From: Escherichia phage K1G | Length of the DNA stretch: 43,587 nucleotides | Sequence record: NC_027993.1 | Strand: one strand, 5' to 3' | Shown here: positions 1-43,587 of the stretch, one piece after another | How positions within the stretch are numbered: the stretch's first letter is position 1 | Layout of the letters: every line of letters begins with the position of its first letter | The notes under the pieces: generated by a model | What the model saw: only the letters and a program-made list of their open reading frames with translations | What the model was told of the DNA's origin: nothing | Database searches by the model: none | Program-made: the position numbers and the translations under genes

Positions 1-1251
1 ATGAGTATTCAGCTATCCGCACCGCAGGCGCTGTTCCTGAATTGTGATAACAAATATAAGGCATATGTCGGCGGCTTCGGTAGCGGAAAGACATTTGTTG
101 GCTGCCTTGACCTGCTTACGTTTATGCTCAAGCATCCAGGTACGCGCCTGGGTTACTTCGGCCCGACATACCCGGCTATCCGTGACATCTTCTACCCGAC
201 ATTTGAGGAAGCCGCTAACCTGCTCGGCCTCGATGTGCTGGTTAAATCTGGCGACAAAGAAGTCGTGGTTACTCGCGGTAAGACGGTGCTCGGTACAGTT
301 ATCTGCCGTTCTATGGATAACCCAGGCTCGATAGTCGGCTTCAAAATCGCTGCTGCGGTCGTGGATGAGCTTGATGTATTGAGCCGTGAGAAAGCTGAGC
401 TGGCGTGGAACAAAATTGTCGCCCGTATGCGTCTTGTTATTCCTGGTGTAATTAACCACATCTCTGTCACCACGACACCGGAAGGGTTCAAGTTCGTCTA
501 CGCCAAGTTCAAAGAGAACCCGACGCCGAGTTACTCGATGGTGCAGGCTTCTACACACGAGAACGCGCGATTCCTGCCACCTGACTACATTAGTTCGCTG
601 ACCGAGACTTATCCGGCGCAGTTGATTAACGCGTATCTGAATGGTGAGTTCGTCAACCTTACCTCCGGCAGCGTGTATTACGCATATGACCGCCGTAAGC
701 ACCGCAGCAAAGAGGTAATTCAACCGGGCGACACGTTGTACATCGGGCAGGACTTCAACGTTACGAAGAACGCAAGCGCCGTGTATGTGCAACGTAAAGA
801 CGGCTGGCACGCGGTAGCAGAACTGAAAGGCCTGTTCGATACACCGGATACCGTGCGCGTAATTACTGAGAAGTGGAAGTCGCAGGGCCACCGCATAGTC
901 GTTTACCCGGATGCCAGCGGCAAGAACCGCAAGACCAACTCGGCGTCAATATCAGATATTGCGTTACTCCAGCAGGCAGGTTTCGATGTTCGCGCTAAAT
1001 CCGCCAACCCTCCGGTTAAAGACCGTGTTTTAGCCGTGAATACCGCACTGGAAAAAGGTAAGCTGTGGGTTAACGACCACTTATGCCCTGAGATAGCAAA
1101 GACGCTGGAACAGCAGGCATACGACGATAACGGCGAGCCAGCTAAAGACGGCATTATCGACCATATGGCAGATGCGCTTGGCTATCCTGTAGTTTACGAG
1201 ATGCCGGTGGTTAAACCAGTAATCAACATCCCGGTGACTTTCGCACTTTAA
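1..1251 (+). CDS. terminase large subunit
   Basis: 416-aa ORF with N-terminal Walker A-like GGFGSGKT; immediately upstream of portal; preceded (across the window ends) by a terS-like ORF whose stop would overlap this ATG. Confidence 0.85.
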   Translation: MSIQLSAPQALFLNCDNKYKAYVGGFGSGKTFVGCLDLLTFMLKHPGTRLGYFGPTYPAIRDIFYPTFEEAANLLGLDVLVKSGDKEVVVTRGKTVLGTVICRSMDNPGSIVGFKIAAAVVDELDVLSREKAELAWNKIVARMRLVIPGVINHISVTTTPEGFKFVYAKFKENPTPSYSMVQASTHENARFLPPDYISSLTETYPAQLINAYLNGEFVNLTSGSVYYAYDRRKHRSKEVIQPGDTLYIGQDFNVTKNASAVYVQRKDGWHAVAELKGLFDTPDTVRVITEKWKSQGHRIVVYPDASGKNRKTNSASISDIALLQQAGFDVRAKSANPPVKDRVLAVNTALEKGKLWVNDHLCPEIAKTLEQQAYDDNGEPAKDGIIDHMADALGYPVVYEMPVVKPVINIPVTFAL

Positions 1252-1263
1252 GAGGATTATTCA

Positions 1264-2745
1264 ATGTTAACTATGAACGGTCAGAATCAGGGTGTTAAGA
1301 CAAAACACCGGGAATGGCTGCATCACTTCGATAAATGGCAGAAGGTGCGCCACGCACTGGAGGGTGACCTTATCCGCTATCTGCGAAACGTCGGGAAGAA
1401 CGAGCCGGACCCAACTTATGCAGCCCAGCGCCAGGAAGAATACGAGAACGGCGCTATCTGCTACAATTTCACCAAGCGTACCCTGTCGGGTATGGTTGGC
1501 TCGGTAATGCGAAAAGACCCGGAGCAGATTATTCCACGTGAACTGGAATACCTGTTACGCAATGCCGATGGCTCGGGTGTTGGCCTGTGGCAGCACGCGC
1601 AGGATACGCTGATGGAGATTGACTCGGTGGGTCGTGGCGGTTTACTGGTGGATGCGCCGGAGACAGCGGCAGCGACGGCAGCCGAACAGAACGCCGGATT
1701 ATTAAACCCGGTCATCGCATTCTATACCGCAGAGAACATCATCAACTGGCGACTCACTCGCGTAGGCTCTGTTAACCGCGTTACGATGGTAGTGCTGCGT
1801 GAGGTATGGGAATATTCAGAACCTAGAGCCGAGTTTGAAACCAAGTCTGGGGAACAATACCGCGTTCTCGACTTGATTGACGGGCGCTACCGTCAGCGCA
1901 TATACCGATTCGATGCGGAAGGCGGCGCGCAAGACGAAGTAATAGAAATCTTCCCGGAACTGGGCGAACAGTTGCGCGGTAAAATCCCGTTCACGTTCAT
2001 CGGGGCCAGCAACAACGACGCGACGGTTGATGACGCGCCTTTGCTGCCGTTAGCTGAGCTTAATATCGGGCATTTTCGCAACAGCGCAGACAATGAGGAG
2101 TCCAGCTTCGTTGTGGGCCAGCCAACCTTGTTCATTGCGCCAGGTGAGAACATGAGCATGGCTCAGTGGAAAGAAGCTAACCCTCACGGAGTGCGCATGG
2201 GGTCGCGTTCAGGCCATAACATCGGTTACGGCGGCAATGCGTTTCTGATTCAGGCGGGAGAGAACAACCTCGCCAAACAGAACATGTTGGATAAAGAGAA
2301 TCAGGCAATCCAGATTGGTGCACAGCTTATCACGCCTACGCAGCAAATCACCGCCGAATCCGCTCGCCTGCAACGTGCTGCCGATACGTCCGTAATGGCA
2401 ACCATTGCGCGTAACGTAAGCATGGCGTACACCGAAGCGTTGCGTTGGGTGGCTGCGATGCTGGGTCTACGCGAAGGAACAGAAATTGAGTTCAAGCTGA
2501 ATATGGAATTCTTCCTGCAACCAATGACCGCTCAGGACCGTGCGCAGTGGATGACAGACATTAATGCCGGTTTACTACCGGCAACTGCTTACTACGCCGC
2601 GTTGCGTAAGGCTGGGGTAACTGACTGGACTGACGAGGAGATTACAACGGCTATTGAGGATGCACCTGTGCCGTTAGGCGATGTTACTCAGGTAACTGGC
2701 GAGATTCCGCAGTCGGCGCAACAGCAGGATGCCACCCAGCAATAA
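1264..2745 (+). CDS. portal protein
   Basis: 493-aa ORF directly after terL; RBS AAGAGGA 8 nt upstream; size and position typical of portal. Confidence 0.75.
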   Translation: MLTMNGQNQGVKTKHREWLHHFDKWQKVRHALEGDLIRYLRNVGKNEPDPTYAAQRQEEYENGAICYNFTKRTLSGMVGSVMRKDPEQIIPRELEYLLRNADGSGVGLWQHAQDTLMEIDSVGRGGLLVDAPETAAATAAEQNAGLLNPVIAFYTAENIINWRLTRVGSVNRVTMVVLREVWEYSEPRAEFETKSGEQYRVLDLIDGRYRQRIYRFDAEGGAQDEVIEIFPELGEQLRGKIPFTFIGASNNDATVDDAPLLPLAELNIGHFRNSADNEESSFVVGQPTLFIAPGENMSMAQWKEANPHGVRMGSRSGHNIGYGGNAFLIQAGENNLAKQNMLDKENQAIQIGAQLITPTQQITAESARLQRAADTSVMATIARNVSMAYTEALRWVAAMLGLREGTEIEFKLNMEFFLQPMTAQDRAQWMTDINAGLLPATAYYAALRKAGVTDWTDEEITTAIEDAPVPLGDVTQVTGEIPQSAQQQDATQQ

Positions 2746-2755
2746 GTTCACCTGT

Positions 2756-2776
2756 AGCCCCGAAAGGGGCTTTCTT
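2756..2776 (+). terminator. hairpin AGCCCC-GAAA-GGGGCT followed by T-rich run
   Basis: perfect 6-bp GC stem with GAAA loop then TTCTTATAAT; identical hairpin recurs at 4325. Confidence 0.45.
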
Positions 2777-2781
2777 ATAAT

Positions 2782-3858
2782 ATGCTATTAACTTTAGCGC
2801 CACAGGGTTTATTTATGAGCTTACTGACATCATTAATCAGTCACCAGATTTGGCTGCAACGCACCGCATCTGGTGAGGTGAAAGACCTAGCACCATTCAT
2901 TCAGGAGATGCGCGATGAAATCAAACGGCAGGTGTTGTTGTTCGGCGACGACGGGCGAAGCACAGCACGTCTGAATAAATTGTTACGCGACCTAGAAGAA
3001 GCACTGACCGGGTTAACCGGTGACTGGCAAACGAAGCTGACAGAAGACCTTAAGGAACTGGCGGCGTACGAGGCCGAGTGGAATGTGAAGACACTCGCGG
3101 CTAACGTTAACACGGAATTTGTTACCCCTACCGCTGAGCAGGTGTGGTCCGCCGCTGTGTTCCAACCGCTGGCTTTAAGCGACAAGCCAGCAGATTTCAC
3201 GAAACTTATGGAAGGCTGGGGTGAAACAGAAGTGTCGCGCCTAGTAACTGGCGTTAAGATGGGGTTTGTACAGGGCCAGACAACACGGCAGATTATCAAG
3301 AGCGTTGTTGGCTCCGGCGGGCTGGCGGACATCTCAGAGCGCAATGCCGCTACCGTAATCCGCACCGCACTTTCACACGTATCTAACGAAGCCCGCAACG
3401 AGACTTATCGGCAGAACAGCGACATCATCGAGAAATACGAATGGGTGTCAACACTGGACAGCCGTACCAGCACGATATGCAAGGCCAGAGATGGCATGAC
3501 ATGGGAAATCGGTAAAGGCCCTACGCCGCCAGCCCATCCGAATTGTCGAAGTACCACAGCACCTGTAATTAGCTCAGAGTTCGACTTCCTTGATGCAGGC
3601 GCAAAACGTGCTGCCAAAGGTGCTGATGGCGGAACGCAAGTAAGCGCGGATACCACTTACTACGAGTTCCTTAAACAACAACCGGCGTGGTTTCAGGACC
3701 AGGCGCTCGGCCCGGTGCGAGGTAAGATTTTCCGTAACAGCGGTATATCGCCGGAAGAGTTTCGCGTAATATCTGTAGATGGTTTCGGGAATCCGCTCAC
3801 GCTTAAGCAGATGGCGGAACTCGATAAACGTGTTGCTGATTATCTGAAAGGGGAATAA
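2782..3858 (+). CDS. head morphogenesis / minor capsid protein (start uncertain, alt ATG 2815)
   Basis: 358-aa ORF following portal, the usual position of the head-morphogenesis gene in siphovirus late operons; no strong RBS. Confidence 0.55.
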   Translation: MLLTLAPQGLFMSLLTSLISHQIWLQRTASGEVKDLAPFIQEMRDEIKRQVLLFGDDGRSTARLNKLLRDLEEALTGLTGDWQTKLTEDLKELAAYEAEWNVKTLAANVNTEFVTPTAEQVWSAAVFQPLALSDKPADFTKLMEGWGETEVSRLVTGVKMGFVQGQTTRQIIKSVVGSGGLADISERNAATVIRTALSHVSNEARNETYRQNSDIIEKYEWVSTLDSRTSTICKARDGMTWEIGKGPTPPAHPNCRSTTAPVISSEFDFLDAGAKRAAKGADGGTQVSADTTYYEFLKQQPAWFQDQALGPVRGKIFRNSGISPEEFRVISVDGFGNPLTLKQMAELDKRVADYLKGE

Positions 3859-4319
3859 TGATGGGCTTTTTCAAAGTAACTGACGTACCGTCACGCCGCG
3901 TAGTCCAGTACGCCCGCGTGTCTGGCTCTGGTGAGAACGTGGTGTTTATTGATGATGAAAGTGTACTCGGTACACCCGAAGACGATATGCCGTTTGCAGA
4001 TAAAACCGGTATTGCGTTACCCGCGGCGGGCATGCTTTATGAAATTCCGTATCTGGCGGATGCTGGCGACGTGTATTTCTCAGTGCAACCCGCCGATACA
4101 GAACTGGTAGACGGCCGCGCAACTATCACTGTCGAAGTTAAGGCGGGCAAAGCGCCATATGCGTTGACCTGGTACAAAGACGGGAAGGAAGTGGTCAACG
4201 CCCCGGAAGAGGCTTTGTCTCTGAAGGTTAATGCAGTCGGTGAATACTTCGTTAAAGTCACCGATGCCGATGGGGTAGAGGCCGTCAGTAAAGCGGCGAA
4301 GGTTACTAAGCCAGAATAA
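3858..4319 (+). CDS. Ig-like domain structural protein
   Basis: RBS AAGGGGA; C-terminal segment APYALTWYKDGKEV...GEYFVKV resembles Ig-like fold motif shared with ORF 7366..7716. Confidence 0.5.
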   Translation: MMGFFKVTDVPSRRVVQYARVSGSGENVVFIDDESVLGTPEDDMPFADKTGIALPAAGMLYEIPYLADAGDVYFSVQPADTELVDGRATITVEVKAGKAPYALTWYKDGKEVVNAPEEALSLKVNAVGEYFVKVTDADGVEAVSKAAKVTKPE

Positions 4320-4324
4320 ACTGA

Positions 4325-4344
4325 AGCCCCGAAAGGGGCTTTTT
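4325..4344 (+). terminator. rho-independent terminator
   Basis: AGCCCC-GAAA-GGGGCT hairpin followed by TTTTT. Confidence 0.7.
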
Positions 4345-4408
4345 AGTGCCTGTGATTATTCCAGTTATTCCACTCAATTGTAAATGTTGGAATAAACTAT
4401 TCGAATAG

Positions 4409-4437
4409 TTGACTTTTCACCAAAAATGTGCTAAGCT
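4409..4437 (+). promoter_or_regulatory. sigma70-like promoter TTGACT-N17-TAAGCT with TGn extension; -35 overlaps 16-bp perfect palindrome AACTATTCGAATAGTT (4395-4410)
   Basis: hexamers and spacing read directly; -10 is weak (3/6) but preceded by TG. Confidence 0.45.
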
Positions 4438-4617
4438 CCACCTGAGCTTGTGAAGTATGAACAAGCGACCGCGGCGCGGGCAGGTAACGGAGCGGGACGT
4501 AAGTCCTGAGTGTAGTTACGCTGACGCGTTCGGAAGGGCCATAGTCTATCGCTTGTGTAAAAAAGTAACTGGTTTACTGAGATTACGCCGTTTCTATGTT
4601 TAAATGATAAGGACTAG

Positions 4618-4640
4618 CGCCCCGCTTTATGGCGGGGCTT
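4618..4640 (+). promoter_or_regulatory. leader hairpin GCCCCGC-TTTATG-GCGGGGC (possible attenuator or processing site) just upstream of spanin RBS
   Basis: 7-bp GC stem followed by short TTTA; same hairpin in reverse orientation at 36779-36798. Confidence 0.4.
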
Positions 4641-4662
4641 TACTTATCGAGAAAGGAGAAAC

Positions 4663-5049
4663 ATGAATCTTAACGCAACTGTCGTAGCAGGAGCATGTTT
4701 CATCCTCCTGACATACGGCTACGGAATCTACCAGTATCGCAGCGGCTGGAACGAAGGCCGGGCGAATCTCGTTTCGCAGCAACAGCAGAAAGCACAGGCT
4801 GAGTTAGCGAAGAAAACACAACGGCAGCAGCAGGATGAATCAAAGGCCGCAGCCGCTGACAACGAAGGCAAGACGAAATCAGAGGTGATCACACGTGAAG
4901 TCGTTAAGTACATTAAAACGCCTGGTCGCAGCGTGTGCGCTTTTGACCCTGAGCGCGTGCAGCTCAAGTCCCGCGCCGTCGCAAACGCCAATTCCATCCC
5001 CGGATACGACGATGATGCAGCCGCCGTGCAAACTGGCGCCGCCAAGTAG
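4663..5049 (+). CDS. i-spanin (Rz-like)
   Basis: 128 aa; N-terminal TM segment VVAGACFILLTYGYGIY, Gln/Ala-rich coiled-coil periplasmic region; RBS AAGGAG; embedded out-of-frame lipoprotein ORF. Confidence 0.65.
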   Translation: MNLNATVVAGACFILLTYGYGIYQYRSGWNEGRANLVSQQQQKAQAELAKKTQRQQQDESKAAAADNEGKTKSEVITREVVKYIKTPGRSVCAFDPERVQLKSRAVANANSIPGYDDDAAAVQTGAAK

Positions 5050-5158
5050 CGACGCTGACGAGGATTTAGCTGCCGACGTCCGGAACGCCGAATGCGCACG
5101 GCAACTGCGCCTGAAAGTATTCCAGTTGCAGGATTATGTGAGGAATATTCTGGAATAG
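4895..5158 (+). CDS. o-spanin (Rz1-like lipoprotein), GTG start, +1 frame embedded in and extending past i-spanin
   Basis: signal peptide with lipobox LTLSAC, proline-rich mature region; RBS AGAGGTG upstream of GTG. Confidence 0.65.
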   Translation: MKSLSTLKRLVAACALLTLSACSSSPAPSQTPIPSPDTTMMQPPCKLAPPSSDADEDLAADVRNAECARQLRLKVFQLQDYVRNILE

Positions 5159-5240
5159 TTGCCTTGCATGTTGGAATAATTTATTCTTGACATGTAAATC
5201 CGGGTGGCCCGGGTTCCAACGTCCAGGGGACATACTGACT

Positions 5241-5942
5241 ATGAATCGTTTTTTACGTTATCCGTTCCAGGAAGAAGCTGGAGCAGAAGATAAATCAGGC
5301 GGCGGTGACGCACCTAAAATGTACACAGCCGAAGAAGTGCAGGCGCTGATTGAGAAAGAAGTCGCCGGGCTTAAGGCTAACCAGGAAGCATTGCTGAACG
5401 AGAAGAAAGAAGCCGCTCGTAAAGCAAAAGAGGCCGAAGAAGAGCGGCAGCGTGCACACCAGGAGGCCCTGAAAGCCGCCGGTAAGATGGACGAGTTCGA
5501 AAAGACGATTCGTAGCCAGTATGACCCGGTGTTAGCCGAGAAAGATGGTCGCATCTCCAGAATGGCAGAGCGCATCCTCGGCAGCGAACGCAAAGCGGTG
5601 TTAGGTTCTTTCGCGGGTGACTTCATTACCCCGGAAGCAGTAGACATTCTCGCGCCGTTCGTTAAGACTGAGTTTGAAGGTGATGATGTGGTTACTAAGT
5701 TTGTCGGCGCGGATGGCAACGTAGTCACAACTGACCCGGAACAGTTCCGCAAATACCTGCGCGAACATAAAGCGTTTTCGCATTTGATTAAAGCAAATGC
5801 AGCTTCCGGCGGCGGGGCTTCCGGTAGCAAAGGCGGCGGGGCCGCACCAGCGTTTAAAGACATGAGTGAAGCAGAGCGTTTAGCCCTGTATAAATCGAAC
5901 CCTGCCGAATTTGAACGGCAACTTAAAGCCCTGAGGAAATAA
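5241..5942 (+). CDS. scaffolding protein
   Basis: Ala/Glu/Lys-rich coiled-coil protein immediately upstream of major capsid gene; RBS AGGGGA before ATG at 5241 (track ORF begins further upstream at 5187). Confidence 0.55.
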   Translation: MNRFLRYPFQEEAGAEDKSGGGDAPKMYTAEEVQALIEKEVAGLKANQEALLNEKKEAARKAKEAEEERQRAHQEALKAAGKMDEFEKTIRSQYDPVLAEKDGRISRMAERILGSERKAVLGSFAGDFITPEAVDILAPFVKTEFEGDDVVTKFVGADGNVVTTDPEQFRKYLREHKAFSHLIKANAASGGGASGSKGGGAAPAFKDMSEAERLALYKSNPAEFERQLKALRK

Positions 5943-5944
5943 TA

Positions 5945-6994
5945 ATGGCAATTACCACTATCGGCGATATCGTAACTGGCAACATCCCGGTCCTGGCGTC
6001 TTATATGACCGAGGACCCGGTAGAAAAAACCGCGTTCTTCCAGTCTGGTATTCTGACCCCGACTCCGTACGCTGCCGAGATTGCTCGCGGTCCGTCCAAC
6101 GTCGCCAACATTCCTTTCTGGAAAGCGATTGATACTTCTATCGAGCCTAACTACTCGAACGATGTTTATCAGGACATCGCTACCCCGCGTAATGTGCAGA
6201 CTGGCGAGATGATGGCCCGCGTTGCGTACCTGAACGAAGGTTTCGGTCAGGCGGACCTGACTGTCGAACTGACCAGCCAGAACCCTCTGCAATCCGTAGC
6301 GTCCCGTCTGGATAACTTCTGGCAGCGTCAGGCACAACGCCGTCTGATTGCTACCGCGCTCGGTCTGTACAACGACAACGTAGCTGCTACCGATGCTTAC
6401 CATACGCAGAACGATATGGTTATCGACGTGTCCGCTACTCTGGGCTTCGACGCAGGTGCGTTCATCGACGCCACTCAGACTATGGGCGATGCTCTGATGG
6501 GTAACGGTGGTGAGGTGCTGGGCGCTATCGCGATGCACAGCTTCGTTTATGCACAGGCGCGTAAGCAGCAGCTTATCGACTTCATTCGCGACGCTGACAA
6601 CAACACCATGTTTGCTAGCTACCAGGGCTACCGTGTGATTGTTGACGACAGCATGACCGTAGTCGGCACCGGCCCGAGCCGTAAGTTCATCTCCATCATC
6701 TTTGGCAACGGTGCCATCGGTTATGGTGAAGGCAACCCGTCCAACCCGCTGGAATACGAACGTGAAGCGTCCCGCGGCAATGGTGGCGGCGTTGAAACCC
6801 TGTGGACCCGTAAGACCTGGTTGCTGCACCCACTGGGCTACAGCTTCACCAGCGCGGTAATCACCGGCAACGGCACCGAGACTGTCGCCCGCTCCGCTTC
6901 CTGGCAGGACCTGGCGAACGCCTCCAACTGGAACCGTGTGGTTGACCGTAAGCATGTACCGATTGCCTTCCTGGTAACTGGTGTCGGGGCTTAA
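5945..6994 (+). CDS. major capsid protein
   Basis: 349-aa ORF after scaffold, RBS GAGGA, followed by strong terminator; position and size. Confidence 0.7.
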   Translation: MAITTIGDIVTGNIPVLASYMTEDPVEKTAFFQSGILTPTPYAAEIARGPSNVANIPFWKAIDTSIEPNYSNDVYQDIATPRNVQTGEMMARVAYLNEGFGQADLTVELTSQNPLQSVASRLDNFWQRQAQRRLIATALGLYNDNVAATDAYHTQNDMVIDVSATLGFDAGAFIDATQTMGDALMGNGGEVLGAIAMHSFVYAQARKQQLIDFIRDADNNTMFASYQGYRVIVDDSMTVVGTGPSRKFISIIFGNGAIGYGEGNPSNPLEYEREASRGNGGGVETLWTRKTWLLHPLGYSFTSAVITGNGTETVARSASWQDLANASNWNRVVDRKHVPIAFLVTGVGA

Positions 6995-7010
6995 GGTTAA
7001 GATATAATCG

Positions 7011-7037
7011 AGAGGGACTTCGGTCCCTCTTTTCATT
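7011..7037 (+). terminator. rho-independent terminator
   Basis: AGAGGGAC-TTCG-GTCCCTCT hairpin (UUCG tetraloop) followed by TTTCATTT. Confidence 0.7.
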
Positions 7038-7053
7038 TACTAAGAGGTAAATT

Positions 7054-7353
7054 ATGGCTAAGACCGGAAAAGGCTTGCCTCGCAGCCTTCAGAATGTCGA
7101 CTTCGGCGACTTTGACATCCCAGTAACGCCGGCTACTACCAGCGTAGTTGGTGGGGTTAAAAAGTCAGCTACTGTAGCCGCCCCCGCGGCCATTACCGCT
7201 GCCGCCGGGTCGCAGTCCGCTGCGGACCCGACTAAGACCGAGTTCGATGCCCTTGTAGCCGAGTACAACAAACTTCGAACTGATGTAACCGCGCTGCGCA
7301 CTACCGTAGCAAATCTGTTGACTGCGCTTAAAAATGCAGGAACTGTAAGCTAA
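7054..7353 (+). CDS. hypothetical structural protein
   Basis: 99-aa ORF with RBS AAGAGG; in head gene block. Confidence 0.5.
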   Translation: MAKTGKGLPRSLQNVDFGDFDIPVTPATTSVVGGVKKSATVAAPAAITAAAGSQSAADPTKTEFDALVAEYNKLRTDVTALRTTVANLLTALKNAGTVS

Positions 7354-7365
7354 AGGAGCTTAAAA

Positions 7366-7716
7366 ATGGTTGATGTAATCAAACGTCGTATTACTGGTGT
7401 TTCTGATGATTCTCCTGCCGATGGTCAGGTTGAAATCGATATGGCGAATATCTCGCCCGCATCTTTTTCTACCGCACTTGCCGCTACCACTACCAAGTCT
7501 ACGGGGCAGACGATGACCCTTACTGTAGCCGTAATCGGCGGTCTGGCCCCGTACACATACCAGTGGTACAAAGATAACAACGCTATCCCTGGCGCTACCG
7601 CCGCCACCTACGAGAAAACTTCGCTCGCTACTACCGATTCCGGTACGTATAAAGTGGTTGTTCACGATGTGTATGGTAATATTATCTCCAGCAGCACTGT
7701 AGCAACTGTGTCTTAA
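7366..7716 (+). CDS. Ig-like domain protein
   Basis: RBS AAAGGAG; motif APYTYQWYKDNNAI...SGTYKVVV paralogous to C-terminus of 3858..4319. Confidence 0.5.
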   Translation: MVDVIKRRITGVSDDSPADGQVEIDMANISPASFSTALAATTTKSTGQTMTLTVAVIGGLAPYTYQWYKDNNAIPGATAATYEKTSLATTDSGTYKVVVHDVYGNIISSSTVATVS

Positions 7717-7752
7717 TACAACGGCCCTTCGGGGCCGTAATAAGGAAAGGTC

Positions 7753-7932
7753 ATGGCAGATAATTATGTAATCCGCGAAAAGTACACCCACGTTGATATG
7801 GTTGATGGTCAGGTGATACCCGTGCGCGGTGTTGTAGAGGCGGATGAGCTGGTTGCAACCCAACCGGACAGCGAAGAAGCGCACAACAACGGCGGTGGGA
7901 CTAAACGTCGTCGCCGTAAGTCTGAGGAATAG
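7753..7932 (+). CDS. small hypothetical protein (59 aa, below ORF-track cutoff)
   Basis: ATG preceded by AAGGAAAGG RBS and by hairpin ACGGCCC-TTCG-GGGCCGT (7721-7738); basic C-terminus. Confidence 0.4.
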   Translation: MADNYVIREKYTHVDMVDGQVIPVRGVVEADELVATQPDSEEAHNNGGGTKRRRRKSEE

Positions 7933-7986
7933 TAATATCTGGCGTAGTGGTATAATGAATCCATCCTCCATTGAAAAGGGTGAATC

Positions 7987-8736
7987 ATGAACTACGCCAA
8001 AATCTATGAACAGTTAATATCGAACGCAAAAATCAATCCGTTTAGTGGGTATACCGAAAAACATCACATAGTCCCGAAATGCATGGGTGGTGGGGATACT
8101 TTTGACAATATTGTATCTTTGAGCGCTAGACAGCATTTTATTGCGCATTGGCTTCTCTATAAGATACACGGGACTAAAGAACTAGCTTTCGCCTGGAGGG
8201 TTATGTGTATTAACCCTAAAAACAATCAAAGGTCAAAAGTTAACTCACATTCCTTTAAGTTGGCGAAAGAGGCTTGGGCTATAGAGATGTCCAGGTTGAA
8301 TACTGGTGTTAAATTTTCTGATAAACGTATAGAAAATCTCAGACAAGCACATCTAGGGCAAAAGGCGTGGAATAAAGGAATTGCTACCGGGGAAACTGCA
8401 AGTAGAAAAGCCAGAATAGAGCATTACATGGCGAACCCACAACGATGTGTAACATGCGACCAGCCGATCCACTACCGTTTTAAATCACGAGCGCGTAAAT
8501 ATTGCTGCAAGAAATGCCAGTTCGCGGACCCAAATAGAATCGTTGGCAAGGTTAATAGAAAACCTAACTCCGGAAGTTTTAAGAAGGGCCATACGTTAAA
8601 GGGCGAGACTGTCAAGAAAATTTCAGATAAACTTACTGGAATGAAACGCCCGCGCGGGGTATGCCCACATTGCGGAACCGAAGGGGCGCTATCTCTTCTA
8701 AAGAGGTGGCACTTTGATAACTGTAAGAAGGGGTGA
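7987..8736 (+). CDS. HNH endonuclease
   Basis: motif HHIVPKCMGGGDTFDNIVSLSARQHFIAHW (HNH His-Asn-His core) plus C-terminal CxxC pairs; RBS AAAAGGGTG. Confidence 0.8.
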   Translation: MNYAKIYEQLISNAKINPFSGYTEKHHIVPKCMGGGDTFDNIVSLSARQHFIAHWLLYKIHGTKELAFAWRVMCINPKNNQRSKVNSHSFKLAKEAWAIEMSRLNTGVKFSDKRIENLRQAHLGQKAWNKGIATGETASRKARIEHYMANPQRCVTCDQPIHYRFKSRARKYCCKKCQFADPNRIVGKVNRKPNSGSFKKGHTLKGETVKKISDKLTGMKRPRGVCPHCGTEGALSLLKRWHFDNCKKG

Positions 8737-8739
8737 AAA

Positions 8740-9252
8740 GTGTCCTTAACCGTAGAAACAGGTCAAATTATAGAAGGGGCCGATTCGTACATCTCACTGG
8801 CTGACGCCCGCGCGTTAGCGGCTAATTACGGTCTTGAGTTACCTGCCGACGACACTGACGCCGAAGTAGCTCTGCGTAATGGTGCTGCTTATGTCGGGCT
8901 CGCCGAAACGCAGATGTGCGGCCGCCGTGTATCCGCCGAACAGTCTCTGGCGTATCCTCGCACTGGGGTAACGTTAAACGGATTCCCCGTAGCTAACAAC
9001 GTCATCCCGAAGCAGGTAATTCTTGCGCAGGTAATTGCTGCTGTTACCTATGGCGCGGGTACTGAGGTGCGGGCTAACTCAGACGGGCGTTCCGTGCAGA
9101 CTGAGCGTGTCGAGGGTGCGGTGACAGTGACCTACTTCAACAACGGCAACAGCGGGGCTACAACTGCTATTACCGCTGCGGACGACGCTTTACGCCCGTT
9201 ACTGTGTGGCGGTCTTAACAACGGCTTCTCATTTAATGTGTACCGGGGTTAA
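8740..9252 (+). CDS. head-tail connector-region protein (function by position only), GTG start
   Basis: 170-aa ORF between head and tail blocks. Confidence 0.5.
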   Translation: MSLTVETGQIIEGADSYISLADARALAANYGLELPADDTDAEVALRNGAAYVGLAETQMCGRRVSAEQSLAYPRTGVTLNGFPVANNVIPKQVILAQVIAAVTYGAGTEVRANSDGRSVQTERVEGAVTVTYFNNGNSGATTAITAADDALRPLLCGGLNNGFSFNVYRG

Positions 9253-9254
9253 AA

Positions 9255-9701
9255 ATGGCGAAGACTAAAACAGAGATATTTACGCTAATCGGGTCCGAGC
9301 TACCTGACAACACGACCGGGAAAATTACACCAGCTAAATTGCGTGGCGTACTTACGCAGATGGCCGACTCGCCTATTTACACCACTCCTGGGGTGAAAGA
9401 GGTCGAAGTTCTCCGCGCTGCGTCGACCATAGCGCAAGCGCCGACCGCGGTAGATACAGCATTGCAATTAACTTTCGGCTCCGCTAAGGGAAGTGCATCT
9501 GACCCGGTAATGATTAATGCCGCAGGGCTGGTTACGTTCAACACCGCAGGTAACTACGCCGCTCGCATCAAGTTACAGGCGGGGCGTACTGGCGCTAGTG
9601 GGACATCAATCCTGCTATCACGTATTTTAGTAAACGGTGCTCAGTACGGCTCTCCCGCAGCAACTAAGCTGGTAAGCGCGGACGTGACCCATCCCGATTG
9701 A
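9255..9701 (+). CDS. hypothetical structural protein
   Basis: 148-aa ORF; followed by a 260-bp stretch lacking an annotated gene in which the +1 frame stays open. Confidence 0.5.
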   Translation: MAKTKTEIFTLIGSELPDNTTGKITPAKLRGVLTQMADSPIYTTPGVKEVEVLRAASTIAQAPTAVDTALQLTFGSAKGSASDPVMINAAGLVTFNTAGNYAARIKLQAGRTGASGTSILLSRILVNGAQYGSPAATKLVSADVTHPD

Positions 9702-9870
9702 ATCCCGCGTCGTTATTAACCCCGCAGCAGGCCAGACGTTTGCCGTTCAGATTATGCGGGATGGTGCCGGAAGCAACTTCGGCGGCGTGTACCCACAAGC
9801 CGCTACCGTAACAGCATGGGGCACAGCACCGTCCGCGCTACTGGTTATTTCGAGACTGGAGGCCGCTTGA
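9688..9870 (+). other. stop-free +1 frame segment downstream of 9255..9701 (possible frameshifted C-terminal extension, pseudogene fragment or small unannotated gene)
   Basis: 60 sense codons reading ...INPAAGQTFAVQIMRDGAGSNFGGVYPQAATVTAWGTAPSALLVISRLEAA with no RBS-linked start; overlaps upstream stop at CCC GAU UGA. Confidence 0.3.
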
Positions 9871-9964
9871 TGAATAAGTTCACATGTGGTGTAGTTTTTG
9901 GTTTTCTTACCGCGGTAGTCTTGCACAGTTACGGTGTTCTTTTGACGCTGCAAGAGGTGCTAAA

Positions 9965-10324
9965 ATGAGCACCGCTTTCAGTAAACGTATGCAAGGCGTG
10001 GGTACGCGCCTGCTAACCAAATTCGGTAGCACGGTATCTCTGATTCGCGCTGGTTCAAAAGTATGGGATGAAGTTCTCGGTGAGTACGTATGGTCTGACG
10101 ATGAAGTGTTGCCGTTGAAGGCCGTTCCGGTTCCGGTAAACGCGGGACTGGTAAATGGTATGACGATTCAGGCCGGCGACATGATTGTTAAAGCTGATTG
10201 CAGTGTCGTTCCGAAGATGGAAGACAAGGTGCAATTCGGCGGCGAGCAATGGTCCATCGTAGCTATTGAGAAGAAGATGGTTAACGATGACGTCGTGGCG
10301 TACTTTATTCAGGTGAGAAAATGA
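9965..10324 (+). CDS. hypothetical head-tail joining protein
   Basis: ATG at 9965 with RBS GAGGTG; track ORF 9884 extension upstream is not protein-like. Confidence 0.5.
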   Translation: MSTAFSKRMQGVGTRLLTKFGSTVSLIRAGSKVWDEVLGEYVWSDDEVLPLKAVPVPVNAGLVNGMTIQAGDMIVKADCSVVPKMEDKVQFGGEQWSIVAIEKKMVNDDVVAYFIQVRK

Positions 10325-10716
10325 GTTTCGCGCTCGATGTCTCTAAGTTCGTGGAAAAGGCGAAGAAGAACCCTGAGAAGGTGATGCGTCAGGTGTCTAT
10401 CAAGCTGTTTTCCGCTATCATAAAGGCGAGTCCGGTAGACACGGGCCGCTTTCGTATGAACTGGATGGCATCTGGCGGTACTCCTGCTTCCGGGATTACG
10501 GACGCTACGGATAAATCAGGAAACACAGCAACCGGAAACGCTACGAGTTTCGTGCTGAAAGCCGCTGACTGGCATGAGTTCACGCTGACAAATAATCTGC
10601 CGTATGCGCAACGGCTGGAGTATGGTTGGTCGCAACAGGCGCCAGCCGGGGTTGTCAGGACTAATGTGTCTCGCTTCCAGCAACTCATTAACGAAGAAGC
10701 CAACAAGGTGAAATGA
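10321..10716 (+). CDS. hypothetical tail-associated protein
   Basis: ATGA start/stop overlap with upstream gene; in tail block. Confidence 0.55.
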   Translation: MSFALDVSKFVEKAKKNPEKVMRQVSIKLFSAIIKASPVDTGRFRMNWMASGGTPASGITDATDKSGNTATGNATSFVLKAADWHEFTLTNNLPYAQRLEYGWSQQAPAGVVRTNVSRFQQLINEEANKVK

Positions 10717-11129
10717 TGGGCTACTTTGAGGACTTAACAAAAGCGTTCGATGTTCCGCTGGTAGCCTTCGGAACCGCCAACGGCATCAAGGTCGCGCTTG
10801 AAAACATCGACGCGCCGACGTCAACCGATACGCCATATCTGGCAAGTTACATGTTACTGGCGGATACCGAGCAAGCAGATTTGTTCTTCACGGAACAACG
10901 CGCGGGTGTTTATCAGGTCGACATTAACTACGCATCGGTGAAAGGTAGCGCGCCAATCAATAAAATGGCAGACTTACTTAACACGGCATTCAAAGCAGGT
11001 AAGTCATTTTCTCGTAACGACATCTGCGCCGAGGTTCAATCGGTTAGCCTGGGGCCGCTGATTGTAGAAAACGGATGGGCCAAACGACCATTGTCAATTA
11101 ACTTTATTGCATTCACCAAGAGGCTGTGA
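10713..11129 (+). CDS. hypothetical tail-associated protein
   Basis: ATGA overlap with upstream gene. Confidence 0.55.
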   Translation: MMGYFEDLTKAFDVPLVAFGTANGIKVALENIDAPTSTDTPYLASYMLLADTEQADLFFTEQRAGVYQVDINYASVKGSAPINKMADLLNTAFKAGKSFSRNDICAEVQSVSLGPLIVENGWAKRPLSINFIAFTKRL

Positions 11130-11131
11130 AT

Positions 11132-12298
11132 ATGGCTACAACTCCTTTTAAGGGCGCGAATACTGCGCAATTCTATGTGGCAGAAACTACCCCTGGCGTA
11201 ACACCGACTAACCCGGTCTGGTCGCCATTGCGTAACACAGGTGGCGTTCCTGCCATTACCCGCGACACGCTGACCTCCAACGAACTGGACGGCAGCCGTG
11301 AAACTACGTCAATCCGCACCGGTAACAAGCAGGTTAGCGGAGAATACGCTATTGAGCTTAGCTCGAAAAGCCAGGACGACTGGCTGGCGGGTGCTTTAGG
11401 CTCTACATGGCAATCCGGTAGTTCTCTGACCGGGCTATCAATTACCGTCGCGCCTGCAGACAAGACCTTTACCCGTGCCGAAGGTAGCTTTATTTCTGAC
11501 GGCGTTGAAGTGGGCGACCTGATTGCGTTTACCGACTTAACCGGTGACAACGCAAAACCGTTTATCGTAACTGCAGTAGAGGCGCTGGTAGTGACCGGGG
11601 CGGGTATCCAGCATACCCTGACCACAGAGACAGTAACTACCGCCGCTAAGACAGGGGATAAACTGGAAACGGGAAGCCAGTGCAAGACGTTCTCTATTCT
11701 CACCTGGTACAAAGGCCAGTGCGGCGGGACTGACGCGTACACACTAACCAAAGGCGTGGAAGTTTCTGGTTTTACCATCGAACAGGCTGTTAACGCTATG
11801 GTAACTGGCAGCTTCCCGTTCATCGGTCGCAGTCAGGAGATTCTCACCACGCAGCCGTCTGGTTCTGATTTCTCCTCTGTTACGTTTGGTGACGAGCCAT
11901 TCTCCTCGGTCGATGTTTCTGTGTTCGACGGTTCTACGCCGTTGCGTTGCGACAGCCTGACCATCACCAACGACAACAGCGCGTCCGCACAGTTCGAACT
12001 CGGCAACACTAACGTAGCGTTTGTGGAGCGTAGCCGAGCAGCTAACACCTTCTCCATCTCCGGTAAGCTGTACGACATGGCGATGATTCAGAAGTTTATC
12101 AACGAGCAGCAGGTGGAGATTAACTCTATTCTGGCGGGGGTAAACGGGGCTATGTCTTTCAGTTTGAAACGTGCAGAACTTACGGCGGTTACACCTGAGA
12201 TTGGAGGACCTGAGTCAATCACTCAGTCTATTGAAGGCCAGGCTACCGGCAACCAGTACCAGTCGTCTATTGTTATTCAGCGTATCACATACGCATAA
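11132..12298 (+). CDS. major tail protein (by position)
   Basis: 389-aa Thr/Ser/Gly-rich protein upstream of chaperone and tape measure genes, followed by strong terminator; RBS AGAGG before ATG 11132. Confidence 0.55.
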   Translation: MATTPFKGANTAQFYVAETTPGVTPTNPVWSPLRNTGGVPAITRDTLTSNELDGSRETTSIRTGNKQVSGEYAIELSSKSQDDWLAGALGSTWQSGSSLTGLSITVAPADKTFTRAEGSFISDGVEVGDLIAFTDLTGDNAKPFIVTAVEALVVTGAGIQHTLTTETVTTAAKTGDKLETGSQCKTFSILTWYKGQCGGTDAYTLTKGVEVSGFTIEQAVNAMVTGSFPFIGRSQEILTTQPSGSDFSSVTFGDEPFSSVDVSVFDGSTPLRCDSLTITNDNSASAQFELGNTNVAFVERSRAANTFSISGKLYDMAMIQKFINEQQVEINSILAGVNGAMSFSLKRAELTAVTPEIGGPESITQSIEGQATGNQYQSSIVIQRITYA

Positions 12299-12302
12299 AA
12301 CT

Positions 12303-12328
12303 AAGGCCCCGTTTGGGGCCTTTTTCTT
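12303..12328 (+). terminator. rho-independent terminator (convergent junction)
   Basis: AAGGCCCC-GTTT-GGGGCCTT hairpin then TTTCTT; reverse complement of the hairpin at 24829. Confidence 0.7.
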
Positions 12329-12881
12329 ACAAACCTAATCTTAAAGCAATGCCTATAGCGTTCGATTTAACGTAACCCGGTATGATGTAGGTGTCATAAT
12401 CTTTTACACCATCAATATCGTACAGGTAACCGCGGCTGTCCCCTTCAAACGTATGGCCGTCTCTGTGCAAGCGGACGATTCTCACATCATGCCCTGCGGC
12501 AACGATAGGGGCTACTTCGCTGGCGAACCCGCCATCAGACACCACAAAAACTTCGTCGCCGTCGGGCAAGTTTCCGGCAAGATACTTACCGAAATAATCA
12601 TCACCGAATACCGGTTTAATGAATTGCTCGGAAATGGCAATCATTAACTGACGCCGAGACAACCCGTTAAGGAAACCCTCTGGCTTTTCTTTCCGCGCCC
12701 GGTCGTCGTAGCCGTCGAGAAACTCGCGGTAAGCATCCTGGCCTAACGCAGCCATAGCAATATTGAACATCGGATTCTTGAAACTGGCGACACCCTTCGC
12801 AAAGCCCATTTCTACCAGCGCCCTAGCAAGTGTGTCTTTCCCGCAGCCCGCAGGACCATTAAGAATAATTACCTTAGCCAT
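12327..12881 (-). CDS. P-loop nucleotide/polynucleotide kinase (dNMP-kinase-like or Pnk-kinase-like)
   Basis: Walker A GPAGCGKDT near N-terminus; 184 aa; start overlaps stop of upstream HAD gene. Confidence 0.75.
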   Translation of the reverse strand: MAKVIILNGPAGCGKDTLARALVEMGFAKGVASFKNPMFNIAMAALGQDAYREFLDGYDDRARKEKPEGFLNGLSRRQLMIAISEQFIKPVFGDDYFGKYLAGNLPDGDEVFVVSDGGFASEVAPIVAAGHDVRIVRLHRDGHTFEGDSRGYLYDIDGVKDYDTYIIPGYVKSNAIGIALRLGL

Positions 12882-13366
12882 TATTTATCACTCCCATGTG
12901 GTTTTAAGTGTGTAGAGTTCCCGTTACAGTCGTATTCAGTAACTGCGTGAGTGGTTATGCCGAGTTCGCGGAAATGCTTTATTACCGCTGGAGAGTCGTC
13001 GAATGCACACAAGATTCTCTCCGGCCCAATAGCACGCAACACCTCTTCTTTAATTACGATGTCTTTTCTGTTGTCGTGTTTGCTGCGCATGATTAACTGA
13101 TAAAATTCGACGCGGTGGCGCTGCAACCACATTCTGGTTTCTTTTTCCGCGTCATCACTACGGCCTGTTAAGATAATAACGGCATAGCGACGATTAAGGG
13201 CGTTACACAGTTCGATGTTATCTTTAATGGGTGCATCGTCTTTGCACGCCATGTTAAATGGTTTCCACGCCCAGGTTTCGCCGTAGTTATCTTTCGGCAG
13301 CAGGTGTAAACGATGAGTACCATCTGCCAATGTCCCGTCTAAATCGAAAATCACAATATCTTTCAT
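12881..13366 (-). CDS. HAD-superfamily phosphatase (polynucleotide 3'-phosphatase-like or 5'-nucleotidase-like)
   Basis: HAD motif I FDLDGTLAD, motif II ILTGR, motif IV AFDDSP; 161 aa. Confidence 0.75.
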   Translation of the reverse strand: MKDIVIFDLDGTLADGTHRLHLLPKDNYGETWAWKPFNMACKDDAPIKDNIELCNALNRRYAVIILTGRSDDAEKETRMWLQRHRVEFYQLIMRSKHDNRKDIVIKEEVLRAIGPERILCAFDDSPAVIKHFRELGITTHAVTEYDCNGNSTHLKPHGSDK

Positions 13367-14493
13367 CCAAGCATCTCCGGTGAAATAGTTAAACGTGCGA
13401 CCTCGCCATATTCGGCGCTATAAGTAATTACGTTTGCGCTACGGCCTGACATCCACCCGCCGCGGGAAGCATATGCATCTTTCGCCGCTAAGGTGCGATG
13501 TTGCTCAACAACCATGTTACGGCTTTCTACAATCTTTTGGTGGTGGAGATGCCCGACATGTGCGTAACTGTACTCGCTTTCGCCGAACGCTTTGCGGAAC
13601 TTGGCGATCATAACCGGTTCGATAGCATCGAAGCGTGCTTTATGGCCGTGGTGAAAGAACAGCGTAGTTTTGCCGTGTTGCACCATCTTGTAAACATCCG
13701 GCGACGTATCGACGAACACACGCGGCTCATTGTCGTACAGCGTACTAAACATCTCAGCTAACCAAATCATTCCGCTTTCGTCGTGGTTACCTTGCACAAT
13801 AAGCAAGCGAACATTTTTATGCTTAACAAGGGCCATATCAACGACACGGCGGACCATACGAATCATGTAGCGGACCAGTTTCTGATAGCGCGTGTCCGCA
13901 TCGAGAACATGACCACTTGCCGGTGTAACGGCGTCCAGACTATCGAAATGCGCAAGGTCGCCCAGCAGATTAATAACTCCTGTTCCGGCATCCGGTGCTT
14001 TCTGGAACGCTGCGTCGAACCAGCGGGAGAACAGGTCTTCCGCAATCTTCATGTCCCAGTCGTCGCCGCTCTCGTCAGCCCAGGCCAGCATACCGAGATG
14101 GAAATCAGACACAGTGTAAAGGTTGAGTAGCTTGTCGTCTCGTTTGGCGCGAACGGCTTTAACAGGTGCAACTGGTGTAATCTCCGACTTCATGCCTTCG
14201 ATTACGGCTTTCATCAATTCAACCTGACGTTCGGCATCGGTGTCGGTCTTAACCCATTGCAACTTGGTGTTGCCAAACTCATCCACCAGTGATGACGTTC
14301 CTTTAATCTTGTAGCCGTCCGGTACAAGGTAACTAACGTCACGCCCGTGGCCTACACCTTTCTTAGCCAGCTTCGCTTTACGGATACGAATAACGCGGTC
14401 GGAGATGCCGTATTTACGGGCGATGTCGATATTCTTCATACCGGCGTTCAATTCTTCCTGTAACTGTTCGTCGGTTATTTTCTTCCTGGCCAT
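13363..14493 (-). CDS. calcineurin-like metallophosphoesterase with N-terminal HTH
   Basis: motifs DFHLG, GDLAHFD, GNHDE, GHLHH in order; N-terminal segment NIDIARKYGISDRVIRIRK HTH-like; RBS GAGGAA. Confidence 0.75.
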   Translation of the reverse strand: MARKKITDEQLQEELNAGMKNIDIARKYGISDRVIRIRKAKLAKKGVGHGRDVSYLVPDGYKIKGTSSLVDEFGNTKLQWVKTDTDAERQVELMKAVIEGMKSEITPVAPVKAVRAKRDDKLLNLYTVSDFHLGMLAWADESGDDWDMKIAEDLFSRWFDAAFQKAPDAGTGVINLLGDLAHFDSLDAVTPASGHVLDADTRYQKLVRYMIRMVRRVVDMALVKHKNVRLLIVQGNHDESGMIWLAEMFSTLYDNEPRVFVDTSPDVYKMVQHGKTTLFFHHGHKARFDAIEPVMIAKFRKAFGESEYSYAHVGHLHHQKIVESRNMVVEQHRTLAAKDAYASRGGWMSGRSANVITYSAEYGEVARLTISPEMLG

Positions 14494-14530
14494 GCTTATT
14501 CCTCGTGTTTAGGATTTGTCCTATACTAGC

Positions 14531-14722
14531 TCACTTCTCTTTGACATTCGAGTTGCACGCCCAGATTAAGATAAATACCCACGGCAGCAGAACCCAACCA
14601 AGAAACAGATTAGCCATGAATATCGCTAACTTCGCTTTATGGTTACGGAAGTACGCAACCAGGAAAGGCGCGAAATAAGCGAGCAGTGCAAACAGAATTA
14701 AGGAAACTGGTAAACTGGACAT
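14531..14722 (-). CDS. small 2-TM membrane protein, superinfection-immunity-like (Imm-type motif)
   Basis: 63 aa from ATG 14722 (RBS AAGGGG; track ORF starts 15 nt upstream); motif RNHK...NLFLGWVLLPWVFILIWA recalled as typical of Imm_superinfect family. Confidence 0.5.
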   Translation of the reverse strand: MSSLPVSLILFALLAYFAPFLVAYFRNHKAKLAIFMANLFLGWVLLPWVFILIWACNSNVKEK

Positions 14723-14752
14723 TTTAAACCCCTTCATTGTTGGTGTAAGTGA

Positions 14753-14781
14753 ATAGTACCCTATTATATTGGGGTGTGCAA
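14753..14781 (-). promoter_or_regulatory. early-type promoter TTGCAC-N17-TACTAT (family 2) driving the antisense cassette
   Basis: minus-strand sequence cTTGCACaccccaatataatagggTACTATtcac nearly identical to + strand promoter at 37043; contains AATAG-N4-CTATT. Confidence 0.5.
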
Positions 14782-14889
14782 GTAATGTGATAGAATAAGT
14801 TTGCGCCTAGTGTCGCACACGAAAAGCGGGTGGTTCCCGTCTGGCGCATTTATCGTTAACCTGTAACCTCTTAACCAAAGGATTAAAGA

Positions 14890-15306
14890 ATGAAACTTTC
14901 TGATTTTTATTTCGAAGAGAAAGCACTGGTAGGCAAGAAGATGCCCATTCTGCTGCCAAACGGCGAAGACTCCGGTGAATGGCTTAACGTTGTAAGTCCC
15001 GATGCGGATGTCGCCGTTAAAGCGGGGCGTGCTTTCATTATTGCGTACCGTCGCGGGTTGGCGCGTTTCGAAGAACTGGAAAAAGCCGCCAAAGAATCCG
15101 GCGACTATACTGAATATAACCTGGCTATTAACGAACTGGCGGAAGACCTCAACCGGCAACTCGCGGCAGAAGTCGTAAACGGCTGGAGCTTTGATGAGCC
15201 TTTCTCTAAAGAAGCATTTAACAAATTGCTGGACCAGTTCAAGGCATTAGGCACACAGGTAGCAGCGTTCCATAACGCTGAGCGCAAAGCATTACAGGAA
15301 AAGTAG
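14890..15306 (+). CDS. tail assembly chaperone (G-like)
   Basis: 138-aa acidic ORF immediately upstream of tape measure gene; -1 frame ORF overlaps its 3' end. Confidence 0.55.
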   Translation: MKLSDFYFEEKALVGKKMPILLPNGEDSGEWLNVVSPDADVAVKAGRAFIIAYRRGLARFEELEKAAKESGDYTEYNLAINELAEDLNRQLAAEVVNGWSFDEPFSKEAFNKLLDQFKALGTQVAAFHNAERKALQEK

Positions 15307-15671
15307 ACGCGCTGTACAGGTTCGCCACCTATGAGTTTGTGGATAAGCATAAAATCAGAGAGTTTGATTCTATAGCCGACGGACACGAACAGGCGCTTAT
15401 CGCGATGGGTGTAATCGATAAGAAAAAACGTGCAGCGCGACGGGGTGGGCCAGAATGCCCGCCCCTTTTTATATCCACCTTCGAGACGTACTGCGACATT
15501 AAGTTTACGCGACACGTGCGCGAGGACGCTGTAGTATTGTTCGCAAGAGAATCCGTTACGTGGCAAGACCTGAAAGCCTATCTCGATGTTACGCAAAAAC
15601 AGCTTAGCCTGTTCGAGATAGACATTATCATGGGCTTAGAAGCAATCTTTGAAGGTAGAAATCATGGCTGA
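14890..15671 (+). CDS. putative G-T fusion via -1 frameshift near 15298-15304
   Basis: -1 frame is open from 15282 to 15671 and overlaps tape measure start; slippage candidate GAA AAG UAG (Lys tRNA AAG to AAA next to stop). Confidence 0.4.
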
Positions 15672-17937
15672 TACCGCTAGCTTGATCGTACGAGTATCAT
15701 CGACCGGCGTCGATAAAACCACATCACAACTGAACGGGCTTACCAAAGCCGCGGGGGCCGCCGCCGCTGCCGTTGTCAGTCTGGAAACTGCCAAACAGGT
15801 GTTCAGTGCGCTGGTGGACTCCCAGCGCAACTTCGATAAGCTGAACTCCGGCCTCATCACAATGACCGGGAGCGCCGAGAACGCTGCTAAGGCATTCAGC
15901 GTCCTGCAACAGTTCGCAAAAGAAACTCCGTATGGCCTCAATCAGGCGGTAGAGGGGTTTACCAAGCTCGTGGCGCTAGGTCTTAACCCCAGCAAAGAGG
16001 CGTTAATATCCTACGGCAACACCGCCGCAGCTATGGGCAAAGACCTTAACCAAATGATTGAGGCAGTTGCCGACGCCAGTACATTTGAATTTGAGCGCTT
16101 AAAAGAGTTCGGTATCAAGTCTTCCCAACAGGCGGATACAGTTTCGTTTACGTTCCGTGGCGTAACGACCACGGTTAAAAAGAACTCCGAAGAGATTCAG
16201 AAATACCTGCTAAATATCGGTAACACTGATTTCGCCGGAGCGATGGAGACGCGCTCGAAGACCTTAGATGGTCAGTTATCTAGCCTGGCGGACTCCTTCG
16301 ATGGTCTTGTTCTTGCGGTAGCGCAATCCGGTTTTGGCGACGCGGTAGGCGAACAAGCGGCAACAGCGGAAGATGCTATCACCGCACTCACCGACGCCAT
16401 CGCGTCCAATGAGATCTCCGCCACGCTCCAGGATTGGGTGACACTGTTCAATGAGTCGTTCAAGTTTATTTCTGATGCCCTGAATGACCTGGCATTCGAT
16501 ACCGAGGACAAATCCGTTGATATGTCCGACTCGCTGGGGGATATACCGGATGCCATCCGTGAGTGGTTGCCGGATATCCAGCAGACATTCCACGAGGTTA
16601 TTGCGTGGTTCCAGCGCATTGACGACTACGCGGTAGCGTTAGGCCAGACCCTTGCTGATGTGTTTGACCCGAGCAAAACGTCGGCGCTCACATTTAAAAA
16701 ACTGACTGCAGAGGCTGATGCCGCATACGACGCCAGTATAAAACGTGCAGAGGCCGAATCCCAAGCCATTACCGACAGGTCTAAGCAGCGTAAGAAAGAA
16801 ATTGAGGAACAGCGCAAGCAGTACGACGAGCGTAAGAAGCAAGAAATTGACTTAGCCAGCCTTGTTAATAAAAAGGGCGGAACTGGTGGGGTGGGGACAA
16901 CCGACGATAAAGCAGCAAAAGCCGCCGCCAAGAAAGCAGAGCAATTGCGGAATCAGGCGCAAGATTACCTCGACACTTTGGCCCGTCAGAACAACGACGA
17001 GTTAAAGGCTATCGACGCGCAGGAACAGCAGAAACTGGCTAAGGCAAAAGAGTTCTACAGCCAGGGCGCGTTGTCCCTGAAAGAATATGAACAAGCTAAA
17101 ACAGCTATCGTCCTCGAAGCCGGGCAAAAACGACAAGATGAACTGGATAAACGCCAGAAAGAAGCCCAGGAAAAGCAACAGAAAGGTGACGACTTCATGG
17201 CTCAGATTATGGGCCAGAACGCTACTGAGCTTGAGCTTCTCGACATCCAGGAACAGCAGAAGCTGGCGGTAGCAGATAAGTACCGTGAGCAGGGACTTAT
17301 TAGCGAGAAGCAGTATCAGGCCGCGCTTAACGCCATCAACGAGCAATACGCCACCAAGCGCGCCGACGCAACGGCAACCGCCTTCGGTAACATGGCCTCA
17401 AACATCGGGTCTGCGTTGGGTGAGGCTTCCGGCGCGTACAAAGCATTCGCTATTGTGCAGGCCACTATCGCCACGTACACCGCGGCTATTGAGGCGTACA
17501 AGTCTACGGCGGCTATCCCTGTTGTTGGCCCCTTTCTGGCTCCTGTAGCCGCTGCCGCTGCCGTTGGGGCGGGTATGGCGCAGATTTCCGCTATCAGGTC
17601 AGCACGTGAACAGGGCGGTCAGTTATCCGCGGGGCAGGCTTCTACTATCGCTGAACGTGGTAAACCCGAAGTTATCATGCCCGCTGGCGCATCGCGTGTG
17701 CGCACTGCACAGCAGATGAAAGAAATTATGGGGCAAAACGGGTCTTCCTCCGGCCCATCTAATGTTACCATTGTAAATAATACATCGAGTCAGATTGGCA
17801 ACGTATCCACCGAGCAGGATGATGAAGGCCGTCTGCGTATCATCATAGAAGAGCAAGTTGCTGCATCTTTGCAGAACAGCAACAGTAAGATTAGCAAGGC
17901 CCGCAAGGCCACAAGAAACGCGCCGGGGTTTAAATAA
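15649..17937 (+). CDS. tail tape measure protein
   Basis: 762 aa, Ala/Gln/Glu/Lys-rich coiled-coil, located after G/GT. Confidence 0.8.
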   Translation: MKVEIMADTASLIVRVSSTGVDKTTSQLNGLTKAAGAAAAAVVSLETAKQVFSALVDSQRNFDKLNSGLITMTGSAENAAKAFSVLQQFAKETPYGLNQAVEGFTKLVALGLNPSKEALISYGNTAAAMGKDLNQMIEAVADASTFEFERLKEFGIKSSQQADTVSFTFRGVTTTVKKNSEEIQKYLLNIGNTDFAGAMETRSKTLDGQLSSLADSFDGLVLAVAQSGFGDAVGEQAATAEDAITALTDAIASNEISATLQDWVTLFNESFKFISDALNDLAFDTEDKSVDMSDSLGDIPDAIREWLPDIQQTFHEVIAWFQRIDDYAVALGQTLADVFDPSKTSALTFKKLTAEADAAYDASIKRAEAESQAITDRSKQRKKEIEEQRKQYDERKKQEIDLASLVNKKGGTGGVGTTDDKAAKAAAKKAEQLRNQAQDYLDTLARQNNDELKAIDAQEQQKLAKAKEFYSQGALSLKEYEQAKTAIVLEAGQKRQDELDKRQKEAQEKQQKGDDFMAQIMGQNATELELLDIQEQQKLAVADKYREQGLISEKQYQAALNAINEQYATKRADATATAFGNMASNIGSALGEASGAYKAFAIVQATIATYTAAIEAYKSTAAIPVVGPFLAPVAAAAAVGAGMAQISAIRSAREQGGQLSAGQASTIAERGKPEVIMPAGASRVRTAQQMKEIMGQNGSSSGPSNVTIVNNTSSQIGNVSTEQDDEGRLRIIIEEQVAASLQNSNSKISKARKATRNAPGFK

Positions 17938-18437
17938 TGAGCGACTTATATTTCCCACGTAGCCTTAAGCCGGTGGTGTCGAAAGGCTATTCGATGACCA
18001 GACGCAACAACGTCTGGAGTGTTGATTTAGCTGGCGGCGGTGTACGTCAGGGGCGCGACACGTATTACGACGTGTTCCCGATAAGCGTAACCCTGATTAC
18101 CTCAGCGCTGGGGCGTCAGGCGTTTCTGTCGTTCCTCGAAAAAGTCGATGGTGGTGCGTCAAGTTTCTGGATGGCGCATGACTTCGGCATGGGTATTCAG
18201 GATTACCAAGTAACAATCACGTCAACCATCGCAGAGTCCACAGAAGACGGCATTAACTGGACGATTACTTTCACGGCAACCGCCGAGAAGTCACCGTTCC
18301 AGGACCTTGAGAACCAGTGCCTGATTAACAATCTGCCGGATTTGTTTGGTTGCTATGGTGACGGGCTGGGGTGTTTCCTTAAAGCCTACGGAACCGCGCA
18401 ATCAACGTTTCCACGAATTTGGGACCCGATGCAATGA
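17937..18437 (+). CDS. minor tail protein
   Basis: follows tape measure with TAATG overlap. Confidence 0.55.
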   Translation: MSDLYFPRSLKPVVSKGYSMTRRNNVWSVDLAGGGVRQGRDTYYDVFPISVTLITSALGRQAFLSFLEKVDGGASSFWMAHDFGMGIQDYQVTITSTIAESTEDGINWTITFTATAEKSPFQDLENQCLINNLPDLFGCYGDGLGCFLKAYGTAQSTFPRIWDPMQ

Positions 18438-18949
18438 GTCAGGAATCAGTAGAAGCAGCCTACCGCCGTAAGCTGGCGTCGAACCCAGATGGTGAGATGG
18501 ACTACATCACGTTGCAAATCAGCCACCCGTTGCTGTCAAAGACGTATTATCTTGTGCGCGGGCTACAGGAACTTACGGCAACACTGGAGACAGGCGAAAC
18601 AATAACATTCGAGCCAACCCCGATGGAGGCGTCGGGCGCGGCTAACAACAGTGACATGGACCAGACGACCACGTTTACTCTACCGGATATCCTCAATCAA
18701 CTTGATGATGAGATGGATAAAATCCCGATGAGTAACACCGAGTTGCCGAAGTTCGTATTTCGCCGTTACGTCAGCACCGACCTGTCTTACCCGGCTGACG
18801 GCCCGGTCGTGTACGAGTTACAGGCCATCAACCAGGAGAATGGCGAGTTCTCCGCAGATGTTGGTACACCTATGCTGAACCAACGAAGCACTGGTATACT
18901 GATGACACCTAAAGAGATACCGTTATTACGCGGCCTGTTGACCACATGA
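18434..18949 (+). CDS. minor tail protein
   Basis: ATGA overlap with upstream gene (track start 18419 is TTG). Confidence 0.55.
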   Translation: MSQESVEAAYRRKLASNPDGEMDYITLQISHPLLSKTYYLVRGLQELTATLETGETITFEPTPMEASGAANNSDMDQTTTFTLPDILNQLDDEMDKIPMSNTELPKFVFRRYVSTDLSYPADGPVVYELQAINQENGEFSADVGTPMLNQRSTGILMTPKEIPLLRGLLTT

Positions 18950-19311
18950 ATATTAACGACTACACGGGCATACCTTACGACTTTCGCAAGCGCAATTGCT
19001 GGCATCACGTGCGCATTGTCCGCGCGGATGCCGGGTTAGAAACCCCGGCGTTCGACGTCACAAGCCCAACGGCAATTAATGAAGCGTTCGACGAAGGACA
19101 TCGCAACACGAAGGGGCTTACGAAAATAGATAAGCCTGAAAACTTCTGTGCGGTGCTTATGGGGTATCGCCGTGGTGGTCGTATCGTGTGGCACGCAGGA
19201 GTATACTTCGACGGGATGGTTAGCCATTGCGAGCTTGCTTCTCGTCAGGTACGGCTTGACAGGCTGGCGGACCTCAGAGACACGTACACGGAGATTGAAT
19301 TTTGGCGATAA
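18946..19311 (+). CDS. tail assembly protein (gpK-like position)
   Basis: 121 aa with conserved Cys/His (RKRNCWHHV ... HAGVYFDGMVSHCE) suggestive of NlpC/P60-like fold. Confidence 0.5.
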   Translation: MNINDYTGIPYDFRKRNCWHHVRIVRADAGLETPAFDVTSPTAINEAFDEGHRNTKGLTKIDKPENFCAVLMGYRRGGRIVWHAGVYFDGMVSHCELASRQVRLDRLADLRDTYTEIEFWR

Positions 19312-21815
19312 TCCTGCACTACACGCGAAACGCTGATGGCGCTTTCGACCGTACAAAACACGTCGGGATGCCGATGGAGTTTGTCGTTAACCGTATCCCG
19401 GACGGCGTGCCGGTGCGCGTCTACCTCGGCGAAATTGGTGATGATACCGACGTAACTGACGACTTCGACGCACTCAAAGACGAAGACGCCGTGTACCACA
19501 TTATAGAGGGTGCTGGTAGCGGGGCGCTTGGTGCCGTTAGTAAGGTGTTCGGTTTTATCCTTAAGCCAATCGCTAAGTTGTTTGGTCTGAACATGTCCGC
19601 AAACGCCAACTATACGGCGACTAACAACCAGACAACATCACCAAATAACAGCCTCACAGACCGCTCAAACAAACCACGCCCTTACGAGCGCTCCTATGAC
19701 ATCTGCGGGACTGTGCAGACAATCCCTAACGACCTGATGCAGACGTATAAAGCGTTCAACTCCACGGGTGCTTTGCTGGAGTATTCGTATTATGACGCGG
19801 GGCGTGGGCATCTGCATATTGAGGCTGATGGCGTAACGGAAGGCGACACCCTGATAAGCGACATCACAGGTTCTTCTGTTGCCGTATACGCGCCGTATAC
19901 CTCCCCGAACAACACCACATCGCCGCAACTACAAATCGGCGACGTCATTGATCAGAAACTCTATGTGACATACTCCAACGACGACGTTGACGGTATTGTG
20001 CTGAAAGCGCCAAACGACATCGGAGCTAACCCAAGCTCCGACGGCACCGCCAAACGTATTTCAAACACCGGCTACATTTATGACCCGTCTGGTGATTCTG
20101 CTTTTTCTGAGTTTCTTAGCGTCGGTGATGTCGCGGTGCTGAGCAACTTTGACGTTGCTGATGTCACTAACCTGAACGGCTCGTTTGAGGTTTTATACGT
20201 TGACGACTTCGAAGTAAGATTAGCGGTAAACGGTGCGTCTAACTGGGCGGCGTTGACCAGCGGGCAGACGTACACGTTAACAGAGCGTTCAGATACGTTT
20301 ATGGGCCCGAGCAACACCTATGACGTATCCCTTACCGACTGGTATTACATGGTGCGCGGAGAAGTTGACCGAGTACTTGCTAACGTTGCCGGGCAGAACG
20401 GCCTCTACAAATACGACGGTGGCTATAATCGCACCAGCGTAACGGTAGAACTCCAGTACCAGATGATTGACTCTCGGCGCAACCCATTGAGCGATATTTA
20501 CACAGTACAGGCTACAATTACCGGTAATAGCACGGATTACGTCGGTACGTCTATCTACGGGCAATTGCCTACTGCATCGCGTTTCCGCGCCCGTATGCGC
20601 CGTATAACGAATTTTGATAAGGACTACAACGGTACAGTAAGCGACGAGATAACCTTCATCAACCTGTACGGGCAGTCGCTGGACACAACCCCACACTACG
20701 GCAACCGAACTACCGTGCATTGCGCACGTAAACAGACGCCGCGTGCCGCCAGTATCGACAACCCAGAACTGCGCATGATTGCGACCGAGATGTGTTACAA
20801 ATACCTCGGCAATGGGGTATTCGATACAGTAATGACGCCTAATACACAGGCGGTGCAGTCGCTAATCAGACTGGCGCGTGACCCGGCGGTTGGTAATCTG
20901 GAGCTGACAACGGCAAACATGGACAAGTTACTTGCTGTGCAGGAAGAGATTGAATCTTATTTTGGCAGCGAATTAGCCGGGCAATTCTGCTACACGTTCG
21001 ACGACTACGACACGACGATGCAGGACATTGTTCAGACCATAGCTGAAGCCGTGTTCTGTACTGCGTACCGTAAAGGCGCGGACATTATGCTGCGTTTCGA
21101 CCGTCCGGTTGCAGGGCCTGAAATGGTGTTCACCCACCGTAGTAAGACGACCGGTACGGAGAAATGGACACGCACGTTCAACGATTCTACGACCTACGAT
21201 AGCCTGTCGTTCTCGTACATCGACCCGGATACGAACGTACAGGAAACGATTTATATCCCGGAAGAACTCGGTGCAAACACTGAGGAGTACGAATCGAAGG
21301 GCGTGCGCAACTATCAGCAGGCGTACTGGCTGGCATGGCGTCGCTACCAGCGCAATGCGTTAAGTAAAGTTGTCGTAGAGTTCGAAGCTACCGAAGAGGG
21401 GGCACTCGCTACACCGGGCGGCGTAATCAGCGTGGTTAAAGGCTCACGCATCGCGCCGCAGGATGGTTATGTTGTTGCCGTTAACGGGCTTACGCTTACG
21501 CTGTCTCAGCCAGTTACGTTTACCCCCGGAGACGACCACTCCATCATCCTCAAGAAGCGCGATGGCTCTGTGCAGAGTATCTCGGTTATCAAAGGAAGCC
21601 ACGACCGCGAGGTGATTATGCTCTCCGCGCCGGAAGAAGCAATCTACACGGGGAATAGCGCGCTAAAAACTGAGTTTTCATTCGGCAACGAAGCAAGGCA
21701 TAATGCTCAGAAGATAGTTGTTTCTTCAATCGACCCGGGCGACGACCGCACGGTCAAGATTACTGGCTACAACTATGACGACGGATTCTATAAATACGAC
21801 GGCGTCGCGCCATAA
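19302..21815 (+). CDS. tail tip / central tail fibre protein (gpJ-like); start uncertain
   Basis: 837-aa ORF between tail assembly genes and tailspike. Confidence 0.65.
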   Translation: MAIILHYTRNADGAFDRTKHVGMPMEFVVNRIPDGVPVRVYLGEIGDDTDVTDDFDALKDEDAVYHIIEGAGSGALGAVSKVFGFILKPIAKLFGLNMSANANYTATNNQTTSPNNSLTDRSNKPRPYERSYDICGTVQTIPNDLMQTYKAFNSTGALLEYSYYDAGRGHLHIEADGVTEGDTLISDITGSSVAVYAPYTSPNNTTSPQLQIGDVIDQKLYVTYSNDDVDGIVLKAPNDIGANPSSDGTAKRISNTGYIYDPSGDSAFSEFLSVGDVAVLSNFDVADVTNLNGSFEVLYVDDFEVRLAVNGASNWAALTSGQTYTLTERSDTFMGPSNTYDVSLTDWYYMVRGEVDRVLANVAGQNGLYKYDGGYNRTSVTVELQYQMIDSRRNPLSDIYTVQATITGNSTDYVGTSIYGQLPTASRFRARMRRITNFDKDYNGTVSDEITFINLYGQSLDTTPHYGNRTTVHCARKQTPRAASIDNPELRMIATEMCYKYLGNGVFDTVMTPNTQAVQSLIRLARDPAVGNLELTTANMDKLLAVQEEIESYFGSELAGQFCYTFDDYDTTMQDIVQTIAEAVFCTAYRKGADIMLRFDRPVAGPEMVFTHRSKTTGTEKWTRTFNDSTTYDSLSFSYIDPDTNVQETIYIPEELGANTEEYESKGVRNYQQAYWLAWRRYQRNALSKVVVEFEATEEGALATPGGVISVVKGSRIAPQDGYVVAVNGLTLTLSQPVTFTPGDDHSIILKKRDGSVQSISVIKGSHDREVIMLSAPEEAIYTGNSALKTEFSFGNEARHNAQKIVVSSIDPGDDRTVKITGYNYDDGFYKYDGVAP

Positions 21816-21869
21816 GGCAGCGGTTTCTCCGATGGATTCAGCAATGGTTTTAATTAAAGAGGACTCTAT

Positions 21870-24824
21870 ATGTCAAGCGGATGTGGTGACGTTTTAAGCC
21901 TGGCGGATTTACAGACCGCCAAGAAGCACCAGATTTTTGAAGCCGAGGTTATCACGGGTAAATCCGGCGGAGTAGCCGGGGGCGCAGATATTGATTACGC
22001 GACAAACCAGGTTACAGGGCAGACCCAGAAGACACTACCTGCCGTGTTGCGTGACGCTGGTTTTAAACTGGCAGATTTTGATTTCACGTCAGGCGGTACA
22101 CTATCCGCTAACGACCGAAACACCGCAGTTTTGTGGCCGTCGTCCTCTGGCGGTGACGGGGATTGGTACTATTGGTTGGGTGCTCTACCAAAAATTATCC
22201 CGGCGTCATCTTCTCCGCAGTCCACCGGTGGCGTGGCAGATGGGGCGTGGCAGCCTGTCGGGTCGGTCATACTGCGGCAGCAAATATCTGATGTAAACGG
22301 TGCAATTCTGTACCCAGATTTACATGTGGCGCGATGGAAGGACGAATACGACCCGCGCGCATGGGGCGCCGTGGGCGACGGCGTAACTGATGATACTCAA
22401 TCTATTTTTAATGTATTAGCAGCTTCCCCCAACAATTGGATTATAGACGGCAGGGGTTTGACTTATAAAGTTTCCCAATTACCTGACATTAGTAAATTTA
22501 AGAATGCTGCATTCGTTTACGAGCGCGTAGCCGGGCAACCGCTTACTTATGTAGCTGATGGCTTCTTTAACGGTTCACTAACTAAGGTGACGGATACCCC
22601 GTTCTACAACGCATGGACGCAGGATAAAACTTTCGTCTACGACCATGTTATTTACGCCCCGTTTATGGCGGGCGAACGACATGGTGTTCAAAACTTACAT
22701 GTAGCTTGGGTTCGCTCTGGAGACGACGGGCAGACTTGGTCAATGCCTGAGTGGTTGACTCCAATCCATGCTGACTATAATGCTAGTGTTTCTACGGACA
22801 GAGTTAACTACCACTGCATGAGCATGGGTACGTGCGGCAACCGATTATATGCAGTTATAGAAACCCGCTACTTATCTAATATGCGGATGAAGAAGGCAGA
22901 ACTTTGGTCACGCCCAATGCCGTATTTTAGACACCCAACCGGCGGAATAACTATTAGTTCTGGCTCCACTACTGCTACCATTGTCATAGAAAATCATGGC
23001 CTAAAAGCAGGAGATGCGGTTAACTTCTCTAATACATCGGCAACTGGCGTATCGGGTAATATGACGGTTTCGTCTATAATTAACCGAAATACGTTCACTG
23101 TTACGCTCTCAAGCCCGGCGAGTTCCACCATAAACAATGCGGGTGTTACCTGGAACTTCGCAACGCGATTCTGGGACAGCCCGTGGGAAATTACCGAATT
23201 GCCTGGGGTAGCATACTCCACTAACGCTGATTTGTGTGTCACGGAGACACATAGTTTTGCGGTTATAGATGATGTTAACTACACTATCGCTGTCGGCTAT
23301 CACAACGGCGATGTGTCCCCTAGGCGTCTCGGTGTCTTGTATTTTAGTAACGTGTATGACAATCCTGGCGTATTCGTTCGTCGCACTGTCGCTCAGGCAT
23401 ACGCTGATAACGCTTCTGAGCCGTGCGTGAAAAGTTATGGTGGTGTGTTATACCTTACCACACGCGGCACATTACCTACTTCCCCTGGCTCTACACTGGC
23501 GATGAGCACCGATTCTGGGCAAAACTGGAGCTACTTGCGATTTCCGAACAATGTACATCACTCCAATCTTCCGTTCGCTAAAGTAGGTGACTATCTCTAC
23601 ATCTTTGGTACAGAACGTGCCTTTGGTGAGTGGGAAGGTGGCGAGCAGGACAGCCGCTATGAAGGTTCGTATCCGAGGACCTTTATGTGCAAAGTTAATG
23701 TGTCGTCCTGGCCTTCATCTTTAGATGATGTTCAGTGGTTTAATATTACCGACCAAATATACCAGGGTCATATCGTTAACTCTGCTGTCGGCGTCGGCTC
23801 GGTCTGTGTTAAAGATGGCTGGTTGTACTATATCTTTGGTGGGGAAGACTTCTTCTCTCCCTGGAGCATAGGGGATAACAGTGCGAAGTTATGGTACAAA
23901 CATGATGGGCATCCGGCTGACTTATATAGCTACCGGATAAAGATTGAAGACCACCCGTACGTATCACGTGATTTCAAATACGGAGCAACTCCTAACCGTA
24001 CAATACCTGTCGCCATGGGGGTAGATGGTGTACGCCATGTAGAAGCACCTTTAACGTTTGACAATGATGTAAGCGTGTACTCCCTGCATGTAACGGGGCT
24101 GGAATACGATGGTACACAACAGTCTGCCGTGCGCGCACGGTTTGATGGTGATTACGGGCTGATTTCAAAAACAGTCCCCACTAAAACCCCATCGGCTCAA
24201 AGACTGATAGTTAGCGGTGGTGATGGCGCATCCAGTTCCGATGGTGCGTTGCTGCAACTGTACGGGGCAAACCATGCAACGCCTAACAGGGCTATTATGT
24301 ATGCGTCAGGAGGCTTCTACTCATACAACAATTTCCTTCCTTACTTAGACTCGCAAGTGTCTTTAGGTTCGGCAGGTAATAGGTGGACTACGGTGTACGC
24401 GACCACCGGTACGATAAACACGTCTGATGGTACACTTAAGACGAACAAAGAGGAAATTGAGGGACAACTCCTTACCGCATGGGAAGATATACATGTAATA
24501 TCTTTTAAGTGGCTTGAAAGCCTAGCAATCAAGGGTGACACTGCAAGGATACACTTCGGTGTGATAGCCCAAGATGTGCGAGACATCTTGGTCAACCATG
24601 GGCTTATGGAGAAAGATTCTACCAGTTGTAAATATGCTTTCTTGTGCTACGACTCAATTGAAGCTGCGTATGATATTGATGAAGATGGCCAGACTGTACA
24701 AGTATCCCCTCCCGGCGGCAGATGGGGAGTTAGGGCGGACCAGATGTTCTTCATAGAGATTGCCTATCAGCGTAAGAAGATGCGCGAGTTCGAGAAGAGG
24801 CTGGCAGCACTAGAAGATAAATAA
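21870..24824 (+). CDS. endosialidase tailspike (endo-N-acetylneuraminidase) with C-terminal intramolecular chaperone domain
   Basis: 984 aa; Asp-box motifs SGDDGQTW and STDSGQNW; long stretches matching recalled K1F-type endosialidase (e.g. GDGVTDDT, NYHCMSMG, HNVHHSNLPFAKVGD, ARIHFGVIAQDVRD); RBS AAAGAGGA. Confidence 0.85.
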   Translation: MSSGCGDVLSLADLQTAKKHQIFEAEVITGKSGGVAGGADIDYATNQVTGQTQKTLPAVLRDAGFKLADFDFTSGGTLSANDRNTAVLWPSSSGGDGDWYYWLGALPKIIPASSSPQSTGGVADGAWQPVGSVILRQQISDVNGAILYPDLHVARWKDEYDPRAWGAVGDGVTDDTQSIFNVLAASPNNWIIDGRGLTYKVSQLPDISKFKNAAFVYERVAGQPLTYVADGFFNGSLTKVTDTPFYNAWTQDKTFVYDHVIYAPFMAGERHGVQNLHVAWVRSGDDGQTWSMPEWLTPIHADYNASVSTDRVNYHCMSMGTCGNRLYAVIETRYLSNMRMKKAELWSRPMPYFRHPTGGITISSGSTTATIVIENHGLKAGDAVNFSNTSATGVSGNMTVSSIINRNTFTVTLSSPASSTINNAGVTWNFATRFWDSPWEITELPGVAYSTNADLCVTETHSFAVIDDVNYTIAVGYHNGDVSPRRLGVLYFSNVYDNPGVFVRRTVAQAYADNASEPCVKSYGGVLYLTTRGTLPTSPGSTLAMSTDSGQNWSYLRFPNNVHHSNLPFAKVGDYLYIFGTERAFGEWEGGEQDSRYEGSYPRTFMCKVNVSSWPSSLDDVQWFNITDQIYQGHIVNSAVGVGSVCVKDGWLYYIFGGEDFFSPWSIGDNSAKLWYKHDGHPADLYSYRIKIEDHPYVSRDFKYGATPNRTIPVAMGVDGVRHVEAPLTFDNDVSVYSLHVTGLEYDGTQQSAVRARFDGDYGLISKTVPTKTPSAQRLIVSGGDGASSSDGALLQLYGANHATPNRAIMYASGGFYSYNNFLPYLDSQVSLGSAGNRWTTVYATTGTINTSDGTLKTNKEEIEGQLLTAWEDIHVISFKWLESLAIKGDTARIHFGVIAQDVRDILVNHGLMEKDSTSCKYAFLCYDSIEAAYDIDEDGQTVQVSPPGGRWGVRADQMFFIEIAYQRKKMREFEKRLAALEDK

Positions 24825-24828
24825 AACT

Positions 24829-24854
24829 AAGGCCCCAAACGGGGCCTTTTCTCT
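24829..24854 (+). terminator. rho-independent terminator (convergent junction, bidirectional)
   Basis: AAGGCCCC-AAAC-GGGGCCTT hairpin then TTCTCT. Confidence 0.7.
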
Positions 24855-24990
24855 ACTCTTCTGATAGCTTCTCCAGTACAAACGCCAGTTGCGCATTAGC
24901 GGCGTCTCTTTGCTGTCGTAGTCGTAGAACCTCTTCTTCGAGTTCCTTGATACGTTTTTGCAATGCGGGAATCGGGGCTATGACGTTCAT
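24853..24990 (-). CDS. small coiled-coil protein (45 aa)
   Basis: ATG overlaps stop of upstream gene (ATGA); sequence MNVIAPIPALQKRIKELEEEV... Confidence 0.3.
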   Translation of the reverse strand: MNVIAPIPALQKRIKELEEEVLRLRQQRDAANAQLAFVLEKLSEE

Positions 24991-25172
24991 TTCTTACCTT
25001 CGCTTTTCTTGAAACTGCGCTTTATATCCGGCAGAGTGTAGCATCGTGAATTTTCGTACTTACCGTCCGAGCTTACCAAAACAAAGCTGTTGCCGTCTTT
25101 TGATATGTACTCGATGGTGAAAGTATTGAATGAATGTACGCTGTATATTTCGTCTCCAACATTAAGTTTCAT
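24987..25172 (-). CDS. hypothetical protein
   Basis: 61-aa ORF, start overlaps helicase stop. Confidence 0.45.
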   Translation of the reverse strand: MKLNVGDEIYSVHSFNTFTIEYISKDGNSFVLVSSDGKYENSRCYTLPDIKRSFKKSEGKK

Positions 25173-26593
25173 TTCTTACCTCGTCTCTTCATATAATTAA
25201 GCAACTCTTCTTGCACAGATTTCTTTTCGTCAGTACGCGCGGCGACAACCTCGTCCAGCGTGTCTTTAGCAACGATGTGGTACAGGAACACCGGCCTCTC
25301 GTGTCCTGCCTGTTTCTGGCGGACCGGGCCTATTCGCTCGACAACCTGCAAATAGTGCTCAAGGTTCCAGCCTTGCGAGATGAATGCCAGATGATGTCCG
25401 CCGTCCTGTAAATTCAAACCATGTCCGGCCGACGCAGGATGCACGCATAAGATTTCGATTTCGCCGCGGTTCCATGCTTCCATCTGCTTATTACCCTTAG
25501 CACCTTTCGCGAATGCCTGCGCCTGCGGGAAACGTTTCAGGATACGCTCCAGTTCGTGCTTGAACTGATAGGCTACCAGTAGCGGAGCACCCTGTAACTC
25601 CTCAACAATTGACTCCAGCGCATCCAGTTTCATGTCGTGCACTTTCTCCCAGTCTTTGGTTGCTTCTCCGTCTGGCCCTGATACATACACAGCACCAGAA
25701 GCAATCTGCAAACACTTTGACGTCTTTGCCGCGGCGTTAGCCGCTTCAACTTCTCCGCTTTCCAGTTCCGCGAATAACTTTTCCTCCATATCGATGTACG
25801 CCTGACGCGCTTTCTTCGGCAGATCTATTTCAACCGGCACTATAATAGGCGCTTCACAACCGAACCACTCAGCGGCGTCAATCGTGAGACTAATGTCCTT
25901 CATCTTCTGGTGGATCTCATTATCTGCACCAGGACGCGCATGATACTCCCGCGCCATCGCCGACTTACCTTTTTGCACAGAGTTGAACCAGCGGTCGGTG
26001 AACGCAGTGTACGATGAACCGAGGCGCTCGCCAGCGTCGATAAACCAGTTCTGGCCCCACAGGTCTTTGAGGCCGTTAGGCGACGGTGTGCCCGTCAGAT
26101 TGATGAAACGCTTAACTTTACCGAACGCCACTTTGCTGAGCGCCTTTGCCCGCTTGCTACCACCAGAACGGCTACGGAATGACTTCAGTTTCGTACTCTC
26201 ATCTGCAACGATAACCGTAAAAGGCCAGTCGTCTTTGCCGTAGTAGTCAATCAGCCACTCGATAACTTCGTAGTTGGTACACACCACGTTAACATCTGAC
26301 TCCAGCGCCGCGATGCGGCGTTTCTCTGAACCTGTCGCATCTACGACACGCAGGCACGGGAATCGCCATTTCTCTTGTTCTGCCGGCCATGTACCTGATG
26401 CAACGCGCAACGGGGCGAGAATTAACACGCGGTCGTCGTCCGTAAGTTGCCCGTTGCGGAACAGGCGGTTTAAAGTCCACAGGACGCTGCCAGTCTTCCC
26501 GGCGCCCATGCTCGCCCAAATATTACAGCGATGGTGTTGCAGCATGAACGAAGTCATGAGCTTCTGGTATTCGCGCCTTTGAAACTTACTCAT
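25169..26593 (-). CDS. SNF2-family DNA helicase/ATPase
   Basis: motif I GAGKTG, motif II DESTKL, LTGTP; 474 aa. Confidence 0.8.
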   Translation of the reverse strand: MSKFQRREYQKLMTSFMLQHHRCNIWASMGAGKTGSVLWTLNRLFRNGQLTDDDRVLILAPLRVASGTWPAEQEKWRFPCLRVVDATGSEKRRIAALESDVNVVCTNYEVIEWLIDYYGKDDWPFTVIVADESTKLKSFRSRSGGSKRAKALSKVAFGKVKRFINLTGTPSPNGLKDLWGQNWFIDAGERLGSSYTAFTDRWFNSVQKGKSAMAREYHARPGADNEIHQKMKDISLTIDAAEWFGCEAPIIVPVEIDLPKKARQAYIDMEEKLFAELESGEVEAANAAAKTSKCLQIASGAVYVSGPDGEATKDWEKVHDMKLDALESIVEELQGAPLLVAYQFKHELERILKRFPQAQAFAKGAKGNKQMEAWNRGEIEILCVHPASAGHGLNLQDGGHHLAFISQGWNLEHYLQVVERIGPVRQKQAGHERPVFLYHIVAKDTLDEVVAARTDEKKSVQEELLNYMKRRGKK

Positions 26594-27410
26594 TTACGGC
26601 CCCCATAAACGCCTTTATAAATTCGGCGGCTACTTGCGGGACGATGGCATTGCCGTAACCGCGCAATCGTCCCACTCTTGCGGGTATCCCATTAGCCAGC
26701 GGGAATGCGCCGGGTTCAACCGGCCGGAACTTTCCATCACGGCATCCGAGCCAGTCAGCATCTGACCAGAAGCCGTGGTGCGGGTTGGTTGACTCGCTTT
26801 CAATCCCTGCTCTGTTGAGTAGTCCAGCCTGTCGAATGTTCTGTCCCTCCCGTCCGTGCGAATCACTGTCTCTCCGCTCCCTCTGAAGTCGTTCGCTGTC
26901 GGTGTAGGCCAGTTCGTGCGCGCCAAAGAAGAGTCGTTCTCTTTTGTGCGGTGCGCCGACGCTACAAGCTGGGAGTACAGCAAACCCGACGGCGTAGTCT
27001 TCTCCTTCCAGGTGAGCTTGTAAATCGCACATCCACGATTTTGCAATTGCTGCCGCAACCTGCTCCCCAAAGATGACTGGAGGGCGGCACTCGCTGATGA
27101 GGTCGAGGAAGACCGGCGCGAGGTGTCTCGGGTCGAACTGTCCGAGTTGCTTTCCCGCCGCGCTAAACGGTTGGCAAGGCGGGCTTCCCGTCCAGAGAGG
27201 CGCATCTTCCGGAACTCCCGCAAGTCTGAGCGCGAGAGGCCAGCCGCCGATACCCGCGAAAAAATGACACTGGGTGAACCCGTCAAGGTCTTCTGGCTTA
27301 ACTTCGGTAATGCTTCTTTCATCTACAACTCCAAAAGGTATGTGACCCTGTTTTATCAACTCACGCAGCCACGCGGCTGCGCCTTTATCCCATTCATTGT
27401 AATAGTTCAT
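26586..27410 (-). CDS. DNA (cytosine-5)-methyltransferase
   Basis: motif I FFAGIGGW, motif [19 protein letters not shown] (ENV-like), C-terminal GYGNAIVP. Confidence 0.8.
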
Positions 27411-27598
27411 TTCGCCACCAGAACTAACTCTTTACGCCCGAACGCCGTAACGTTACCGGTTACATCTTCGATAACCAGTTTACCGTTCGACTCGACGAAC
27501 ACCGTATCAACGGCAACAGGTTGACGTGTCTTAACGTTGAAAATCATGTCACCCGGTACGATGTCACGTGCTGGTTTGCGGTCATATTCGTGTTTCAT
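27407..27598 (-). CDS. hypothetical protein
   Basis: 63 aa, RBS AAGGAA, first gene downstream of promoter at 27632-27660. Confidence 0.5.
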   Translation of the reverse strand: MKHEYDRKPARDIVPGDMIFNVKTRQPVAVDTVFVESNGKLVIEDVTGNVTAFGRKELVLVAK

Positions 27599-27628
27599 TT
27601 CTCAATTCCTTATATTGTTGGTGTAGGA

Positions 27629-27913
27629 CTAACTATAATAGCTAGCTATTAGGTCGTCAACCTGTTTAAACGAACCAACGACAAAAACATTCGCACCACG
27701 TTTACGCATCCGCTCATGTTCCCGTAGCTGGTGCGGGTCTGGCTTCGTGTTCTCGTCTTTCTTAACCTCGACGAACCAGACTATGCCGCCGGGGAGAATT
27801 ACCAGCAGGTCTGGGGCGCCGGAACGCCCCTCGTAGGAGAGTTTGCGAACGAGGCCGCCAAGGGCCTCGAATCGGTCTTTTGCGTATTTCTGTACGCGGC
27901 CCTCTTTAGTCAT
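27629..27913 (-). CDS. VRR-NUC domain nuclease
   Basis: PD-(D/E)xK signature GAPDLLV...VEVKK; ATG at 27913 overlaps upstream stop. Confidence 0.6.
   Translation of the reverse strand: MTKEGRVQKYAKDRFEALGGLVRKLSYEGRSGAPDLLVILPGGIVWFVEVKKDENTKPDPHQLREHERMRKRGANVFVVGSFKQVDDLIASYYS
27632..27660 (-). promoter_or_regulatory. early promoter TTGACG-N17-TATAGT (family 1) with 16-bp perfect palindrome TAATAGCTAGCTATTA in spacer
   Basis: read on minus strand: TTGACGacctAATAGCTAGCTATTATAGTT. Confidence 0.6.
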
Positions 27914-28062
27914 GAGCGTAGATCCCAAGTAAGGAAAGCCCCTCCTAGAACGGCGACACCGACAAACTTAAAGAACAGGCCGTAACAGAACATCGCGGCT
28001 ATTCCTGCACCGAGTAGCAGTGCGAGCATGGTTACTATCACCCGAAATACGAACATTGTCAT
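27910..28062 (-). CDS. small membrane protein (50 aa, 2 predicted TM)
   Basis: strong RBS GGGAGGGG 9 nt upstream of ATG; hydrophobic MTMFVFRVIVTMLALLLGAGIAAMF... Confidence 0.4.
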   Translation of the reverse strand: MTMFVFRVIVTMLALLLGAGIAAMFCYGLFFKFVGVAVLGGAFLTWDLRS

Positions 28063-28144
28063 AATACGCACCCCTCCCGTTTGGTATGCTCAATTCCGCA
28101 GCGCGGGCAGATTCGACAGTCTTCTTCATAAAACCAGTAAATTT

Positions 28145-28276
28145 TCATTCCAGCACCCACAGATAAATTGCGATGAACATGCCCAATATGGCAACCATCA
28201 TGCCGTATTGACCCTCGTGACAGTAGACACCGGCAGCAAATCCCGCCAGTACCGCGATAATCAGTTTACTTGGCAT
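28145..28276 (-). CDS. small membrane protein (43 aa)
   Basis: ATG overlaps 3' end of polymerase gene; hydrophobic sequence MPSKLIIAVLAGFAAGVYCHEGQYGMMVAILGMFIAIYLWVLE. Confidence 0.3.
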   Translation of the reverse strand: MPSKLIIAVLAGFAAGVYCHEGQYGMMVAILGMFIAIYLWVLE

Positions 28277-30446
28277 AACGCTTCATCTCCGCGCCTTCTG
28301 CTACAAGAGGGAACCCCTCGGCCCACTCTGGTAATTCGCACATCAATCGTTCCAGTTCTGCGACATTGTATTCTGGTAAATCTGGTGTCTCGCAGATAAT
28401 CTCATCGTGAACATGAAGCACAATCGGGTAGCCGTTTGCTTCGACGTTCAGCAGTGCATTAGCCAACAAATCACGGCACAGCGCCTGAGTGCAGTTTTCC
28501 ACCAGTTTACCAGAGTAGGTGTACTGGAAGCCCCACTGACGGGTTAACTGGTTTTCGCCCTGGTACTTGATGCGCACGTTGGTAGACACCTTCCCGTCTT
28601 CGTCTGTCTCTTTCGACACGCTTAGCCCAACACCCGGATAAGACATAACGCGGCCCGACGGCAACGTCATCCGCAACCACCAACCGGCGACTTTGTTGCC
28701 GTTGTTGTCCGTTTCTACGTTGCGCGAAAACTTAACTCCCCGCGGCCCTGCGGTGAACTCTTTGCCCGGATTGCGGATAGCTGCCATAGCTGCGTCTTCA
28801 ATATCCCGCCAGAAAGCTACTGTTTCCGGGTGTGACTCACGCCACATACGCTTGATAGCGTCGCAGGTACGCCACACTTTCTTATCAAGAATATAAGATG
28901 GTCGGTCATCATTTTCACCTGGACGTGGTGGTCGCTTGGCTTCCTGAATACGCGCCCACTCATATCCACGTGCGGTAGCAGCCCAGATGTAGTCGGGGAA
29001 AGTCCCGTCCATTGTTTTTGCCATATCAACGAGGTCAAGGCCGAGGTTCTTGGCGAACTGTACGAATGCGCCGACACCACCCGCGTAGCCAAGTCCAAGT
29101 TCGCATGCCTTACCAATCTGGCGTAAGTCTTTACGTTCTTTCTTAATGTAATCCGGCTCCATGCCGAACATCTTGCCTGCGGTTACGCAGTAAATATCCA
29201 GCCCGGCACGGAACGTATCAAGCGCGGTTTCTTCGCCAGCCAGCCACGCCAAACCGCGGCCTTCAACGTTCGAGTAGTCGGCGACGACAAACTTATGTCC
29301 GGCTTCCGGGATAATGCAGCTGCGAACCGTAGATGCCGTTAGCTTGGCTACATCAAAACGGCGATGTGCTCGGCCCTTAAGTAATGCTGAAATACCTTTA
29401 TCCAGTTCATCATCGTGATAGTACCCACGCGCCAGGTTCTGCGGCTGGAAGCCTTTACCCGCAAATCGTAACGTACGTTTAGCTCCACCATACTGGATGC
29501 AACCGCGACGGCGGTCGTCAGACGAGCGGCCTAACAGCAGCGGGTTATATTTCGTTGACGCAGTGGATGCCGCCCCGAGGCGCATTTCTATAATCGTGCG
29601 GGCGTCGTCCGGTAAATCATCGTCAGCAAGCAGGTCGTTAAGCGTAGACTTCTGCGCGTTGTGGATGCGATGCGCAGGTGCCAGTTCACGCAGAATCGGC
29701 AGGAAGTCCTTACCTGTAAGCGAGCCGCCGTATTTACGTTGGGCTTCTTCCTGTAACTGTGCCTTGTGTTTCTCCACAGCTTCAATTGCGGCTTCCGCCA
29801 GCGCAACGTCGACCTTAAACCCGCGGTCGTTAATTAACTGGTCCAGTTCCAGTACACGGTCTTCGAACTCGGAGTTACCCCAACGCGGCAACTTATGGAA
29901 CACTTCACGCATCGCGGTGATGTCGCTAACGGCGTACTTGATGAACAGCGCCCACTCATCCGGGTGCGTTTCAGCAGTGTAGCGGCGAATTTTGTAGTTC
30001 TTCGGCGTCGGTTTAGAGAAACGCTGAATAAGCGCTTTGCCTCGTTTGTCTTTCGCGTTGTCTGCAGACACGCCAAGCACTTCGCACAATGCGTCGAGTG
30101 AACCCGGCAGCGCGTGACGAAACGCCCAAATCATCGTATCAATGGTGTTGCTTACGGGAATATCAAAACCCCAGCAGTGCTTCATGATGAGTCTGTCGAA
30201 CATTGAGCCGTTGTGCCACACCATCTTAATACGGCTGTTTGGTTTCACCAGACGGCGTAACGCGCGGTGCAAATCACCCGGCATGTCGCTGCCGTTGGTG
30301 CAATCCCATACCTGCACAGGCTCGTCGTCAAAAGCATATGTGCAGATTAGAACTTCGGTGGTTGGATGTTCGGCGTAAGCGTAGGAGCCGACTTTCTTCA
30401 AATCGGCTTCGGAGAATGTTTCAAAGTCTAAGAACAGGTAACTCAT
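28266..30446 (-). CDS. family-A DNA polymerase with 3'-5' exonuclease domain
   Basis: N-terminal Exo I motif FLDFETFS, C-terminal motif C HVHDEIICE; 726 aa. Confidence 0.85.
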   Translation of the reverse strand: MSYLFLDFETFSEADLKKVGSYAYAEHPTTEVLICTYAFDDEPVQVWDCTNGSDMPGDLHRALRRLVKPNSRIKMVWHNGSMFDRLIMKHCWGFDIPVSNTIDTMIWAFRHALPGSLDALCEVLGVSADNAKDKRGKALIQRFSKPTPKNYKIRRYTAETHPDEWALFIKYAVSDITAMREVFHKLPRWGNSEFEDRVLELDQLINDRGFKVDVALAEAAIEAVEKHKAQLQEEAQRKYGGSLTGKDFLPILRELAPAHRIHNAQKSTLNDLLADDDLPDDARTIIEMRLGAASTASTKYNPLLLGRSSDDRRRGCIQYGGAKRTLRFAGKGFQPQNLARGYYHDDELDKGISALLKGRAHRRFDVAKLTASTVRSCIIPEAGHKFVVADYSNVEGRGLAWLAGEETALDTFRAGLDIYCVTAGKMFGMEPDYIKKERKDLRQIGKACELGLGYAGGVGAFVQFAKNLGLDLVDMAKTMDGTFPDYIWAATARGYEWARIQEAKRPPRPGENDDRPSYILDKKVWRTCDAIKRMWRESHPETVAFWRDIEDAAMAAIRNPGKEFTAGPRGVKFSRNVETDNNGNKVAGWWLRMTLPSGRVMSYPGVGLSVSKETDEDGKVSTNVRIKYQGENQLTRQWGFQYTYSGKLVENCTQALCRDLLANALLNVEANGYPIVLHVHDEIICETPDLPEYNVAELERLMCELPEWAEGFPLVAEGAEMKRYAK

Positions 30447-30460
30447 TATTTTTGACCCTT

Positions 30461-30486
30461 AGTAAAAAGGCCCAATGAAGGGCCTT
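30461..30486 (-). terminator. rho-independent terminator for leftward transcripts
   Basis: minus-strand AAGGCCC-UUCAUU-GGGCCUU followed by UUUAC. Confidence 0.6.
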
Positions 30487-30505
30487 AGTTAAATTGATTC
30501 AGATA

Positions 30506-31132
30506 TTAGCGACGACGACGCTCGCGGCGCGGTGCTTCATCTTCTTCGTCGTCTTCCAGGTCATTTACGCTGGCAGCGACTTTAGAACCGCCAAACGCTT
30601 TACCTTCACCAACGTATTTAATAGCCAGCAGGTTAACGCCGAGGACTTTGTATTTCTGGCTGAACCAGATTTCAACGCTTACGTTAGCGACGCAGCCGCT
30701 GTAAACCTGTTCACCTTCAATCTGTTCGCCGTCTACATTGAAGTCCTGTTCTACCTGAGTCTCGCCTTTTTTAGAGGTTACAATCAGTGGCTGTTTCTGT
30801 GCCTTCGCCTTGAAGTAGAAGCCTTCCGGGAAGTCTTCAAACGGATTGTCGCGCTCGGCAATGTCTTTAATCGCACATTTATCCATGTGCTTACCTTCGC
30901 CGTAGTTGGACTTCATCCACTTCTCAGCGGCAGCTGCGCCCAACGCTTCTTCAACCACAGCGTAAACGGTGTCGTAGAGCGCGTCGATTTGTGCGTGGTC
31001 AGACGGCAGGATGATAGTCGCGCTGTACTGGCCTTTAGTGATTGAGCCATCATCGTTTTCACGGTCTTTTTCGCGTTCGAATACGTTAACCCATGCAGTG
31101 TTTACTTTACGCAGATTCAGTTTAATACCCAT
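30506..31132 (-). CDS. ssDNA-binding protein (DUF2815-like) with acidic C-terminal tail
   Basis: 208 aa, C-terminus DLEDDEEDEAPRRERRRR; adjacent to Cas4-like exonuclease and polymerase as in known phage replication modules. Confidence 0.65.
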   Translation of the reverse strand: MGIKLNLRKVNTAWVNVFEREKDRENDDGSITKGQYSATIILPSDHAQIDALYDTVYAVVEEALGAAAAEKWMKSNYGEGKHMDKCAIKDIAERDNPFEDFPEGFYFKAKAQKQPLIVTSKKGETQVEQDFNVDGEQIEGEQVYSGCVANVSVEIWFSQKYKVLGVNLLAIKYVGEGKAFGGSKVAASVNDLEDDEEDEAPRRERRRR

Positions 31133-31185
31133 CGTGATTTCTCGCTTTTCAGTTTACTCCGGGAACTGCCCGGCCAGTGATTAGA

Positions 31186-31214
31186 ACTATAATAGCTAAC
31201 TATTCGGGTGTCAA
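31186..31214 (-). promoter_or_regulatory. early promoter TTGACA-N17-TATAGT (family 1)
   Basis: minus strand TTGACAcccgAATAGTTAGCTATTATAGTT; near-palindromic AATAG-N4-CTATT. Confidence 0.6.
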
Positions 31215-31218
31215 CACT

Positions 31219-32469
31219 TTATTCCAAATCTTCTTCACTAACCTGATTCCACTCAGGACGTTTGTCGTCTGCCGTTGCGACACATGGTGCGCCTGGCTTA
31301 CGGGTAATAAACGGCTCAAGCGCTGCCATCTCATCCGCAGAAAGAACTTTTGCTGCCTCCGTAGGGGACATCAATACCTCTTTTTTGAGAATGTCGCCGT
31401 GTGACACTTCAATCGCATCGGCATCTTTCCACGCACGATTACCCAGGCGGCCTTCTACCAGTTTGTACCCTGGCACTTTATTACCGGAATGCAATGCGGC
31501 GGACATCGCTTTCTCAACCTTGTCGATGTGCTGGCGCAACAGCGGCAACTTCTCATACTCAACTACGAGTTGCTCCGTCGTCAGTTCCAGCACAAAGTCG
31601 TCTTCAAGTTCTTCCGCTAGTACAGAATTAACCGTCTTTGTACGCGCGGCACACTGTTCAGAGAACCGGCACCACTGGCAACCATCGACCGACGGTTTAA
31701 AGTCCGACGCTTTCAGGTTCTTCTTTCCACGGAAATAAGCATCAAGCGCTAACAGTGCCCGTTTCTGTGCGAACTTAGCGAACAGTTCCAGACCTTCGAC
31801 CGAGATGTCCCACTCTGACGCACCCCCCGCGTACGGCTGGAAGATGACCAGGCGCACTACTGTGATGTTATAACGTCTCTTGAGTCGGCGATAAACACCG
31901 AGAGCGTAAAGCATAAGCTGCTTGTTTTCTTTCGCTTCAACACGATGCCGTCCAGTTTTAAGGTCGCCAATAATGAGCATGTGCTCGTCGGTGTTCGCCA
32001 GTTCCTGGACAGCAACGAGGTCAGCCGTTCCGAACGTCTCGACACCTTCATACCCAGGATGCAATACCTCAGTAAGATTGACTCGCATTTCCAGCTTGGC
32101 GTAAGTCGCTACGTCGATAATCGCTTTGCAGTAGTCGGTGTACTTGCGCACCTGCTCAATCATGTCCGCCGTAATCAGTACCGCGCCTTTCATTGGGCTG
32201 ATTAGCGCCTTAATCTGGCCTTTACCTTCATCCAGCACGTAAGCGCCGACTTCACGCTCTAATGGCAGAGCAGTGCCTTTGATGTACTGGTTAAGGTGCA
32301 TCTCCGCTATGGTGTGGCATGCAGTCCCTGTAACGGCGGCTTTACCAGACGTGTTGGGAATATCTTTCTCACAGGCCAGTGATGCACTGCACGCCAGCCA
32401 CTTTTTAGCGCCAGACGGCGACAGTAAGGCGTGCACATCGTTATTGCCGCCGCGTTCCTTTAAAATCAT
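31219..32469 (-). CDS. Cas4/RecB-like PD-(D/E)xK exonuclease (DUF2800-like)
   Basis: N-terminal LLSPSGAKKWLACSA, nuclease motif IIGDLKTG...QLMLYA, C-terminal Cys cluster CQWCRFSEQC; ATG at 32469 with RBS GGGAGAG. Confidence 0.7.
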   Translation of the reverse strand: MILKERGGNNDVHALLSPSGAKKWLACSASLACEKDIPNTSGKAAVTGTACHTIAEMHLNQYIKGTALPLEREVGAYVLDEGKGQIKALISPMKGAVLITADMIEQVRKYTDYCKAIIDVATYAKLEMRVNLTEVLHPGYEGVETFGTADLVAVQELANTDEHMLIIGDLKTGRHRVEAKENKQLMLYALGVYRRLKRRYNITVVRLVIFQPYAGGASEWDISVEGLELFAKFAQKRALLALDAYFRGKKNLKASDFKPSVDGCQWCRFSEQCAARTKTVNSVLAEELEDDFVLELTTEQLVVEYEKLPLLRQHIDKVEKAMSAALHSGNKVPGYKLVEGRLGNRAWKDADAIEVSHGDILKKEVLMSPTEAAKVLSADEMAALEPFITRKPGAPCVATADDKRPEWNQVSEEDLE

Positions 32470-32738
32470 ACCCTGCTCTCCCACTGGTCAATTAAATGTC
32501 GTGTCTTATGGTCGCAGTGCATAGCCCAGCCATACATCGACTCGAAGACGTAAAAGTCCGGTTTGGCGAAAGTCGAGCGCTTAATATGTGACACGTGGCG
32601 GCCTATGTCTTTAGGCCGTGGCACTTTGCCTAAGTACGCCATATCTTCCATCTGGTGTGCACCGGACGGCGCACGCAATAACCATAGTGCCTCTGTGTTA
32701 TCCCGCCGGTCAACGGCGCGGTATAGTTGGTAAATCAT
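32466..32738 (-). CDS. hypothetical protein
   Basis: 90-aa ORF, stop overlaps exonuclease start. Confidence 0.5.
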   Translation of the reverse strand: MIYQLYRAVDRRDNTEALWLLRAPSGAHQMEDMAYLGKVPRPKDIGRHVSHIKRSTFAKPDFYVFESMYGWAMHCDHKTRHLIDQWESRV

Positions 32739-32781
32739 AATCCCGACCCTCAGTTAAAGCGGCCCGAAGGCCGCGGGATAG

Positions 32782-33303
32782 TTATTCTTCTTCGAAATAC
32801 TTGTTCTTGATTGCTGTCAGGCGCTCCAGATACTCAGCCAGGTCTTCGTCTTTAATCGCTGCAATCTTCATCTTCTTACCGGTAAACTCTTCCAGCAGTT
32901 CGTCAGAATCGTCGCACGCGGCATCGCTTGGGCCTTCGTTAATCGCATCGTCGATAGCCTGAATCTGGTCGCGCAGAGACTGGTAATCGACTTCTTCTTT
33001 CTCTTCTTCCGGCTCTGGCGTTGGTTCCTCTACTTTGTCCTTACGCGGCTTGCGCTTCGGCTTCTCTTCTTCTGCTGGTTTAGTGTCGACGATGTCTTCA
33101 CCTTCAACCGGGATTTCTTTCGCCTTCTCGACTTCTTCAAGTGCTTTAGCCAGTTCTTTTTTAACTGTCTCTACCCCAGTTACCGCGACGTCAACAGTCA
33201 ATTCACCTACAGATTTGCTAGTCGGTTGTTTCACACTGTTTGCAGCAATCAGTTCGTGGGCGACTACGAAACGTTCCAGTAATACCAAGAATTTCTCTAA
33301 CAT
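32782..33303 (-). CDS. acidic early protein
   Basis: 173 aa, strongly acidic C-terminal two thirds; strong RBS GAGGAGAG; first gene after promoter 33335-33363. Confidence 0.6.
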   Translation of the reverse strand: MLEKFLVLLERFVVAHELIAANSVKQPTSKSVGELTVDVAVTGVETVKKELAKALEEVEKAKEIPVEGEDIVDTKPAEEEKPKRKPRKDKVEEPTPEPEEEKEEVDYQSLRDQIQAIDDAINEGPSDAACDDSDELLEEFTGKKMKIAAIKDEDLAEYLERLTAIKNKYFEEE

Positions 33304-33334
33304 TTGTTTCTCTCCTCTCGTTTGGTATGGGCTA

Positions 33335-33363
33335 ACTATAATAGCGAACTATTCACTTGTCAA
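33335..33363 (-). promoter_or_regulatory. early promoter TTGACA-N17-TATAGT (family 1)
   Basis: minus strand TTGACAagtgAATAGTTCGCTATTATAGTT. Confidence 0.6.
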
Positions 33364-33427
33364 TGGGCTTTTCTAAAATAATTAATATGGTACTATTCAC
33401 ATATCAACTGACTAAGGAGTAATTGGC

Positions 33428-33643
33428 ATGCAACCATCTGAACTAGGTATCCGTGTAGAGCAACGCCGTAAAGAACTCGGTATCTCCCAGCGCCATCTGG
33501 CTGTCCTGGCCGGTGTTTCCCAAGGCGCGATTAACCAGCTGGCACTTGGGGTAACTCAGGACGTCCGCCCAGCGACGCTGTTTAAACTGGCGGAAGTGCT
33601 GCAAGTAGACGCCAAGTGGCTGGCGTTCGGTGAAGGGGCTTAA
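33428..33643 (+). CDS. XRE/Cro-type HTH transcriptional regulator
   Basis: 71 aa; HTH segment ISQRHLAVLAGVSQGAINQL; RBS AAGGAG; divergent from leftward early operon. Confidence 0.7.
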   Translation: MQPSELGIRVEQRRKELGISQRHLAVLAGVSQGAINQLALGVTQDVRPATLFKLAEVLQVDAKWLAFGEGA

Positions 33644-33660
33644 CGCCCCTTTCTTTTTAT
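33635..33660 (+). terminator. rho-independent terminator
   Basis: GGGGC-TTAAC-GCCCC hairpin followed by TTTCTTTTTAT. Confidence 0.7.
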
Positions 33661-33854
33661 TGCACCTTTATCGGGTATCTTTTGCGAAACTTACCTAACC
33701 CGCAGTATACGCTGTAAGCCTCTGTGTAACTGTACACAACATGATACCCGCGCCCGTAAGGAACTACGTTAAGAACTTCCACTACTTCGCCTCTGTGGTT
33801 GGTGTATTTATTACCTTTAAGTTCGTCGCTTACTTCTTTAAATTTACCGCTCAT
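33657..33854 (-). CDS. hypothetical protein
   Basis: 65-aa ORF, start overlaps primase-helicase stop. Confidence 0.5.
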   Translation of the reverse strand: MSGKFKEVSDELKGNKYTNHRGEVVEVLNVVPYGRGYHVVYSYTEAYSVYCGLGKFRKRYPIKVQ

Positions 33855-36118
33855 TCCAAATCCTCCTCTGTCACTGTCAGCATCTCATTCGGTTCATATA
33901 TTGTCTTCGGAATCTTGTTATCAGTTATCCGGGTGTTCAGCCTGTAACGGCCAGGGATTATCTGATTGTTTTCGTCAGTCCCCGGAACAAGATACCCAGC
34001 CTCAACCATTTTCTTAATCTTCCCGCGTTCTATGGCTTCTTTGGAGTTAAACGCCTTTGCATTGGGGTCAGACTGTGCGAGCTTATTAGCGGCGGCGACT
34101 GTGATGCCTTCGTTGCCGTTGTAGGTTCCTTCCGCCAGTTCAAACGCCGCCAGTATCGTGGCTTCTGAACTGTTGACGGCGTTCTCTATGGTTTTACGTA
34201 CGTTTTCTTTACCTTCTTTCGTCAACCCTTCTTCCCGCTCTTTCTCCTCGTCAGTCTTGAACGGCTCGAAACCCCACGGCATTAACACAAGTGCCTTATG
34301 CGGCTCCGGCAGGTCTAGGTTTACGATTGTGCCGTATTCCTCCGTGCTACCGAGGAACTCAACCGCACGGTACTCTTTCGGCGGCGGCGCTTCACGGAAC
34401 TGTACAGACTCCAGCACCATACCAACCGTCTTCTGTTGAGGCCCGTGCTTGAATTTCGAGTGGTATACATTTATCTGGCGGTCGGTAGCTCGTTCGATTG
34501 TCAGTTCCACGTCGACGCCAGCATACAGCGCCCCACTGCCACGGGCTTTCTTTCCGCCCTTCGGCGTATGGTGGACAACGCCTACCGCAGCTTTAGTCGC
34601 GTCACGTACTTCTTTCAGGATGGCGATAACCTTACCCATGCCGATTGCCGTTGATGAACTGTTCTCGTCGAACTTATCAATCGTCAGGGCTAGCGTCTGG
34701 TTGAGGGTGTCGAACGCAACCATGCCGATGGGTTCGTCACCCGCAGTTTCACGCATCAACTTAATCAGGCTTTTCAGTTTTCCGACTTCGCCCATGTCGA
34801 TGACATGTACATAATCTTTACCTTCCTCGCTATACTTAGCTGCGAGCGCATCGATACGGGTGCGTGTAGCTGCGCCGCCCTCACCGTCGATATAAAAATG
34901 GTGGCAACGCTGCGTATCTGCCCCCGCAAACCGGTATCCGGCGGCGCTCAGGTACATCATCCCCAGCGTATAGAACGATTTGTACGTGCCGGATTCCCCG
35001 ACAATATCCCAGATACAATCTGACGGCATGTACCCTTCAACGACGAAATCCGCCTTTACCGGTTCCGGTAACTCGTCATCCTCTGAGTCCTCGTCATCTT
35101 CCAGGTCGTCGAGGCTGCATGAAACAGATTCACGTGCACCCCATCCGATGGCCTCTGCGACTTCACTGAACGGCAGCCCCGTCGCATCGCACGCATACTT
35201 CCACACCTCTTTCGGTGACATGCCTTCGGTCGCCGTAATGTCAGTGTCGTGAATCATGGTTACGTTCGGCGCCTCATATCCCTCTCGCGGGAAGCACAGC
35301 AGGAAGTCATCCGGGCGCGGCGTCGGGTCGCTGTAGTTTTCTGCGTGTTCTGGCGTAGCTGGCATCTTAAGGCCTCGTGGCGTCATGATACCGCCATACT
35401 CGAACGCCAGTGCCTCGAACGCGTCGGTAAACGCGGTGCGCAGTTCTTCCGGTATCTGGTAATCCGATGCGCTGCTAACGTCAACGGCGGGGATGCCTTC
35501 CAGTAACTCGTCCGGGTCAATCAGGTCGTTGCGGCGTGACCAGATAACGGTAGAGCCAACCGGAGGCAGGTACATCGGTTGCGAAAGAGTGAACCCGCTG
35601 CGGTCAGCACCCATGCTTTTGAAGAAGTGTTCCAGCAATCCATGGCGAACACGGATGATGTCACCACCTTCGACCGGACGGGCCAGCGGCATGACGACGC
35701 GAAAGCGCGGGGACTCGTCGGTATGTGATGCCGTGGTATAGATACACATGCCCCGGCGGCTGCGTTTAACTAAGCGCACCGCTTCCTGATACTCTTCTGG
35801 TGTTGCGCTGTCGAAGTCCAGATACGCCAGCGACGATTTGCTTACAGACGCGTCACAGCGATAGAAAAAGCCTTTACGCGCTTGCTTAAAGTCGCCGGTT
35901 TCCGGGTCTTTTACAGTGCTGTGCGTCGAGTCGCACGCGGCGGTGATATAACCGGGCGCGGTCTTCGGGTTAATTCCGTCACGGACAGCATCGAGTGGCT
36001 GGATTAACTCTTTCAGGTCGTCCAGTGTTGCCGTGTGTGTGGTTCTGACGTTTATATCCTTTTTCTCAGCCCGCGCGTTGCGACGCGACCACGAGTAGGA
36101 TAAAATTACATCGGACAT
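33851..36118 (-). CDS. DNA primase/helicase (RecA-fold ATPase)
   Basis: 755 aa; Walker A-like GESGTYKSF, large N-terminal domain; RBS GAAGGAAA. Confidence 0.7.
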   Translation of the reverse strand: MSDVILSYSWSRRNARAEKKDINVRTTHTATLDDLKELIQPLDAVRDGINPKTAPGYITAACDSTHSTVKDPETGDFKQARKGFFYRCDASVSKSSLAYLDFDSATPEEYQEAVRLVKRSRRGMCIYTTASHTDESPRFRVVMPLARPVEGGDIIRVRHGLLEHFFKSMGADRSGFTLSQPMYLPPVGSTVIWSRRNDLIDPDELLEGIPAVDVSSASDYQIPEELRTAFTDAFEALAFEYGGIMTPRGLKMPATPEHAENYSDPTPRPDDFLLCFPREGYEAPNVTMIHDTDITATEGMSPKEVWKYACDATGLPFSEVAEAIGWGARESVSCSLDDLEDDEDSEDDELPEPVKADFVVEGYMPSDCIWDIVGESGTYKSFYTLGMMYLSAAGYRFAGADTQRCHHFYIDGEGGAATRTRIDALAAKYSEEGKDYVHVIDMGEVGKLKSLIKLMRETAGDEPIGMVAFDTLNQTLALTIDKFDENSSSTAIGMGKVIAILKEVRDATKAAVGVVHHTPKGGKKARGSGALYAGVDVELTIERATDRQINVYHSKFKHGPQQKTVGMVLESVQFREAPPPKEYRAVEFLGSTEEYGTIVNLDLPEPHKALVLMPWGFEPFKTDEEKEREEGLTKEGKENVRKTIENAVNSSEATILAAFELAEGTYNGNEGITVAAANKLAQSDPNAKAFNSKEAIERGKIKKMVEAGYLVPGTDENNQIIPGRYRLNTRITDNKIPKTIYEPNEMLTVTEEDLE

Positions 36119-36176
36119 GTTATATTTCCTTCAGCAAGTAATTTGGCCTCGGCGTTCACCGCGTCGGGGCTTTCTT

Positions 36177-36452
36177 TTATTCCAGGTCGCGGGAGATATT
36201 ACCCTCGGGCACCAACACTTTTCCAATACTTCTCGCTTTCTCTGTAATAGGCGTCGCTCTTGTTGCCCGATAAAACTTTCCTTTATTAAGAATCTCACCA
36301 TGTCGCTCGAGCACATCTAAAGCATGTTTGATCGGGTTTACACCGTAATTATCCAACCGGTATCTCCGAAGCCCGTCTACCGTAAAAGCGCCGTTCGCTT
36401 CGGTCAGTCTGCGTGCACACATTAATATGTGTTTCTGGAATTTAGTTAGCAT
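36177..36452 (-). CDS. hypothetical protein
   Basis: ATG at 36452 with RBS AAGGAG; overlaps 3' end of upstream HTH gene. Confidence 0.45.
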   Translation of the reverse strand: MLTKFQKHILMCARRLTEANGAFTVDGLRRYRLDNYGVNPIKHALDVLERHGEILNKGKFYRATRATPITEKARSIGKVLVPEGNISRDLE

Positions 36453-36621
36453 CTTTAACGTTCTCCTTAATCCACGCCTCCACAGTAGCGCGGTCAAAGG
36501 TACCTGGCTGACGGTAGCCGTTGATAACGCGGCAACACTCCGGGAACTTTCCTGACCGAAGCCAGCGATTAAGAGTCATAGGGGAAACCCCGATTAAGTC
36601 TGCTACTTCTTTCTGTGTCAT
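36442..36621 (-). CDS. AlpA/Xis-like HTH DNA-binding protein
   Basis: MTQKEVADLIGVSPMTLNRWLRSGKFP; ATG at 36621 with RBS GAGGG (track ORF begins at TTG 36651). Confidence 0.6.
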   Translation of the reverse strand: MTQKEVADLIGVSPMTLNRWLRSGKFPECCRVINGYRQPGTFDRATVEAWIKENVKDAN

Positions 36622-36778
36622 TTTACGCGCCCTCTCTATCAAGTGAAACAACTATAACACCTACAATAGACAAACACAACCTATTGACAAAATAAAATGT
36701 AGCTGTAAAATCAACGTATCGAATGGCTTTAGTTAAGAATTACTTAGAAACAATATTCTTAAGTCTCGGGTACTTAAA

Positions 36779-36798
36779 GCCCCGCCATAAAGCGGGGC
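36779..36798 (-). promoter_or_regulatory. leader hairpin, reverse-orientation copy of the 4618-4637 hairpin
   Basis: GCCCCGC-CATAAA-GCGGGGC on + strand equals reverse complement of the spanin leader hairpin. Confidence 0.35.
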
Positions 36799-37042
36799 GC
36801 TAAATAGTACTCTTGGTAACGTTAGTATCTAAGTTTCCTCAAAGTAACAGCAAGTGGCAAGAAAGCCCCCGTCTATTTAAATTTTACCCTCCTTCATAAG
36901 CCACTGATAATTAAAAGTTTCTATAGTTGCCGTAAACGTGGAAGAGAGTACTTCACTTCGCTGGGGTGGGCTAACGCCCACCCACTGCGTTGCGTACTCT
37001 TTTAAGAAACGAAAGAATCACAACGGCAACGTAACTATTCTC

Positions 37043-37071
37043 TTGCACACCCCAACATAATAGGATACTAT
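37043..37071 (+). promoter_or_regulatory. early promoter TTGCAC-N17-TACTAT (family 2)
   Basis: cTTGCACaccccaacatAATAGGATACTATTcac. Confidence 0.5.
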
Positions 37072-37096
37072 TCACTTATCGAAACGAGACAGAGGA

Positions 37097-37297
37097 GTGA
37101 GGGTTATGTTTAAACGTGGTCAGTTGGTTAAATACTCCGACGATAAACACGGCATAATTGAATTAAAATCTGCTTTATTTCCAGGAAAGTACGTAGTTAC
37201 CGTGCAAAATGTGAGAGGAGTAAATTCACAAATATACGTAGCGGAGGAGAACTTAAAACTCATCGGCAACAATTTTAAATTTAAAGGGGGAGGGTGA
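37097..37297 (+). CDS. hypothetical early protein
   Basis: 66 aa, RBS GAGGAGTGAGGG. Confidence 0.5.
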   Translation: MRVMFKRGQLVKYSDDKHGIIELKSALFPGKYVVTVQNVRGVNSQIYVAEENLKLIGNNFKFKGGG

Positions 37298-37301
37298 AGT
37301 G

Positions 37302-37502
37302 ATGGAAGAATTATTTGAAGAACTGAAACATCATGATTTCGAGGAAATATATTTCGTAGCTGAACGCTACGAGGTGCATCTGGCGGACGGTATAACGGTT
37401 ATTACATCTACCAGCGAGCGAATGTTAAATAGCTTACGAGCAATACGAACGGCATCGAATCATGATGCTTGTGCCGACGACGCTGAGGGAGGTTGCCGTT
37501 AA
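37302..37502 (+). CDS. hypothetical early protein
   Basis: 66 aa from ATG 37302, RBS GGGGGAGGG. Confidence 0.5.
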   Translation: MEELFEELKHHDFEEIYFVAERYEVHLADGITVITSTSERMLNSLRAIRTASNHDACADDAEGGCR

Positions 37503-37705
37503 TGCGAATCCGTATAACTGACCGCAGGCTTATCCGTATAACTGACCGCAGGCTTATCCGTATAACTGACCGCAGGCTTATAGATTTCGGTATCTCGGTA
37601 GGTGATGTTTTTCCGGCGTTCAGCATCAACCATTATGGTTTTATGATTGAGTACAAAGGGTCGTTATTGTTCGTGTATCGGGATGAATGTGAGGTTCTGG
37701 TATGA
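37502..37705 (+). CDS. small protein containing three RITDRRLI repeats
   Basis: ATG overlaps upstream stop (TAATG), RBS GAGGGAGG; 3 x 24 bp tandem repeat is in frame. Confidence 0.4.
   Translation: MRIRITDRRLIRITDRRLIRITDRRLIDFGISVGDVFPAFSINHYGFMIEYKGSLLFVYRDECEVLV
37510..37581 (+). repeat. perfect tandem direct repeat, 3 x 24 bp (CCGTATAACTGACCGCAGGCTTAT)
   Basis: three identical consecutive 24-mers read directly. Confidence 0.9.
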
Positions 37706-37857
37706 GAGAAGCATTTGAACGGTGGGCTGTGGTCGAGGGTCTGCCGGTTAACAAGGGTTCAAAGAAAGAGTACCTGAACGTTAAGACGCGTCTCGCGTGG
37801 CGGGCGTGGAAAGCTGGTGTGCAATCCTTGATTGAAAGAGGTGTGAGGTATGGGTGA
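37702..37857 (+). CDS. small hypothetical protein (51 aa)
   Basis: ATGA overlap with upstream gene; sequence MREAFERWAVVEGLPVNKGSKKEYLNVKTRLAWRAWKAG... Confidence 0.4.
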   Translation: MREAFERWAVVEGLPVNKGSKKEYLNVKTRLAWRAWKAGVQSLIERGVRYG

Positions 37858-38050
37858 GTGGATTAAGTGTAGTGAGATGCTGCCGGGTAATGGGTATACG
37901 GATAAAGAGTTCCTGGTGTATGAAACGTTAAATAACGCAGTTCAGCACGATTATTACATAGTTCCTGATGACGGGAGAAAGCCTTTCTGGAATCACTACG
38001 ATAAGTACGTGACGCACTGGATGCCGTTACCCGAGCCGCCAGAAGTGTGA
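37850..38050 (+). CDS. DUF551-like protein
   Basis: N-terminus MGEWIKCSEMLPGNG resembles DUF551 proteins (W-I...LP motif). Confidence 0.5.
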   Translation: MGEWIKCSEMLPGNGYTDKEFLVYETLNNAVQHDYYIVPDDGRKPFWNHYDKYVTHWMPLPEPPEV

Positions 38051-38184
38051 TGTTCAATAGTTTGGGATTTTACTGAGTGACTTACGCTGCTACACAGCAG
38101 CGTACAACTTTAACTTAGTGTCGTCAAAAGGCGACACTTTCATCAAACGCAACAATCGAAGCGACTATTGCAGGAGATGCAACA

Positions 38185-38358
38185 ATGATTACTAAAGAAC
38201 AGGCTGAACGACTAATCACGTTAATCGACACGATGGTTGATGCGAAAACCGATTTAGCAACGGCAACAGAGGAATCCGCTACCTGGTCGCTTGAAGAAAG
38301 AGAAGCAGAAGCGGAAAGGGAGTTACTGGCGTTCATCGACTCTATAACACACCAATAA
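38185..38358 (+). CDS. small acidic hypothetical protein (57 aa)
   Basis: RBS AGGAG 10 nt upstream of ATG. Confidence 0.45.
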   Translation: MITKEQAERLITLIDTMVDAKTDLATATEESATWSLEEREAEAERELLAFIDSITHQ

Positions 38359-38365
38359 AATTTAC

Positions 38366-38394
38366 TTGCACACTAAGATAGAATAGGCTACTAT
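38366..38394 (+). promoter_or_regulatory. early promoter TTGCAC-N17-TACTAT (family 2)
   Basis: cTTGCACactaagatagAATAGGCTACTATTcat. Confidence 0.5.
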
Positions 38395-38425
38395 TCATTT
38401 ACACAAACGAGAGGAGAGACGGAAG

Positions 38426-38614
38426 ATGTTTAATTCAAACGAGCATTTGATTAAGGTTACCCCGTGTTGGGCCGGGTATCAGTTGGCGCACGACGGAAAG
38501 CACGTACCTAAACTTGTATTTGCCAATTATGAAGTTGCCCGCGGTTGGGTTAGCGCCGGAAAGAAAGGCGAACGCGGAATAATGAAGGTTGGATTTGTAG
38601 GAGATACGAAATGA
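38426..38614 (+). CDS. hypothetical early protein
   Basis: 62 aa, RBS GAGAGGAGAG. Confidence 0.5.
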   Translation: MFNSNEHLIKVTPCWAGYQLAHDGKHVPKLVFANYEVARGWVSAGKKGERGIMKVGFVGDTK

Positions 38615-39039
38615 ATAACAACGACGCAGTATTCGAGTACTTGGTAGCGGCAATGCACCTAACACTGGACGAACGTAAGGCGCACAAGCAGCAGTGCGAA
38701 GACCTGGCGCACGAGGTGCAGTCACTTAAGAACCAGTTACGTGATGCTTCGGCGCAGATTAAGGAGCTACACATGGCGTTGGCTACTGCTACAGGCGACG
38801 TGGAGGCGTACAAACTTATCCGCAAGGGCGAGCAATCTGGTTGCCGTAAGGAAGACGTTCAGGGATGCGTGCACGAGTGGGCGCTTGATGAAAAAGGTGA
38901 CTACTTCGTTTGCACTAAATGCGGTAAGCAAGAAGCGGAATTGAACGATTGCCAACACACTAATACTGTTGGTTTGCGTAAGGGTTTTGCGCCGGGGTTT
39001 ACTAAAAAGTGTCTGGATTGCGGGGCTAAACTGAAATGA
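38611..39039 (+). CDS. coiled-coil plus Zn-ribbon protein
   Basis: C-terminal CVHEW...CTKCGK...CLDCG; paralogous motif to 41292 and 41530 ORFs. Confidence 0.55.
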   Translation: MNNNDAVFEYLVAAMHLTLDERKAHKQQCEDLAHEVQSLKNQLRDASAQIKELHMALATATGDVEAYKLIRKGEQSGCRKEDVQGCVHEWALDEKGDYFVCTKCGKQEAELNDCQHTNTVGLRKGFAPGFTKKCLDCGAKLK

Positions 39040-39239
39040 CCAGCATCTTATTTATCTGGGTACTGTCGGCGGGCCAGATGCAACTAGCGGCATCGGAAAC
39101 GTTTTATTCGATGGAGGCGTGCCAGTCAGCGGCACGCGCCGCAGAGAACGCGCACTTTCTGTTTCAGGGTGACAAGCCCAACGATTCAGAGGTACGCGCT
39201 ATCTGCTCACCTAAGCGACTTGGTAAACAGGAGAAATAA
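39036..39239 (+). CDS. small protein with N-terminal hydrophobic/signal segment
   Basis: 67 aa, ATGA overlap. Confidence 0.5.
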   Translation: MTSILFIWVLSAGQMQLAASETFYSMEACQSAARAAENAHFLFQGDKPNDSEVRAICSPKRLGKQEK

Positions 39240-39532
39240 TGTCGTTAGCAACTGACATCCTGAAACGAAGCGGCCTTGCGCCGCTGTCGCCGAGAGCGAA
39301 TACGCGTATACACAAGCGCCGCCGTAATGCACTGTACCCCGAGATTCAGGCCAGACGCAAAGCGGTACGCGCCTGTGGATTCCAGAACGGGAAGGCTGTG
39401 AATCTCGGTGAGTTTAAAACACAGGAACGCGCAGCAATCGCTAATCGGCTATTTAATTACTGGAAATCGTTGGGATACGATGATATTCCGACGAAACCAC
39501 AGAGACGACAATACATCTGGCGCCATAAATAA
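39239..39532 (+). CDS. hypothetical basic protein
   Basis: 97 aa, Arg/Lys-rich. Confidence 0.5.
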   Translation: MSLATDILKRSGLAPLSPRANTRIHKRRRNALYPEIQARRKAVRACGFQNGKAVNLGEFKTQERAAIANRLFNYWKSLGYDDIPTKPQRRQYIWRHK

Positions 39533-39607
39533 ACCGTTATTAAGATAATTCCTACCCGTGGTATCCTCCAGTTACTGCATACTTAATACGCACCTGGAGG
39601 ATTCATC

Positions 39608-39916
39608 TTGGATAAATTTACTGAAACAGTGACGGGGTGGCTTCTCGCCGCCGCACTGGTCGGTGGATTGGTCGGGCTAAGACAACATAAAAAGTCTATA
39701 TCCGGGCCGATTGACGGACTGGTATTTCTTCTCACCGGCTTCGCGTGTGCTATTTTCGGTGCACCTCTTGCCGCTCAATGGTTCGGTATTACCGGTGAGC
39801 GTGAGATAGCTGGCCTCGGATTCATCATTGCCATTCTCTGGATGCCTATCTATTCCCGCCTTTCTGGCATCGTATCGGGTGGCGATATTGCCCGCCCAGG
39901 AGGACCGCATGACTGA
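39608..39916 (+). CDS. holin candidate (TTG start)
   Basis: 102 aa with 2-3 hydrophobic helices; RBS GGAGGA 6 nt upstream of TTG; immediately upstream of endolysin cassette. Confidence 0.5.
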   Translation: MDKFTETVTGWLLAAALVGGLVGLRQHKKSISGPIDGLVFLLTGFACAIFGAPLAAQWFGITGEREIAGLGFIIAILWMPIYSRLSGIVSGGDIARPGGPHD

Positions 39917-40181
39917 GCTATTCTGGTTTGTCACAATGCTTTCAATGGGCGCTTCGTCCCTGTTCAACGTGTATAATGAACGCGTGGACGACGGGCTGTT
40001 CGGGCGTGTTCTCTATATCCTGACTGCTATCGTCTGTGCCGCCGGATGTGTTCACCTGTTACAGGGCAGCATGTCGCCTACGCTGCCTGAGACATTAATC
40101 ACATTAGTCGCGCTGCGCCAGATTCGCCAGGCGTGGCTGTCATACGGAGGACATAAGCGTGTCTCGAAATATTTCAGATAA
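39909..40181 (+). CDS. second holin-like membrane protein (holin/antiholin)
   Basis: ATG 39909 with RBS AGGAGG; two hydrophobic segments; overlaps neighbours. Confidence 0.5.
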   Translation: MTELFWFVTMLSMGASSLFNVYNERVDDGLFGRVLYILTAIVCAAGCVHLLQGSMSPTLPETLITLVALRQIRQAWLSYGGHKRVSKYFR

Positions 40182-40644
40182 TGGATTGCATTTCTGTGCC
40201 GCGTTCGAGGGATTCCGCGGAACTGCGTATCGCGCTACGCCGAATGAGAAGTATCTTACTATTGGCTACGGTCACTACGGGCCAGACGTAACACCAGGTA
40301 AGACCATCACACCAGGACAGGGCTTGCTGTTACTGAATCGCGATATGGCTAAGGCTGTAGCTGCTGTTGACGCAGCAGCACACCATTCGCTTACACAGGC
40401 ACAGTTCGATGCGGTGTGTGACCTGGTCTATAACGTGGGGGCTGGCGTGATTTCGGCTACTACCGGTACAGGTAAGGCACTGCGCTCCGGTGATATCGCG
40501 ACGTTACGGGCTAAGCTGGCGCTGTTCATCAACCAGAACGGCAAACCACTACTTGGCCTGCGTCGCCGTACAGCCGGGCGTCTGGCGCTGTTCGACGGTA
40601 AACCGTGGCAAGAGGCTGAGGCTATCGGTAGGGCGGTTAAATGA
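40159..40644 (+). CDS. endolysin, T4-lysozyme-like (GH24), GTG start
   Basis: AAFEGFRGTAY...TIGYGHYG catalytic-region motif; RBS ACGGAGGA. Confidence 0.8.
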   Translation: MSRNISDNGLHFCAAFEGFRGTAYRATPNEKYLTIGYGHYGPDVTPGKTITPGQGLLLLNRDMAKAVAAVDAAAHHSLTQAQFDAVCDLVYNVGAGVISATTGTGKALRSGDIATLRAKLALFINQNGKPLLGLRRRTAGRLALFDGKPWQEAEAIGRAVK

Positions 40645-40771
40645 TGGACGAATACGAAGGCGTTTAGTAAACTTACATCCACGCTGTTTGTGCCTGCATA
40701 CTAAGCCCCGGTAAACCCGAAGCAGCAGCCCAAGCGGTGGAGACTGCGTAGGGTTCAGGGGCTTATGCCCG

Positions 40772-40803
40772 AAACCCGGACCGCGAATCCGGGTTTTATT
40801 TTA
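40772..40803 (+). terminator. rho-independent terminator
   Basis: ACCCGGA-CCGCGAA-TCCGGGT hairpin followed by TTTATTTTA. Confidence 0.6.
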
Positions 40804-40807
40804 CCAA

Positions 40808-40836
40808 TTGACACCTGAGACTAATCCGACGATACT
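40808..40836 (+). promoter_or_regulatory. candidate promoter TTGACA-N17-GATACT
   Basis: perfect -35, 4/6 -10; sits between two terminators. Confidence 0.35.
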
Positions 40837-40842
40837 TAAATC

Positions 40843-40909
40843 ACCTCCTGTTCCATCCCTCTGCTCTCCAGTTTTATCCCGGCCCTTACCCAGCCGGGAT
40901 TTTTTTTAT
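40843..40909 (+). ncRNA. candidate ~65-nt small RNA with anti-Shine-Dalgarno-like motif AUCACCUCCU
   Basis: promoter-terminator unit with no ORF; C/U-rich body; 10-nt match to 16S rRNA 3' end sequence. Confidence 0.25.
40878..40909 (+). terminator. rho-independent terminator
   Basis: CCCGGC-CCTTACCCA-GCCGGG hairpin followed by ATTTTTTTT. Confidence 0.7.
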
Positions 40910-40929
40910 CCGTTTTCTGTAATGACTAG

Positions 40930-40958
40930 TTGACTATTACCTTAGACCCTATTATATT
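40930..40958 (+). promoter_or_regulatory. promoter TTGACT-N17-TATATT
   Basis: hexamers and 17-bp spacer read directly; upstream of ORF 40992. Confidence 0.5.
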
Positions 40959-40991
40959 TACTCCATCGACAACGAGAACGGAGTAGAGAAA

Positions 40992-41141
40992 ATGAAAATC
41001 ACAGACATCGAAGCATTCAAAGACGCACAACTGATGGCACGCATCGCCGTTAGTAACCTGAGCAACAGCATTCCAGCGGACGCGTTCTGGTTCGCTGCGA
41101 TGCAGACACTTAAAGCAGCTTATGCAGGAGAGAAGAAATGA
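40992..41141 (+). CDS. small hypothetical protein (49 aa)
   Basis: RBS GGAGTAGAG; ATGA overlap with next ORF. Confidence 0.45.
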   Translation: MKITDIEAFKDAQLMARIAVSNLSNSIPADAFWFAAMQTLKAAYAGEKK

Positions 41142-41299
41142 GCGAACAAGGCCCAGTAAGCCAGCCGTTACGAGTAGGCCGTAAAGTCAGTCACACCCCG
41201 TTCCCGACACGCGAGGAACTGATGAAACGTAACAGTTTCCCCGGCCCGGACAAGAACAAGTATCTCAATCGCATGTGGGGAGAGTGTAAAAATGACTGA
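41138..41299 (+). CDS. small hypothetical protein (53 aa)
   Basis: translationally coupled chain of ORFs. Confidence 0.4.
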   Translation: MSEQGPVSQPLRVGRKVSHTPFPTREELMKRNSFPGPDKNKYLNRMWGECKND

Positions 41300-41537
41300 C
41301 CGTGAATACGAAAAGATGATGGTTGAGGCCGTTAACGGCGGCGCAGACATTAGCCATGTGATGCACGTCCTGAATACTAAAATCGCTGTAGCTGAGCAAA
41401 TGGTTGAGTCGCTTTATGAGACGCGCCGTGAACTGATTAACCGCTTCAACCTGAACAAGTGCGAACATGAGTTCGACTACAATCCGAAGGATATGTGTGG
41501 GCAGTGTATTAAATGCGGGGTACAGCGTCATGCCTAA
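41292..41537 (+). CDS. small Zn-ribbon protein
   Basis: C-terminal CEHEFDYNPKDMCGQCIKCG. Confidence 0.5.
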   Translation: MTDREYEKMMVEAVNGGADISHVMHVLNTKIAVAEQMVESLYETRRELINRFNLNKCEHEFDYNPKDMCGQCIKCGVQRHA

Positions 41538-41778
41538 AATCACAATCGCATCGCTCGAGCGCCGTATTCTGGTGCTTGAGTCGGAGAAACAGACGCTAGG
41601 CGGGCAACTGTCGATTAACGGTGAGTACCAGTTAGCCGCATTTAAGGTTCTTCTCATGTTGTTGAGAGGAGAAGAGGAAAAGATGAACGCCTGCGAGCAT
41701 GATTACCGCCTGCATTTAGTTGATGGGGAGCATCGAGTCACATGCTTAAAATGCGGTAAAGCGTATGAAAGCGCCTGA
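41530..41778 (+). CDS. small Zn-ribbon protein (paralog)
   Basis: ATG 41530; C-terminal CEHDYRLHLVDGEHRVTCLKCGK. Confidence 0.5.
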   Translation: MPKITIASLERRILVLESEKQTLGGQLSINGEYQLAAFKVLLMLLRGEEEKMNACEHDYRLHLVDGEHRVTCLKCGKAYESA

Positions 41779-41947
41779 ACCCGTAGTTATCGATGGCGTC
41801 CTGTGGAAACCATACTCGGTTAACCACATCGACGCCGACGGGAAGAAGTTCAGCTTCTACATTTTTGCAATTAGCCGTGAGCACGCCGCTTGTGTGGTCG
41901 ACGATATACGAGAAACGGCGTGGCTCGGTGATGAGATAGTGGGGTGA
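41765..41947 (+). CDS. hypothetical protein
   Basis: 60-aa ORF in coupled series. Confidence 0.45.
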   Translation: MKAPEPVVIDGVLWKPYSVNHIDADGKKFSFYIFAISREHAACVVDDIRETAWLGDEIVG

Positions 41948-42180
41948 GTATGTTTCACGAACTGAAGATATTACCTGATCATTTTGAGCCTGTTATGGCG
42001 GGAATCAAGCGGGCGGAACTTCGATTAAACGACCGCGACTTTAAGGAATATGACACTCTGTGCCTGCGAGAATACGAAAACGGTGAGTACACAGGCCGTA
42101 TCGTTTACCGCCGCATCATTCATGTTGCGGACGTAGGGGCTTACCTACCAGGGTACGTGCTATTAAGTATGGAGGGTTGA
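41944..42180 (+). CDS. ASCH/PUA-like (DUF3850-like) protein
   Basis: HELKILPDHFEPVMAGIKRAELRLNDRDFKEYDTLCLREY matches recalled DUF3850 pattern. Confidence 0.5.
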   Translation: MSMFHELKILPDHFEPVMAGIKRAELRLNDRDFKEYDTLCLREYENGEYTGRIVYRRIIHVADVGAYLPGYVLLSMEG

Positions 42181-42182
42181 GT

Positions 42183-42275
42183 ATGAGTCTTGAGGTGGTT
42201 ATTGGCCTTGTCGCAGCAGGTTATTTTATCGGCGTATTGATTGGGTTTATGTGGGGTAGAGACAGTGTTCAGTGA
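42183..42275 (+). CDS. tiny hydrophobic peptide (30 aa)
   Basis: RBS GGAGGG; single predicted TM segment. Confidence 0.3.
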   Translation: MSLEVVIGLVAAGYFIGVLIGFMWGRDSVQ

Positions 42276-42435
42276 CATTAATGCGGCAATCGAAGAAGCA
42301 ATCTGGCGACGCTACAACGGTGAGCAACAACGGCACTTCTGCCTGGTGCAACGCGGAAACATGATTGCTGTGGTACAGGACCGTGATAATAAATATCCGA
42401 ATGCGATGTGGACAACGAGGAATTTCTTAGGATGA
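42241..42435 (+). CDS. hypothetical protein, start uncertain (TTG/GTG)
   Basis: ORF-track ORF; no ATG start. Confidence 0.35.
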   Translation: MGLCGVETVFSDINAAIEEAIWRRYNGEQQRHFCLVQRGNMIAVVQDRDNKYPNAMWTTRNFLG

Positions 42436-42668
42436 TTACCAGCATTCCGAACCTGATTAAAGAATTTGGCACGATGGCGGAGACATGCCGACAAACCGGC
42501 ATCAACGAAATGACGATTGCGAAGTACAGCAAAGACGTCGATTGTGAACGCCATGTAATTTATAACAATCGTCTGATGACGCACGTTAAGACAAGCCCGG
42601 TGTTATTCACGCGCCGGGGTATTACTAAAACAGAGCAACGTATTGCTAAAGAGGAGAGTGGGGAATGA
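42432..42668 (+). CDS. hypothetical protein with HTH-like segment
   Basis: ATG 42432 with RBS GAGGAA; TCRQTGINEMTIAKYSKD. Confidence 0.45.
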   Translation: MITSIPNLIKEFGTMAETCRQTGINEMTIAKYSKDVDCERHVIYNNRLMTHVKTSPVLFTRRGITKTEQRIAKEESGE

Positions 42669-42823
42669 TTAGTATTCTGGAGTTCATCGACAACCAAGTT
42701 TGGTACGAGCCAGAGTTAAATAAGTATTCAGTTAATGGGAAAATATTTCGGCGCAAAGGCCAGGCAGAGCGTTACGCAGCTAAACTATACCGCCAGCTTG
42801 TCAAGGATGGTTTCTTCAAATGA
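42665..42823 (+). CDS. small hypothetical protein (52 aa)
   Basis: ATGA overlap with upstream gene. Confidence 0.4.
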   Translation: MISILEFIDNQVWYEPELNKYSVNGKIFRRKGQAERYAAKLYRQLVKDGFFK

Positions 42824-42925
42824 GACTACTAATCATCCCTAACGCCTGGGCCATTCCCGTAGCTAACGACCATTACGGCGGCGACGGTAAAAGAGCACCA
42901 CGCCACGGCCTATACAACTGATACA

Positions 42926-42949
42926 AGCCCTCTACCGAGGGCTTTTCTG
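42926..42949 (+). terminator. rho-independent terminator ending the early rightward operon
   Basis: AGCCCTC-TACC-GAGGGCT hairpin followed by TTTCTGT. Confidence 0.6.
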
Positions 42950-43042
42950 TACATCCCGCCCAATCCCCTTATATAATCCCTTTAGACGCGTAGGGCGCGT
43001 CTGATGCGCTCTGATGGTCAGACGCATATGCAAGGGGATTCT

Positions 43043-43587
43043 ATGAAGCTGAAACTCAAGCAGCCATCGCCAGAGGTGGTGCAAGCTGCACATGAAGAAG
43101 CTGTTAGCGCAAACCGCCGACGTAAACGACCGCGCGGTAAACAGAGCCTTTATCAATCGTCCCGTAATTCCGCAGCGTTGTGGGACCCGGACTATTGCGA
43201 CGAATTAATTCGTTTCTTCGACCGCACGTCATGGGAGGCTATGCCGACAGGAGCGCACGGAGACTACAAAGCAGTCATTGCGGATAAACCGCCATCACTG
43301 GCTCGCTTCGCCTTACACATCGGTGTAACTATCCCGATTATTAAGCTGTGGCTGCGTGAGATTCCCGCATTTGCAGAAGCCTATGAAACAGCACAGGCGC
43401 TGGAAGAGGCATATTTCACTGAGACAGGGGCCGCGGGCATCTCGGCTACATTTGCTGCCGCTAAGCTGAGCCTCGGCAAAGAGAAACCAGTTGAATCCAC
43501 CGAAGAAACGGCACCGACCGAGATTATTTTTAGTGTTGCAGAGCCTGTAGGTAAAATTGTAACAACGAATATGGGTGAGGTAGAGGA
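43043..43587 (+). CDS. putative terminase small subunit, 3' end runs off window (continues into position 1-4 if circularised)
   Basis: RBS AGGGGA; 181 codons open to the window end; last partial codon GA + A(1) then TGA(2-4) overlapping terL ATG; position upstream of terL. Confidence 0.55.
   Translation, partial: MKLKLKQPSPEVVQAAHEEAVSANRRRKRPRGKQSLYQSSRNSAALWDPDYCDELIRFFDRTSWEAMPTGAHGDYKAVIADKPPSLARFALHIGVTIPIIKLWLREIPAFAEAYETAQALEEAYFTETGAAGISATFAAAKLSLGKEKPVESTEETAPTEIIFSVAEPVGKIVTTNMGEVE

Follow-up and report, generated by a model that had tools for sequence, protein, structure and literature searches.

Three neighbouring small genes of phage K1G encode proteins that probably combine unrelated helical domains with a portable, homologous zinc-ribbon cassette as the C-terminal end. 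The window analysed is the whole stretch of 43,587 nucleotides; it is a complete Kagunavirus genome, from a siphophage that infects E. coli K1 and belongs to the subfamily Guernseyvirinae. Genes A (38611..39039, 142 aa), B (41292..41537, 81 aa) and C (41530..41778, 82 aa) are present as given in the initial annotation, including the ATG start codon of C at 41530; these genes and all other features described below are on the + strand. Packing is close, with overlapping start and stop codons, and a third-codon-position excess in comparison with relatives supports coding in the frames of A and C. The products are full-length members (E about 1e-56 to 7e-36) of three separate PHROG families: A belongs to 6094 (E 9e-56), B to 1402 (E 7e-36) and C to 9023 (E 4e-47).

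The C-termini share the core C-x-H-[DE]-[WFY]-x10-12-C-x-K-C-G. The initial annotation had noticed this Cys/His pattern, which is real and marks a homologous module, but had written its second half as C-x2-C-x-K-C-G, a form that fits B only. The ribbons are 20-29 residues long, and their four ligands are split between a C-x-H knuckle and, 10-17 residues further on, a C-x2-C-G knuckle; zinc binding is putative, predicted from these sequences. In all three proteins they form the extreme C-terminus, and 4-6 codons separate their end from the start of the following gene. In a six-frame translation of the whole 43.6-kb window, the loose pattern C.H.{4,25}C..C has four matches, all inside A, B and C; residue shuffles have a mean of 1.0 match, and 5 of 300 reach four. 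The strict pattern C-x-H-[DE]-[FWY]...C-x2-C was observed three times against 0.003 expected, a significance that is overstated because the pattern was defined post hoc from the same data.

Alignment and structure prediction had been proposed as checks on the pattern, and both uphold it. The C, H, C, C and G are invariant in a multiple alignment of 23 distinct ribbons, and AF2 predicts helices followed by beta-hairpins in A and C. Profile comparison with hhalign aligns the ribbons alone, with E values of 3.6e-4 (A-B), 4.5e-5 (A-C) and 1.9e-5 (B-C); the N-terminal regions give no profile-profile match (E 0.09-0.2, probability <1%). A profile of A-family ribbons only, searched against 782 window segments, finds the C ribbon at E 1.1e-5 and then the B ribbon at E 0.032, with nothing else at E <0.4; the tie of B to A-type ribbons is marginal once B is excluded from the profile. 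By sequence comparison, homology among the three proteins is confined to the ribbon of ~25 residues. As only these residues are common and the N-terminal domains are unrelated, the relationship is one of domain shuffling among small proteins and not of gene paralogy. The 'paralogous family' of the initial annotation is therefore supported for the C-terminal module and not for the rest. The evidence does not make the three genes a family with early or anti-defence functions.

The idea that unrelated tails with cysteines came to share the pattern by chance or convergence is close to refuted. The motif is short, a few shuffles do reach the loose-pattern count, B is only marginally found by the A-type profile, and CxHxW...TCxKCG look-alikes occur in unrelated secreted bacterial proteins. 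Yet all four matches fall within three neighbouring small genes, and the tails have idiosyncrasies in common: the C-x-H knuckle, [DE][WFY] following the His, and C-x-K-C-G-K. The invariant ligands, the hhalign values, the match of the A-only profile to C and the identical linker and ribbon found on other N-terminal domains (see below) also speak against coincidence.

Gene A has an RBS-like AGGAG sequence upstream, and its start and stop codons overlap those of both neighbours. It has 1279 homologues. Its product has a long coiled-coil helix, a linker and two CHCC ribbons. The helical region (aa 3-76, 38617..38838) is predicted by AF2 as helices 3-61 and 64-76 (pLDDT 75-85), with two hairpins after it. 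A heptad a/d pattern is legible in the sequence (L32-V36-L39-L43-A46-I50-L53-L57), and Pfam and PDB searches give weak coiled-coil matches at most. The conserved linker EQSGCRKEDVQG (38833..38865), in which Q75, G77, C78 and K80 are nearly invariant, precedes ribbon 1; among 142 A-type proteins, 102 have one copy and 4 have two. Ribbon 1, CVHEWALDEKGDYFVCTKCG (aa 86-105, 38866..38925; CVHEW...CTKCG), is identified by motif match and alignment; it is the ribbon seen in the initial annotation. It is slightly acidic (net charge -1, as for the B and C ribbons) and replaceable, different ribbon types occupying its position in orthologues. Ribbon 2, CQHTNTVGLRKGFAPGFTKKCLDCG (aa 114-138, 38950..39024; CQHT...CLDCG), a motif match that had been missed, is basic (+5). 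Across 49 sequences its putative ligands C114, H116, C134 and C137 do not vary, and with a mean pairwise identity of 93% it is the best-conserved portion of A. Most A-type proteins end in this ribbon. The AF2 strands of the two ribbons (90-92/99-101 and 119-121/132-134) are of low confidence (pLDDT 50-63).

Gene B encodes a conserved helical N-terminal domain (aa 1-56) and an optional ribbon. The ribbon, CEHEFDYNPKDMCGQCIKCG (41460..41519; motif match and orthologue alignment), has the putative ligands C57, H59, C72 and C75. C69 is not a ligand, as orthologues have Y, R or S in its place; phage Shelanagig retains the ribbon with S at this position. B homologues are found in 382 phage records, at full length in 186, and their tails differ despite the conserved N-terminal domain. 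The domain is 90-98% identical in the listed clusters of ribbon-less Kagunavirus homologues and averages ~71% identity across homologues that bear a ribbon. In phage Jersey, an in-frame deletion removes the ribbon from its first to its last Cys. In phage fEg-Eco06 homology to B ends at 41458 and restarts at 41530, which makes the B ribbon a 71-nt cassette.

Gene C encodes a helical hairpin and a ribbon. The AF2 model (pLDDT 83) has helices at 6-22 and 29-53 and a hairpin at 59-64/67-72, with strands at pLDDT of about 70-80. The ribbon, CEHDYRLHLVDGEHRVTCLKCG (aa 55-76, 41692..41757), was again identified by motif match and orthologue alignment; its loop is the most variable portion of C (59% identity, compared with 93% over the N-terminal domain), and the ribbon has weak matches to phrog_4188, phrog_27542 and phrog_6094. 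A homologue is present in 115 phage records, 56 of them with the full length. Homology to fEg-Eco06 is missing over 41627-41767 (breakpoints 41626/41768). The Cys pattern had been expected to persist in orthologues, and this holds in part: the ligand columns are 92-100% conserved where a ribbon is present, but the whole ribbon is missing from many family members that keep the N-terminal domain and bear other tails (105 of the best 120 B clusters and 51 of 118 C clusters).

Where a phage record has a homologue of B or C, the ribbon is missing in about half of the cases, its place being taken by acidic or short tails; whatever function the N-terminal domains have, they therefore perform it without needing a ribbon. 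Each A-type protein contains 1-4 ribbons, which fall into at least 10 sequence types. The A-type linker also stands ahead of ribbons on other N-terminal domains (P0421, P0386 and P0426), and the same linker (EQSGCRKED) with its ribbon is fused to at least one further domain, DUF7438. P0421 consists of DUF7438 (E 5e-15) followed by EQSGCRKEDARGCEHDW...CRICG; by tblastn against the window, its N-terminal domain matches 38185-38355 and its tail matches A ribbon 1. The DUF7438 gene of K1G itself (38185..38358, 57 aa; Pfam E 4e-13) has no ribbon. Mosaic breakpoints coincide exactly with ribbon boundaries. The ribbon behaves as a portable C-terminal cassette that is gained, lost, multiplied or swapped whole among related phages.

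A ribbon of this kind could lack a partner altogether and act as a compact zinc-stabilised cap, stabilising tiny helical proteins or shielding C-termini from host proteases. Its constant place at the extreme C-terminus, its interchangeability with unrelated short tails and the absence of detectable specific homology would suit such a cap, which is nevertheless highly unlikely: tandems of up to four ribbons and the near-invariant 17-residue basic loop of A are hard to reconcile with it, and ribbon-less orthologues persist.

Searches of Pfam, NCBIfam, PADLOC, PDB and BFVD with A, B and C gave no informative match, and in the databases and literature searched none of the three could be linked to a function through an experiment, a family, a solved structure or a publication. 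PHROG families 6094, 1402, 9023, 4188 and 27542 are all labelled 'unknown function'; these families are built on whole proteins, and their common ribbon is therefore unrecorded as a unit. The best Pfam matches among curated ribbon models are far under the cut-off (Zn_Ribbon_TF, 11.4 bits against 29), and NCBIfam has none. The zinc-ribbon fold group has two zinc knuckles on beta-hairpins and includes S27e, Rpb12, the TFIIS and TFIIB ribbons and archaeal small CPxCG zinc-finger proteins. The ribbons of A, B and C resemble this group in their four conserved ligands from two knuckles, in the C-x2-C-G second knuckle and in the beta-hairpins predicted by AF2. Their weak PDB profile matches are to exactly such proteins, spanning the CxxCG knuckle only (E >= 0.007). 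They differ in the first knuckle, which is C-x2-C in the fold group and C-x-H with an acidic and an aromatic residue here. Bacterial proteins, both secreted lipoproteins and giant surface proteins, have CxHxW...TCxKCG repeats that the ribbon profile also matches (E 1e-13 to 1e-4, scores that are summed over many repeats). The C-x-H-x-W ... C-x-K-C-G spelling is the same, through either homology or convergence, but the repeats have additional Cys residues and, unlike the phage ribbons, occur alongside lipoprotein signal sequences or fn3, NPCBM or GDSL-lipase domains.

Several known regulators invite comparison. DksA/TraR proteins have a coiled coil and a zinc finger and bind the secondary channel of RNA polymerase; TraR-like members are found in phages and plasmids. 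P2 Ogr and P4 Delta are late-gene activators and Mu Com is a translational activator; the ligand spacings of Ogr/Delta, Com and the anti-restriction protein Rac Lar differ from those of the A, B and C ribbons. A DksA-like fold is not supported for the three proteins: no DksA or TraR structure is among the fold-search matches listed, and the hairpin loop of C, TLGGQLSINGE, is without the acidic DxxDxA tip. A role for A, B and C in regulating gene expression, as small zinc-finger proteins after the model of DksA/TraR, Ogr/Delta or Com, is distinctly unlikely. Like DksA/TraR, some of which are on mobile elements, they are small (80-140 residues) and join a coiled coil or helical hairpin to a four-ligand zinc site, here putative; like Ogr/Delta, Com and Lar, B and C have fewer than 100 residues and lie among accessory or regulatory genes. 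The basic, invariant terminal ribbon of A is what nucleic-acid contact would predict, and the genes are just 5' of lysis and packaging genes. However, the DksA/TraR finger is an embedded C4 (C-x2-C-x17-C-x2-C), whereas the putative CHCC site of A, B and C begins with C-x-H and is terminal, and Ogr/Delta, Com and Lar all lack a coiled coil that ends in an exchangeable ribbon. The Pfam models of DksA/TraR (zf-dskA_traR, PF01258), Ogr_Delta, Mu-like_Com and Lar do not match A, B or C at E<=1. The loop of C counts against a DksA-like role as well, and a regulator of essential late genes would not be missing from half of relatives.

A, B and C are located in hypervariable accessory-gene regions. 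The initial annotation placed them in an early region, which the gene order does not establish. A and B/C are separated by the lysis cassette. The holin and endolysin genes follow A, and no canonical terminator was found between A and the holin gene. B and C begin a separate unit that is co-directional with the terminase genes and heads towards them. It follows two intrinsic-terminator-like hairpins identified by sequence reading, one with a U-run 3' of the endolysin gene (40771..40803; fold -14.4 kcal/mol, z -3.0) and one with U8 (40876..40908; -13.8 kcal/mol, z -4.3). Sequence patterns 5' of the B/C cluster suggest sigma-70-like promoters at 40930..40958 (TTGACT-17-TATATT) and 40808-40836. 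The phage Jersey record has a promoter annotated at the place equivalent to 40930..40958.

Host takeover or anti-defence was the role first suggested for the three proteins, for which the database and literature searches above, including PADLOC for defence proteins, give no direct evidence. Diversified early proteins that neutralise host defences, with ribbon loops in an arms race, would be compatible with the cassette description and would add a particular function and timing to it; we consider this possible but unlikely. The neighbours are small genes without assigned role (DUF551, DUF7438, DUF2737, DUF3850/ASCH) in strongly mosaic regions, gene presence differs among close relatives, the C loop is the most variable portion of its protein, and the B/C cluster has its candidate promoters. 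On the other side, no known host-takeover protein is matched in PADLOC, Pfam or NCBIfam, the genes lie to either side of the lysis cassette and head towards terminase genes, and the terminal ribbon of A is strongly conserved and not diversifying. The time course of the single Kagunavirus transcriptome (PMC12645636) is too coarse for timing A, B and C.

Returning to the favoured reading, a portable ribbon on unrelated helical domains, A, B and C would be small cytoplasmic accessory proteins. The alpha-helical domain, which differs from family to family and is predicted to form a long coiled coil in A and a hairpin of helices in C, may provide a family-specific activity or oligomerisation. Our best guess, one of low confidence, is that the ribbon acts as a binding adaptor, stabilised by zinc, for a host or phage partner. 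Ribbons that are slightly acidic and variable in the loop (those of B and C and ribbon 1 of A) would be likelier to contact protein, and the terminal ribbon of A, which is invariant and strongly basic, may bind nucleic acid or some acidic surface; this division is drawn from net charge alone. In a doubtful extension, the mobile cassette would be a shared address tag that sends several unrelated small effector domains to a single hub of the host cell, such as RNA polymerase, the ribosome or a protease, with ribbon number and loops varying among phages of the subfamily. If so, variation in loops and copy number would track variation in the hub or in host defences, and the acidic-aromatic tails of ribbon-less orthologues would be an alternative display of the same epitope. 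One such tail ends in ...SPEFDYGVDDESA; EFDY is common to it and the B ribbon.

The three ORFs singled out in the initial annotation are present on the + strand of the window: A (38611-39039, 142 aa), B (41292-41537, 81 aa) and C (41530-41778, 82 aa). Each ends in a putative zinc ribbon of about 25 residues, C-x-H...C-x2-C. One ribbon per protein had been described, but A contains a second, CQHTNTVGLRKGFAPGFTKKCLDCG, which was overlooked. The loose pattern C.H.{4,25}C..C has four matches in the six-frame translation of the window, all within A, B and C; shuffled sequences gave a mean of 1.0, and at least four in 5 of 300 shuffles. A strict pattern, drawn up after the data had been seen, gave three matches against 0.003 expected. 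The putative ligands in B are C57, H59, C72 and C75; the Cys at position 69 is Y, R or S among orthologues.

Similarity between the three proteins is restricted to the ribbons. BLASTP alignments are confined to them (E 0.001-0.01), and they are the only parts which align when family profiles are compared by hhalign (E 2e-5 to 4e-4). For the N-terminal parts hhalign gave no alignment (E ~0.1, probability <1%). When 782 window segments were searched with a profile built from A ribbons only, the C ribbon ranked first (E 1.1e-5) and the B ribbon second (E 0.032). Across 23 distinct aligned ribbons, C, H, C, C and G never vary, and the ligand columns are 92-100% conserved among ribbon-bearing orthologues. 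The pattern originally noticed is real, and more general than described. It had been taken to mark a paralogous family of zinc-binding early proteins; this holds for a shared, conserved C-terminal module but not for the N-terminal domains, which are unrelated. Recent duplication of the ribbon inside the window would be another source of the similarity, but the DNA match consists of 14 nt of C-x-K-C-G codons; as there is no DNA similarity outside these codons within the window, the ribbons are not recent duplicates. An antisense ORF (41265-41657, - strand, 130 aa) overlaps B and C. It was rejected as a real gene and is probably spurious, as conserved orthologues and codon-position bias favour the + strand genes; the + strand frames of A and C are backed by an excess at third codon positions.

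Judging by the homologues, the ribbon behaves as a cassette. The helical N-terminal domain of B spans residues 1-56, with ...RRELINRFNLNK at its end. Within the listed ribbon-less Kagunavirus homologue clusters it keeps 90-98% identity, and 105 of the 120 best B homologue clusters carry other tails (GDTNA..., ...DDFDGDYRNGDFYEGAE or ...GDGHESA). The N-terminal part of C is also conserved, and its ribbon is swapped in 51 of 118 clusters, for example for ...EEEQKLLLSPEFDYGVDDESA. Full-length homologues occur in 186 of the 382 phage records with a B homologue, and in 56 of the 115 with a C homologue. The Salmonella Jerseyvirus Shelanagig (L006 1501-1731) keeps the B ribbon, with Ser at the non-ligand position 69. 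In the B orthologue of Salmonella phage Jersey (L007 1468-1677), which ends ...NLNKCGATKR, an in-frame deletion begins at the first Cys codon of the ribbon and reaches the last one. Breakpoints relative to the DNA of phage fEg-Eco06 lie at the exact ribbon edges (41458/41530 and 41626/41768). An acidic-aromatic EFDY is common to the B ribbon (CEHEFDYNPKD, 41466-41492) and the tail of many ribbon-less C orthologues such as P0316 (SPEFDYGVDDESA); ribbon-less B tails (DDFDGDYRNGDFYEG) are likewise acidic-aromatic.

With lengths of 88 to 249 residues, A-type proteins carry one to four ribbons, which belong to ten or more sequence types. The coiled-coil inserts of these proteins are variable, and some have an extra inserted domain. 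In six (P0011, P0064, P0085, P0118, P0363 and P0394) an insert of about 55 residues separates the coiled coil from the ribbons; the insert pattern is SW[IV]EH.GAACPVPDDT.VDIKFRNG...W.WG...GPY[ED]IVAYRV, and it has no match in Pfam or NCBIfam. The unit formed by the linker EQSGCRKED and a ribbon is fused to DUF7438 in the homologous protein P0421, and is also found on further N-terminal domains; the DUF7438 gene of the window (38185-38358) is without it. Modular architecture, conserved ligands, and gain, loss, duplication and fusion of ribbons are shown by these comparisons.

When the ribbon profile was run against 1.84 billion representative proteins, 77 matched at E<=1e-3. The matches form three groups: numerous A-like phage variants; tiny two-ribbon proteins, among them P0403 and P0374, which come from contigs of about 1 kb; and bacterial proteins, either secreted lipoproteins or giant surface proteins, in which CxHxW...TCxKCG units recur alongside fn3, NPCBM or GDSL-lipase domains. 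The bacterial repeats may be homologous to the phage ribbons or convergent. The proteins with CxHxW...(T)CxKCG repeats found by the phage ribbon profile include P0376, P0416, P0423, P0367, P0375 and P0414. The bacterial repeat lipoproteins and surface proteins have 2600-4200 residues, with an fn3 domain in one; of three smaller proteins of this kind, two have a known domain (NPCBM in the first, GDSL-lipase in the second) and the third is without a Pfam match. The only Pfam model to match the repeat itself was C1_1, and only in part.

A, B and C belong to three distinct PHROGs families (phrog_6094, phrog_1402 and phrog_9023), each listed as 'unknown function'. When the three proteins and their variant homologues were scanned against Pfam, NCBIfam and PADLOC, nothing emerged beyond weak noise from coiled coils or generic ribbons. 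Against PDB sequences the ribbon profile recovered just the generic CxxCG knuckle (S27e, Rpb12 and similar), and the A profile recovered only coiled coils; a match to T7 gp5.9 (E 0.09) is not significant. AF2 models of A and C were built on 40-sequence alignments. A is predicted to form a single long helix (residues 3-76, pLDDT 75-85), in which a heptad pattern can be read; the two hairpins predicted after it are of low confidence. In the model of C (mean pLDDT 83), helices 6-22 and 29-53 make up a helical hairpin, and residues 59-72 a beta-hairpin behind it. All Foldseek matches in the PDB had E>1, and uncharacterised phage proteins were the sole matches in BFVD.

The ribbons would be expected, from their sequence, to bind zinc, and may act as binding adaptors. 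Ribbon 1 of A and the ribbons of B and C have a net charge of -1, and the loop of the C ribbon is variable (59% identity, versus 93% in the N-terminal domain of C). The terminal ribbon of A has a net charge of +5 and, at 93% identity, shows the strongest conservation within the protein. This contrast in charge and conservation hints that A ribbon 1 and the B and C ribbons might contact proteins, whereas the terminal ribbon of A might contact nucleic acid or an acidic surface. DksA/TraR-, Ogr- and Com-like roles for A, B and C were rejected by membership tests. The anti-defence role proposed initially is possible but unsupported; searches of the literature on zinc ribbons, anti-defence or Jerseyvirus zinc gave nothing bearing on these proteins. 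Neither zinc ribbons nor phage mosaicism is unusual, and no function emerges here. The novelty is an uncatalogued zinc-ribbon family which behaves as a shuffled C-terminal module of phage accessory proteins.

One small module, missing from Pfam and NCBIfam, connects phrog_6094, phrog_1402, phrog_9023 and DUF7438, and provides a testable handle on this phage "dark matter" as a whole. Natural ribbon-plus and ribbon-minus variants exist for comparison. If the ribbons have one common partner, it could suggest what hypothetical proteins do in therapeutic Kagunavirus and Jerseyvirus phages, where they number in the hundreds; if they have none, the ribbon is ordinary phage mosaicism, acting on domains smaller than a gene.

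By Megablast the window belongs to the genus Kagunavirus (subfamily Guernseyvirinae), with K1ind1/2/3 and K1H, phages of E. coli K1, as its nearest relatives. It appears to be a complete genome, cut open at the gene for the large terminase. Structural genes occupy 1 to ~24.8 kb (+ strand) and replication genes 25.2-36.1 kb (- strand), followed by a control region (36.1-37.3 kb). Beyond it, on the + strand, come a set of small ORFs with A among them, the holin and endolysin genes (39608-40644), a further set of small ORFs with B and C among them, and the terminase genes. Within 40771-40958, two strong terminator-like hairpins with U-runs (40771-40803, -14.4 kcal/mol; 40876-40908, -13.8 kcal/mol), both overlooked by a consensus scan, alternate with a pair of sigma-70-like promoters; this stretch is part of the 350-bp gap that follows the endolysin gene and precedes the B/C cluster. 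Related phage records have a promoter or terminator annotated at the equivalent site. B and C are predicted to start the unit which heads to the terminase genes. No canonical terminator was found between A and the holin gene, so A is probably co-transcribed with the lysis genes. A K1B4 transcriptome mentions four early genes and identifies one, and its gene calls omit the A region (PMC12645636). The label 'early' is unproven, given the layout of units and this published Kagunavirus time course, which is too coarse to time A, B and C.

The last-knuckle codons, TGCGG(G/T), lie 7-11 nt before the ATG of the next gene in A, B and C, with stop/start overlap (junctions 38911-39038, 41505-41532 and 41743-41767). 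From this position and overlap, the ribbon end may also serve as a downstream ribosome-binding region. The ORF immediately after C (41765-41947, 60 aa; phrog_10509) is of unknown function. The annotation of its fEg-Eco06 orthologue as 'RNA polymerase inhibitor, similar to 2LMC_A' (T7 Gp2) was rejected; a search of PDB sequences gave no T7 Gp2 match. At 39560-39612, a 9-bp stem (UCCUCCAGU...ACCUGGAGGA) pairs the GGAGGA Shine-Dalgarno upstream of the first holin ORF (TTG start, 39608); the fold is modest (z-score -2.0) and might control holin translation. Two strong hairpins with 9-bp stems (UACGCUGCU...AGCAGCGUA and GUGUCGUC...GGCGACAC) lie between the DUF551 and DUF7438 genes (38083-38140), neither followed by a clear U-run. 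Directly downstream of the divergent control region is a perfect 24-bp tandem repeat, ATCCGTATAACTGACCGCAGGCTT (37508-37581; 3.1 copies, 100% match), which could represent iterons or operators. It yields repetitive ORFs on both strands, 'RISLRSVI' and 'RITDRRLI'.

What the first reader, a model, noticed from the sequence alone, without database searches (positions are those of the whole stretch)
40808..40909. Promoter-terminator unit with no ORF: candidate small RNA carrying a 16S-3'-end-like anti-SD motif
Between two strong terminators (40772-40803 and 40878-40909) lies TTGACA-N17-GATACT. The roughly 65-nt downstream stretch is C/U-rich with no plausible ORF and begins with AAUCACCUCCUGUU, sharing the 10-nt core AUCACCUCCU with the 3' end of 16S rRNA. 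A transcript like this could base-pair with Shine-Dalgarno regions of mRNAs. It lies between the lysis cassette and the next early operon.
Basis: partly seen in the sequence, partly recalled or inferred. Interest (0 to 1): 0.5.

Follow-up and report, generated by a model that had tools for sequence, protein, structure and literature searches.

The report
Conserved orphan small-RNA gene in phages
Just after the lysis genes of this E. coli phage sits a strong promoter, about 65 bases of pyrimidine-rich non-coding sequence and a terminator; the same unit is kept in about 450 related phage genomes and annotated in none of those inspected, so it is very probably an undescribed small regulatory RNA, though its target is unknown and the "ribosomal-RNA-like" motif is only partly conserved.

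Summary
Window 40808-40907 holds TTGACA-N17-GATACT, a 33-nt unpaired pyrimidine-rich stretch with no AUG or GUG, and an 8-bp GC hairpin followed by U8.

The window is a complete Kagunavirus genome (about 93% identical to K1ind1). The same unit sits between the endolysin gene and a second promoter in about 450 Kagunavirus and Jerseyvirus records. A shorter version occupies the same position in Cornellvirus.

- **Promoter:** in 48 distinct variants the -35 hexamer, the -10 hexamer and the 17-bp spacing are each kept in 47. Spacer and discriminator sequences are replaced between lineages.
- **Selection:** the RNA region is 3-5 times less diverse than nearby synonymous sites or the neighbouring P2 spacer.
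- **Terminator:** the stem shows a compensatory C:G to U:A change.

This supports a real, self-contained non-coding RNA gene with the build of an enterobacterial Hfq-type sRNA.

The anti-SD reading is only partly supported. The 10-mer AUCACCUCCU is specific to Kagunavirus and probably starts before the transcription start. Only CUCCUG and CAUCCCUCU are shared with Jerseyvirus, and Cornellvirus keeps only UUCCAYCC.

No Rfam family, E. coli homologue or long antisense site was found. Target predictions are weak: the best is the translation start after ninH in Jerseyvirus (p about 0.01-0.035).

Verdict: a new member of a known kind. Interest 0.5.

The parts
40645..40807 (+). Lineage-specific 160-bp insert between the endolysin stop and P1. 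It holds a structured element and its own intrinsic terminator (stem 40771-40780 paired with 40788-40797, then a UAUUUU tail). It is not part of the conserved unit.
   Evidence: 33 of 120 Kagunavirus records cover at least 80% of a 351-nt query spanning the insert. Other lineages join the endolysin gene, or other genes, directly to TTGACA. Fold -51.5 kcal/mol for 40660-40806; terminator hairpin -14.4 kcal/mol.
40808..40836 (+). Promoter P1: -35 TTGACA (40808-40813), 17-bp spacer, -10 GATACT (40831-40836).
   Evidence: Scores 10 of 12 in the consensus scan. In 48 distinct variants the -35 is TTGACA in 47, the -10 is GATACT in 47, and the spacer is 17 bp in 47. The spacer is only about 59% identical between genera (my count from the sequences) and looks unrelated in variant L038, which keeps TTGACA-N17-CATACT. 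The hexamers and spacing equal those of lambda PL (from my own knowledge).
40840..40849 (+). The 10-mer ATCACCTCCT, shared with the 3' end of 16S rRNA. It straddles the predicted transcription start.
   Evidence: One exact match in the window; with one mismatch, 2 matches against 1.5 expected. Present in Kagunavirus only.
40843..40875 (+). Predicted unpaired 5' region of the RNA, with the start inferred at A40843: ACCUCCUGUUCCAUCCCUCUGCUCUCCAGUUUU. It carries CUCCUG, CAUCCCUCU and a U-rich stretch just before the hairpin.
   Evidence: Unpaired in both the minimum-energy and centroid folds. 27/33 pyrimidine. Diversity pi 0.077 against 0.37 at endolysin third codon positions. No AUG or GUG in any of 48 variants.
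40876..40907 (+). Intrinsic terminator of the RNA: stem 40876-40883 paired with 40893-40900, 9-nt loop, and a T8 run at 40900-40907 whose first T is the last stem base.
   Evidence: -13.8 kcal/mol, z -2.8. 91% of alignment cells are paired, against 20-52% when the partners are slid. One pair is C:G in 12 sequences and U:A in 8. Cornellvirus has two further stem sequences at the same place.
40930..40991 (+). Second promoter P2 (TTGACT-N17-TATATT, 40930-40958) and the highly conserved purine-rich 5' UTR leading to the ATG at 40992. This is the neighbour and anchor of the unit, and a weak candidate target.
   Evidence: The stretch from the terminator to the ATG is 85% identical between genera, against 72-75% for the flanking genes. 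UTR pi 0.024 and P2 spacer pi 0.258. Duplex with the sRNA is -15 to -24 kcal/mol; p about 0.19 against sRNA shuffles and about 0.035 against UTR shuffles.

Best explanation
40808-40907 is a self-contained gene for a non-coding RNA of about 65 nt. The gene is conserved throughout the virulent siphophage subfamily Guernseyvirinae.

**Transcription (inferred).** Host sigma-70 RNA polymerase starts at P1, whose hexamers and spacing equal those of lambda PL. Transcription probably begins at A40843 and stops at the intrinsic terminator ending at 40907.

**Shape (computed).** The RNA has 29-35 unpaired pyrimidine-rich nucleotides (20 in Cornellvirus). A short U-rich stretch follows, then one GC-rich hairpin and a U7-14 tail (U8 in the window). 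This is the build of an enterobacterial Hfq-dependent trans-acting sRNA.

**Mechanism (inferred).** The most likely action is base-pairing of the unpaired C/U-rich region with purine-rich translation start regions. The region reads as the complement of GGAG-N8/9-AUG. The targets would be host or phage mRNAs, and pairing would block 30S binding.

**What is shown and what is not.**
- Shown by comparison and folding: the anatomy, its conservation, the selection on the promoter geometry and on the RNA sequence, and the terminator structure.
- Inferred: transcription itself, the exact 5' end, Hfq dependence and the pairing mechanism.
- Unknown: the target.
For: **Distribution.** The unit is in about 440-450 phage records, all Guernseyvirinae, always between the lysis cassette and P2. 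The covariance model finds exactly one copy per genome. It also detects the unit at the same position in Cornellvirus at E of about 1e-5 to 1e-2, 19-30 bits.

**Promoter-type conservation.**
- The -35 hexamer, the -10 hexamer and the 17-bp spacing are each kept in 47 of 48 distinct variants.
- The spacer and discriminator differ between genera, and in variant L038 they look unrelated.
- At least five different upstream contexts all join at TTGACA.

**Constraint on the RNA**, in 15 Kagunaviruses that share the same endolysin type:

| Segment | Diversity (pi) |
|---|---|
| Unpaired region | 0.077 |
| Hairpin | 0 |
| Endolysin third codon positions | 0.37 |
| P2 spacer, inside the same module | 0.258 |

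**Structure.**
- All three genera give the same fold: an unpaired 5' region plus a single hairpin of -13.5 to -14.3 kcal/mol.
- The stem is 91% paired and has a compensatory C:G to U:A pair.
- Cornellvirus uses two other stem sequences.

**Non-coding.** No AUG or GUG occurs in any variant; UUG occurs in 10 of 48.

**Best database matches.** The top Rfam matches, all below threshold, are sRNAs with a C/U-rich single strand and a terminator.

**Candidate target.** The Jerseyvirus RNA forms 12-14 contiguous pairs with the translation start of the gene after ninH. This gives p about 0.01 against composition-matched shuffles, or about 0.035 after taking the best of 63 start regions.
Against: - **No expression data.** No transcriptome or sRNA report for these phages was found.
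- **The anti-SD element is not conserved.** CUCCUG is shared only by Kagunavirus and Jerseyvirus. Cornellvirus has none.
- **No target is supported in both genera.**
  - The best site in the window (exonuclease translation start, 11 bp) is not conserved in K1ind1 or SETP3.
  - Kagunavirus start regions pair no better with the sRNA than with shuffled RNAs: p 0.2, 0.19 and 0.19.
- **No long complement.** Nothing of 11 nt or more is complementary elsewhere in the genome. Nothing matched in 5,426 E. coli genomes at blastn sensitivity.
- **Between genera the unit is no better conserved than its neighbours:** 71-73% against 72-75% for the flanking genes.
- **Low diversity within Kagunavirus could partly reflect recombinational spread** of the module rather than selection.
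Confidence: 0.45

Rival explanations
1. This is a boundary element, not a riboregulator. The hairpin is chiefly the terminator of the lysis operon. P1 is a real promoter whose short product is a by-product with no function of its own. P1 might act in tandem with P2, giving leaky read-through into the nin-like and structural operon, or it might affect local polymerase or supercoiling.
For: - In most lineages no other terminator separates the endolysin gene from this hairpin, so it must also end the lysis transcript.
- P2 and its UTR, not the RNA, are the best-conserved part (85%; pi 0.024).
- No convincing target was found.
Against: - A by-product would not keep 33 nt at pi 0.077 while the P2 spacer in the same module drifts at 0.258.
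- It would not stay free of G and of start codons in 48 variants.
- It would not keep an unpaired pyrimidine-rich 5' part in three genera.
- P2 is itself a strong promoter directly after the terminator, so P1 is not needed to drive the operon.
Confidence: 0.2
2. This is a leader for regulated read-through, like lambda PR'-tR' (6S RNA, StxS). Polymerase starting at P1 normally stops at the terminator. A phage factor later makes it terminator-resistant, so that it can read the long structural operon, which contains several internal terminators.
For: - It has the same anatomy as PR'-6S-tR': a strong constitutive promoter, a short non-coding transcript and a terminator, placed upstream of nin-like, terminase and structural genes.
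- The + strand structural region holds several terminator-like hairpins.
- StxS shows that such short transcripts can double as sRNAs (from my own knowledge).
Against: - No -10-like pause element in the initially transcribed region is shared by the genera: TAAATC, AAACCT and GGTGTC before the conserved part.
- No Q or antiterminator family was found among 10 neighbouring small proteins.
- An independent strong promoter, P2, follows the terminator.
- Nothing resembling two-hairpin put-type RNA is present.
Confidence: 0.1
3. This is a protein decoy rather than a pairing RNA. An abundant, unstructured, C-rich and G-poor RNA would titrate a host protein that binds single-stranded pyrimidines, such as Rho (rut-like YC repeats), ribosomal protein S1 or Hfq itself.
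For: - What all three genera share is composition and lack of structure rather than one long motif. Most substitutions keep a pyrimidine, C to U or U to C.
- P1 is predicted to be very strong.
- The Cornellvirus version lacks any anti-SD motif.
Against: - 20-33 nt is short for a Rho hexamer.
- The motif CAUCCCUCU is invariant in nearly all Kagunavirus and Jerseyvirus variants, which suggests sequence-specific recognition.
Confidence: 0.1
4. This is a cis-antisense RNA or a small protein gene on the opposite strand. The reverse complement reads like a ribosome binding site plus a mini-ORF: GGAGAGCAGAGGG-AUG-GAA-CAG-GAG-GUG-AUU-UAA.
For: - The complement has GGAG, 8-9 nt and then AUG in Kagunavirus and Jerseyvirus (sequences).
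- The Bas76 annotators called minus-strand CDSs here.
Against: - The peptide is not conserved: MEQEVI, MNKQEQV, a long read-through in other Jerseyviruses, MEYLKYTTN in Cornellvirus.
- No minus-strand promoter stronger than 9 of 12 lies within 1.5 kb.
- All neighbouring genes are on the + strand.
Confidence: 0.03

Closest known systems
Enterobacterial Hfq-dependent trans-acting sRNAs with a 5' single-stranded seed and a terminator module (for example RybB, OmrA/B, prophage-encoded DicF)
   Same: - Own sigma-70 promoter and a length of about 65 nt.
- An unpaired 5' region.
- A U-rich stretch directly before a single GC hairpin, then a poly-U tail. This is the "Hfq-binding module" as I know it from the literature.
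   Different: - No sequence or model similarity to any Rfam family at gathering score.
- The seed is C/U-rich.
- It is encoded by strictly virulent phages rather than by the host or a prophage. The known phage sRNAs listed in the review PMC12197685 are mostly from temperate phages.
- Hfq binding and targets are untested.
Betaproteobacteria toxic sRNA (RF02278) and Burkholderia anti-hemB (RF02837)
   Same: These are the best Rfam matches. Both are short RNAs with C/U-rich anti-SD-type single strands followed by a GCCCGG-type terminator.
   Different: - Scores are 25.3 and 20.6 bits against gathering scores of 50 and 49.5.
- The alignment covers only UCUCC and the terminator, and skips 23 or more model positions.
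- The hosts are unrelated.
- It is not a member of either family.
Lambda 6S RNA and StxS (short PR'-tR' transcripts of lambdoid phages)
   Same: A strong constitutive promoter, a short non-coding transcript and an intrinsic terminator, placed ahead of the morphogenesis genes. StxS shows that such a transcript can act as an Hfq-bound sRNA (from my own knowledge).
   Different: - The unit follows the lysis genes instead of preceding them.
- A second strong promoter follows it.
- No conserved pause element and no Q-like gene were found.
- There is no sequence similarity.
Phage antisense RNAs that mask ribosome binding sites (P22 sar, lambda OOP, P1/P7 c4)
   Same: Small phage RNAs of 68-77 nt whose job is to cover an SD or start codon (table in PMC12197685).
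   Different: Those RNAs have an overlapping or extensively complementary target within the phage. Here nothing of 11 nt or more is complementary elsewhere in the genome, and the opposite strand has no gene.
C-rich sRNAs of Firmicutes (RsaE/RoxS type) and E. coli CyaR
   Same: They use C-rich or CCUCC-like unpaired motifs to pair with SD sequences (from my own knowledge).
   Different: Their motifs sit in hairpin loops and are repeated. There is no homology: CyaR (RF00112, accession from memory) and the others were not reported by cmscan.

Membership tests
Sigma-70 promoter | -35 and -10 hexamers close to TTGACA and TATAAT, 16-18 bp apart | tested here: met
   TTGACA-N17-GATACT scores 10 of 12. 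Each element is kept in 47 of 48 variants while the spacer sequence changes.
Sigma-70 promoter | Initiates transcription in vivo or in vitro | not testable with these tools
   No transcriptome data for Kagunavirus or Jerseyvirus were found.
Intrinsic (Rho-independent) terminator | A GC-rich hairpin followed at once by a U tract | tested here: met
   An 8-bp stem (6 G:C pairs), -13.8 kcal/mol, then U8. 91% of cells are paired, with one compensatory pair. The simple scan missed it because the loop is 9 nt.
Hfq-dependent trans-acting sRNA | A 3' module: U-rich stretch, terminator hairpin and a poly-U tail of at least 6 | tested here: met
   GUUUUA (Kagunavirus), CUUUA (Jerseyvirus) or CUUU (Cornellvirus) precedes the hairpin. 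The tails are U7-U14.
Hfq-dependent trans-acting sRNA | A conserved unpaired seed that pairs with defined mRNA targets | tested here: inconclusive
   The seed-like motifs CUCCUG and CAUCCCUCU are conserved. Targets are not established: p 0.2 in Kagunavirus and 0.035 in Jerseyvirus; 0.19 and 0.01 at the start region after ninH. The host genome could not be scanned.
Hfq-dependent trans-acting sRNA | Binds Hfq and depends on it for stability or function | not testable with these tools
   Needs co-immunoprecipitation or RIL-seq.
Rfam RF02278 Betaproteobacteria toxic sRNA / RF02837 anti-hemB | Covariance-model score at or above the family's gathering score | tested here: not met
   25.3 bits against 50, and 20.6 bits against 49.5.
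   - ACCUCCU is in most Kagunaviruses.
- Two Kagunavirus variants have ACUCCUUG.
- Jerseyvirus has GCUCCUG.
- Cornellvirus has none.
- The first 3 nt of the 10-mer probably lie upstream of the transcription start.
Q-type late promoter unit (PR'-tR') | A conserved -10-like pause element in the initially transcribed region | tested here: not met
   The first bases after the -10 hexamer differ between lineages, and none keeps a TAnnnT element.
Q-type late promoter unit (PR'-tR') | An antiterminator gene nearby, and no independent promoter for the downstream operon | tested here: not met
   No Q or antiterminator Pfam family was found in 10 neighbouring small proteins. P2, TTGACT-N17-TATATT, follows the terminator. 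A novel antiterminator cannot be excluded.
Cis-antisense RNA | An expressed gene or transcript on the opposite strand | tested here: not met
   There is no conserved minus-strand ORF and no minus-strand promoter of 10 of 12 or better within 1.5 kb.

The most novel reading that the evidence does not exclude
Guernseyvirinae are virulent E. coli, Salmonella and Raoultella phages. They may all carry one trans-acting sRNA that is fired from a PL-grade promoter at the start of infection. Its unstructured pyrimidine-rich 5' half would be an "anti-start-site" sequence, the complement of GGAG-N8/9-AUG. It would mask the Shine-Dalgarno sequence and start codon of selected host or phage messages. The gene after ninH is the only candidate with any support. 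This would be the first conserved riboregulator described for a whole subfamily of strictly lytic enterobacterial siphophages.
Probability: 0.3. Interest if true: 0.65.

Novelty: new member of a known kind. Interest (0 to 1): 0.5.

Why it matters
**Gap in knowledge.** Most characterised phage sRNAs come from temperate phages and prophages (review PMC12197685). Here a clear, unannotated sRNA gene candidate is present once per genome in about 450 sequenced virulent phages. Members of these genera are, to my knowledge, often proposed for biocontrol or phage therapy. If the RNA is expressed and active, it would show how a lytic siphophage without its own RNA polymerase uses riboregulation during takeover or for timing.

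**Annotation.** The unit would fix a recurring annotation gap. None of the annotated records I inspected names an RNA here. They show either nothing or short ORFs that I judge spurious, on either strand.

**Experimental handle.** The natural variants form a ready-made mutational series: L038 with a replaced spacer, L036 and L057 with an altered 5' motif, and Cornellvirus with a shortened RNA.

**Limit.** The anatomy itself is ordinary for an sRNA, so the interest depends on finding the target.

Tried and rejected
1. **Rfam membership.** Only sub-threshold hits, driven by the terminator.
2. **Host homologue or long host complement.** blastn against 5,426 complete E. coli genomes found nothing. 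Short sRNA-type pairings are below that search's sensitivity, so host targets remain untested.
3. **Antisense target within the phage.** No complement of 11 nt or more.
4. **Exonuclease translation start.** This was the best duplex in the genome (AUG at 32469, minus strand; 11 bp). It is rejected because the site is not kept in K1ind1 or SETP3.
5. **Ranking of annotated translation start regions.**
   - K1ind1 shows no enrichment over shuffled RNAs (p 0.2).
   - In SETP3 the best site is gp62 (p 0.035).
6. **Pairing with the adjacent, highly conserved P2 5' UTR and start codon.**
   - There are 12-15 interrupted pairs by eye, but p is about 0.19 against composition-matched sRNA shuffles.
   - UTR variants (L056, L057) show no compensatory change.
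   - Kept only as a weak candidate.
7. **Start region after ninH as a target shared by both genera.** It is the recurrent top site. It beats the shuffle control (p about 0.01) only in Jerseyvirus, and not in Kagunavirus (0.19). Covariation with the sRNA G21A variant is inconsistent.
8. **Lysis-gene start regions (holins, endolysin).** None is among the top sites.
9. **Q-type antitermination.** No conserved pause element and no Q family.
10. **Minus-strand mini-ORF.** The peptide is not conserved.
11. **Complement to 16S rRNA around position 1170.** A 9-nt match recalled from memory (CUCCAGUUU against AAACUGGAG). Chance level is about 0.15 and the match is absent in Jerseyvirus, so it was dropped.
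12. **My early impression that homology starts exactly at -35.** Across genera this was partly an artefact of the insert in the query. Between genera the unit is no better conserved than the flanking genes. The claim holds only for the different upstream contexts within Kagunavirus.
Full report
**What the window is.** The 43,587-bp window is a complete genome of a Kagunavirus (Guernseyvirinae). It is about 93% identical to Escherichia phage K1ind1 along its length, and 99.7% identical around the finding. On the + strand the gene order is holins, then endolysin (40159-40644), then the finding. Next come a second promoter and a run of small nin-like genes (DUF2737, DUF3850/ASCH, NinH). These lead into the terminase and structural genes across the circular junction.

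**Check of the observation.**
- TTGACA (40808-40813), 17 bp, then GATACT (40831-40836) is there and scores 10 of 12. From my own knowledge these are the hexamers and spacing of lambda PL, one of the strongest sigma-70 promoters.
- With the usual 7-nt distance, transcription should start at A40843, the only purine in 40841-40849.
- From there the RNA reads ACCUCCUGUUCCAUCCCUCUGCUCUCCAGUUUUAUCCCGGCCCUUACCCAGCCGGGAUUUUUUUU.
- It folds as 33 unpaired nucleotides, then an 8-bp hairpin (-13.8 kcal/mol, z -2.8), then U8.
- The unpaired part is 27/33 pyrimidine with 3 G, in the top 0.07% of windows in the genome.
- It has no AUG, GUG or UUG. The 41-aa ORF in the mechanical list starts at the TTG inside the -35 hexamer.
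- The upstream terminator is also real: a 10-bp stem (40771-40780 with 40788-40797) at -14.4 kcal/mol.
- The 10-mer ATCACCTCCT is at 40840-40849. One such match is not beyond chance, and its first three bases probably precede the start.

**Comparative evidence that this is a gene.**
- *Distribution.* A blastn search finds the unit in about 440-450 phage records, all Guernseyvirinae: Kagunavirus (including Raoultella phage RP180) and Jerseyvirus. No annotated record I inspected names an RNA here. Annotators left the region empty, marked only the terminator and the second promoter, or called short ORFs that I judge spurious, on either strand.
- *Unbiased sample.* To sample the RNA without bias I anchored a scan of IMG/VR on the second promoter. 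Every Guernseyvirinae contig that extended upstream carried the unit.
- *Promoter.* In 48 distinct variants the -35 is TTGACA in 47, the -10 is GATACT in 47, and the spacer is 17 bp in 47. The one 16-bp case is an UNVERIFIED record with other single-base deletions.
- *Spacer and discriminator.* The spacer is only about 59% identical between the two genera (my count from the aligned sequences). The six bases between the -10 hexamer and the start differ completely (TAAATC, AAACCT, GGTGTC). In variant L038 the spacer and discriminator look unrelated, yet TTGACA-N17-CATACT is kept. That is the pattern expected of a working promoter.
- *Upstream contexts.* Within Kagunavirus at least five different upstream contexts all join the unit at TTGACA. 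These include two or more endolysin types, other genes, and the 160-bp insert present in this window. In the commonest type the endolysin stop codon TGA lies inside the -35 hexamer.

**Selection on the RNA.** I compared 15 Kagunaviruses that share the same endolysin type.

| Segment | Pairwise diversity (pi) |
|---|---|
| Endolysin third codon positions | 0.37 (0.26 in the last 100 nt) |
| P2 spacer (17 bp, inside the same module) | 0.258 |
| P1 spacer | 0.095 |
| Unpaired RNA region | 0.077 |
| P2 5' UTR | 0.024 |
| Hairpin | 0 |

- Most changes in the unpaired region swap C and U, and G never increases.
- Two caveats apply. The site numbers are small, and recombinational spread of the module could lower diversity. 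The fast-evolving P2 spacer argues against that as the whole explanation.
- Between genera the unit is 71-73% identical, no better than the flanking genes at 72-75%. The stretch from the terminator to the next start codon is 85% identical.

**Structure.**
- In an alignment of 20 variants the hairpin is paired in 91% of cells, against 20-52% when the partners are slid.
- One pair is C:G in 12 sequences and U:A in 8. Jerseyvirus extends the stem by two A:U pairs.
- A covariance model built from this alignment finds exactly one copy per genome: 86.9 bits in the window and 81 bits in SETP3.
- It also detects, at 19-30 bits (E about 1e-5 to 1e-2), a shorter unit at the same place in five Cornellvirus genomes.
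- In Cornellvirus the -35 lies inside the endolysin gene (TTGGAC-N17-TATACT). The RNA would be about 50 nt: AUUCCACCCAGCCAGC(C)UUU, a hairpin and U8. The genus uses two different stem sequences.
- All three genera therefore share one architecture: an unpaired pyrimidine-rich 5' part, a short U-rich stretch, one GC hairpin and a poly-U tail.

**What is and is not conserved in the sequence.**
- The 16S-like ten-mer is specific to Kagunavirus.
- Jerseyvirus RNAs begin GCUCCUG.
- Two Kagunavirus variants read ACUCCUUG.
- Cornellvirus has no CUCC.
- The most widely kept motif is UUCCAYCC, extended to CAUCCCUCU in Kagunavirus and Jerseyvirus.
- In those two genera the unpaired region reads as the complement of an idealised translation start: GGAG, 8-9 nt, AUG. 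The peptide that the complement would encode is not conserved, and nothing suggests minus-strand expression.

**Search for what it acts on.**
- No Rfam family reaches its threshold. The best hits (Betaproteobacteria toxic sRNA at 25.3 bits against 50; anti-hemB; PsrR1) are other sRNAs with a C/U-rich strand and a terminator. The alignments rest on the terminator.
- Nothing similar or extensively complementary exists in 5,426 complete E. coli genomes at blastn sensitivity. Nothing of 11 nt or more is complementary elsewhere in the phage.
- The best duplex in the window is the exonuclease translation start (GGAGAGCAGGG, AUG at 32469 on the minus strand). It is not conserved in K1ind1 or SETP3.
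- Ranking all annotated start regions gives no enrichment over composition-matched shuffles in K1ind1 (p 0.2). In SETP3 there is a best site at gp62 (-30.1 kcal/mol, p 0.035).
- The adjacent purine-rich P2 UTR pairs at -15 to -24 kcal/mol, but shuffled pyrimidine-rich RNAs do nearly as well (p about 0.19). UTR variants show no compensation.
- Scanning 30 or more loci showed that the start region just after ninH is the recurrent top site in both genera. It beats the shuffle control (p about 0.01) only in Jerseyvirus (12-14 contiguous pairs, AGCUGGAGGGGUGA), and not in Kagunavirus (0.19).
- The target is therefore open. Host start regions could not be scanned with these tools.

**Interpretation.**
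- I am fairly confident (about 0.75) that this is a real, independently transcribed non-coding RNA gene.
- The most likely mechanism is that of an Hfq-type base-pairing sRNA that uses its unpaired C/U-rich 5' half on purine-rich translation start regions. I put the whole statement, gene plus mechanism, at 0.45.
- The rivals are:
  - a boundary element whose RNA is a by-product (0.2);
  - a PR'-tR'-like read-through leader (0.1; no conserved pause element, no Q family among the neighbours, and a second promoter follows);
  - a decoy for Rho, S1 or Hfq (0.1);
  - an opposite-strand gene (0.03).
- No transcriptome or sRNA report for these phages was found in the literature searched.

**Verdict.** The small-RNA interpretation is supported. 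The specific 16S-mimic anti-SD idea is only partly supported. This is a new, unannotated member of a known kind (phage-encoded sRNA), conserved across a subfamily of virulent phages. Its interest is moderate until a target is found.

Noticed in passing
window 36078-36180 (+ strand): A second promoter-to-terminator unit with no ORF. It has TTGCGA-N17-TAAAAT (9 of 12), then about 65 nt, then the hairpin 36145-36171 followed by TTTCTTTTATT. It runs antisense across the SD and start codon of the helicase-primase gene (ATG at 36118 on the minus strand). The sequence is conserved in K1ind1 and, with changes, in SETP3. This is a candidate cis-antisense RNA controlling primase translation. The promoter overlaps coding sequence, so its conservation is ambiguous.
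   Followed up: partly
window 40645-40807: A 160-bp insert between the endolysin stop and P1. It holds a long imperfect hairpin (AAGCCCC...GGGGCUU) and its own terminator. The fold of 40660-40806 is -51.5 kcal/mol, z -2.3. 33 of 120 Kagunavirus records cover at least 80% of a 351-nt query spanning it. Function unknown; it could be a 3' UTR element of the lysis mRNA or another small RNA.
   Followed up: partly
window 40959-40991 (5' UTR after P2): The purine-rich leader CATCGACAACGAGAACGGAGTAGAGA is more conserved than the surrounding genes: 85% between genera and pi 0.024 within Kagunavirus. The first gene behind it differs between phages. This suggests the leader itself is functional.
   Followed up: partly
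L006 (K1H) 595-604 and the other short-type Kagunavirus loci: The endolysin stop codon TGA is embedded in the -35 hexamer of P1 (GGT TGA CA). In those phages the lysis mRNA must run through the sRNA sequence and use the sRNA terminator, so the sRNA is also the 3' end of the lysis transcript.
   Followed up: no
L004, L007, L008 and other Jerseyvirus loci, P1 spacer: The Jerseyvirus P1 spacer contains an inverted repeat, TAGGA-N4-TCCTA (CATAGGAGTATTCCTAA). It was seen by eye only. It could be an operator for a regulator of P1. It is not present in Kagunavirus.
   Followed up: no
L018 (SETP3) 41922-41940 and the same site in other Jerseyvirus loci: The end of the ninH-family gene and the start of gp62, a small hydrophobic protein (MDSFLILMGIGF...), is complementary to the Jerseyvirus sRNA over 12-14 contiguous pairs covering the SD and start codon.
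   Followed up: partly
window 40801-40923, minus strand (equivalent of Bas76_0074/0075 in L002): Automatic annotation of phage Bas76 places two short hypothetical CDSs on the minus strand across the sRNA, terminator and P2 region. They run through the poly-A of the terminator, have no conserved product, and I judge them spurious.
   Followed up: partly
window + strand 2756-2771, 4619-4638, 7010-7031, 12303-12322, 15442-15465: Several strong terminator-like hairpins lie inside the long rightward structural operon. The one at 12303-12322 scores on both strands. How late transcription passes them is unclear.
   Followed up: no
window 33363-33335, 31214-31186, 27660-27632 (minus strand) and 36684-36711 (+ strand): A small set of near-consensus sigma-70 promoters (TTGACA or TTGACG, N16-17, then TATAGT or TAAAAT). 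With P1 and P2 they probably define the transcription units of a phage in which the annotated records I read list no RNA polymerase gene.
   Followed up: no

What the first reader, a model, noticed from the sequence alone, without database searches (positions are those of the whole stretch)
42951..43042. Palindrome and direct repeats upstream of terS: candidate late promoter/activator site or packaging signal
TATATAAT (42970-42977) is followed by the perfect inverted repeat AGACGCG-TAGGG-CGCGTCT (42984-43002), direct repeats of CTGATG (43001-43006 and 43011-43016) and a further CAGACGC (43019-43025), all immediately before the terS RBS. This is the start of the late operon, directly after the early-operon terminator.
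Basis: seen in the sequence. Interest (0 to 1): 0.35.

Follow-up and report, generated by a model that had tools for sequence, protein, structure and literature searches.

The report
Conserved two-hairpin leader before terS
The "palindrome and repeats" upstream of the phage's small terminase gene are a host-type promoter followed by two small RNA hairpins; this leader motif is undescribed, is shared by many enterobacterial siphoviruses, and probably controls the fate of the packaging and structural-gene transcript.

Summary
All the sequence features are present at the stated coordinates, but in this sequence alone they do not exceed chance (heptamer not enriched; fold z -1.8). The comparative data change that. 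The window is a complete Kagunavirus genome. Positions 42925-43042 hold an intrinsic terminator, a sigma-70 promoter (TGTACA-18-TATAAT) and a ~60-nt leader before terS. The "palindrome" and the "repeats" are two adjacent RNA hairpins at the predicted 5' end of the transcript: HP1 42984-43002 (loop UAGGG) and HP2 43004-43027 (loop UGG).

The same plan precedes terS in at least nine lineages: Kaguna-, Jersey-, Cornell-like, Dhillon- and Eiauvirus, Serratia phage Smarc3, and three uncultured.
- The stems are rewritten by compensatory changes: HP1 93% paired vs 62% shuffled, HP2 99% vs 75%, 0/500 shuffles each.
- G.U outnumbers A.C 25 to 2.
- TATAATC, AGGG and GAUGGUC are invariant at fixed spacing.
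- There is one copy per genome, no Rfam match, and no copy in bacterial genomes.

Verdict: the promoter is supported, a DNA activator site is not, and a packaging signal is untested and unlikely. What the leader does (mRNA stability, translation gating, or RNA polymerase pausing/antitermination) has not been shown.

The parts
42925..42950 (+). Intrinsic terminator of the upstream (accessory + lysis gene) operon: stem AAGCCCUC / GAGGGCUU, loop UACC, then UUCUGU
   Evidence: the repeat finder I3 and MFE fold. The stem covaries between lineages: CCCTC/GAGGG in Kagunavirus, CCCGC/GCGGG in Jerseyvirus and Cornell-like phages. The sequence upstream of it is mosaic, whereas from the terminator onward it is conserved.
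42948..42953 (+). -35-like hexamer TGTACA (4 of 6), overlapping the end of the terminator U-tract
   Evidence: Promoter scan, (TGTACA-18-TATAAT, 10 of 12). It is kept with the same 18-bp spacing in Jerseyvirus while the spacer sequence diverges. Other lineages have TTGCCT-17, or an extended -10 (TGTTATAAT in Dhillonvirus).
   Evidence: TATAATC is invariant in 8 of 9 lineages, with TACAATC in Jerseyvirus.
42983..42985 (+). Predicted transcription start (about 7 nt after the -10), at the base of HP1. Inferred, not mapped.
   Evidence: The distance from the -10 to the first paired base of HP1 is 4-9 nt in all but one architecture, and mostly 6-7. The exception, eiAU, reads 2 only if its stem is extended to 10 pairs. 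No experimental TSS was found in the literature searched.
42984..43002 (+). HP1 RNA hairpin: AGACGCG / CGCGUCU, loop UAGGG. RNAfold closes U.G to leave an AGG triloop. An optional eighth pair is U42983.G43003.
   Evidence: Fold. Loop-anchored gapless alignment of 26 distinct sequences: 93.4% paired vs 62.1% shuffled, covariation 0.808 vs 0.240, 0 of 500 shuffles as high, all 7 pairs changed on both sides, slid controls at most 52%. In the loop, GGG is invariant and the preceding A is kept in over 90% of sequences.
43004..43027 (+). HP2 RNA hairpin: lower stem AUGCG/CGCAU (43004-08 / 43023-27), bulge C43009, upper stem UCUGA/UCAGA (43010-14 / 43018-22), loop UGG (43015-17).
   Evidence: Fold. 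Upper stem in 14 distinct sequences: 98.6% paired vs 75.2% shuffled, 0 of 500; three pairs covary (UCUGA/UCAGA, UAUGA/UCAUA, GCCGA/UCGGC, UGGA/UCCA, GUGUGA/UCACAC); GAUGGUC invariant. The lower stem is kept with different sequences, and the bulge changes side between lineages.
42975..42983 (+). AAUCCCUUU, complementary to the SD region (a second copy, AAUCCCCUU, lies at 42962-42970). It is present only in transcripts that read through the upstream terminator.
   Evidence: the repeat finder I1/I2. The fold of 42920-43060 closes this stem around HP1+HP2, z -4.07. Duplex energies are -9.4 to -10.8 kcal/mol, reached by at most 0.2% of shuffles, in Kagunavirus, Jerseyvirus, one Cornell-like sequence, lineage D and L247. 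The duplex is weak in Dhillonvirus and absent in Smarc3, eiAU and L219.
43032..43038 (+). Shine-Dalgarno AAGGGGA of terS, 4 nt after HP2 and 4 nt before the ATG
   Evidence: It is not paired in the fold that starts at the predicted TSS.
43043..43587 (+). terS (181 aa). It runs across the end of the record, and its TGA overlaps the terL ATG at window position 1 (ATGA).
   Evidence: PHROG 3064 terminase, E 1.7e-69. terL matches Terminase_6N/6C.

Best explanation
The region is a transcription-unit boundary: an intrinsic terminator, then a host sigma-70 promoter, then a structured ~60-nt leader of the terS-terL-structural operon. The inverted repeat and the "repeats" are not DNA sites. They are the first 44 nt of the transcript and fold into two adjacent hairpins (HP1, HP2) separated by one base.

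Shown here:
- The elements exist.
- The same plan (-10 TATAATC, 4-9 nt, HP1 with loop YAGGG, HP2 with loop UGG inside GAUGGUC, then SD and terS) occurs once per genome in at least nine phage lineages.
- Both stems are maintained by compensatory substitutions, with G.U but almost no A.C intermediates. The constraint is therefore on base pairing in the sense-strand RNA.
- The loops and their spacing are invariant.

Inferred:
- Transcription starts at about 42984, which would make HP1 a 5'-terminal stem-loop with 0-2 unpaired nucleotides.
- The mechanism I commit to: the leader acts in cis on the RNA. (i) The 5'-terminal hairpins shield the long late mRNA from 5'-end-dependent decay (RppH/RNase E). 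(ii) They leave the terS SD free in promoter-initiated transcripts. In transcripts that read through the upstream terminator, the SD is instead sequestered by pairing with AAUCCCUUU, so terS translation is tied to this promoter.
- The invariant loops imply a conserved partner that remains unknown. It could be the host RNA polymerase, the ribosome or another host factor, or the co-inherited terminase.

My estimates: about 0.8 that this is a promoter plus a functional leader RNA structure. Within that, about 0.35 for stability or translation gating, about 0.3 for an RNA-polymerase-directed role (pausing or antitermination), about 0.15 for a protein-bound translational operator, and the rest for other roles.
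For: - Identity of the phage and of terS.
- Promoter: with conservation of the -10 and of -35 spacing against a diverged spacer.
- Two-hairpin minimum-free-energy structure in every lineage folded separately.
- Covariation: HP1 93.4% vs 62.1% paired, score 0.808 vs 0.240, 0/500, 7 of 7 pairs with double changes. HP2 upper stem 98.6% vs 75.2%, 0/500. Whole model on the covariance-model alignment: 86.8% vs 69.2%, 0/500.
- Strand asymmetry: 25 G.U cells against 2 A.C cells.
- Internal control: among exact matches to TATAATC..AGGG..GATGGTC, every terS-linked hit has at least 4-8 (HP1) and 4-7 (HP2) consecutive pairs. Hits in unrelated DNA have at most 3 consecutive HP1 pairs, and none reaches 4 in both hairpins.
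- Single copy: covariance model R1 finds one hit in the window at 80.9 bits; the next best is 9 bits.
- Constant geometry: loop-to-loop distance 19 (18-20), and -10 to stem 4-9 nt apart from one extended-stem reading.
- SD sequestration limited to read-through RNA.
Against: - No transcript 5' end has been mapped in any of these phages. The start at 42984 is an inference from the -10 position.
- A pure stabiliser does not explain why the loops and the G-A..U-C closing pairs are invariant, nor why two hairpins are needed.
- The anti-SD pairing is missing in three lineages, so it cannot be the core function.
- In this one sequence the two-hairpin fold is only marginally better than shuffles (z -1.78).
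- Many sequences in the alignments are closely related. The independent evidence is about nine lineages, not 50 sequences.
Confidence: 0.7

Rival explanations
1. The leader is an RNA-polymerase-directed element, like HK022 put or a pause/loading site. The nascent two-hairpin RNA, possibly helped by a sigma-70-dependent or hairpin-stabilised pause at the invariant GATGGT, would modify the host RNA polymerase. The polymerase would then read through the intrinsic terminators inside the ~25-kb late region.
For: - Two stem-loops one base apart start at the predicted +1 of a sigma-70 promoter, as for putL (PMC9378689).
- The invariant loops and fixed spacing from the -10 suit a partner as conserved as the RNA polymerase of Enterobacterales hosts.
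- GATGGT fits the key -10 positions (nAnnnT) at +30 to +35, and the 3' base of HP1 lies 11-13 nt before the U-G of GAUGG. This is read from the sequences.
- The operon contains + strand intrinsic terminators at 2756, 4619, 7010, 12303 and 15442. No promoter-like site was seen in the sequence read after 2756 and 7010.
Against: - At 44 nt with simple stems, it is far smaller than the ~70-nt bulged, triplex-containing put RNAs (PMC9378689).
- Model R1 finds nothing significant in the HK022 region between erf and gene O, where I expect PL and PR (best 11.8 bits, E 0.077, against at least 47 bits for true members).
- Leaky terminators after capsid genes are common in phage late operons without antitermination (established knowledge).
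- The G at -10 of the consensus elemental pause is not conserved across lineages (read).
Confidence: 0.2
2. The hairpins are a translational operator. A protein would bind the invariant loops and set the level of terS translation. The candidates are the terminase itself, whose gene family always accompanies the motif, or a host RNA-binding protein.
For: - The motif always lies immediately upstream of a terS of one homologous family (25-29% identity, shared central HTH-like region).
- HP2 ends 16 nt before the ATG in the window, within reach of the 30S footprint.
- The loops are invariant.
Against: - The distance from HP2 to the SD/ATG varies (about 16 to 27 nt), and HP2 does not occlude the SD.
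- To my knowledge, RNA binding by small terminases is not documented.
- The loops lack the GGA of CsrA sites (read from the sequence).
- The nearby putative RNA-binding DUF3850/ASCH protein is not co-distributed with the motif.
Confidence: 0.12
3. Packaging signal: the conserved AGGG and GATGGTC motifs, about two helical turns apart, would be the pac recognition site of TerS on DNA.
For: - pac sites of headful phages often lie in or next to terS (established knowledge: P22, SPP1).
- The motif co-occurs with one terS family.
- Short invariant motifs occur at fixed spacing.
- Relatives package by the headful mechanism (PMC10783031, PMC9022532).
Against: - Duplex-DNA recognition does not explain compensatory changes in the variable arms, nor the 25:2 G.U:A.C asymmetry.
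- PhageTerm found random or no termini in a Jerseyvirus and a Kagunavirus (PMC9409062, PMC9825357).
Confidence: 0.07
4. DNA operator or activator-binding palindrome at the late promoter.
For: There is a perfect 7-bp inverted repeat next to a promoter, and the -35 is weak, so an activator is conceivable.
Against: - The repeat lies at +1 to +19, not upstream.
- The arm sequences differ completely between lineages (AGACGCG, AGAUGG, AAAGGCC, GGCGGGC) while complementarity is kept.
- G.U intermediates would be A.C mismatches in the half-site logic of a DNA palindrome.
- Dhillonvirus has an extended -10 that should not need an activator.
Confidence: 0.03

Closest known systems
HK022 put RNAs (putL/putR), cis-acting antiterminator transcripts
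   Same: Both have two stem-loops separated by a single base, transcribed from the first nucleotides after a sigma-70 promoter. In both, a weak -10-like hexamer lies inside the element. Both sit at the head of a long operon that contains terminators (PMC9378689).
   Different: put is about 70 nt, with long bulged stems and an RNA triplex; this leader is 44 nt with short regular stems. There is no sequence or structure similarity (R1 against the HK022 region between erf and gene O: 11.8 bits). put serves the early operons of a temperate lambdoid phage, whereas this element heads the packaging/structural operon of virulent siphoviruses. The activity is untested.
5'-terminal stabilising stem-loops of E. 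coli mRNAs (ompA 5' UTR type; established knowledge, Emory, Bouvet and Belasco 1992)
   Same: A hairpin at, or within a few nucleotides of, the predicted 5' end of a long mRNA. The distance from the -10 to the hairpin is constrained.
   Different: Stabilisers need no specific loop sequence and no second hairpin. Here the loops, the closing pairs and the spacing are invariant across genera.
Lambda-type nut sites (boxA + boxB) for N antitermination
   Same: A small hairpin with a 5-nt loop near the start of an operon. In the window, CGCUCUGA (43007-43014) resembles boxA CGCUCUUA (established knowledge).
   Different: The boxA-like string is base-paired inside HP2, lies after rather than before the hairpin, and is not conserved (CGCUAUGA, GUUGCCGA and others). 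The loop YAGGG is unlike GAAAA or GACAA. No N-like gene is annotated in the relative Bas73.
pac sites of headful phages (P22 gene 3, SPP1 pacL/pacR)
   Same: The location next to terS, in phages that use headful packaging.
   Different: Known pac sites are duplex-DNA motifs or repeats. They show no RNA-type covariation, and no terminus has been mapped here.
Lambdoid late promoter PR' with sigma-dependent promoter-proximal pause and Q
   Same: A constitutive-looking sigma-70 promoter at the head of the late operon, with a -10-like hexamer in the initially transcribed region.
   Different: No Q gene and no Q-binding element are evident. The candidate hexamer is at +30 rather than +1 to +15. No terminator follows the leader.

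Membership tests
Sigma-70 promoter | -10 hexamer close to TATAAT | tested here: met
   TATAAT at 42972-42977. It is invariant in 8 of 9 lineages, with TACAAT in Jerseyvirus.
Sigma-70 promoter | -35 hexamer 16-18 bp upstream, or an extended -10 | tested here: met
   TGTACA (4 of 6) with an 18-bp spacer. The same spacing holds in Jerseyvirus. Cornell-like phages and Smarc3 have TTGCCT-17, and Dhillonvirus has TGTTATAAT. The -35 is weak.
Sigma-70 promoter | Mapped primary 5' end 6-8 nt after the -10 | not testable with these tools
   No TSS data were found. The one Kagunavirus RNA-seq paper gives only gene-level time classes (PMC12645636).
Intrinsic terminator (42925-42950) | G+C-rich hairpin followed by a U-tract, with the stem supported by covariation | tested here: met
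   8-bp stem followed by UUCUGU; the last two stem bases are also U, giving UUUUCUGU. CCCUC/GAGGG is replaced by CCCGC/GCGGG in other lineages. The scanner did not list it because it counts the U-tract after the longest stem.
Structured cis-acting leader RNA (new motif) | Base pairs maintained by compensatory changes beyond the controls | tested here: met
   0 of 500 shuffles reach the observed pairing or covariation, and slid registers reach at most 52-60%.
Structured cis-acting leader RNA (new motif) | Strand specificity (G.U tolerated, A.C not) | tested here: met
   25 G.U cells against 2 A.C cells. Pairing is 94.8% on the + strand and 85.7% if read on the - strand.
Structured cis-acting leader RNA (new motif) | Match to a described RNA family | tested here: not met
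   Rfam 15 gave nothing relevant at E up to 10 in 42700-43300 and nothing at gathering score in the whole window.
HK022 put RNA | Two stem-loops immediately downstream of a sigma-70 promoter | tested here: met
   This depends on the inferred TSS.
HK022 put RNA | About 70 nt with long bulged stems and a triplex; sequence/structure homology to put | tested here: not met
   The leader is 44 nt. R1 scores at most 11.8 bits (E 0.077) in HK022 24500-30100, the region between erf and gene O. put features are taken from PMC9378689.
HK022 put RNA | Binds the RNAP beta' zinc-binding domain and suppresses terminators in cis | not testable with these tools
   This needs in vitro transcription and rpoC mutants.
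Lambda nut (boxA/boxB) | Conserved boxA upstream of a boxB hairpin with a GNRA-like pentaloop | tested here: not met
   The boxA-like CGCUCUGA occurs only in Kagunavirus, sits inside HP2 and lies downstream of HP1. The loops are YAGGG and UGG.
pac site | Virion DNA termini or the first headful cut map to the site | not testable with these tools
   No reads are available. The literature on relatives reports random or undetected termini (PMC9409062, PMC9825357) or P1-like headful packaging without a position (PMC10783031).
pac site | Sequence-conserved duplex recognition motifs | tested here: inconclusive
   AGGG and GATGGTC are conserved at fixed spacing, but the intervening arms evolve as RNA helices.
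DNA operator/activator palindrome | Half-site sequence conserved; position upstream of or over the core promoter | tested here: not met
   The arms differ completely between lineages with complementarity kept. The site lies at +1 to +19.
5'-terminal stabiliser hairpin | Hairpin within about 0-4 nt of the RNA 5' end | tested here: inconclusive
   The -10 to stem distance is 4-9 nt, mostly 6-7, which fits. The 5' end itself is not mapped.

The most novel reading that the evidence does not exclude
The two-hairpin leader is a new, compact class of cis-acting RNA that reprograms the host RNA polymerase, put-like and possibly coupled to a sigma-70-dependent or hairpin-stabilised pause at the invariant GAUGGU. 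It would let virulent enterobacterial siphoviruses with no known late regulator read through the intrinsic terminators that punctuate their packaging/structural operon.
Probability: 0.2. Interest if true: 0.8.

Novelty: new variant of a known kind. Interest (0 to 1): 0.55.

Why it matters
How small virulent siphoviruses of enterobacteria express their packaging and structural genes is essentially unstudied. This covers Kaguna-, Jersey- and Dhillonviruses and relatives, which are widely used for phage therapy and phage engineering. None of them has an annotated late activator, Q or N.

A one-per-genome leader RNA sits at the head of that operon. Its stems covary and its loops are invariant, it is shared across at least six genera, and it is absent from Rfam. 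It is a concrete and easily mutable handle on the question.

If it acts on RNA polymerase, it would be only the second protein-independent antiterminator RNA type known in phages. If it acts on mRNA stability or translation, it is a compact natural 5' UTR part for phage and synthetic biology.

It also has a practical consequence. Many GenBank records of these phages are cut open inside this element, so annotators should not read the record start as a physical end.

Tried and rejected
- Single-sequence statistics. The heptamer and octamer counts are not enriched, and the two-hairpin fold is only z -1.78. The case cannot rest on the window alone.
- Rfam. There was no family at E up to 10 locally or at gathering score genome-wide.
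- Record start positions as evidence for termini. SETP3-type records start at the equivalent of 43004, Dhillonvirus records at the T of TATAAT, and others at five further positions. The literature says these are orientation conventions (PMC9022532). Rejected as evidence for pac.
- The alternative 8-bp hairpin 42997-43004 / 43018-43025, which would make HP1 and HP2 mutually exclusive with it. Its complementarity is lost in Jerseyvirus (one central mismatch) and absent in Cornell-like phages and Dhillonvirus (sequences). Rejected as a switch.
- boxA resemblance (CGCUCUGA). It is not conserved and is in the wrong place.
- RfaH ops resemblance. Only 6 of 12 positions match, by eye, and only in Kagunavirus. 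Rejected.
- CsrA sites. The loops lack GGA.
- The DUF3850/ASCH putative RNA-binding ORF (41944-42180) as trans factor. It is found in 552 unrelated phage records and in only a few Kagunaviruses. Rejected.
- The argument "a different terS means it is not pac". The terS proteins of all lineages turned out to be homologous, with a shared HTH-like core, so the argument was dropped.
- Covariance-model alignment A2. It mis-registers the 3' arm of HP1 in Dhillonvirus and eiAU, so RNAalifold on it recovers only the HP2 upper stem. It was replaced by loop-anchored gapless alignments A3 and A4.
- Scan of 100,044 bacterial and archaeal genomes. The 40 pattern matches are all in unrelated taxa and none has the hairpins. 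There are no prophage copies.
It added one lineage (L247) and more copies of known ones.
- Kagunavirus RNA-seq paper. It has no TSS or operon resolution.
Full report
**What the window is.** The 43,587-base window is a complete Kagunavirus genome (subfamily Guernseyvirinae). The last 1.2 kb are 97.7% identical to Escherichia phage K1H and 93-97% identical to other K1-type and related coliphages. The record begins at the terL ATG. terS starts at 43043, runs off the end, and stops at a TGA overlapping the terL ATG (ATGA) at position 1. terS belongs to PHROG 3064 "terminase" (E 1.7e-69), and terL matches Terminase_6N/6C. The finding therefore lies in the last intergenic gap of a circularly permuted map, directly upstream of the packaging and structural genes.

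**Checking the observation.** The region also holds:
- A terminator hairpin at 42925-42944 followed by a U-tract.
- A -35-like TGTACA 18 bp before TATAAT.
- An 8-bp complementarity between 42997-43004 and 43018-43025.
- A long-range complementarity between AATCCC(C)TT (two copies, at 42962 and 42975) and the SD region.

Taken alone, none of this exceeds chance. AGACGCG and TCAGACGC occur about as often as in shuffles. The fold from the predicted start has z = -1.78. Only the larger fold, which includes the terminator and the outer stem, stands out (z = -4.07).

**Comparative evidence within Guernseyvirinae.** I fetched 50 loci through the TerS protein and aligned 45 distinct upstream regions. 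Upstream of the terminator the sequences are mosaic, with different genes. From the terminator to the terS ATG they are conserved.

The Jerseyvirus-type sequences differ in an informative way:
- HP1 becomes AGACGCU-CAGGG-GG(C/U)GUCU, in which two pairs have turned into U.G or G.U.
- The second CTGATG and the CAGACGC change together (UCUGA/UCAGA becomes UAUGA/UCAUA).
- The real second element is therefore a hairpin, 43004-43027, with a bulged C and a UGG loop. It is not a direct repeat.

RNAfold gives the same two hairpins, one base apart.

**The motif extends well beyond the subfamily.** blastn of only the 141-bp region still detected Cornellvirus-like Salmonella phages (TS6, SE1, FSL SP-049), whose TerS is only about 29% identical. 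Inspection of distant TerS homologues then showed the same plan in three further groups:
- Dhillonvirus (phage rolling).
- Serratia phage Smarc3.
- Edwardsiella phage eiAU.

Exact-anchor scans of IMG/VR and of metagenomes added three lineages from uncultured viral or metagenomic contigs (D, L219, L247).

The common plan is:
- An intrinsic terminator, then TATAATC, then 4-9 nt.
- HP1 with a 4-8 bp stem and loop YAGGG, followed by 1-4 nt.
- HP2 with a lower stem, a bulge or internal loop whose side varies, an upper stem ending G-A..U-C, and loop UGG.
- 4-12 nt, then the SD and terS.

The distance between the two loops is 19 nt (18-20) throughout. The stems are rewritten:
- HP1: AGACGCG/CGCGUCU, AGGUGCG/CGCGUCU, AGAUGG/CCGUCU, AAAGGCC/GGCUUU, GGCGGGC/GUCCGCC.
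- HP2 upper stem: UCUGA, UAUGA, GCCGA, UACCGA, GUGUGA and UGGA, each with its exact complement.

**Statistics.** The counts below come from gapless alignments anchored on the loops and from the covariance-model alignment.

| Alignment | Cells paired, observed vs shuffled | Covariation score, observed vs shuffled | Shuffles as high | Other |
|---|---|---|---|---|
| HP1, 26 distinct sequences | 93.4% vs 62.1% | 0.808 vs 0.240 | 0/500 | all 7 pairs changed on both sides; slid registers at most 52% |
| HP2 upper stem, 14 distinct sequences | 98.6% vs 75.2% | 0.598 vs 0.135 | 0/500 | three pairs covary, two invariant |
| Covariance-model alignment of 56 hits | 86.8% vs 69.2% | 0.461 vs 0.183 | 0/500 | partly mis-registered for HP1 |

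The sequences are related, so these shuffle counts are not probabilities. The independent support is about nine lineages, each with its own stem sequences.

Two further controls do not depend on relatedness:
- Among exact matches to the anchor pattern, all terS-linked hits have long consecutive pairing. Hits in unrelated DNA have at most 3 consecutive HP1 pairs, and none reaches 4 in both hairpins. This covers 28 sites that fitted the pairing filter among 40 pattern hits from 100,044 bacterial and archaeal genomes.
- Non-Watson-Crick cells are G.U 25 times and A.C twice. This is expected for an RNA helix on the sense strand. It is not expected for a DNA palindrome, a cruciform or the antisense strand.

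**Single copy, no known family.** The covariance model finds exactly one copy in the window, at 80.9 bits, with the next best hit at 9 bits. Rfam 15 has no matching family.

**The promoter.**
- The -10 (TATAAT plus C) is invariant apart from TACAAT in Jerseyvirus.
- The -35 and spacer are free to vary: TGTACA-18, TTGCCT-17, or an extended -10 (TGTTATAAT) in Dhillonvirus.
- The first paired base of HP1 lies 4-9 nt after the -10, mostly 6-7 (the one exception is eiAU read with an extended stem). The usual start site, about 7 nt after the -10, therefore falls at the base of HP1, near 42984 in the window. This is an inference, because no 5' end has been mapped. The only Kagunavirus transcriptome paper gives gene-level time classes, with structural, lysis and NinH genes all "middle" (PMC12645636).
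- The strong promoters elsewhere in the window (TTGACA-17-TATAGT) carry a GAATAGT motif that this promoter lacks. It belongs to a different class.
- The operon upstream of the terminator is not simply "early". It contains a holin and an endolysin.

**How it most likely works.**
- What is shown is a promoter-proximal RNA structure under purifying selection, with invariant loops.
- I commit to an RNA-level, cis-acting role. The 5'-terminal hairpins would protect the long mRNA from 5'-end-dependent decay, following the known rule that a stem-loop within a few nucleotides of the 5' end stabilises E. coli mRNAs. They leave the SD free.
- In transcripts that read through the upstream terminator, the segment AAUCCCUUU pairs with the SD flank and encloses both hairpins. 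AAUCCCUUU is the end of the -10 plus the discriminator, so it is absent from promoter-initiated RNA.
- That duplex is strong in five lineages (-9.4 to -10.8 kcal/mol, reached by at most 0.2% of shuffles) and co-varies with the SD (CCCU:GGGG, UCCU:AGGA, CUCCU:AGGAG, CCUGA:UCAGG). It is weak or absent in four lineages. I treat it as an accessory feature, not the core function.
- The invariance of YAGGG and GAUGGUC, and of their spacing, across genera whose TerS proteins share only 25-29% identity is not explained by stabilisation. It points to a conserved partner.

**Rival mechanisms.** The strongest rival is an RNA-polymerase-directed function.
- The layout recalls HK022 putL: two stem-loops from about +3 of a sigma-70 promoter, with a weak -10-like hexamer inside (PMC9378689).
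- GATGGT fits nAnnnT at +30 to +35.
- The 3' base of HP1 lies 11-13 nt before the U-G of GAUGG, which is the geometry of hairpin-stabilised pauses.
- The operon is punctuated by intrinsic terminators at 2756, 4619, 7010, 12303 and 15442, with no promoter-like site in the sequence read after 2756 and 7010.

Against it:
- The element is much smaller and simpler than put.
- The model does not recognise anything in the HK022 region between erf and gene O, where I expect PL and PR.
- Leaky terminators are common in late operons.

The other rivals:
- A protein-bound translational operator is possible but has no positive evidence. The nearby ASCH-domain ORF is not co-distributed with the motif.
- A pac site cannot be excluded with these tools. 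It does not explain the covariation, and terminus analyses of relatives found random or no termini (PMC9409062, PMC9825357, PMC9022532; PMC10783031 reports P1-like headful packaging without a position).
- A DNA operator or activator site is contradicted by its position and by the pattern of substitutions.

**Comparison with known systems, and novelty.** The promoter and the terminator are ordinary. The leader is not a member of put, nut or any Rfam family (see the membership rows). It is a previously undescribed motif within a known general kind, the structured cis-acting 5' leader. Its distribution is broad: Kaguna-, Jersey-, Cornell-like, Dhillon- and Eiauvirus, a Serratia phage and uncultured relatives. 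I found no mention of it in the papers searched.

**Verdict.**
- Observation: confirmed.
- Interpretation: partly supported. The promoter holds, the activator site does not, and the pac reading is untested and unlikely.

Noticed in passing
window 4320-4665 (+): A 345-nt gap inside the structural gene block. It is bounded by a bidirectional terminator (4324-4341) and a second terminator (4619-4638). It has its own promoter-like site (TTGACT at 4410, 17 bp, TAAGCT), preceded by the palindrome AACTATTCGAATAGTT. The G+C-rich interior folds with z -2.26 and contains a 48-aa Arg-rich ORF (4457-4603). It is 95-99% identical in 177 of 179 phage records, including 65 Salmonella phages, which appears tighter than terS (about 80-85% amino-acid identity between the two genera). 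It could be an independent small RNA or micro-protein gene. There is no Rfam match.
   Followed up: partly
window 31186-31214 (-), 33335-33363 (-), 4396-4409, 37034-37073, 38390-38396 and others: GAATAGT is over-represented: 11 copies against 4.4 expected, with 1 of 100 shuffles as high. It sits in the spacers of the strongest sigma-70-like promoters (TTGACA-17-TATAGT, 11 of 12). It appears to be the repeated motif that PHIRE reported as 'phage promoters' in Kagunavirus fBC-Eco01 (PMC9825357), although these phages appear to have no RNA polymerase of their own. It is probably a shared promoter or operator class for the replication and early genes. It is absent from the terS promoter.
   Followed up: partly
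window 2756-2771, 4619-4638, 7010-7031, 12303-12322, 15442-15465 (+): There are strong intrinsic terminator-like hairpins inside the + strand packaging/structural region, after the portal gene, after the major capsid gene and elsewhere. No promoter-like site follows 2756 or 7010. Downstream genes must therefore depend on read-through.
   Followed up: partly
window 12303-12322 and 24829-24848: The same 20-nt bidirectional terminator sequence, AAGGCCCCGTTTGGGGCCTT, occurs at both junctions where + and - strand gene blocks converge.
   Followed up: no
equivalents of window 42957-43004 in GenBank/IMG records (L026, L027, L036, L044, L047, L148, L159, L162, L163, L051 and others): Many deposited genomes of Jersey-, Kaguna- and Dhillonviruses are opened inside this leader. 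Examples are between HP1 and HP2 (the SETP3 convention), or exactly at the T of TATAAT (SO-1-like records). This is an orientation convention, not a physical end (PMC9022532). It splits the motif across the record ends.
   Followed up: yes
window 41944-42180 (+) and 42408-42668 (+): Two small ORFs lie just upstream of the terminator. One is a DUF3850/ASCH-domain (putative RNA-binding) protein. It is sporadic among Kagunaviruses but widespread in unrelated phages. The other is a weak NinH-like (Fis-like DNA-binding) protein (PHROG 268).
   Followed up: partly
window 39608-40644 (+): The holin and endolysin genes lie in the same + strand operon as the small 'early-looking' ORFs that precede terS. 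The genome's transcription map is therefore not a simple early/late split.
   Followed up: partly

What the first reader, a model, noticed from the sequence alone, without database searches (positions are those of the whole stretch)
43043..43587. Window ends join seamlessly: terS stop overlaps terL start across the linear ends
The terS-like ORF has no stop within the window. Appending position 1 onward completes the codon GAA and gives TGA at positions 2-4, overlapping the terL ATG at 1-3 in the classic ATGA coupling. The window therefore looks like a full circularly permuted genome opened at terL.
Basis: seen in the sequence. Interest (0 to 1): 0.35.

Follow-up and report, generated by a model that had tools for sequence, protein, structure and literature searches.

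The report
Circular phage map cut at terL
The two ends of this window are the arbitrary opening point of a circular map of a K1G-like coliphage (genus Kagunavirus): the small-terminase gene runs off the right end and finishes at bases 1-4, overlapping the large-terminase start, an arrangement that is ordinary and already annotated in sister phages.

Summary
The ORF from ATG 43043 has 181 codons plus "GA" at the window end. Base 1 completes GAA, and TGA at 2-4 overlaps the terL ATG at 1-3.

By itself this arithmetic has a chance of about 1 in 12. The comparative evidence settles it:
- The artificial junction (last 300 + first 300 nt) is contiguous at 100% coverage in 38 phage records opened elsewhere.
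- In four full genomes, window bases 43587 and 1 map to adjacent bases.
- 30 loci carry the same GAGGAATGAGTAT junction.
- RefSeq K1H, a sister phage, is typed circular and already annotates this gene as a CDS running across the record origin (41049..4).

The ORF is a real small terminase. Its family profile retrieves 509 distant relatives, and 79 of the 103 scanned are Pfam GP3_package (P22 gp3). A confident model has P22 gp3 and Sf6 gp1 as its top fold hits.

"Circularly permuted" describes the virion DNA and is inferred, not shown here. It rests on PhageTerm pac/headful calls for relatives with the same terS-terL type and on the absence of any terminal repeat in the window.

Verdict: real, ordinary, already known.

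Side note: a 270-nt stretch (42923-43190), upstream of and into terS, is far more conserved than synonymous sites nearby. It is a candidate promoter or pac region.

The parts
43043..43587 (+). Small terminase (terS) gene, codons 1-181 plus the first two bases (GA) of codon 182. The gene runs off the right end of the window.
1..4 (+). ATGA overlap. Base 1 completes the last terS codon (GAA), bases 2-4 are the terS stop TGA, and bases 1-3 are the terL start ATG.
   Evidence: Identical GAGGAATGAGTAT in 30 loci. The same 4-nt overlap is annotated in PQ579973, KF148055, PV040721 and KY295895. K1H RefSeq CDS 41049..4 crosses the origin.
1..1251 (+). Large terminase (terL) gene, 416 aa.
   Evidence: Pfam Terminase_6N (E 4e-21) and Terminase_6C (E 6e-11), both above gathering cut-off. 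PHROG 2 terminase large subunit. Walker A GFGSGKT read at codons 25-31. 100% aa identity to phage P AB-2017 TerL.
43577..43580 (+). Shine-Dalgarno-like GAGG for terL, 7 nt before the ATG at position 1. It lies inside the 3' end of terS, so terL's ribosome-binding site sits at the opposite end of the window from terL.
   Evidence: Read directly (TGAGGTAGAGGA|ATG). Conserved in all 30 window-type loci. Its function is inferred.
43032..43037 (+). Shine-Dalgarno-like AAGGGG for the terS start at 43043.
   Evidence: Read. Invariant across 36 distinct relatives.
42923..43042 (+). Ultra-conserved intergenic leader upstream of terS. It holds a hairpin plus T-run (42925-42950), the promoter-like TGTACA-18-TATAAT (42948-42977), the palindrome AGACGCG-TAGGG-CGCGTCT (42985-43003) and GCGTCTGA/TCAGACGC (42997-43025). 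Conservation continues into terS codons 1-50 (to about 43190).
   Evidence: Nucleotide diversity 0.03-0.04, against 0.21-0.38 just upstream and 0.26-0.43 at third codon positions of the rest of terS. Repeats, promoter-like site, no Rfam family. A role as late promoter/leader and/or pac site is inferred, not tested.
1264..2745 (+). Portal gene, which completes the terS-terL-portal packaging module.
   Evidence: PHROG 145 portal protein, E 2.6e-148, and Pfam DUF4055. Annotated as portal in relatives.

Best explanation
The window is the complete genome of a K1G-like siphovirus of E. coli (Guernseyvirinae, genus Kagunavirus). It is written as a circular map that the depositor linearised at the first base of terL, so the window ends are a database convention and not DNA ends.

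Across the join, terS (182 aa, P22 gp3/Sf6 gp1-type small terminase) ends in TGA at bases 2-4, and terL starts at ATG 1-3. The terL Shine-Dalgarno GAGG lies inside terS, 7 nt upstream.

Inferred from established knowledge of overlapping stop/start pairs: ribosomes finishing terS re-initiate on terL, which ties the expression of the two terminase subunits together.

Inferred from relatives and protein families: the terminase recognises a pac site on replicated concatemers, cuts once, and fills heads with slightly more than one genome length. Virion DNAs are then terminally redundant and circularly permuted, which is why reads assemble into a circle with no natural ends.
For: **Junction arithmetic.**

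**Junction in relatives.**
- Contiguous in 38 records opened elsewhere.
- Adjacent-base mapping and whole-genome collinearity after circularisation in 4 complete genomes.
- Identical ATGA junction in 30 loci, including 26 IMG/VR contigs.
- 4-nt terS/terL overlap annotated independently in four GenBank records.
- RefSeq K1H is typed circular, with terS as CDS 41049..4.

**Habit of this genome.** With the window treated as a circle, the scan lists 29 ATGA/GTGA/TTGA overlaps between open frames of at least 60 codons, position 1 among them. Several fall at real gene junctions (10321, 10713, 11126, 18946, 39036, and 13366, 25172, 27410 on the minus strand).

**Protein identities.**
- terL.
- terS.

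**Taxonomy.** 83% of the window aligns at about 90% identity to Kagunavirus BUCT825.

**Headful packaging in relatives.**
- PhageTerm pac/headful for Shashou, Snoke and Sciku. These carry the same junction at 87-88% identity.
- No termini for fBC-Eco01.
- K1G/K1H TerL described as closely related to phages with headful strategies.

**No terminal repeat in the window.**

**Precedent.** The P22 RefSeq record also has terS running across the record start.
Against: - No reads or virion-DNA data for this phage were available, so circular permutation is not demonstrated for it.
- TerL has no sequence-level hit to any solved terminase, and I did not build a TerL tree with reference packaging types myself.
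- Direct Pfam, NCBIfam and PDB searches with the protein itself found nothing.
- Translational coupling is inferred from the overlap only.
- One paper on a relative describes the terminase as acting on a cos site, in generic text. That same paper's PhageTerm run found no termini.
Confidence: 0.9

Rival explanations
1. The genome has fixed physical ends (cohesive ends or short direct terminal repeats) somewhere else on the map. The assembly collapsed them and the depositor rotated the record to terL. The join at 43587/1 would still be real, but 'circularly permuted' would be wrong.
For: - Nothing in the window itself tells a permuted genome from a fixed-end genome once it is written as a circle.
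- The fBC-Eco01 paper's text speaks of a cos site.
- Pfam Terminase_6 membership alone does not fix the packaging type.
Against: - PhageTerm called pac/headful for three relatives with the same terS-terL type.
- PhageTerm found no termini in fBC-Eco01.
- K1G/K1H TerL is described as closely related to phages with headful strategies.
- TerS is of the P22 gp3/Sf6 gp1 type, both pac phages.
Confidence: 0.07
2. The window is an incomplete or mis-trimmed assembly. Bases are missing (or duplicated) between the right end and position 1, and the ATGA fit is a coincidence.
For: The arithmetic alone has a chance probability of about 1/12.
Against: - In four complete genomes opened elsewhere, window bases 43587 and 1 map to adjacent bases.
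- 30 loci have the identical 13-nt junction.
- The completed protein aligns end to end with 182-aa homologues.
Confidence: 0.01
3. The upstream ORF is not a terminase subunit but an unrelated small protein that happens to precede terL.
For: - No direct Pfam, NCBIfam or PDB sequence hit.
- The first shallow-alignment model was poor.
- hhalign against P22 gp3 was not significant.
Against: - Transitive homology: 79 of 103 profile-retrieved relatives are PF16677 GP3_package and 37 are PF20901 Sf6_terminase.
- The A3 profile hits Sf6 gene 1 protein in the PDB, E 0.012.
- For the confident model, P22 gp3 and Sf6 gp1 are the best fold matches out of 350,542 and 48,164 chains.
- PHROG 3064 is named 'terminase'.
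- The ORF sits in the conserved position, overlapping terL.
Confidence: 0.02

Closest known systems
Escherichia phage K1H (NC_027994 / GU196278) and K1ind1-3, genus Kagunavirus
   Same: - Same terS-terL junction: 96.5% nt identity over the terS region, TerL 99.5% aa.
- Records opened at the same terL ATG.
- RefSeq types the K1H record circular and annotates terS across the origin, 41049..4.
   Different: - The window is 43,587 bp against 41,632 bp, with mosaic differences elsewhere.
- RefSeq K1H uses an upstream in-frame start (195 aa). This corresponds to window 43004, which I consider less likely than 43043.
- From my own memory the window's length matches phage K1G (GU196277). That record is not in the collection, so this is unverified.
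Salmonella phage P22 gene 3 / gene 2 (small and large terminase; headful pac packaging)
   Same: - terS lies directly upstream of and overlaps terL (by 23 nt in P22).
- The RefSeq record is likewise opened so that terS runs across the record start, with the pac site inside terS.
- The window's TerS model has P22 gp3 as its best Foldseek match, and its distant relatives are PF16677 members.
   Different: - No direct sequence significance (BLASTP E 0.12, hhalign E 0.28-0.33).
- The window's TerS has an extra N-terminal helix of about 40 residues and a different C-terminal tail.
- TerL is unrelated at BLAST level to P22 gp2.
- The pac site of this phage is not mapped.
Shigella phage Sf6 gene 1 protein (small terminase, 3HEF/4DYC)
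   Same: - Marginal profile hit, E 0.012, on the HTH-following helix.
- 37 of 103 distant relatives match PF20901.
   Different: Only 16% identity over 94 aligned residues. Similarity is at superfamily level only.
E. coli siphophages Shashou, Snoke, Sciku (Guernseyvirinae-like)
   Same: The same terS-terL junction sequence at 87-88% identity over the 600-nt probe. PhageTerm predicts pac/headful packaging.
   Different: Their records were opened in front of terS rather than at terL. The junction lies at about 590 in those records.

Membership tests
Overlapping (ATGA) terS-terL gene pair joined across a circular map | Upstream ORF stop overlaps the downstream start by 4 nt when the ends are joined | tested here: met
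   GA + A = GAA, TGA at 2-4, ATG at 1-3.
Overlapping (ATGA) terS-terL gene pair joined across a circular map | No bases missing at the join: contiguous in independent genomes opened elsewhere | tested here: met
   38 records at 100% coverage. Adjacent-base mapping in 4 full genomes. 30 loci with the identical junction.
Overlapping (ATGA) terS-terL gene pair joined across a circular map | Translation of terL depends on translation of terS (coupling proper) | not testable with these tools
   Only the overlap and a GAGG 7 nt upstream are seen. Reporter fusions are needed.
Small terminase, P22 gp3 / Sf6 gp1 superfamily (Pfam PF16677, PF20901) | The protein itself scores above the Pfam cut-off | tested here: not met
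   No Pfam family at E <= 0.01, or at E <= 5 for any of the 21 close homologues. No NCBIfam hit.
Small terminase, P22 gp3 / Sf6 gp1 superfamily (Pfam PF16677, PF20901) | Homology through intermediate sequences | tested here: met
   The A1 profile finds 509 proteins at E <= 1e-3. Of 103 aligned, 79 match PF16677 (best E 2e-13) and 37 match PF20901. The A3 profile hits Sf6 gene 1 protein, E 0.012.
Small terminase, P22 gp3 / Sf6 gp1 superfamily (Pfam PF16677, PF20901) | Fold: helix-turn-helix DNA-binding part followed by a long oligomerisation helix | tested here: met
   [not shown]
Small terminase, P22 gp3 / Sf6 gp1 superfamily (Pfam PF16677, PF20901) | Ring oligomer that binds pac DNA and stimulates TerL | not testable with these tools
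   Only a monomer model was made. No biochemistry.
Large terminase (Pfam Terminase_6N + Terminase_6C) | ATPase and RNaseH-like nuclease domains above the curated cut-off | tested here: met
   76.1 bits (cut-off 22) and 43 bits (cut-off 22.6). Walker A GFGSGKT read.
Headful (pac) packaging with circularly permuted, terminally redundant virion DNA | No fixed termini in virion DNA; reads span every point of the circle | not testable with these tools
   No reads for this phage. Relatives: PhageTerm pac/headful, no termini, evidence of permuted genomes.
Headful (pac) packaging with circularly permuted, terminally redundant virion DNA | TerL groups with terminases of known headful phages | not tested
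   Taken from PMC5582158, where K1G/K1H TerL is described as closely related to phages with headful strategies. My own searches found no characterised reference among TerL relatives.
Headful (pac) packaging with circularly permuted, terminally redundant virion DNA | The deposited sequence has no terminal repeat or cohesive-end signature at its ends | tested here: met
   No shared 12-mer between the first and last 2 kb. The ends abut inside a gene.
Genus Kagunavirus (Guernseyvirinae) | Genome-wide nucleotide similarity and synteny with classified members | tested here: met
   83% of the window aligns at about 90% identity to BUCT825, and 70% aligns, mostly at 85-98% identity, to G AB-2017; both are classified Kagunavirus. 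K1ind1 matches at 92.9% over 94% of the first 20 kb.

The most novel reading that the evidence does not exclude
The 270-nt segment 42923-43190 may be the still-unmapped packaging initiation (pac) region of Guernseyvirinae, possibly combined with the late promoter and leader. It covers the 120 nt upstream of terS plus terS codons 1-50. It is kept almost invariant across 35 relatives, while neighbouring synonymous sites vary 3- to 10-fold more. It carries three AGACGC/GCGTCT motifs arranged as two palindromes. If this reading is right, the record's opening point lies about 0.6 kb from the true preferred end of the first headful.
Probability: 0.3. Interest if true: 0.3.

Novelty: already known. 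Interest (0 to 1): 0.07.

Why it matters
The main value is for annotation. A gene caller run on the linear record will lose or truncate terS and will see terL without its ribosome-binding site. Treating the record as circular recovers a 182-aa small terminase.

It also tells a reader that the window ends carry no biological meaning, so nothing should be inferred from "terminal" sequence here.

Biologically, the arrangement is the standard one for pac-type tailed phages and is already annotated in the sister phage K1H. No open question is affected.

The only lead of some interest is the ultra-conserved region in front of terS. It could guide mapping of the pac site for phage-engineering work on Kagunavirus.

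Tried and rejected
- **Direct family assignment of the 182-aa protein.** Pfam, NCBIfam and PDB sequence searches, also with the 21-sequence profile, found nothing.
- **First AlphaFold model.** The shallow alignment gave pLDDT 58, so its fold hits were not usable as evidence.
- **Direct comparison with P22 gp3.** BLASTP and hhalign gave collinear but non-significant alignments, E 0.12-0.33.
- **TerL against solved structures by sequence.** No hit.
- **TerL tblastn against phages.** No experimentally characterised packaging reference appeared among the relatives, so I could not type TerL myself.
- **Rfam on the terS leader.** Only a chance-level snoRNA match.
- **Junction against 5,426 complete E. 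coli genomes.** No match, so there is no prophage or plasmid copy.
- **Terminal repeats between the window ends.** None.
- **Papers not held.** Bull et al. 2010 (the K1G/K1H description) and Anany et al. 2015 (Jerseyvirinae) are not in the library.
- **Identity of the window as phage K1G.** The length matches from memory, but this could not be verified. The record is absent from the phage collection; the best whole-region match is 92.9%.
- **P22-equivalent pac position inside terS.** I considered whether codons of about 107-116 stand out. Third-position diversity there is not clearly lower than in the flanks, so the idea was dropped.

Full report
**1. The observation**

The right end of the window holds an ORF that starts at ATG 43043, preceded by AAGGGG at 43032-43037. 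It runs to the last base without a stop: 545 nt, i.e. 181 codons plus GA. The other two frames of the same stretch contain many stops. The window begins with ATGAGT, and the ATG at 1-3 opens a 416-aa ORF, 1..1251. Joining the ends gives GA+A = GAA and then TGA at 2-4, so the stop overlaps the ATG in an ATGA. The completed protein is 182 aa.

For a random juxtaposition this fit needs the right phase (1/3) and an A at position 4 (about 1/4), so about 1/12. The arithmetic alone would not carry the claim. The first and last 2 kb share no 12-mer, so the record holds no terminal repeat and the ends simply abut.

**2. Is the join real?**

The window belongs to the K1G-like coliphages.
- The terS region is 96-97% identical to phages MirsaeidiM_Esher4 and K1H. 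It matches 276 phage records, mostly Escherichia and Salmonella phages of Guernseyvirinae.
- An artificial probe made of the last 300 and first 300 bases is found uninterrupted at 100% coverage in 38 records, at very different record coordinates.
- I fetched four complete genomes opened elsewhere: PQ579973, Jersey KF148055, BUCT825 PV040721 and G AB-2017 KY295895. In each, window base 43587 and window base 1 align to neighbouring bases (18363/18362, 581/582, 18584/18585, 22109/22108). The rest of the window is collinear once it is treated as a circle.
- All four records annotate a 4-nt overlap between the two genes.
- A scan of IMG/VR with the protein gave 50 loci. Together with the four GenBank records, 30 of 51 loci carry the identical GAGGAATGAGTAT junction.
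- More distant Jerseyvirus-type loci have a different terS C-terminus and a different terL. They still show overlapping or abutting genes.
- The sister records K1H, K1ind1, K1ind2 and K1ind3 end exactly where the window ends.
- RefSeq types K1H as circular and annotates this gene as a CDS running from 41049 across the origin to base 4.

So nothing is missing between the ends, and the arrangement is already on record.

**3. What the two genes are**

*terL.* It scores above the curated cut-offs for Pfam Terminase_6N and Terminase_6C. It has a Walker A GFGSGKT. It is followed by a portal gene.

*The upstream ORF.* This was harder.
- It matches PHROG 3064 ('terminase', E 1.7e-69), but no Pfam, NCBIfam or PDB sequence.
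- A profile of 21 homologues (A1) searched against 1.84 billion representatives found 509 relatives at E <= 1e-3.
- Of 103 of these, 79 are members of Pfam PF16677 (GP3_package, the P22 small terminase family) and 37 match PF20901 (Sf6 terminase small subunit).
- The deeper profile touches Sf6 gene 1 protein in the PDB at E 0.012.
- With the deep alignment, AlphaFold gives a confident model: pLDDT 83.9, and above 87 for residues 41-140.
- Its five best Foldseek matches among 350,542 chains are all P22 gp3 (prob 0.97-0.99, with the next hit at 0.15).

The scores are modest. Together with the position and the overlap with terL, they make the small-terminase assignment sound. Direct pairwise and profile comparison with P22 gp3 was collinear but not significant.

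**4. How it most likely works**

*Shown:* the stop/start overlap, and a GAGG 7 nt before the terL ATG that lies inside terS and is conserved in all window-type loci. With the window treated as a circle, the scan lists 29 ATGA/GTGA/TTGA overlaps between open frames of at least 60 codons, and several fall at real gene junctions. This is the phage's usual way of joining genes.

*Inferred from established knowledge of such overlaps:* ribosomes terminating terS re-initiate at terL, which ties the synthesis of the two subunits together.

*Packaging type (inferred):*
- PhageTerm predicted pac/headful packaging for Shashou, Snoke and Sciku. These have the same junction at 87-88% identity.
- PhageTerm found no termini in fBC-Eco01, which matches the junction at 90%.
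- Baig et al. describe K1G/K1H TerL as closely related to phages with headful strategies.
- The TerS is of the type used by the pac phages P22 and Sf6.

Headful packaging from concatemers gives permuted, terminally redundant virion DNA. Such DNA assembles as a circle, and the depositor then chose terL as base 1. P22's own RefSeq record shows the same consequence: gene 3 runs across the record start.

No reads were available, so permutation of this particular phage is inferred, not shown.

**5. Rivals**

- Fixed ends elsewhere on the map (cos or direct terminal repeats) cannot be excluded from sequence alone, but this runs against the evidence from relatives (confidence about 0.07).
- Missing sequence at the join is excluded.
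- A non-terminase identity for the ORF is unlikely.

**6. Comparison with what is known, and novelty**

This is the standard terS-terL module of a pac-type siphovirus. It is already annotated in K1H and in dozens of relatives. Novelty: already known. Interest is low. The practical point is that linear gene calling on this record truncates terS.

**7. Seen on the way**

- *Ultra-conserved leader.* The 120 nt upstream of terS and the first 50 codons of terS are far more conserved at nucleotide level than their surroundings. Diversity is 0.03-0.04 in the leader and 0.05-0.16 at third positions of codons 1-50. It is 0.26-0.43 at third positions of the rest of terS and 0.21-0.38 just upstream of 42923. 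The boundary at 42923 is sharp.
- *Contents of that segment.* A hairpin with a T-run, a promoter-like TGTACA-18-TATAAT, and two palindromes built from AGACGC/GCGTCT. There is no Rfam family. It is a candidate late promoter/leader and/or pac region. I found no paper in the held library that maps a pac site for these genera.
- *terS start.* The in-frame upstream ATG at 43004, used by RefSeq for K1H, lies inside this element. It is GTG in most relatives, and its 13 extra residues are not conserved as protein in distant homologues. The start at 43043 is therefore more likely.
- *Two module types.* The terS C-terminal 40 residues and terL occur as two alternative linked types within the subfamily.

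Noticed in passing
window 42923-43190: This stretch is the terS leader plus terS codons 1-50, and it is ultra-conserved. Nucleotide diversity is 0.03-0.04 (0.006 at the palindrome AGACGCGTAGGGCGCGTCT, 42983-43002). Third-position diversity in codons 1-50 is 0.05-0.16, against 0.26-0.43 at third positions of the rest of terS. The 5' boundary at 42923 is sharp. The stretch contains a hairpin with a T-run, a promoter-like TGTACA-18-TATAAT, and three AGACGC/GCGTCT motifs. It is a candidate late promoter/leader and/or pac site. No Rfam match.
   Followed up: partly
window 43004, 43028, 43043: There are three in-frame ATG candidates for the terS start, giving 195, 187 or 182 aa. RefSeq K1H uses the equivalent of 43004. 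Most GenBank relatives use 43043. The 13-residue extension is ATG/GTG-variable, overlaps a conserved palindrome, and is poorly conserved as protein in distant homologues. The start at 43043, with AAGGGG 5 nt upstream, looks right.
   Followed up: partly
window 43463-43587 and 1-1251; loci L030-L053: The last 40 or so residues of TerS come in two alternative versions, and each travels with one of two TerL types. The window type is >=95% aa identical in 72 records. The other type is about 54% identical and occurs in most Jerseyvirus and some Kagunavirus. This suggests exchange of a terS-C-terminus plus terL module, as expected if the TerS tail contacts TerL.
   Followed up: partly
window 7987-8736 (+): A 249-aa ORF sits between head genes. 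It is present in PQ579973, where it is annotated 'endonuclease', but absent from BUCT825, G AB-2017 and Jersey, where the alignments break at about 7931 and resume at about 8797. It looks like an inserted homing-endonuclease-type gene.
   Followed up: no
window 26586-27410 (-): A 274-aa ORF, annotated as DNA methyltransferase in PQ579973, is missing from BUCT825 and G AB-2017 (alignment gap 26595-27407). Jersey carries a gene annotated as C-5 cytosine methylase at the same position. This appears to be a variable methylase slot next to the helicase gene.
   Followed up: no
L057/L058 (Salmonella phage P22, NC_002371): The P22 RefSeq record is opened inside gene 3 at the annotated pac site (4..25). 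Its terS CDS therefore also runs across the record start (41461..225), and it overlaps terL by 23 nt. This is a textbook precedent for the layout seen in the window.
   Followed up: yes
window 14524-17023 and 36188-37556: These stretches have little or no match of 300 nt or more in the four fetched relatives; only BUCT825 aligns across 14524-17023. The first lies upstream of and in the 5' part of the tape-measure gene, and the second lies in the early-gene region. They are mosaic segments and were not examined.
   Followed up: no
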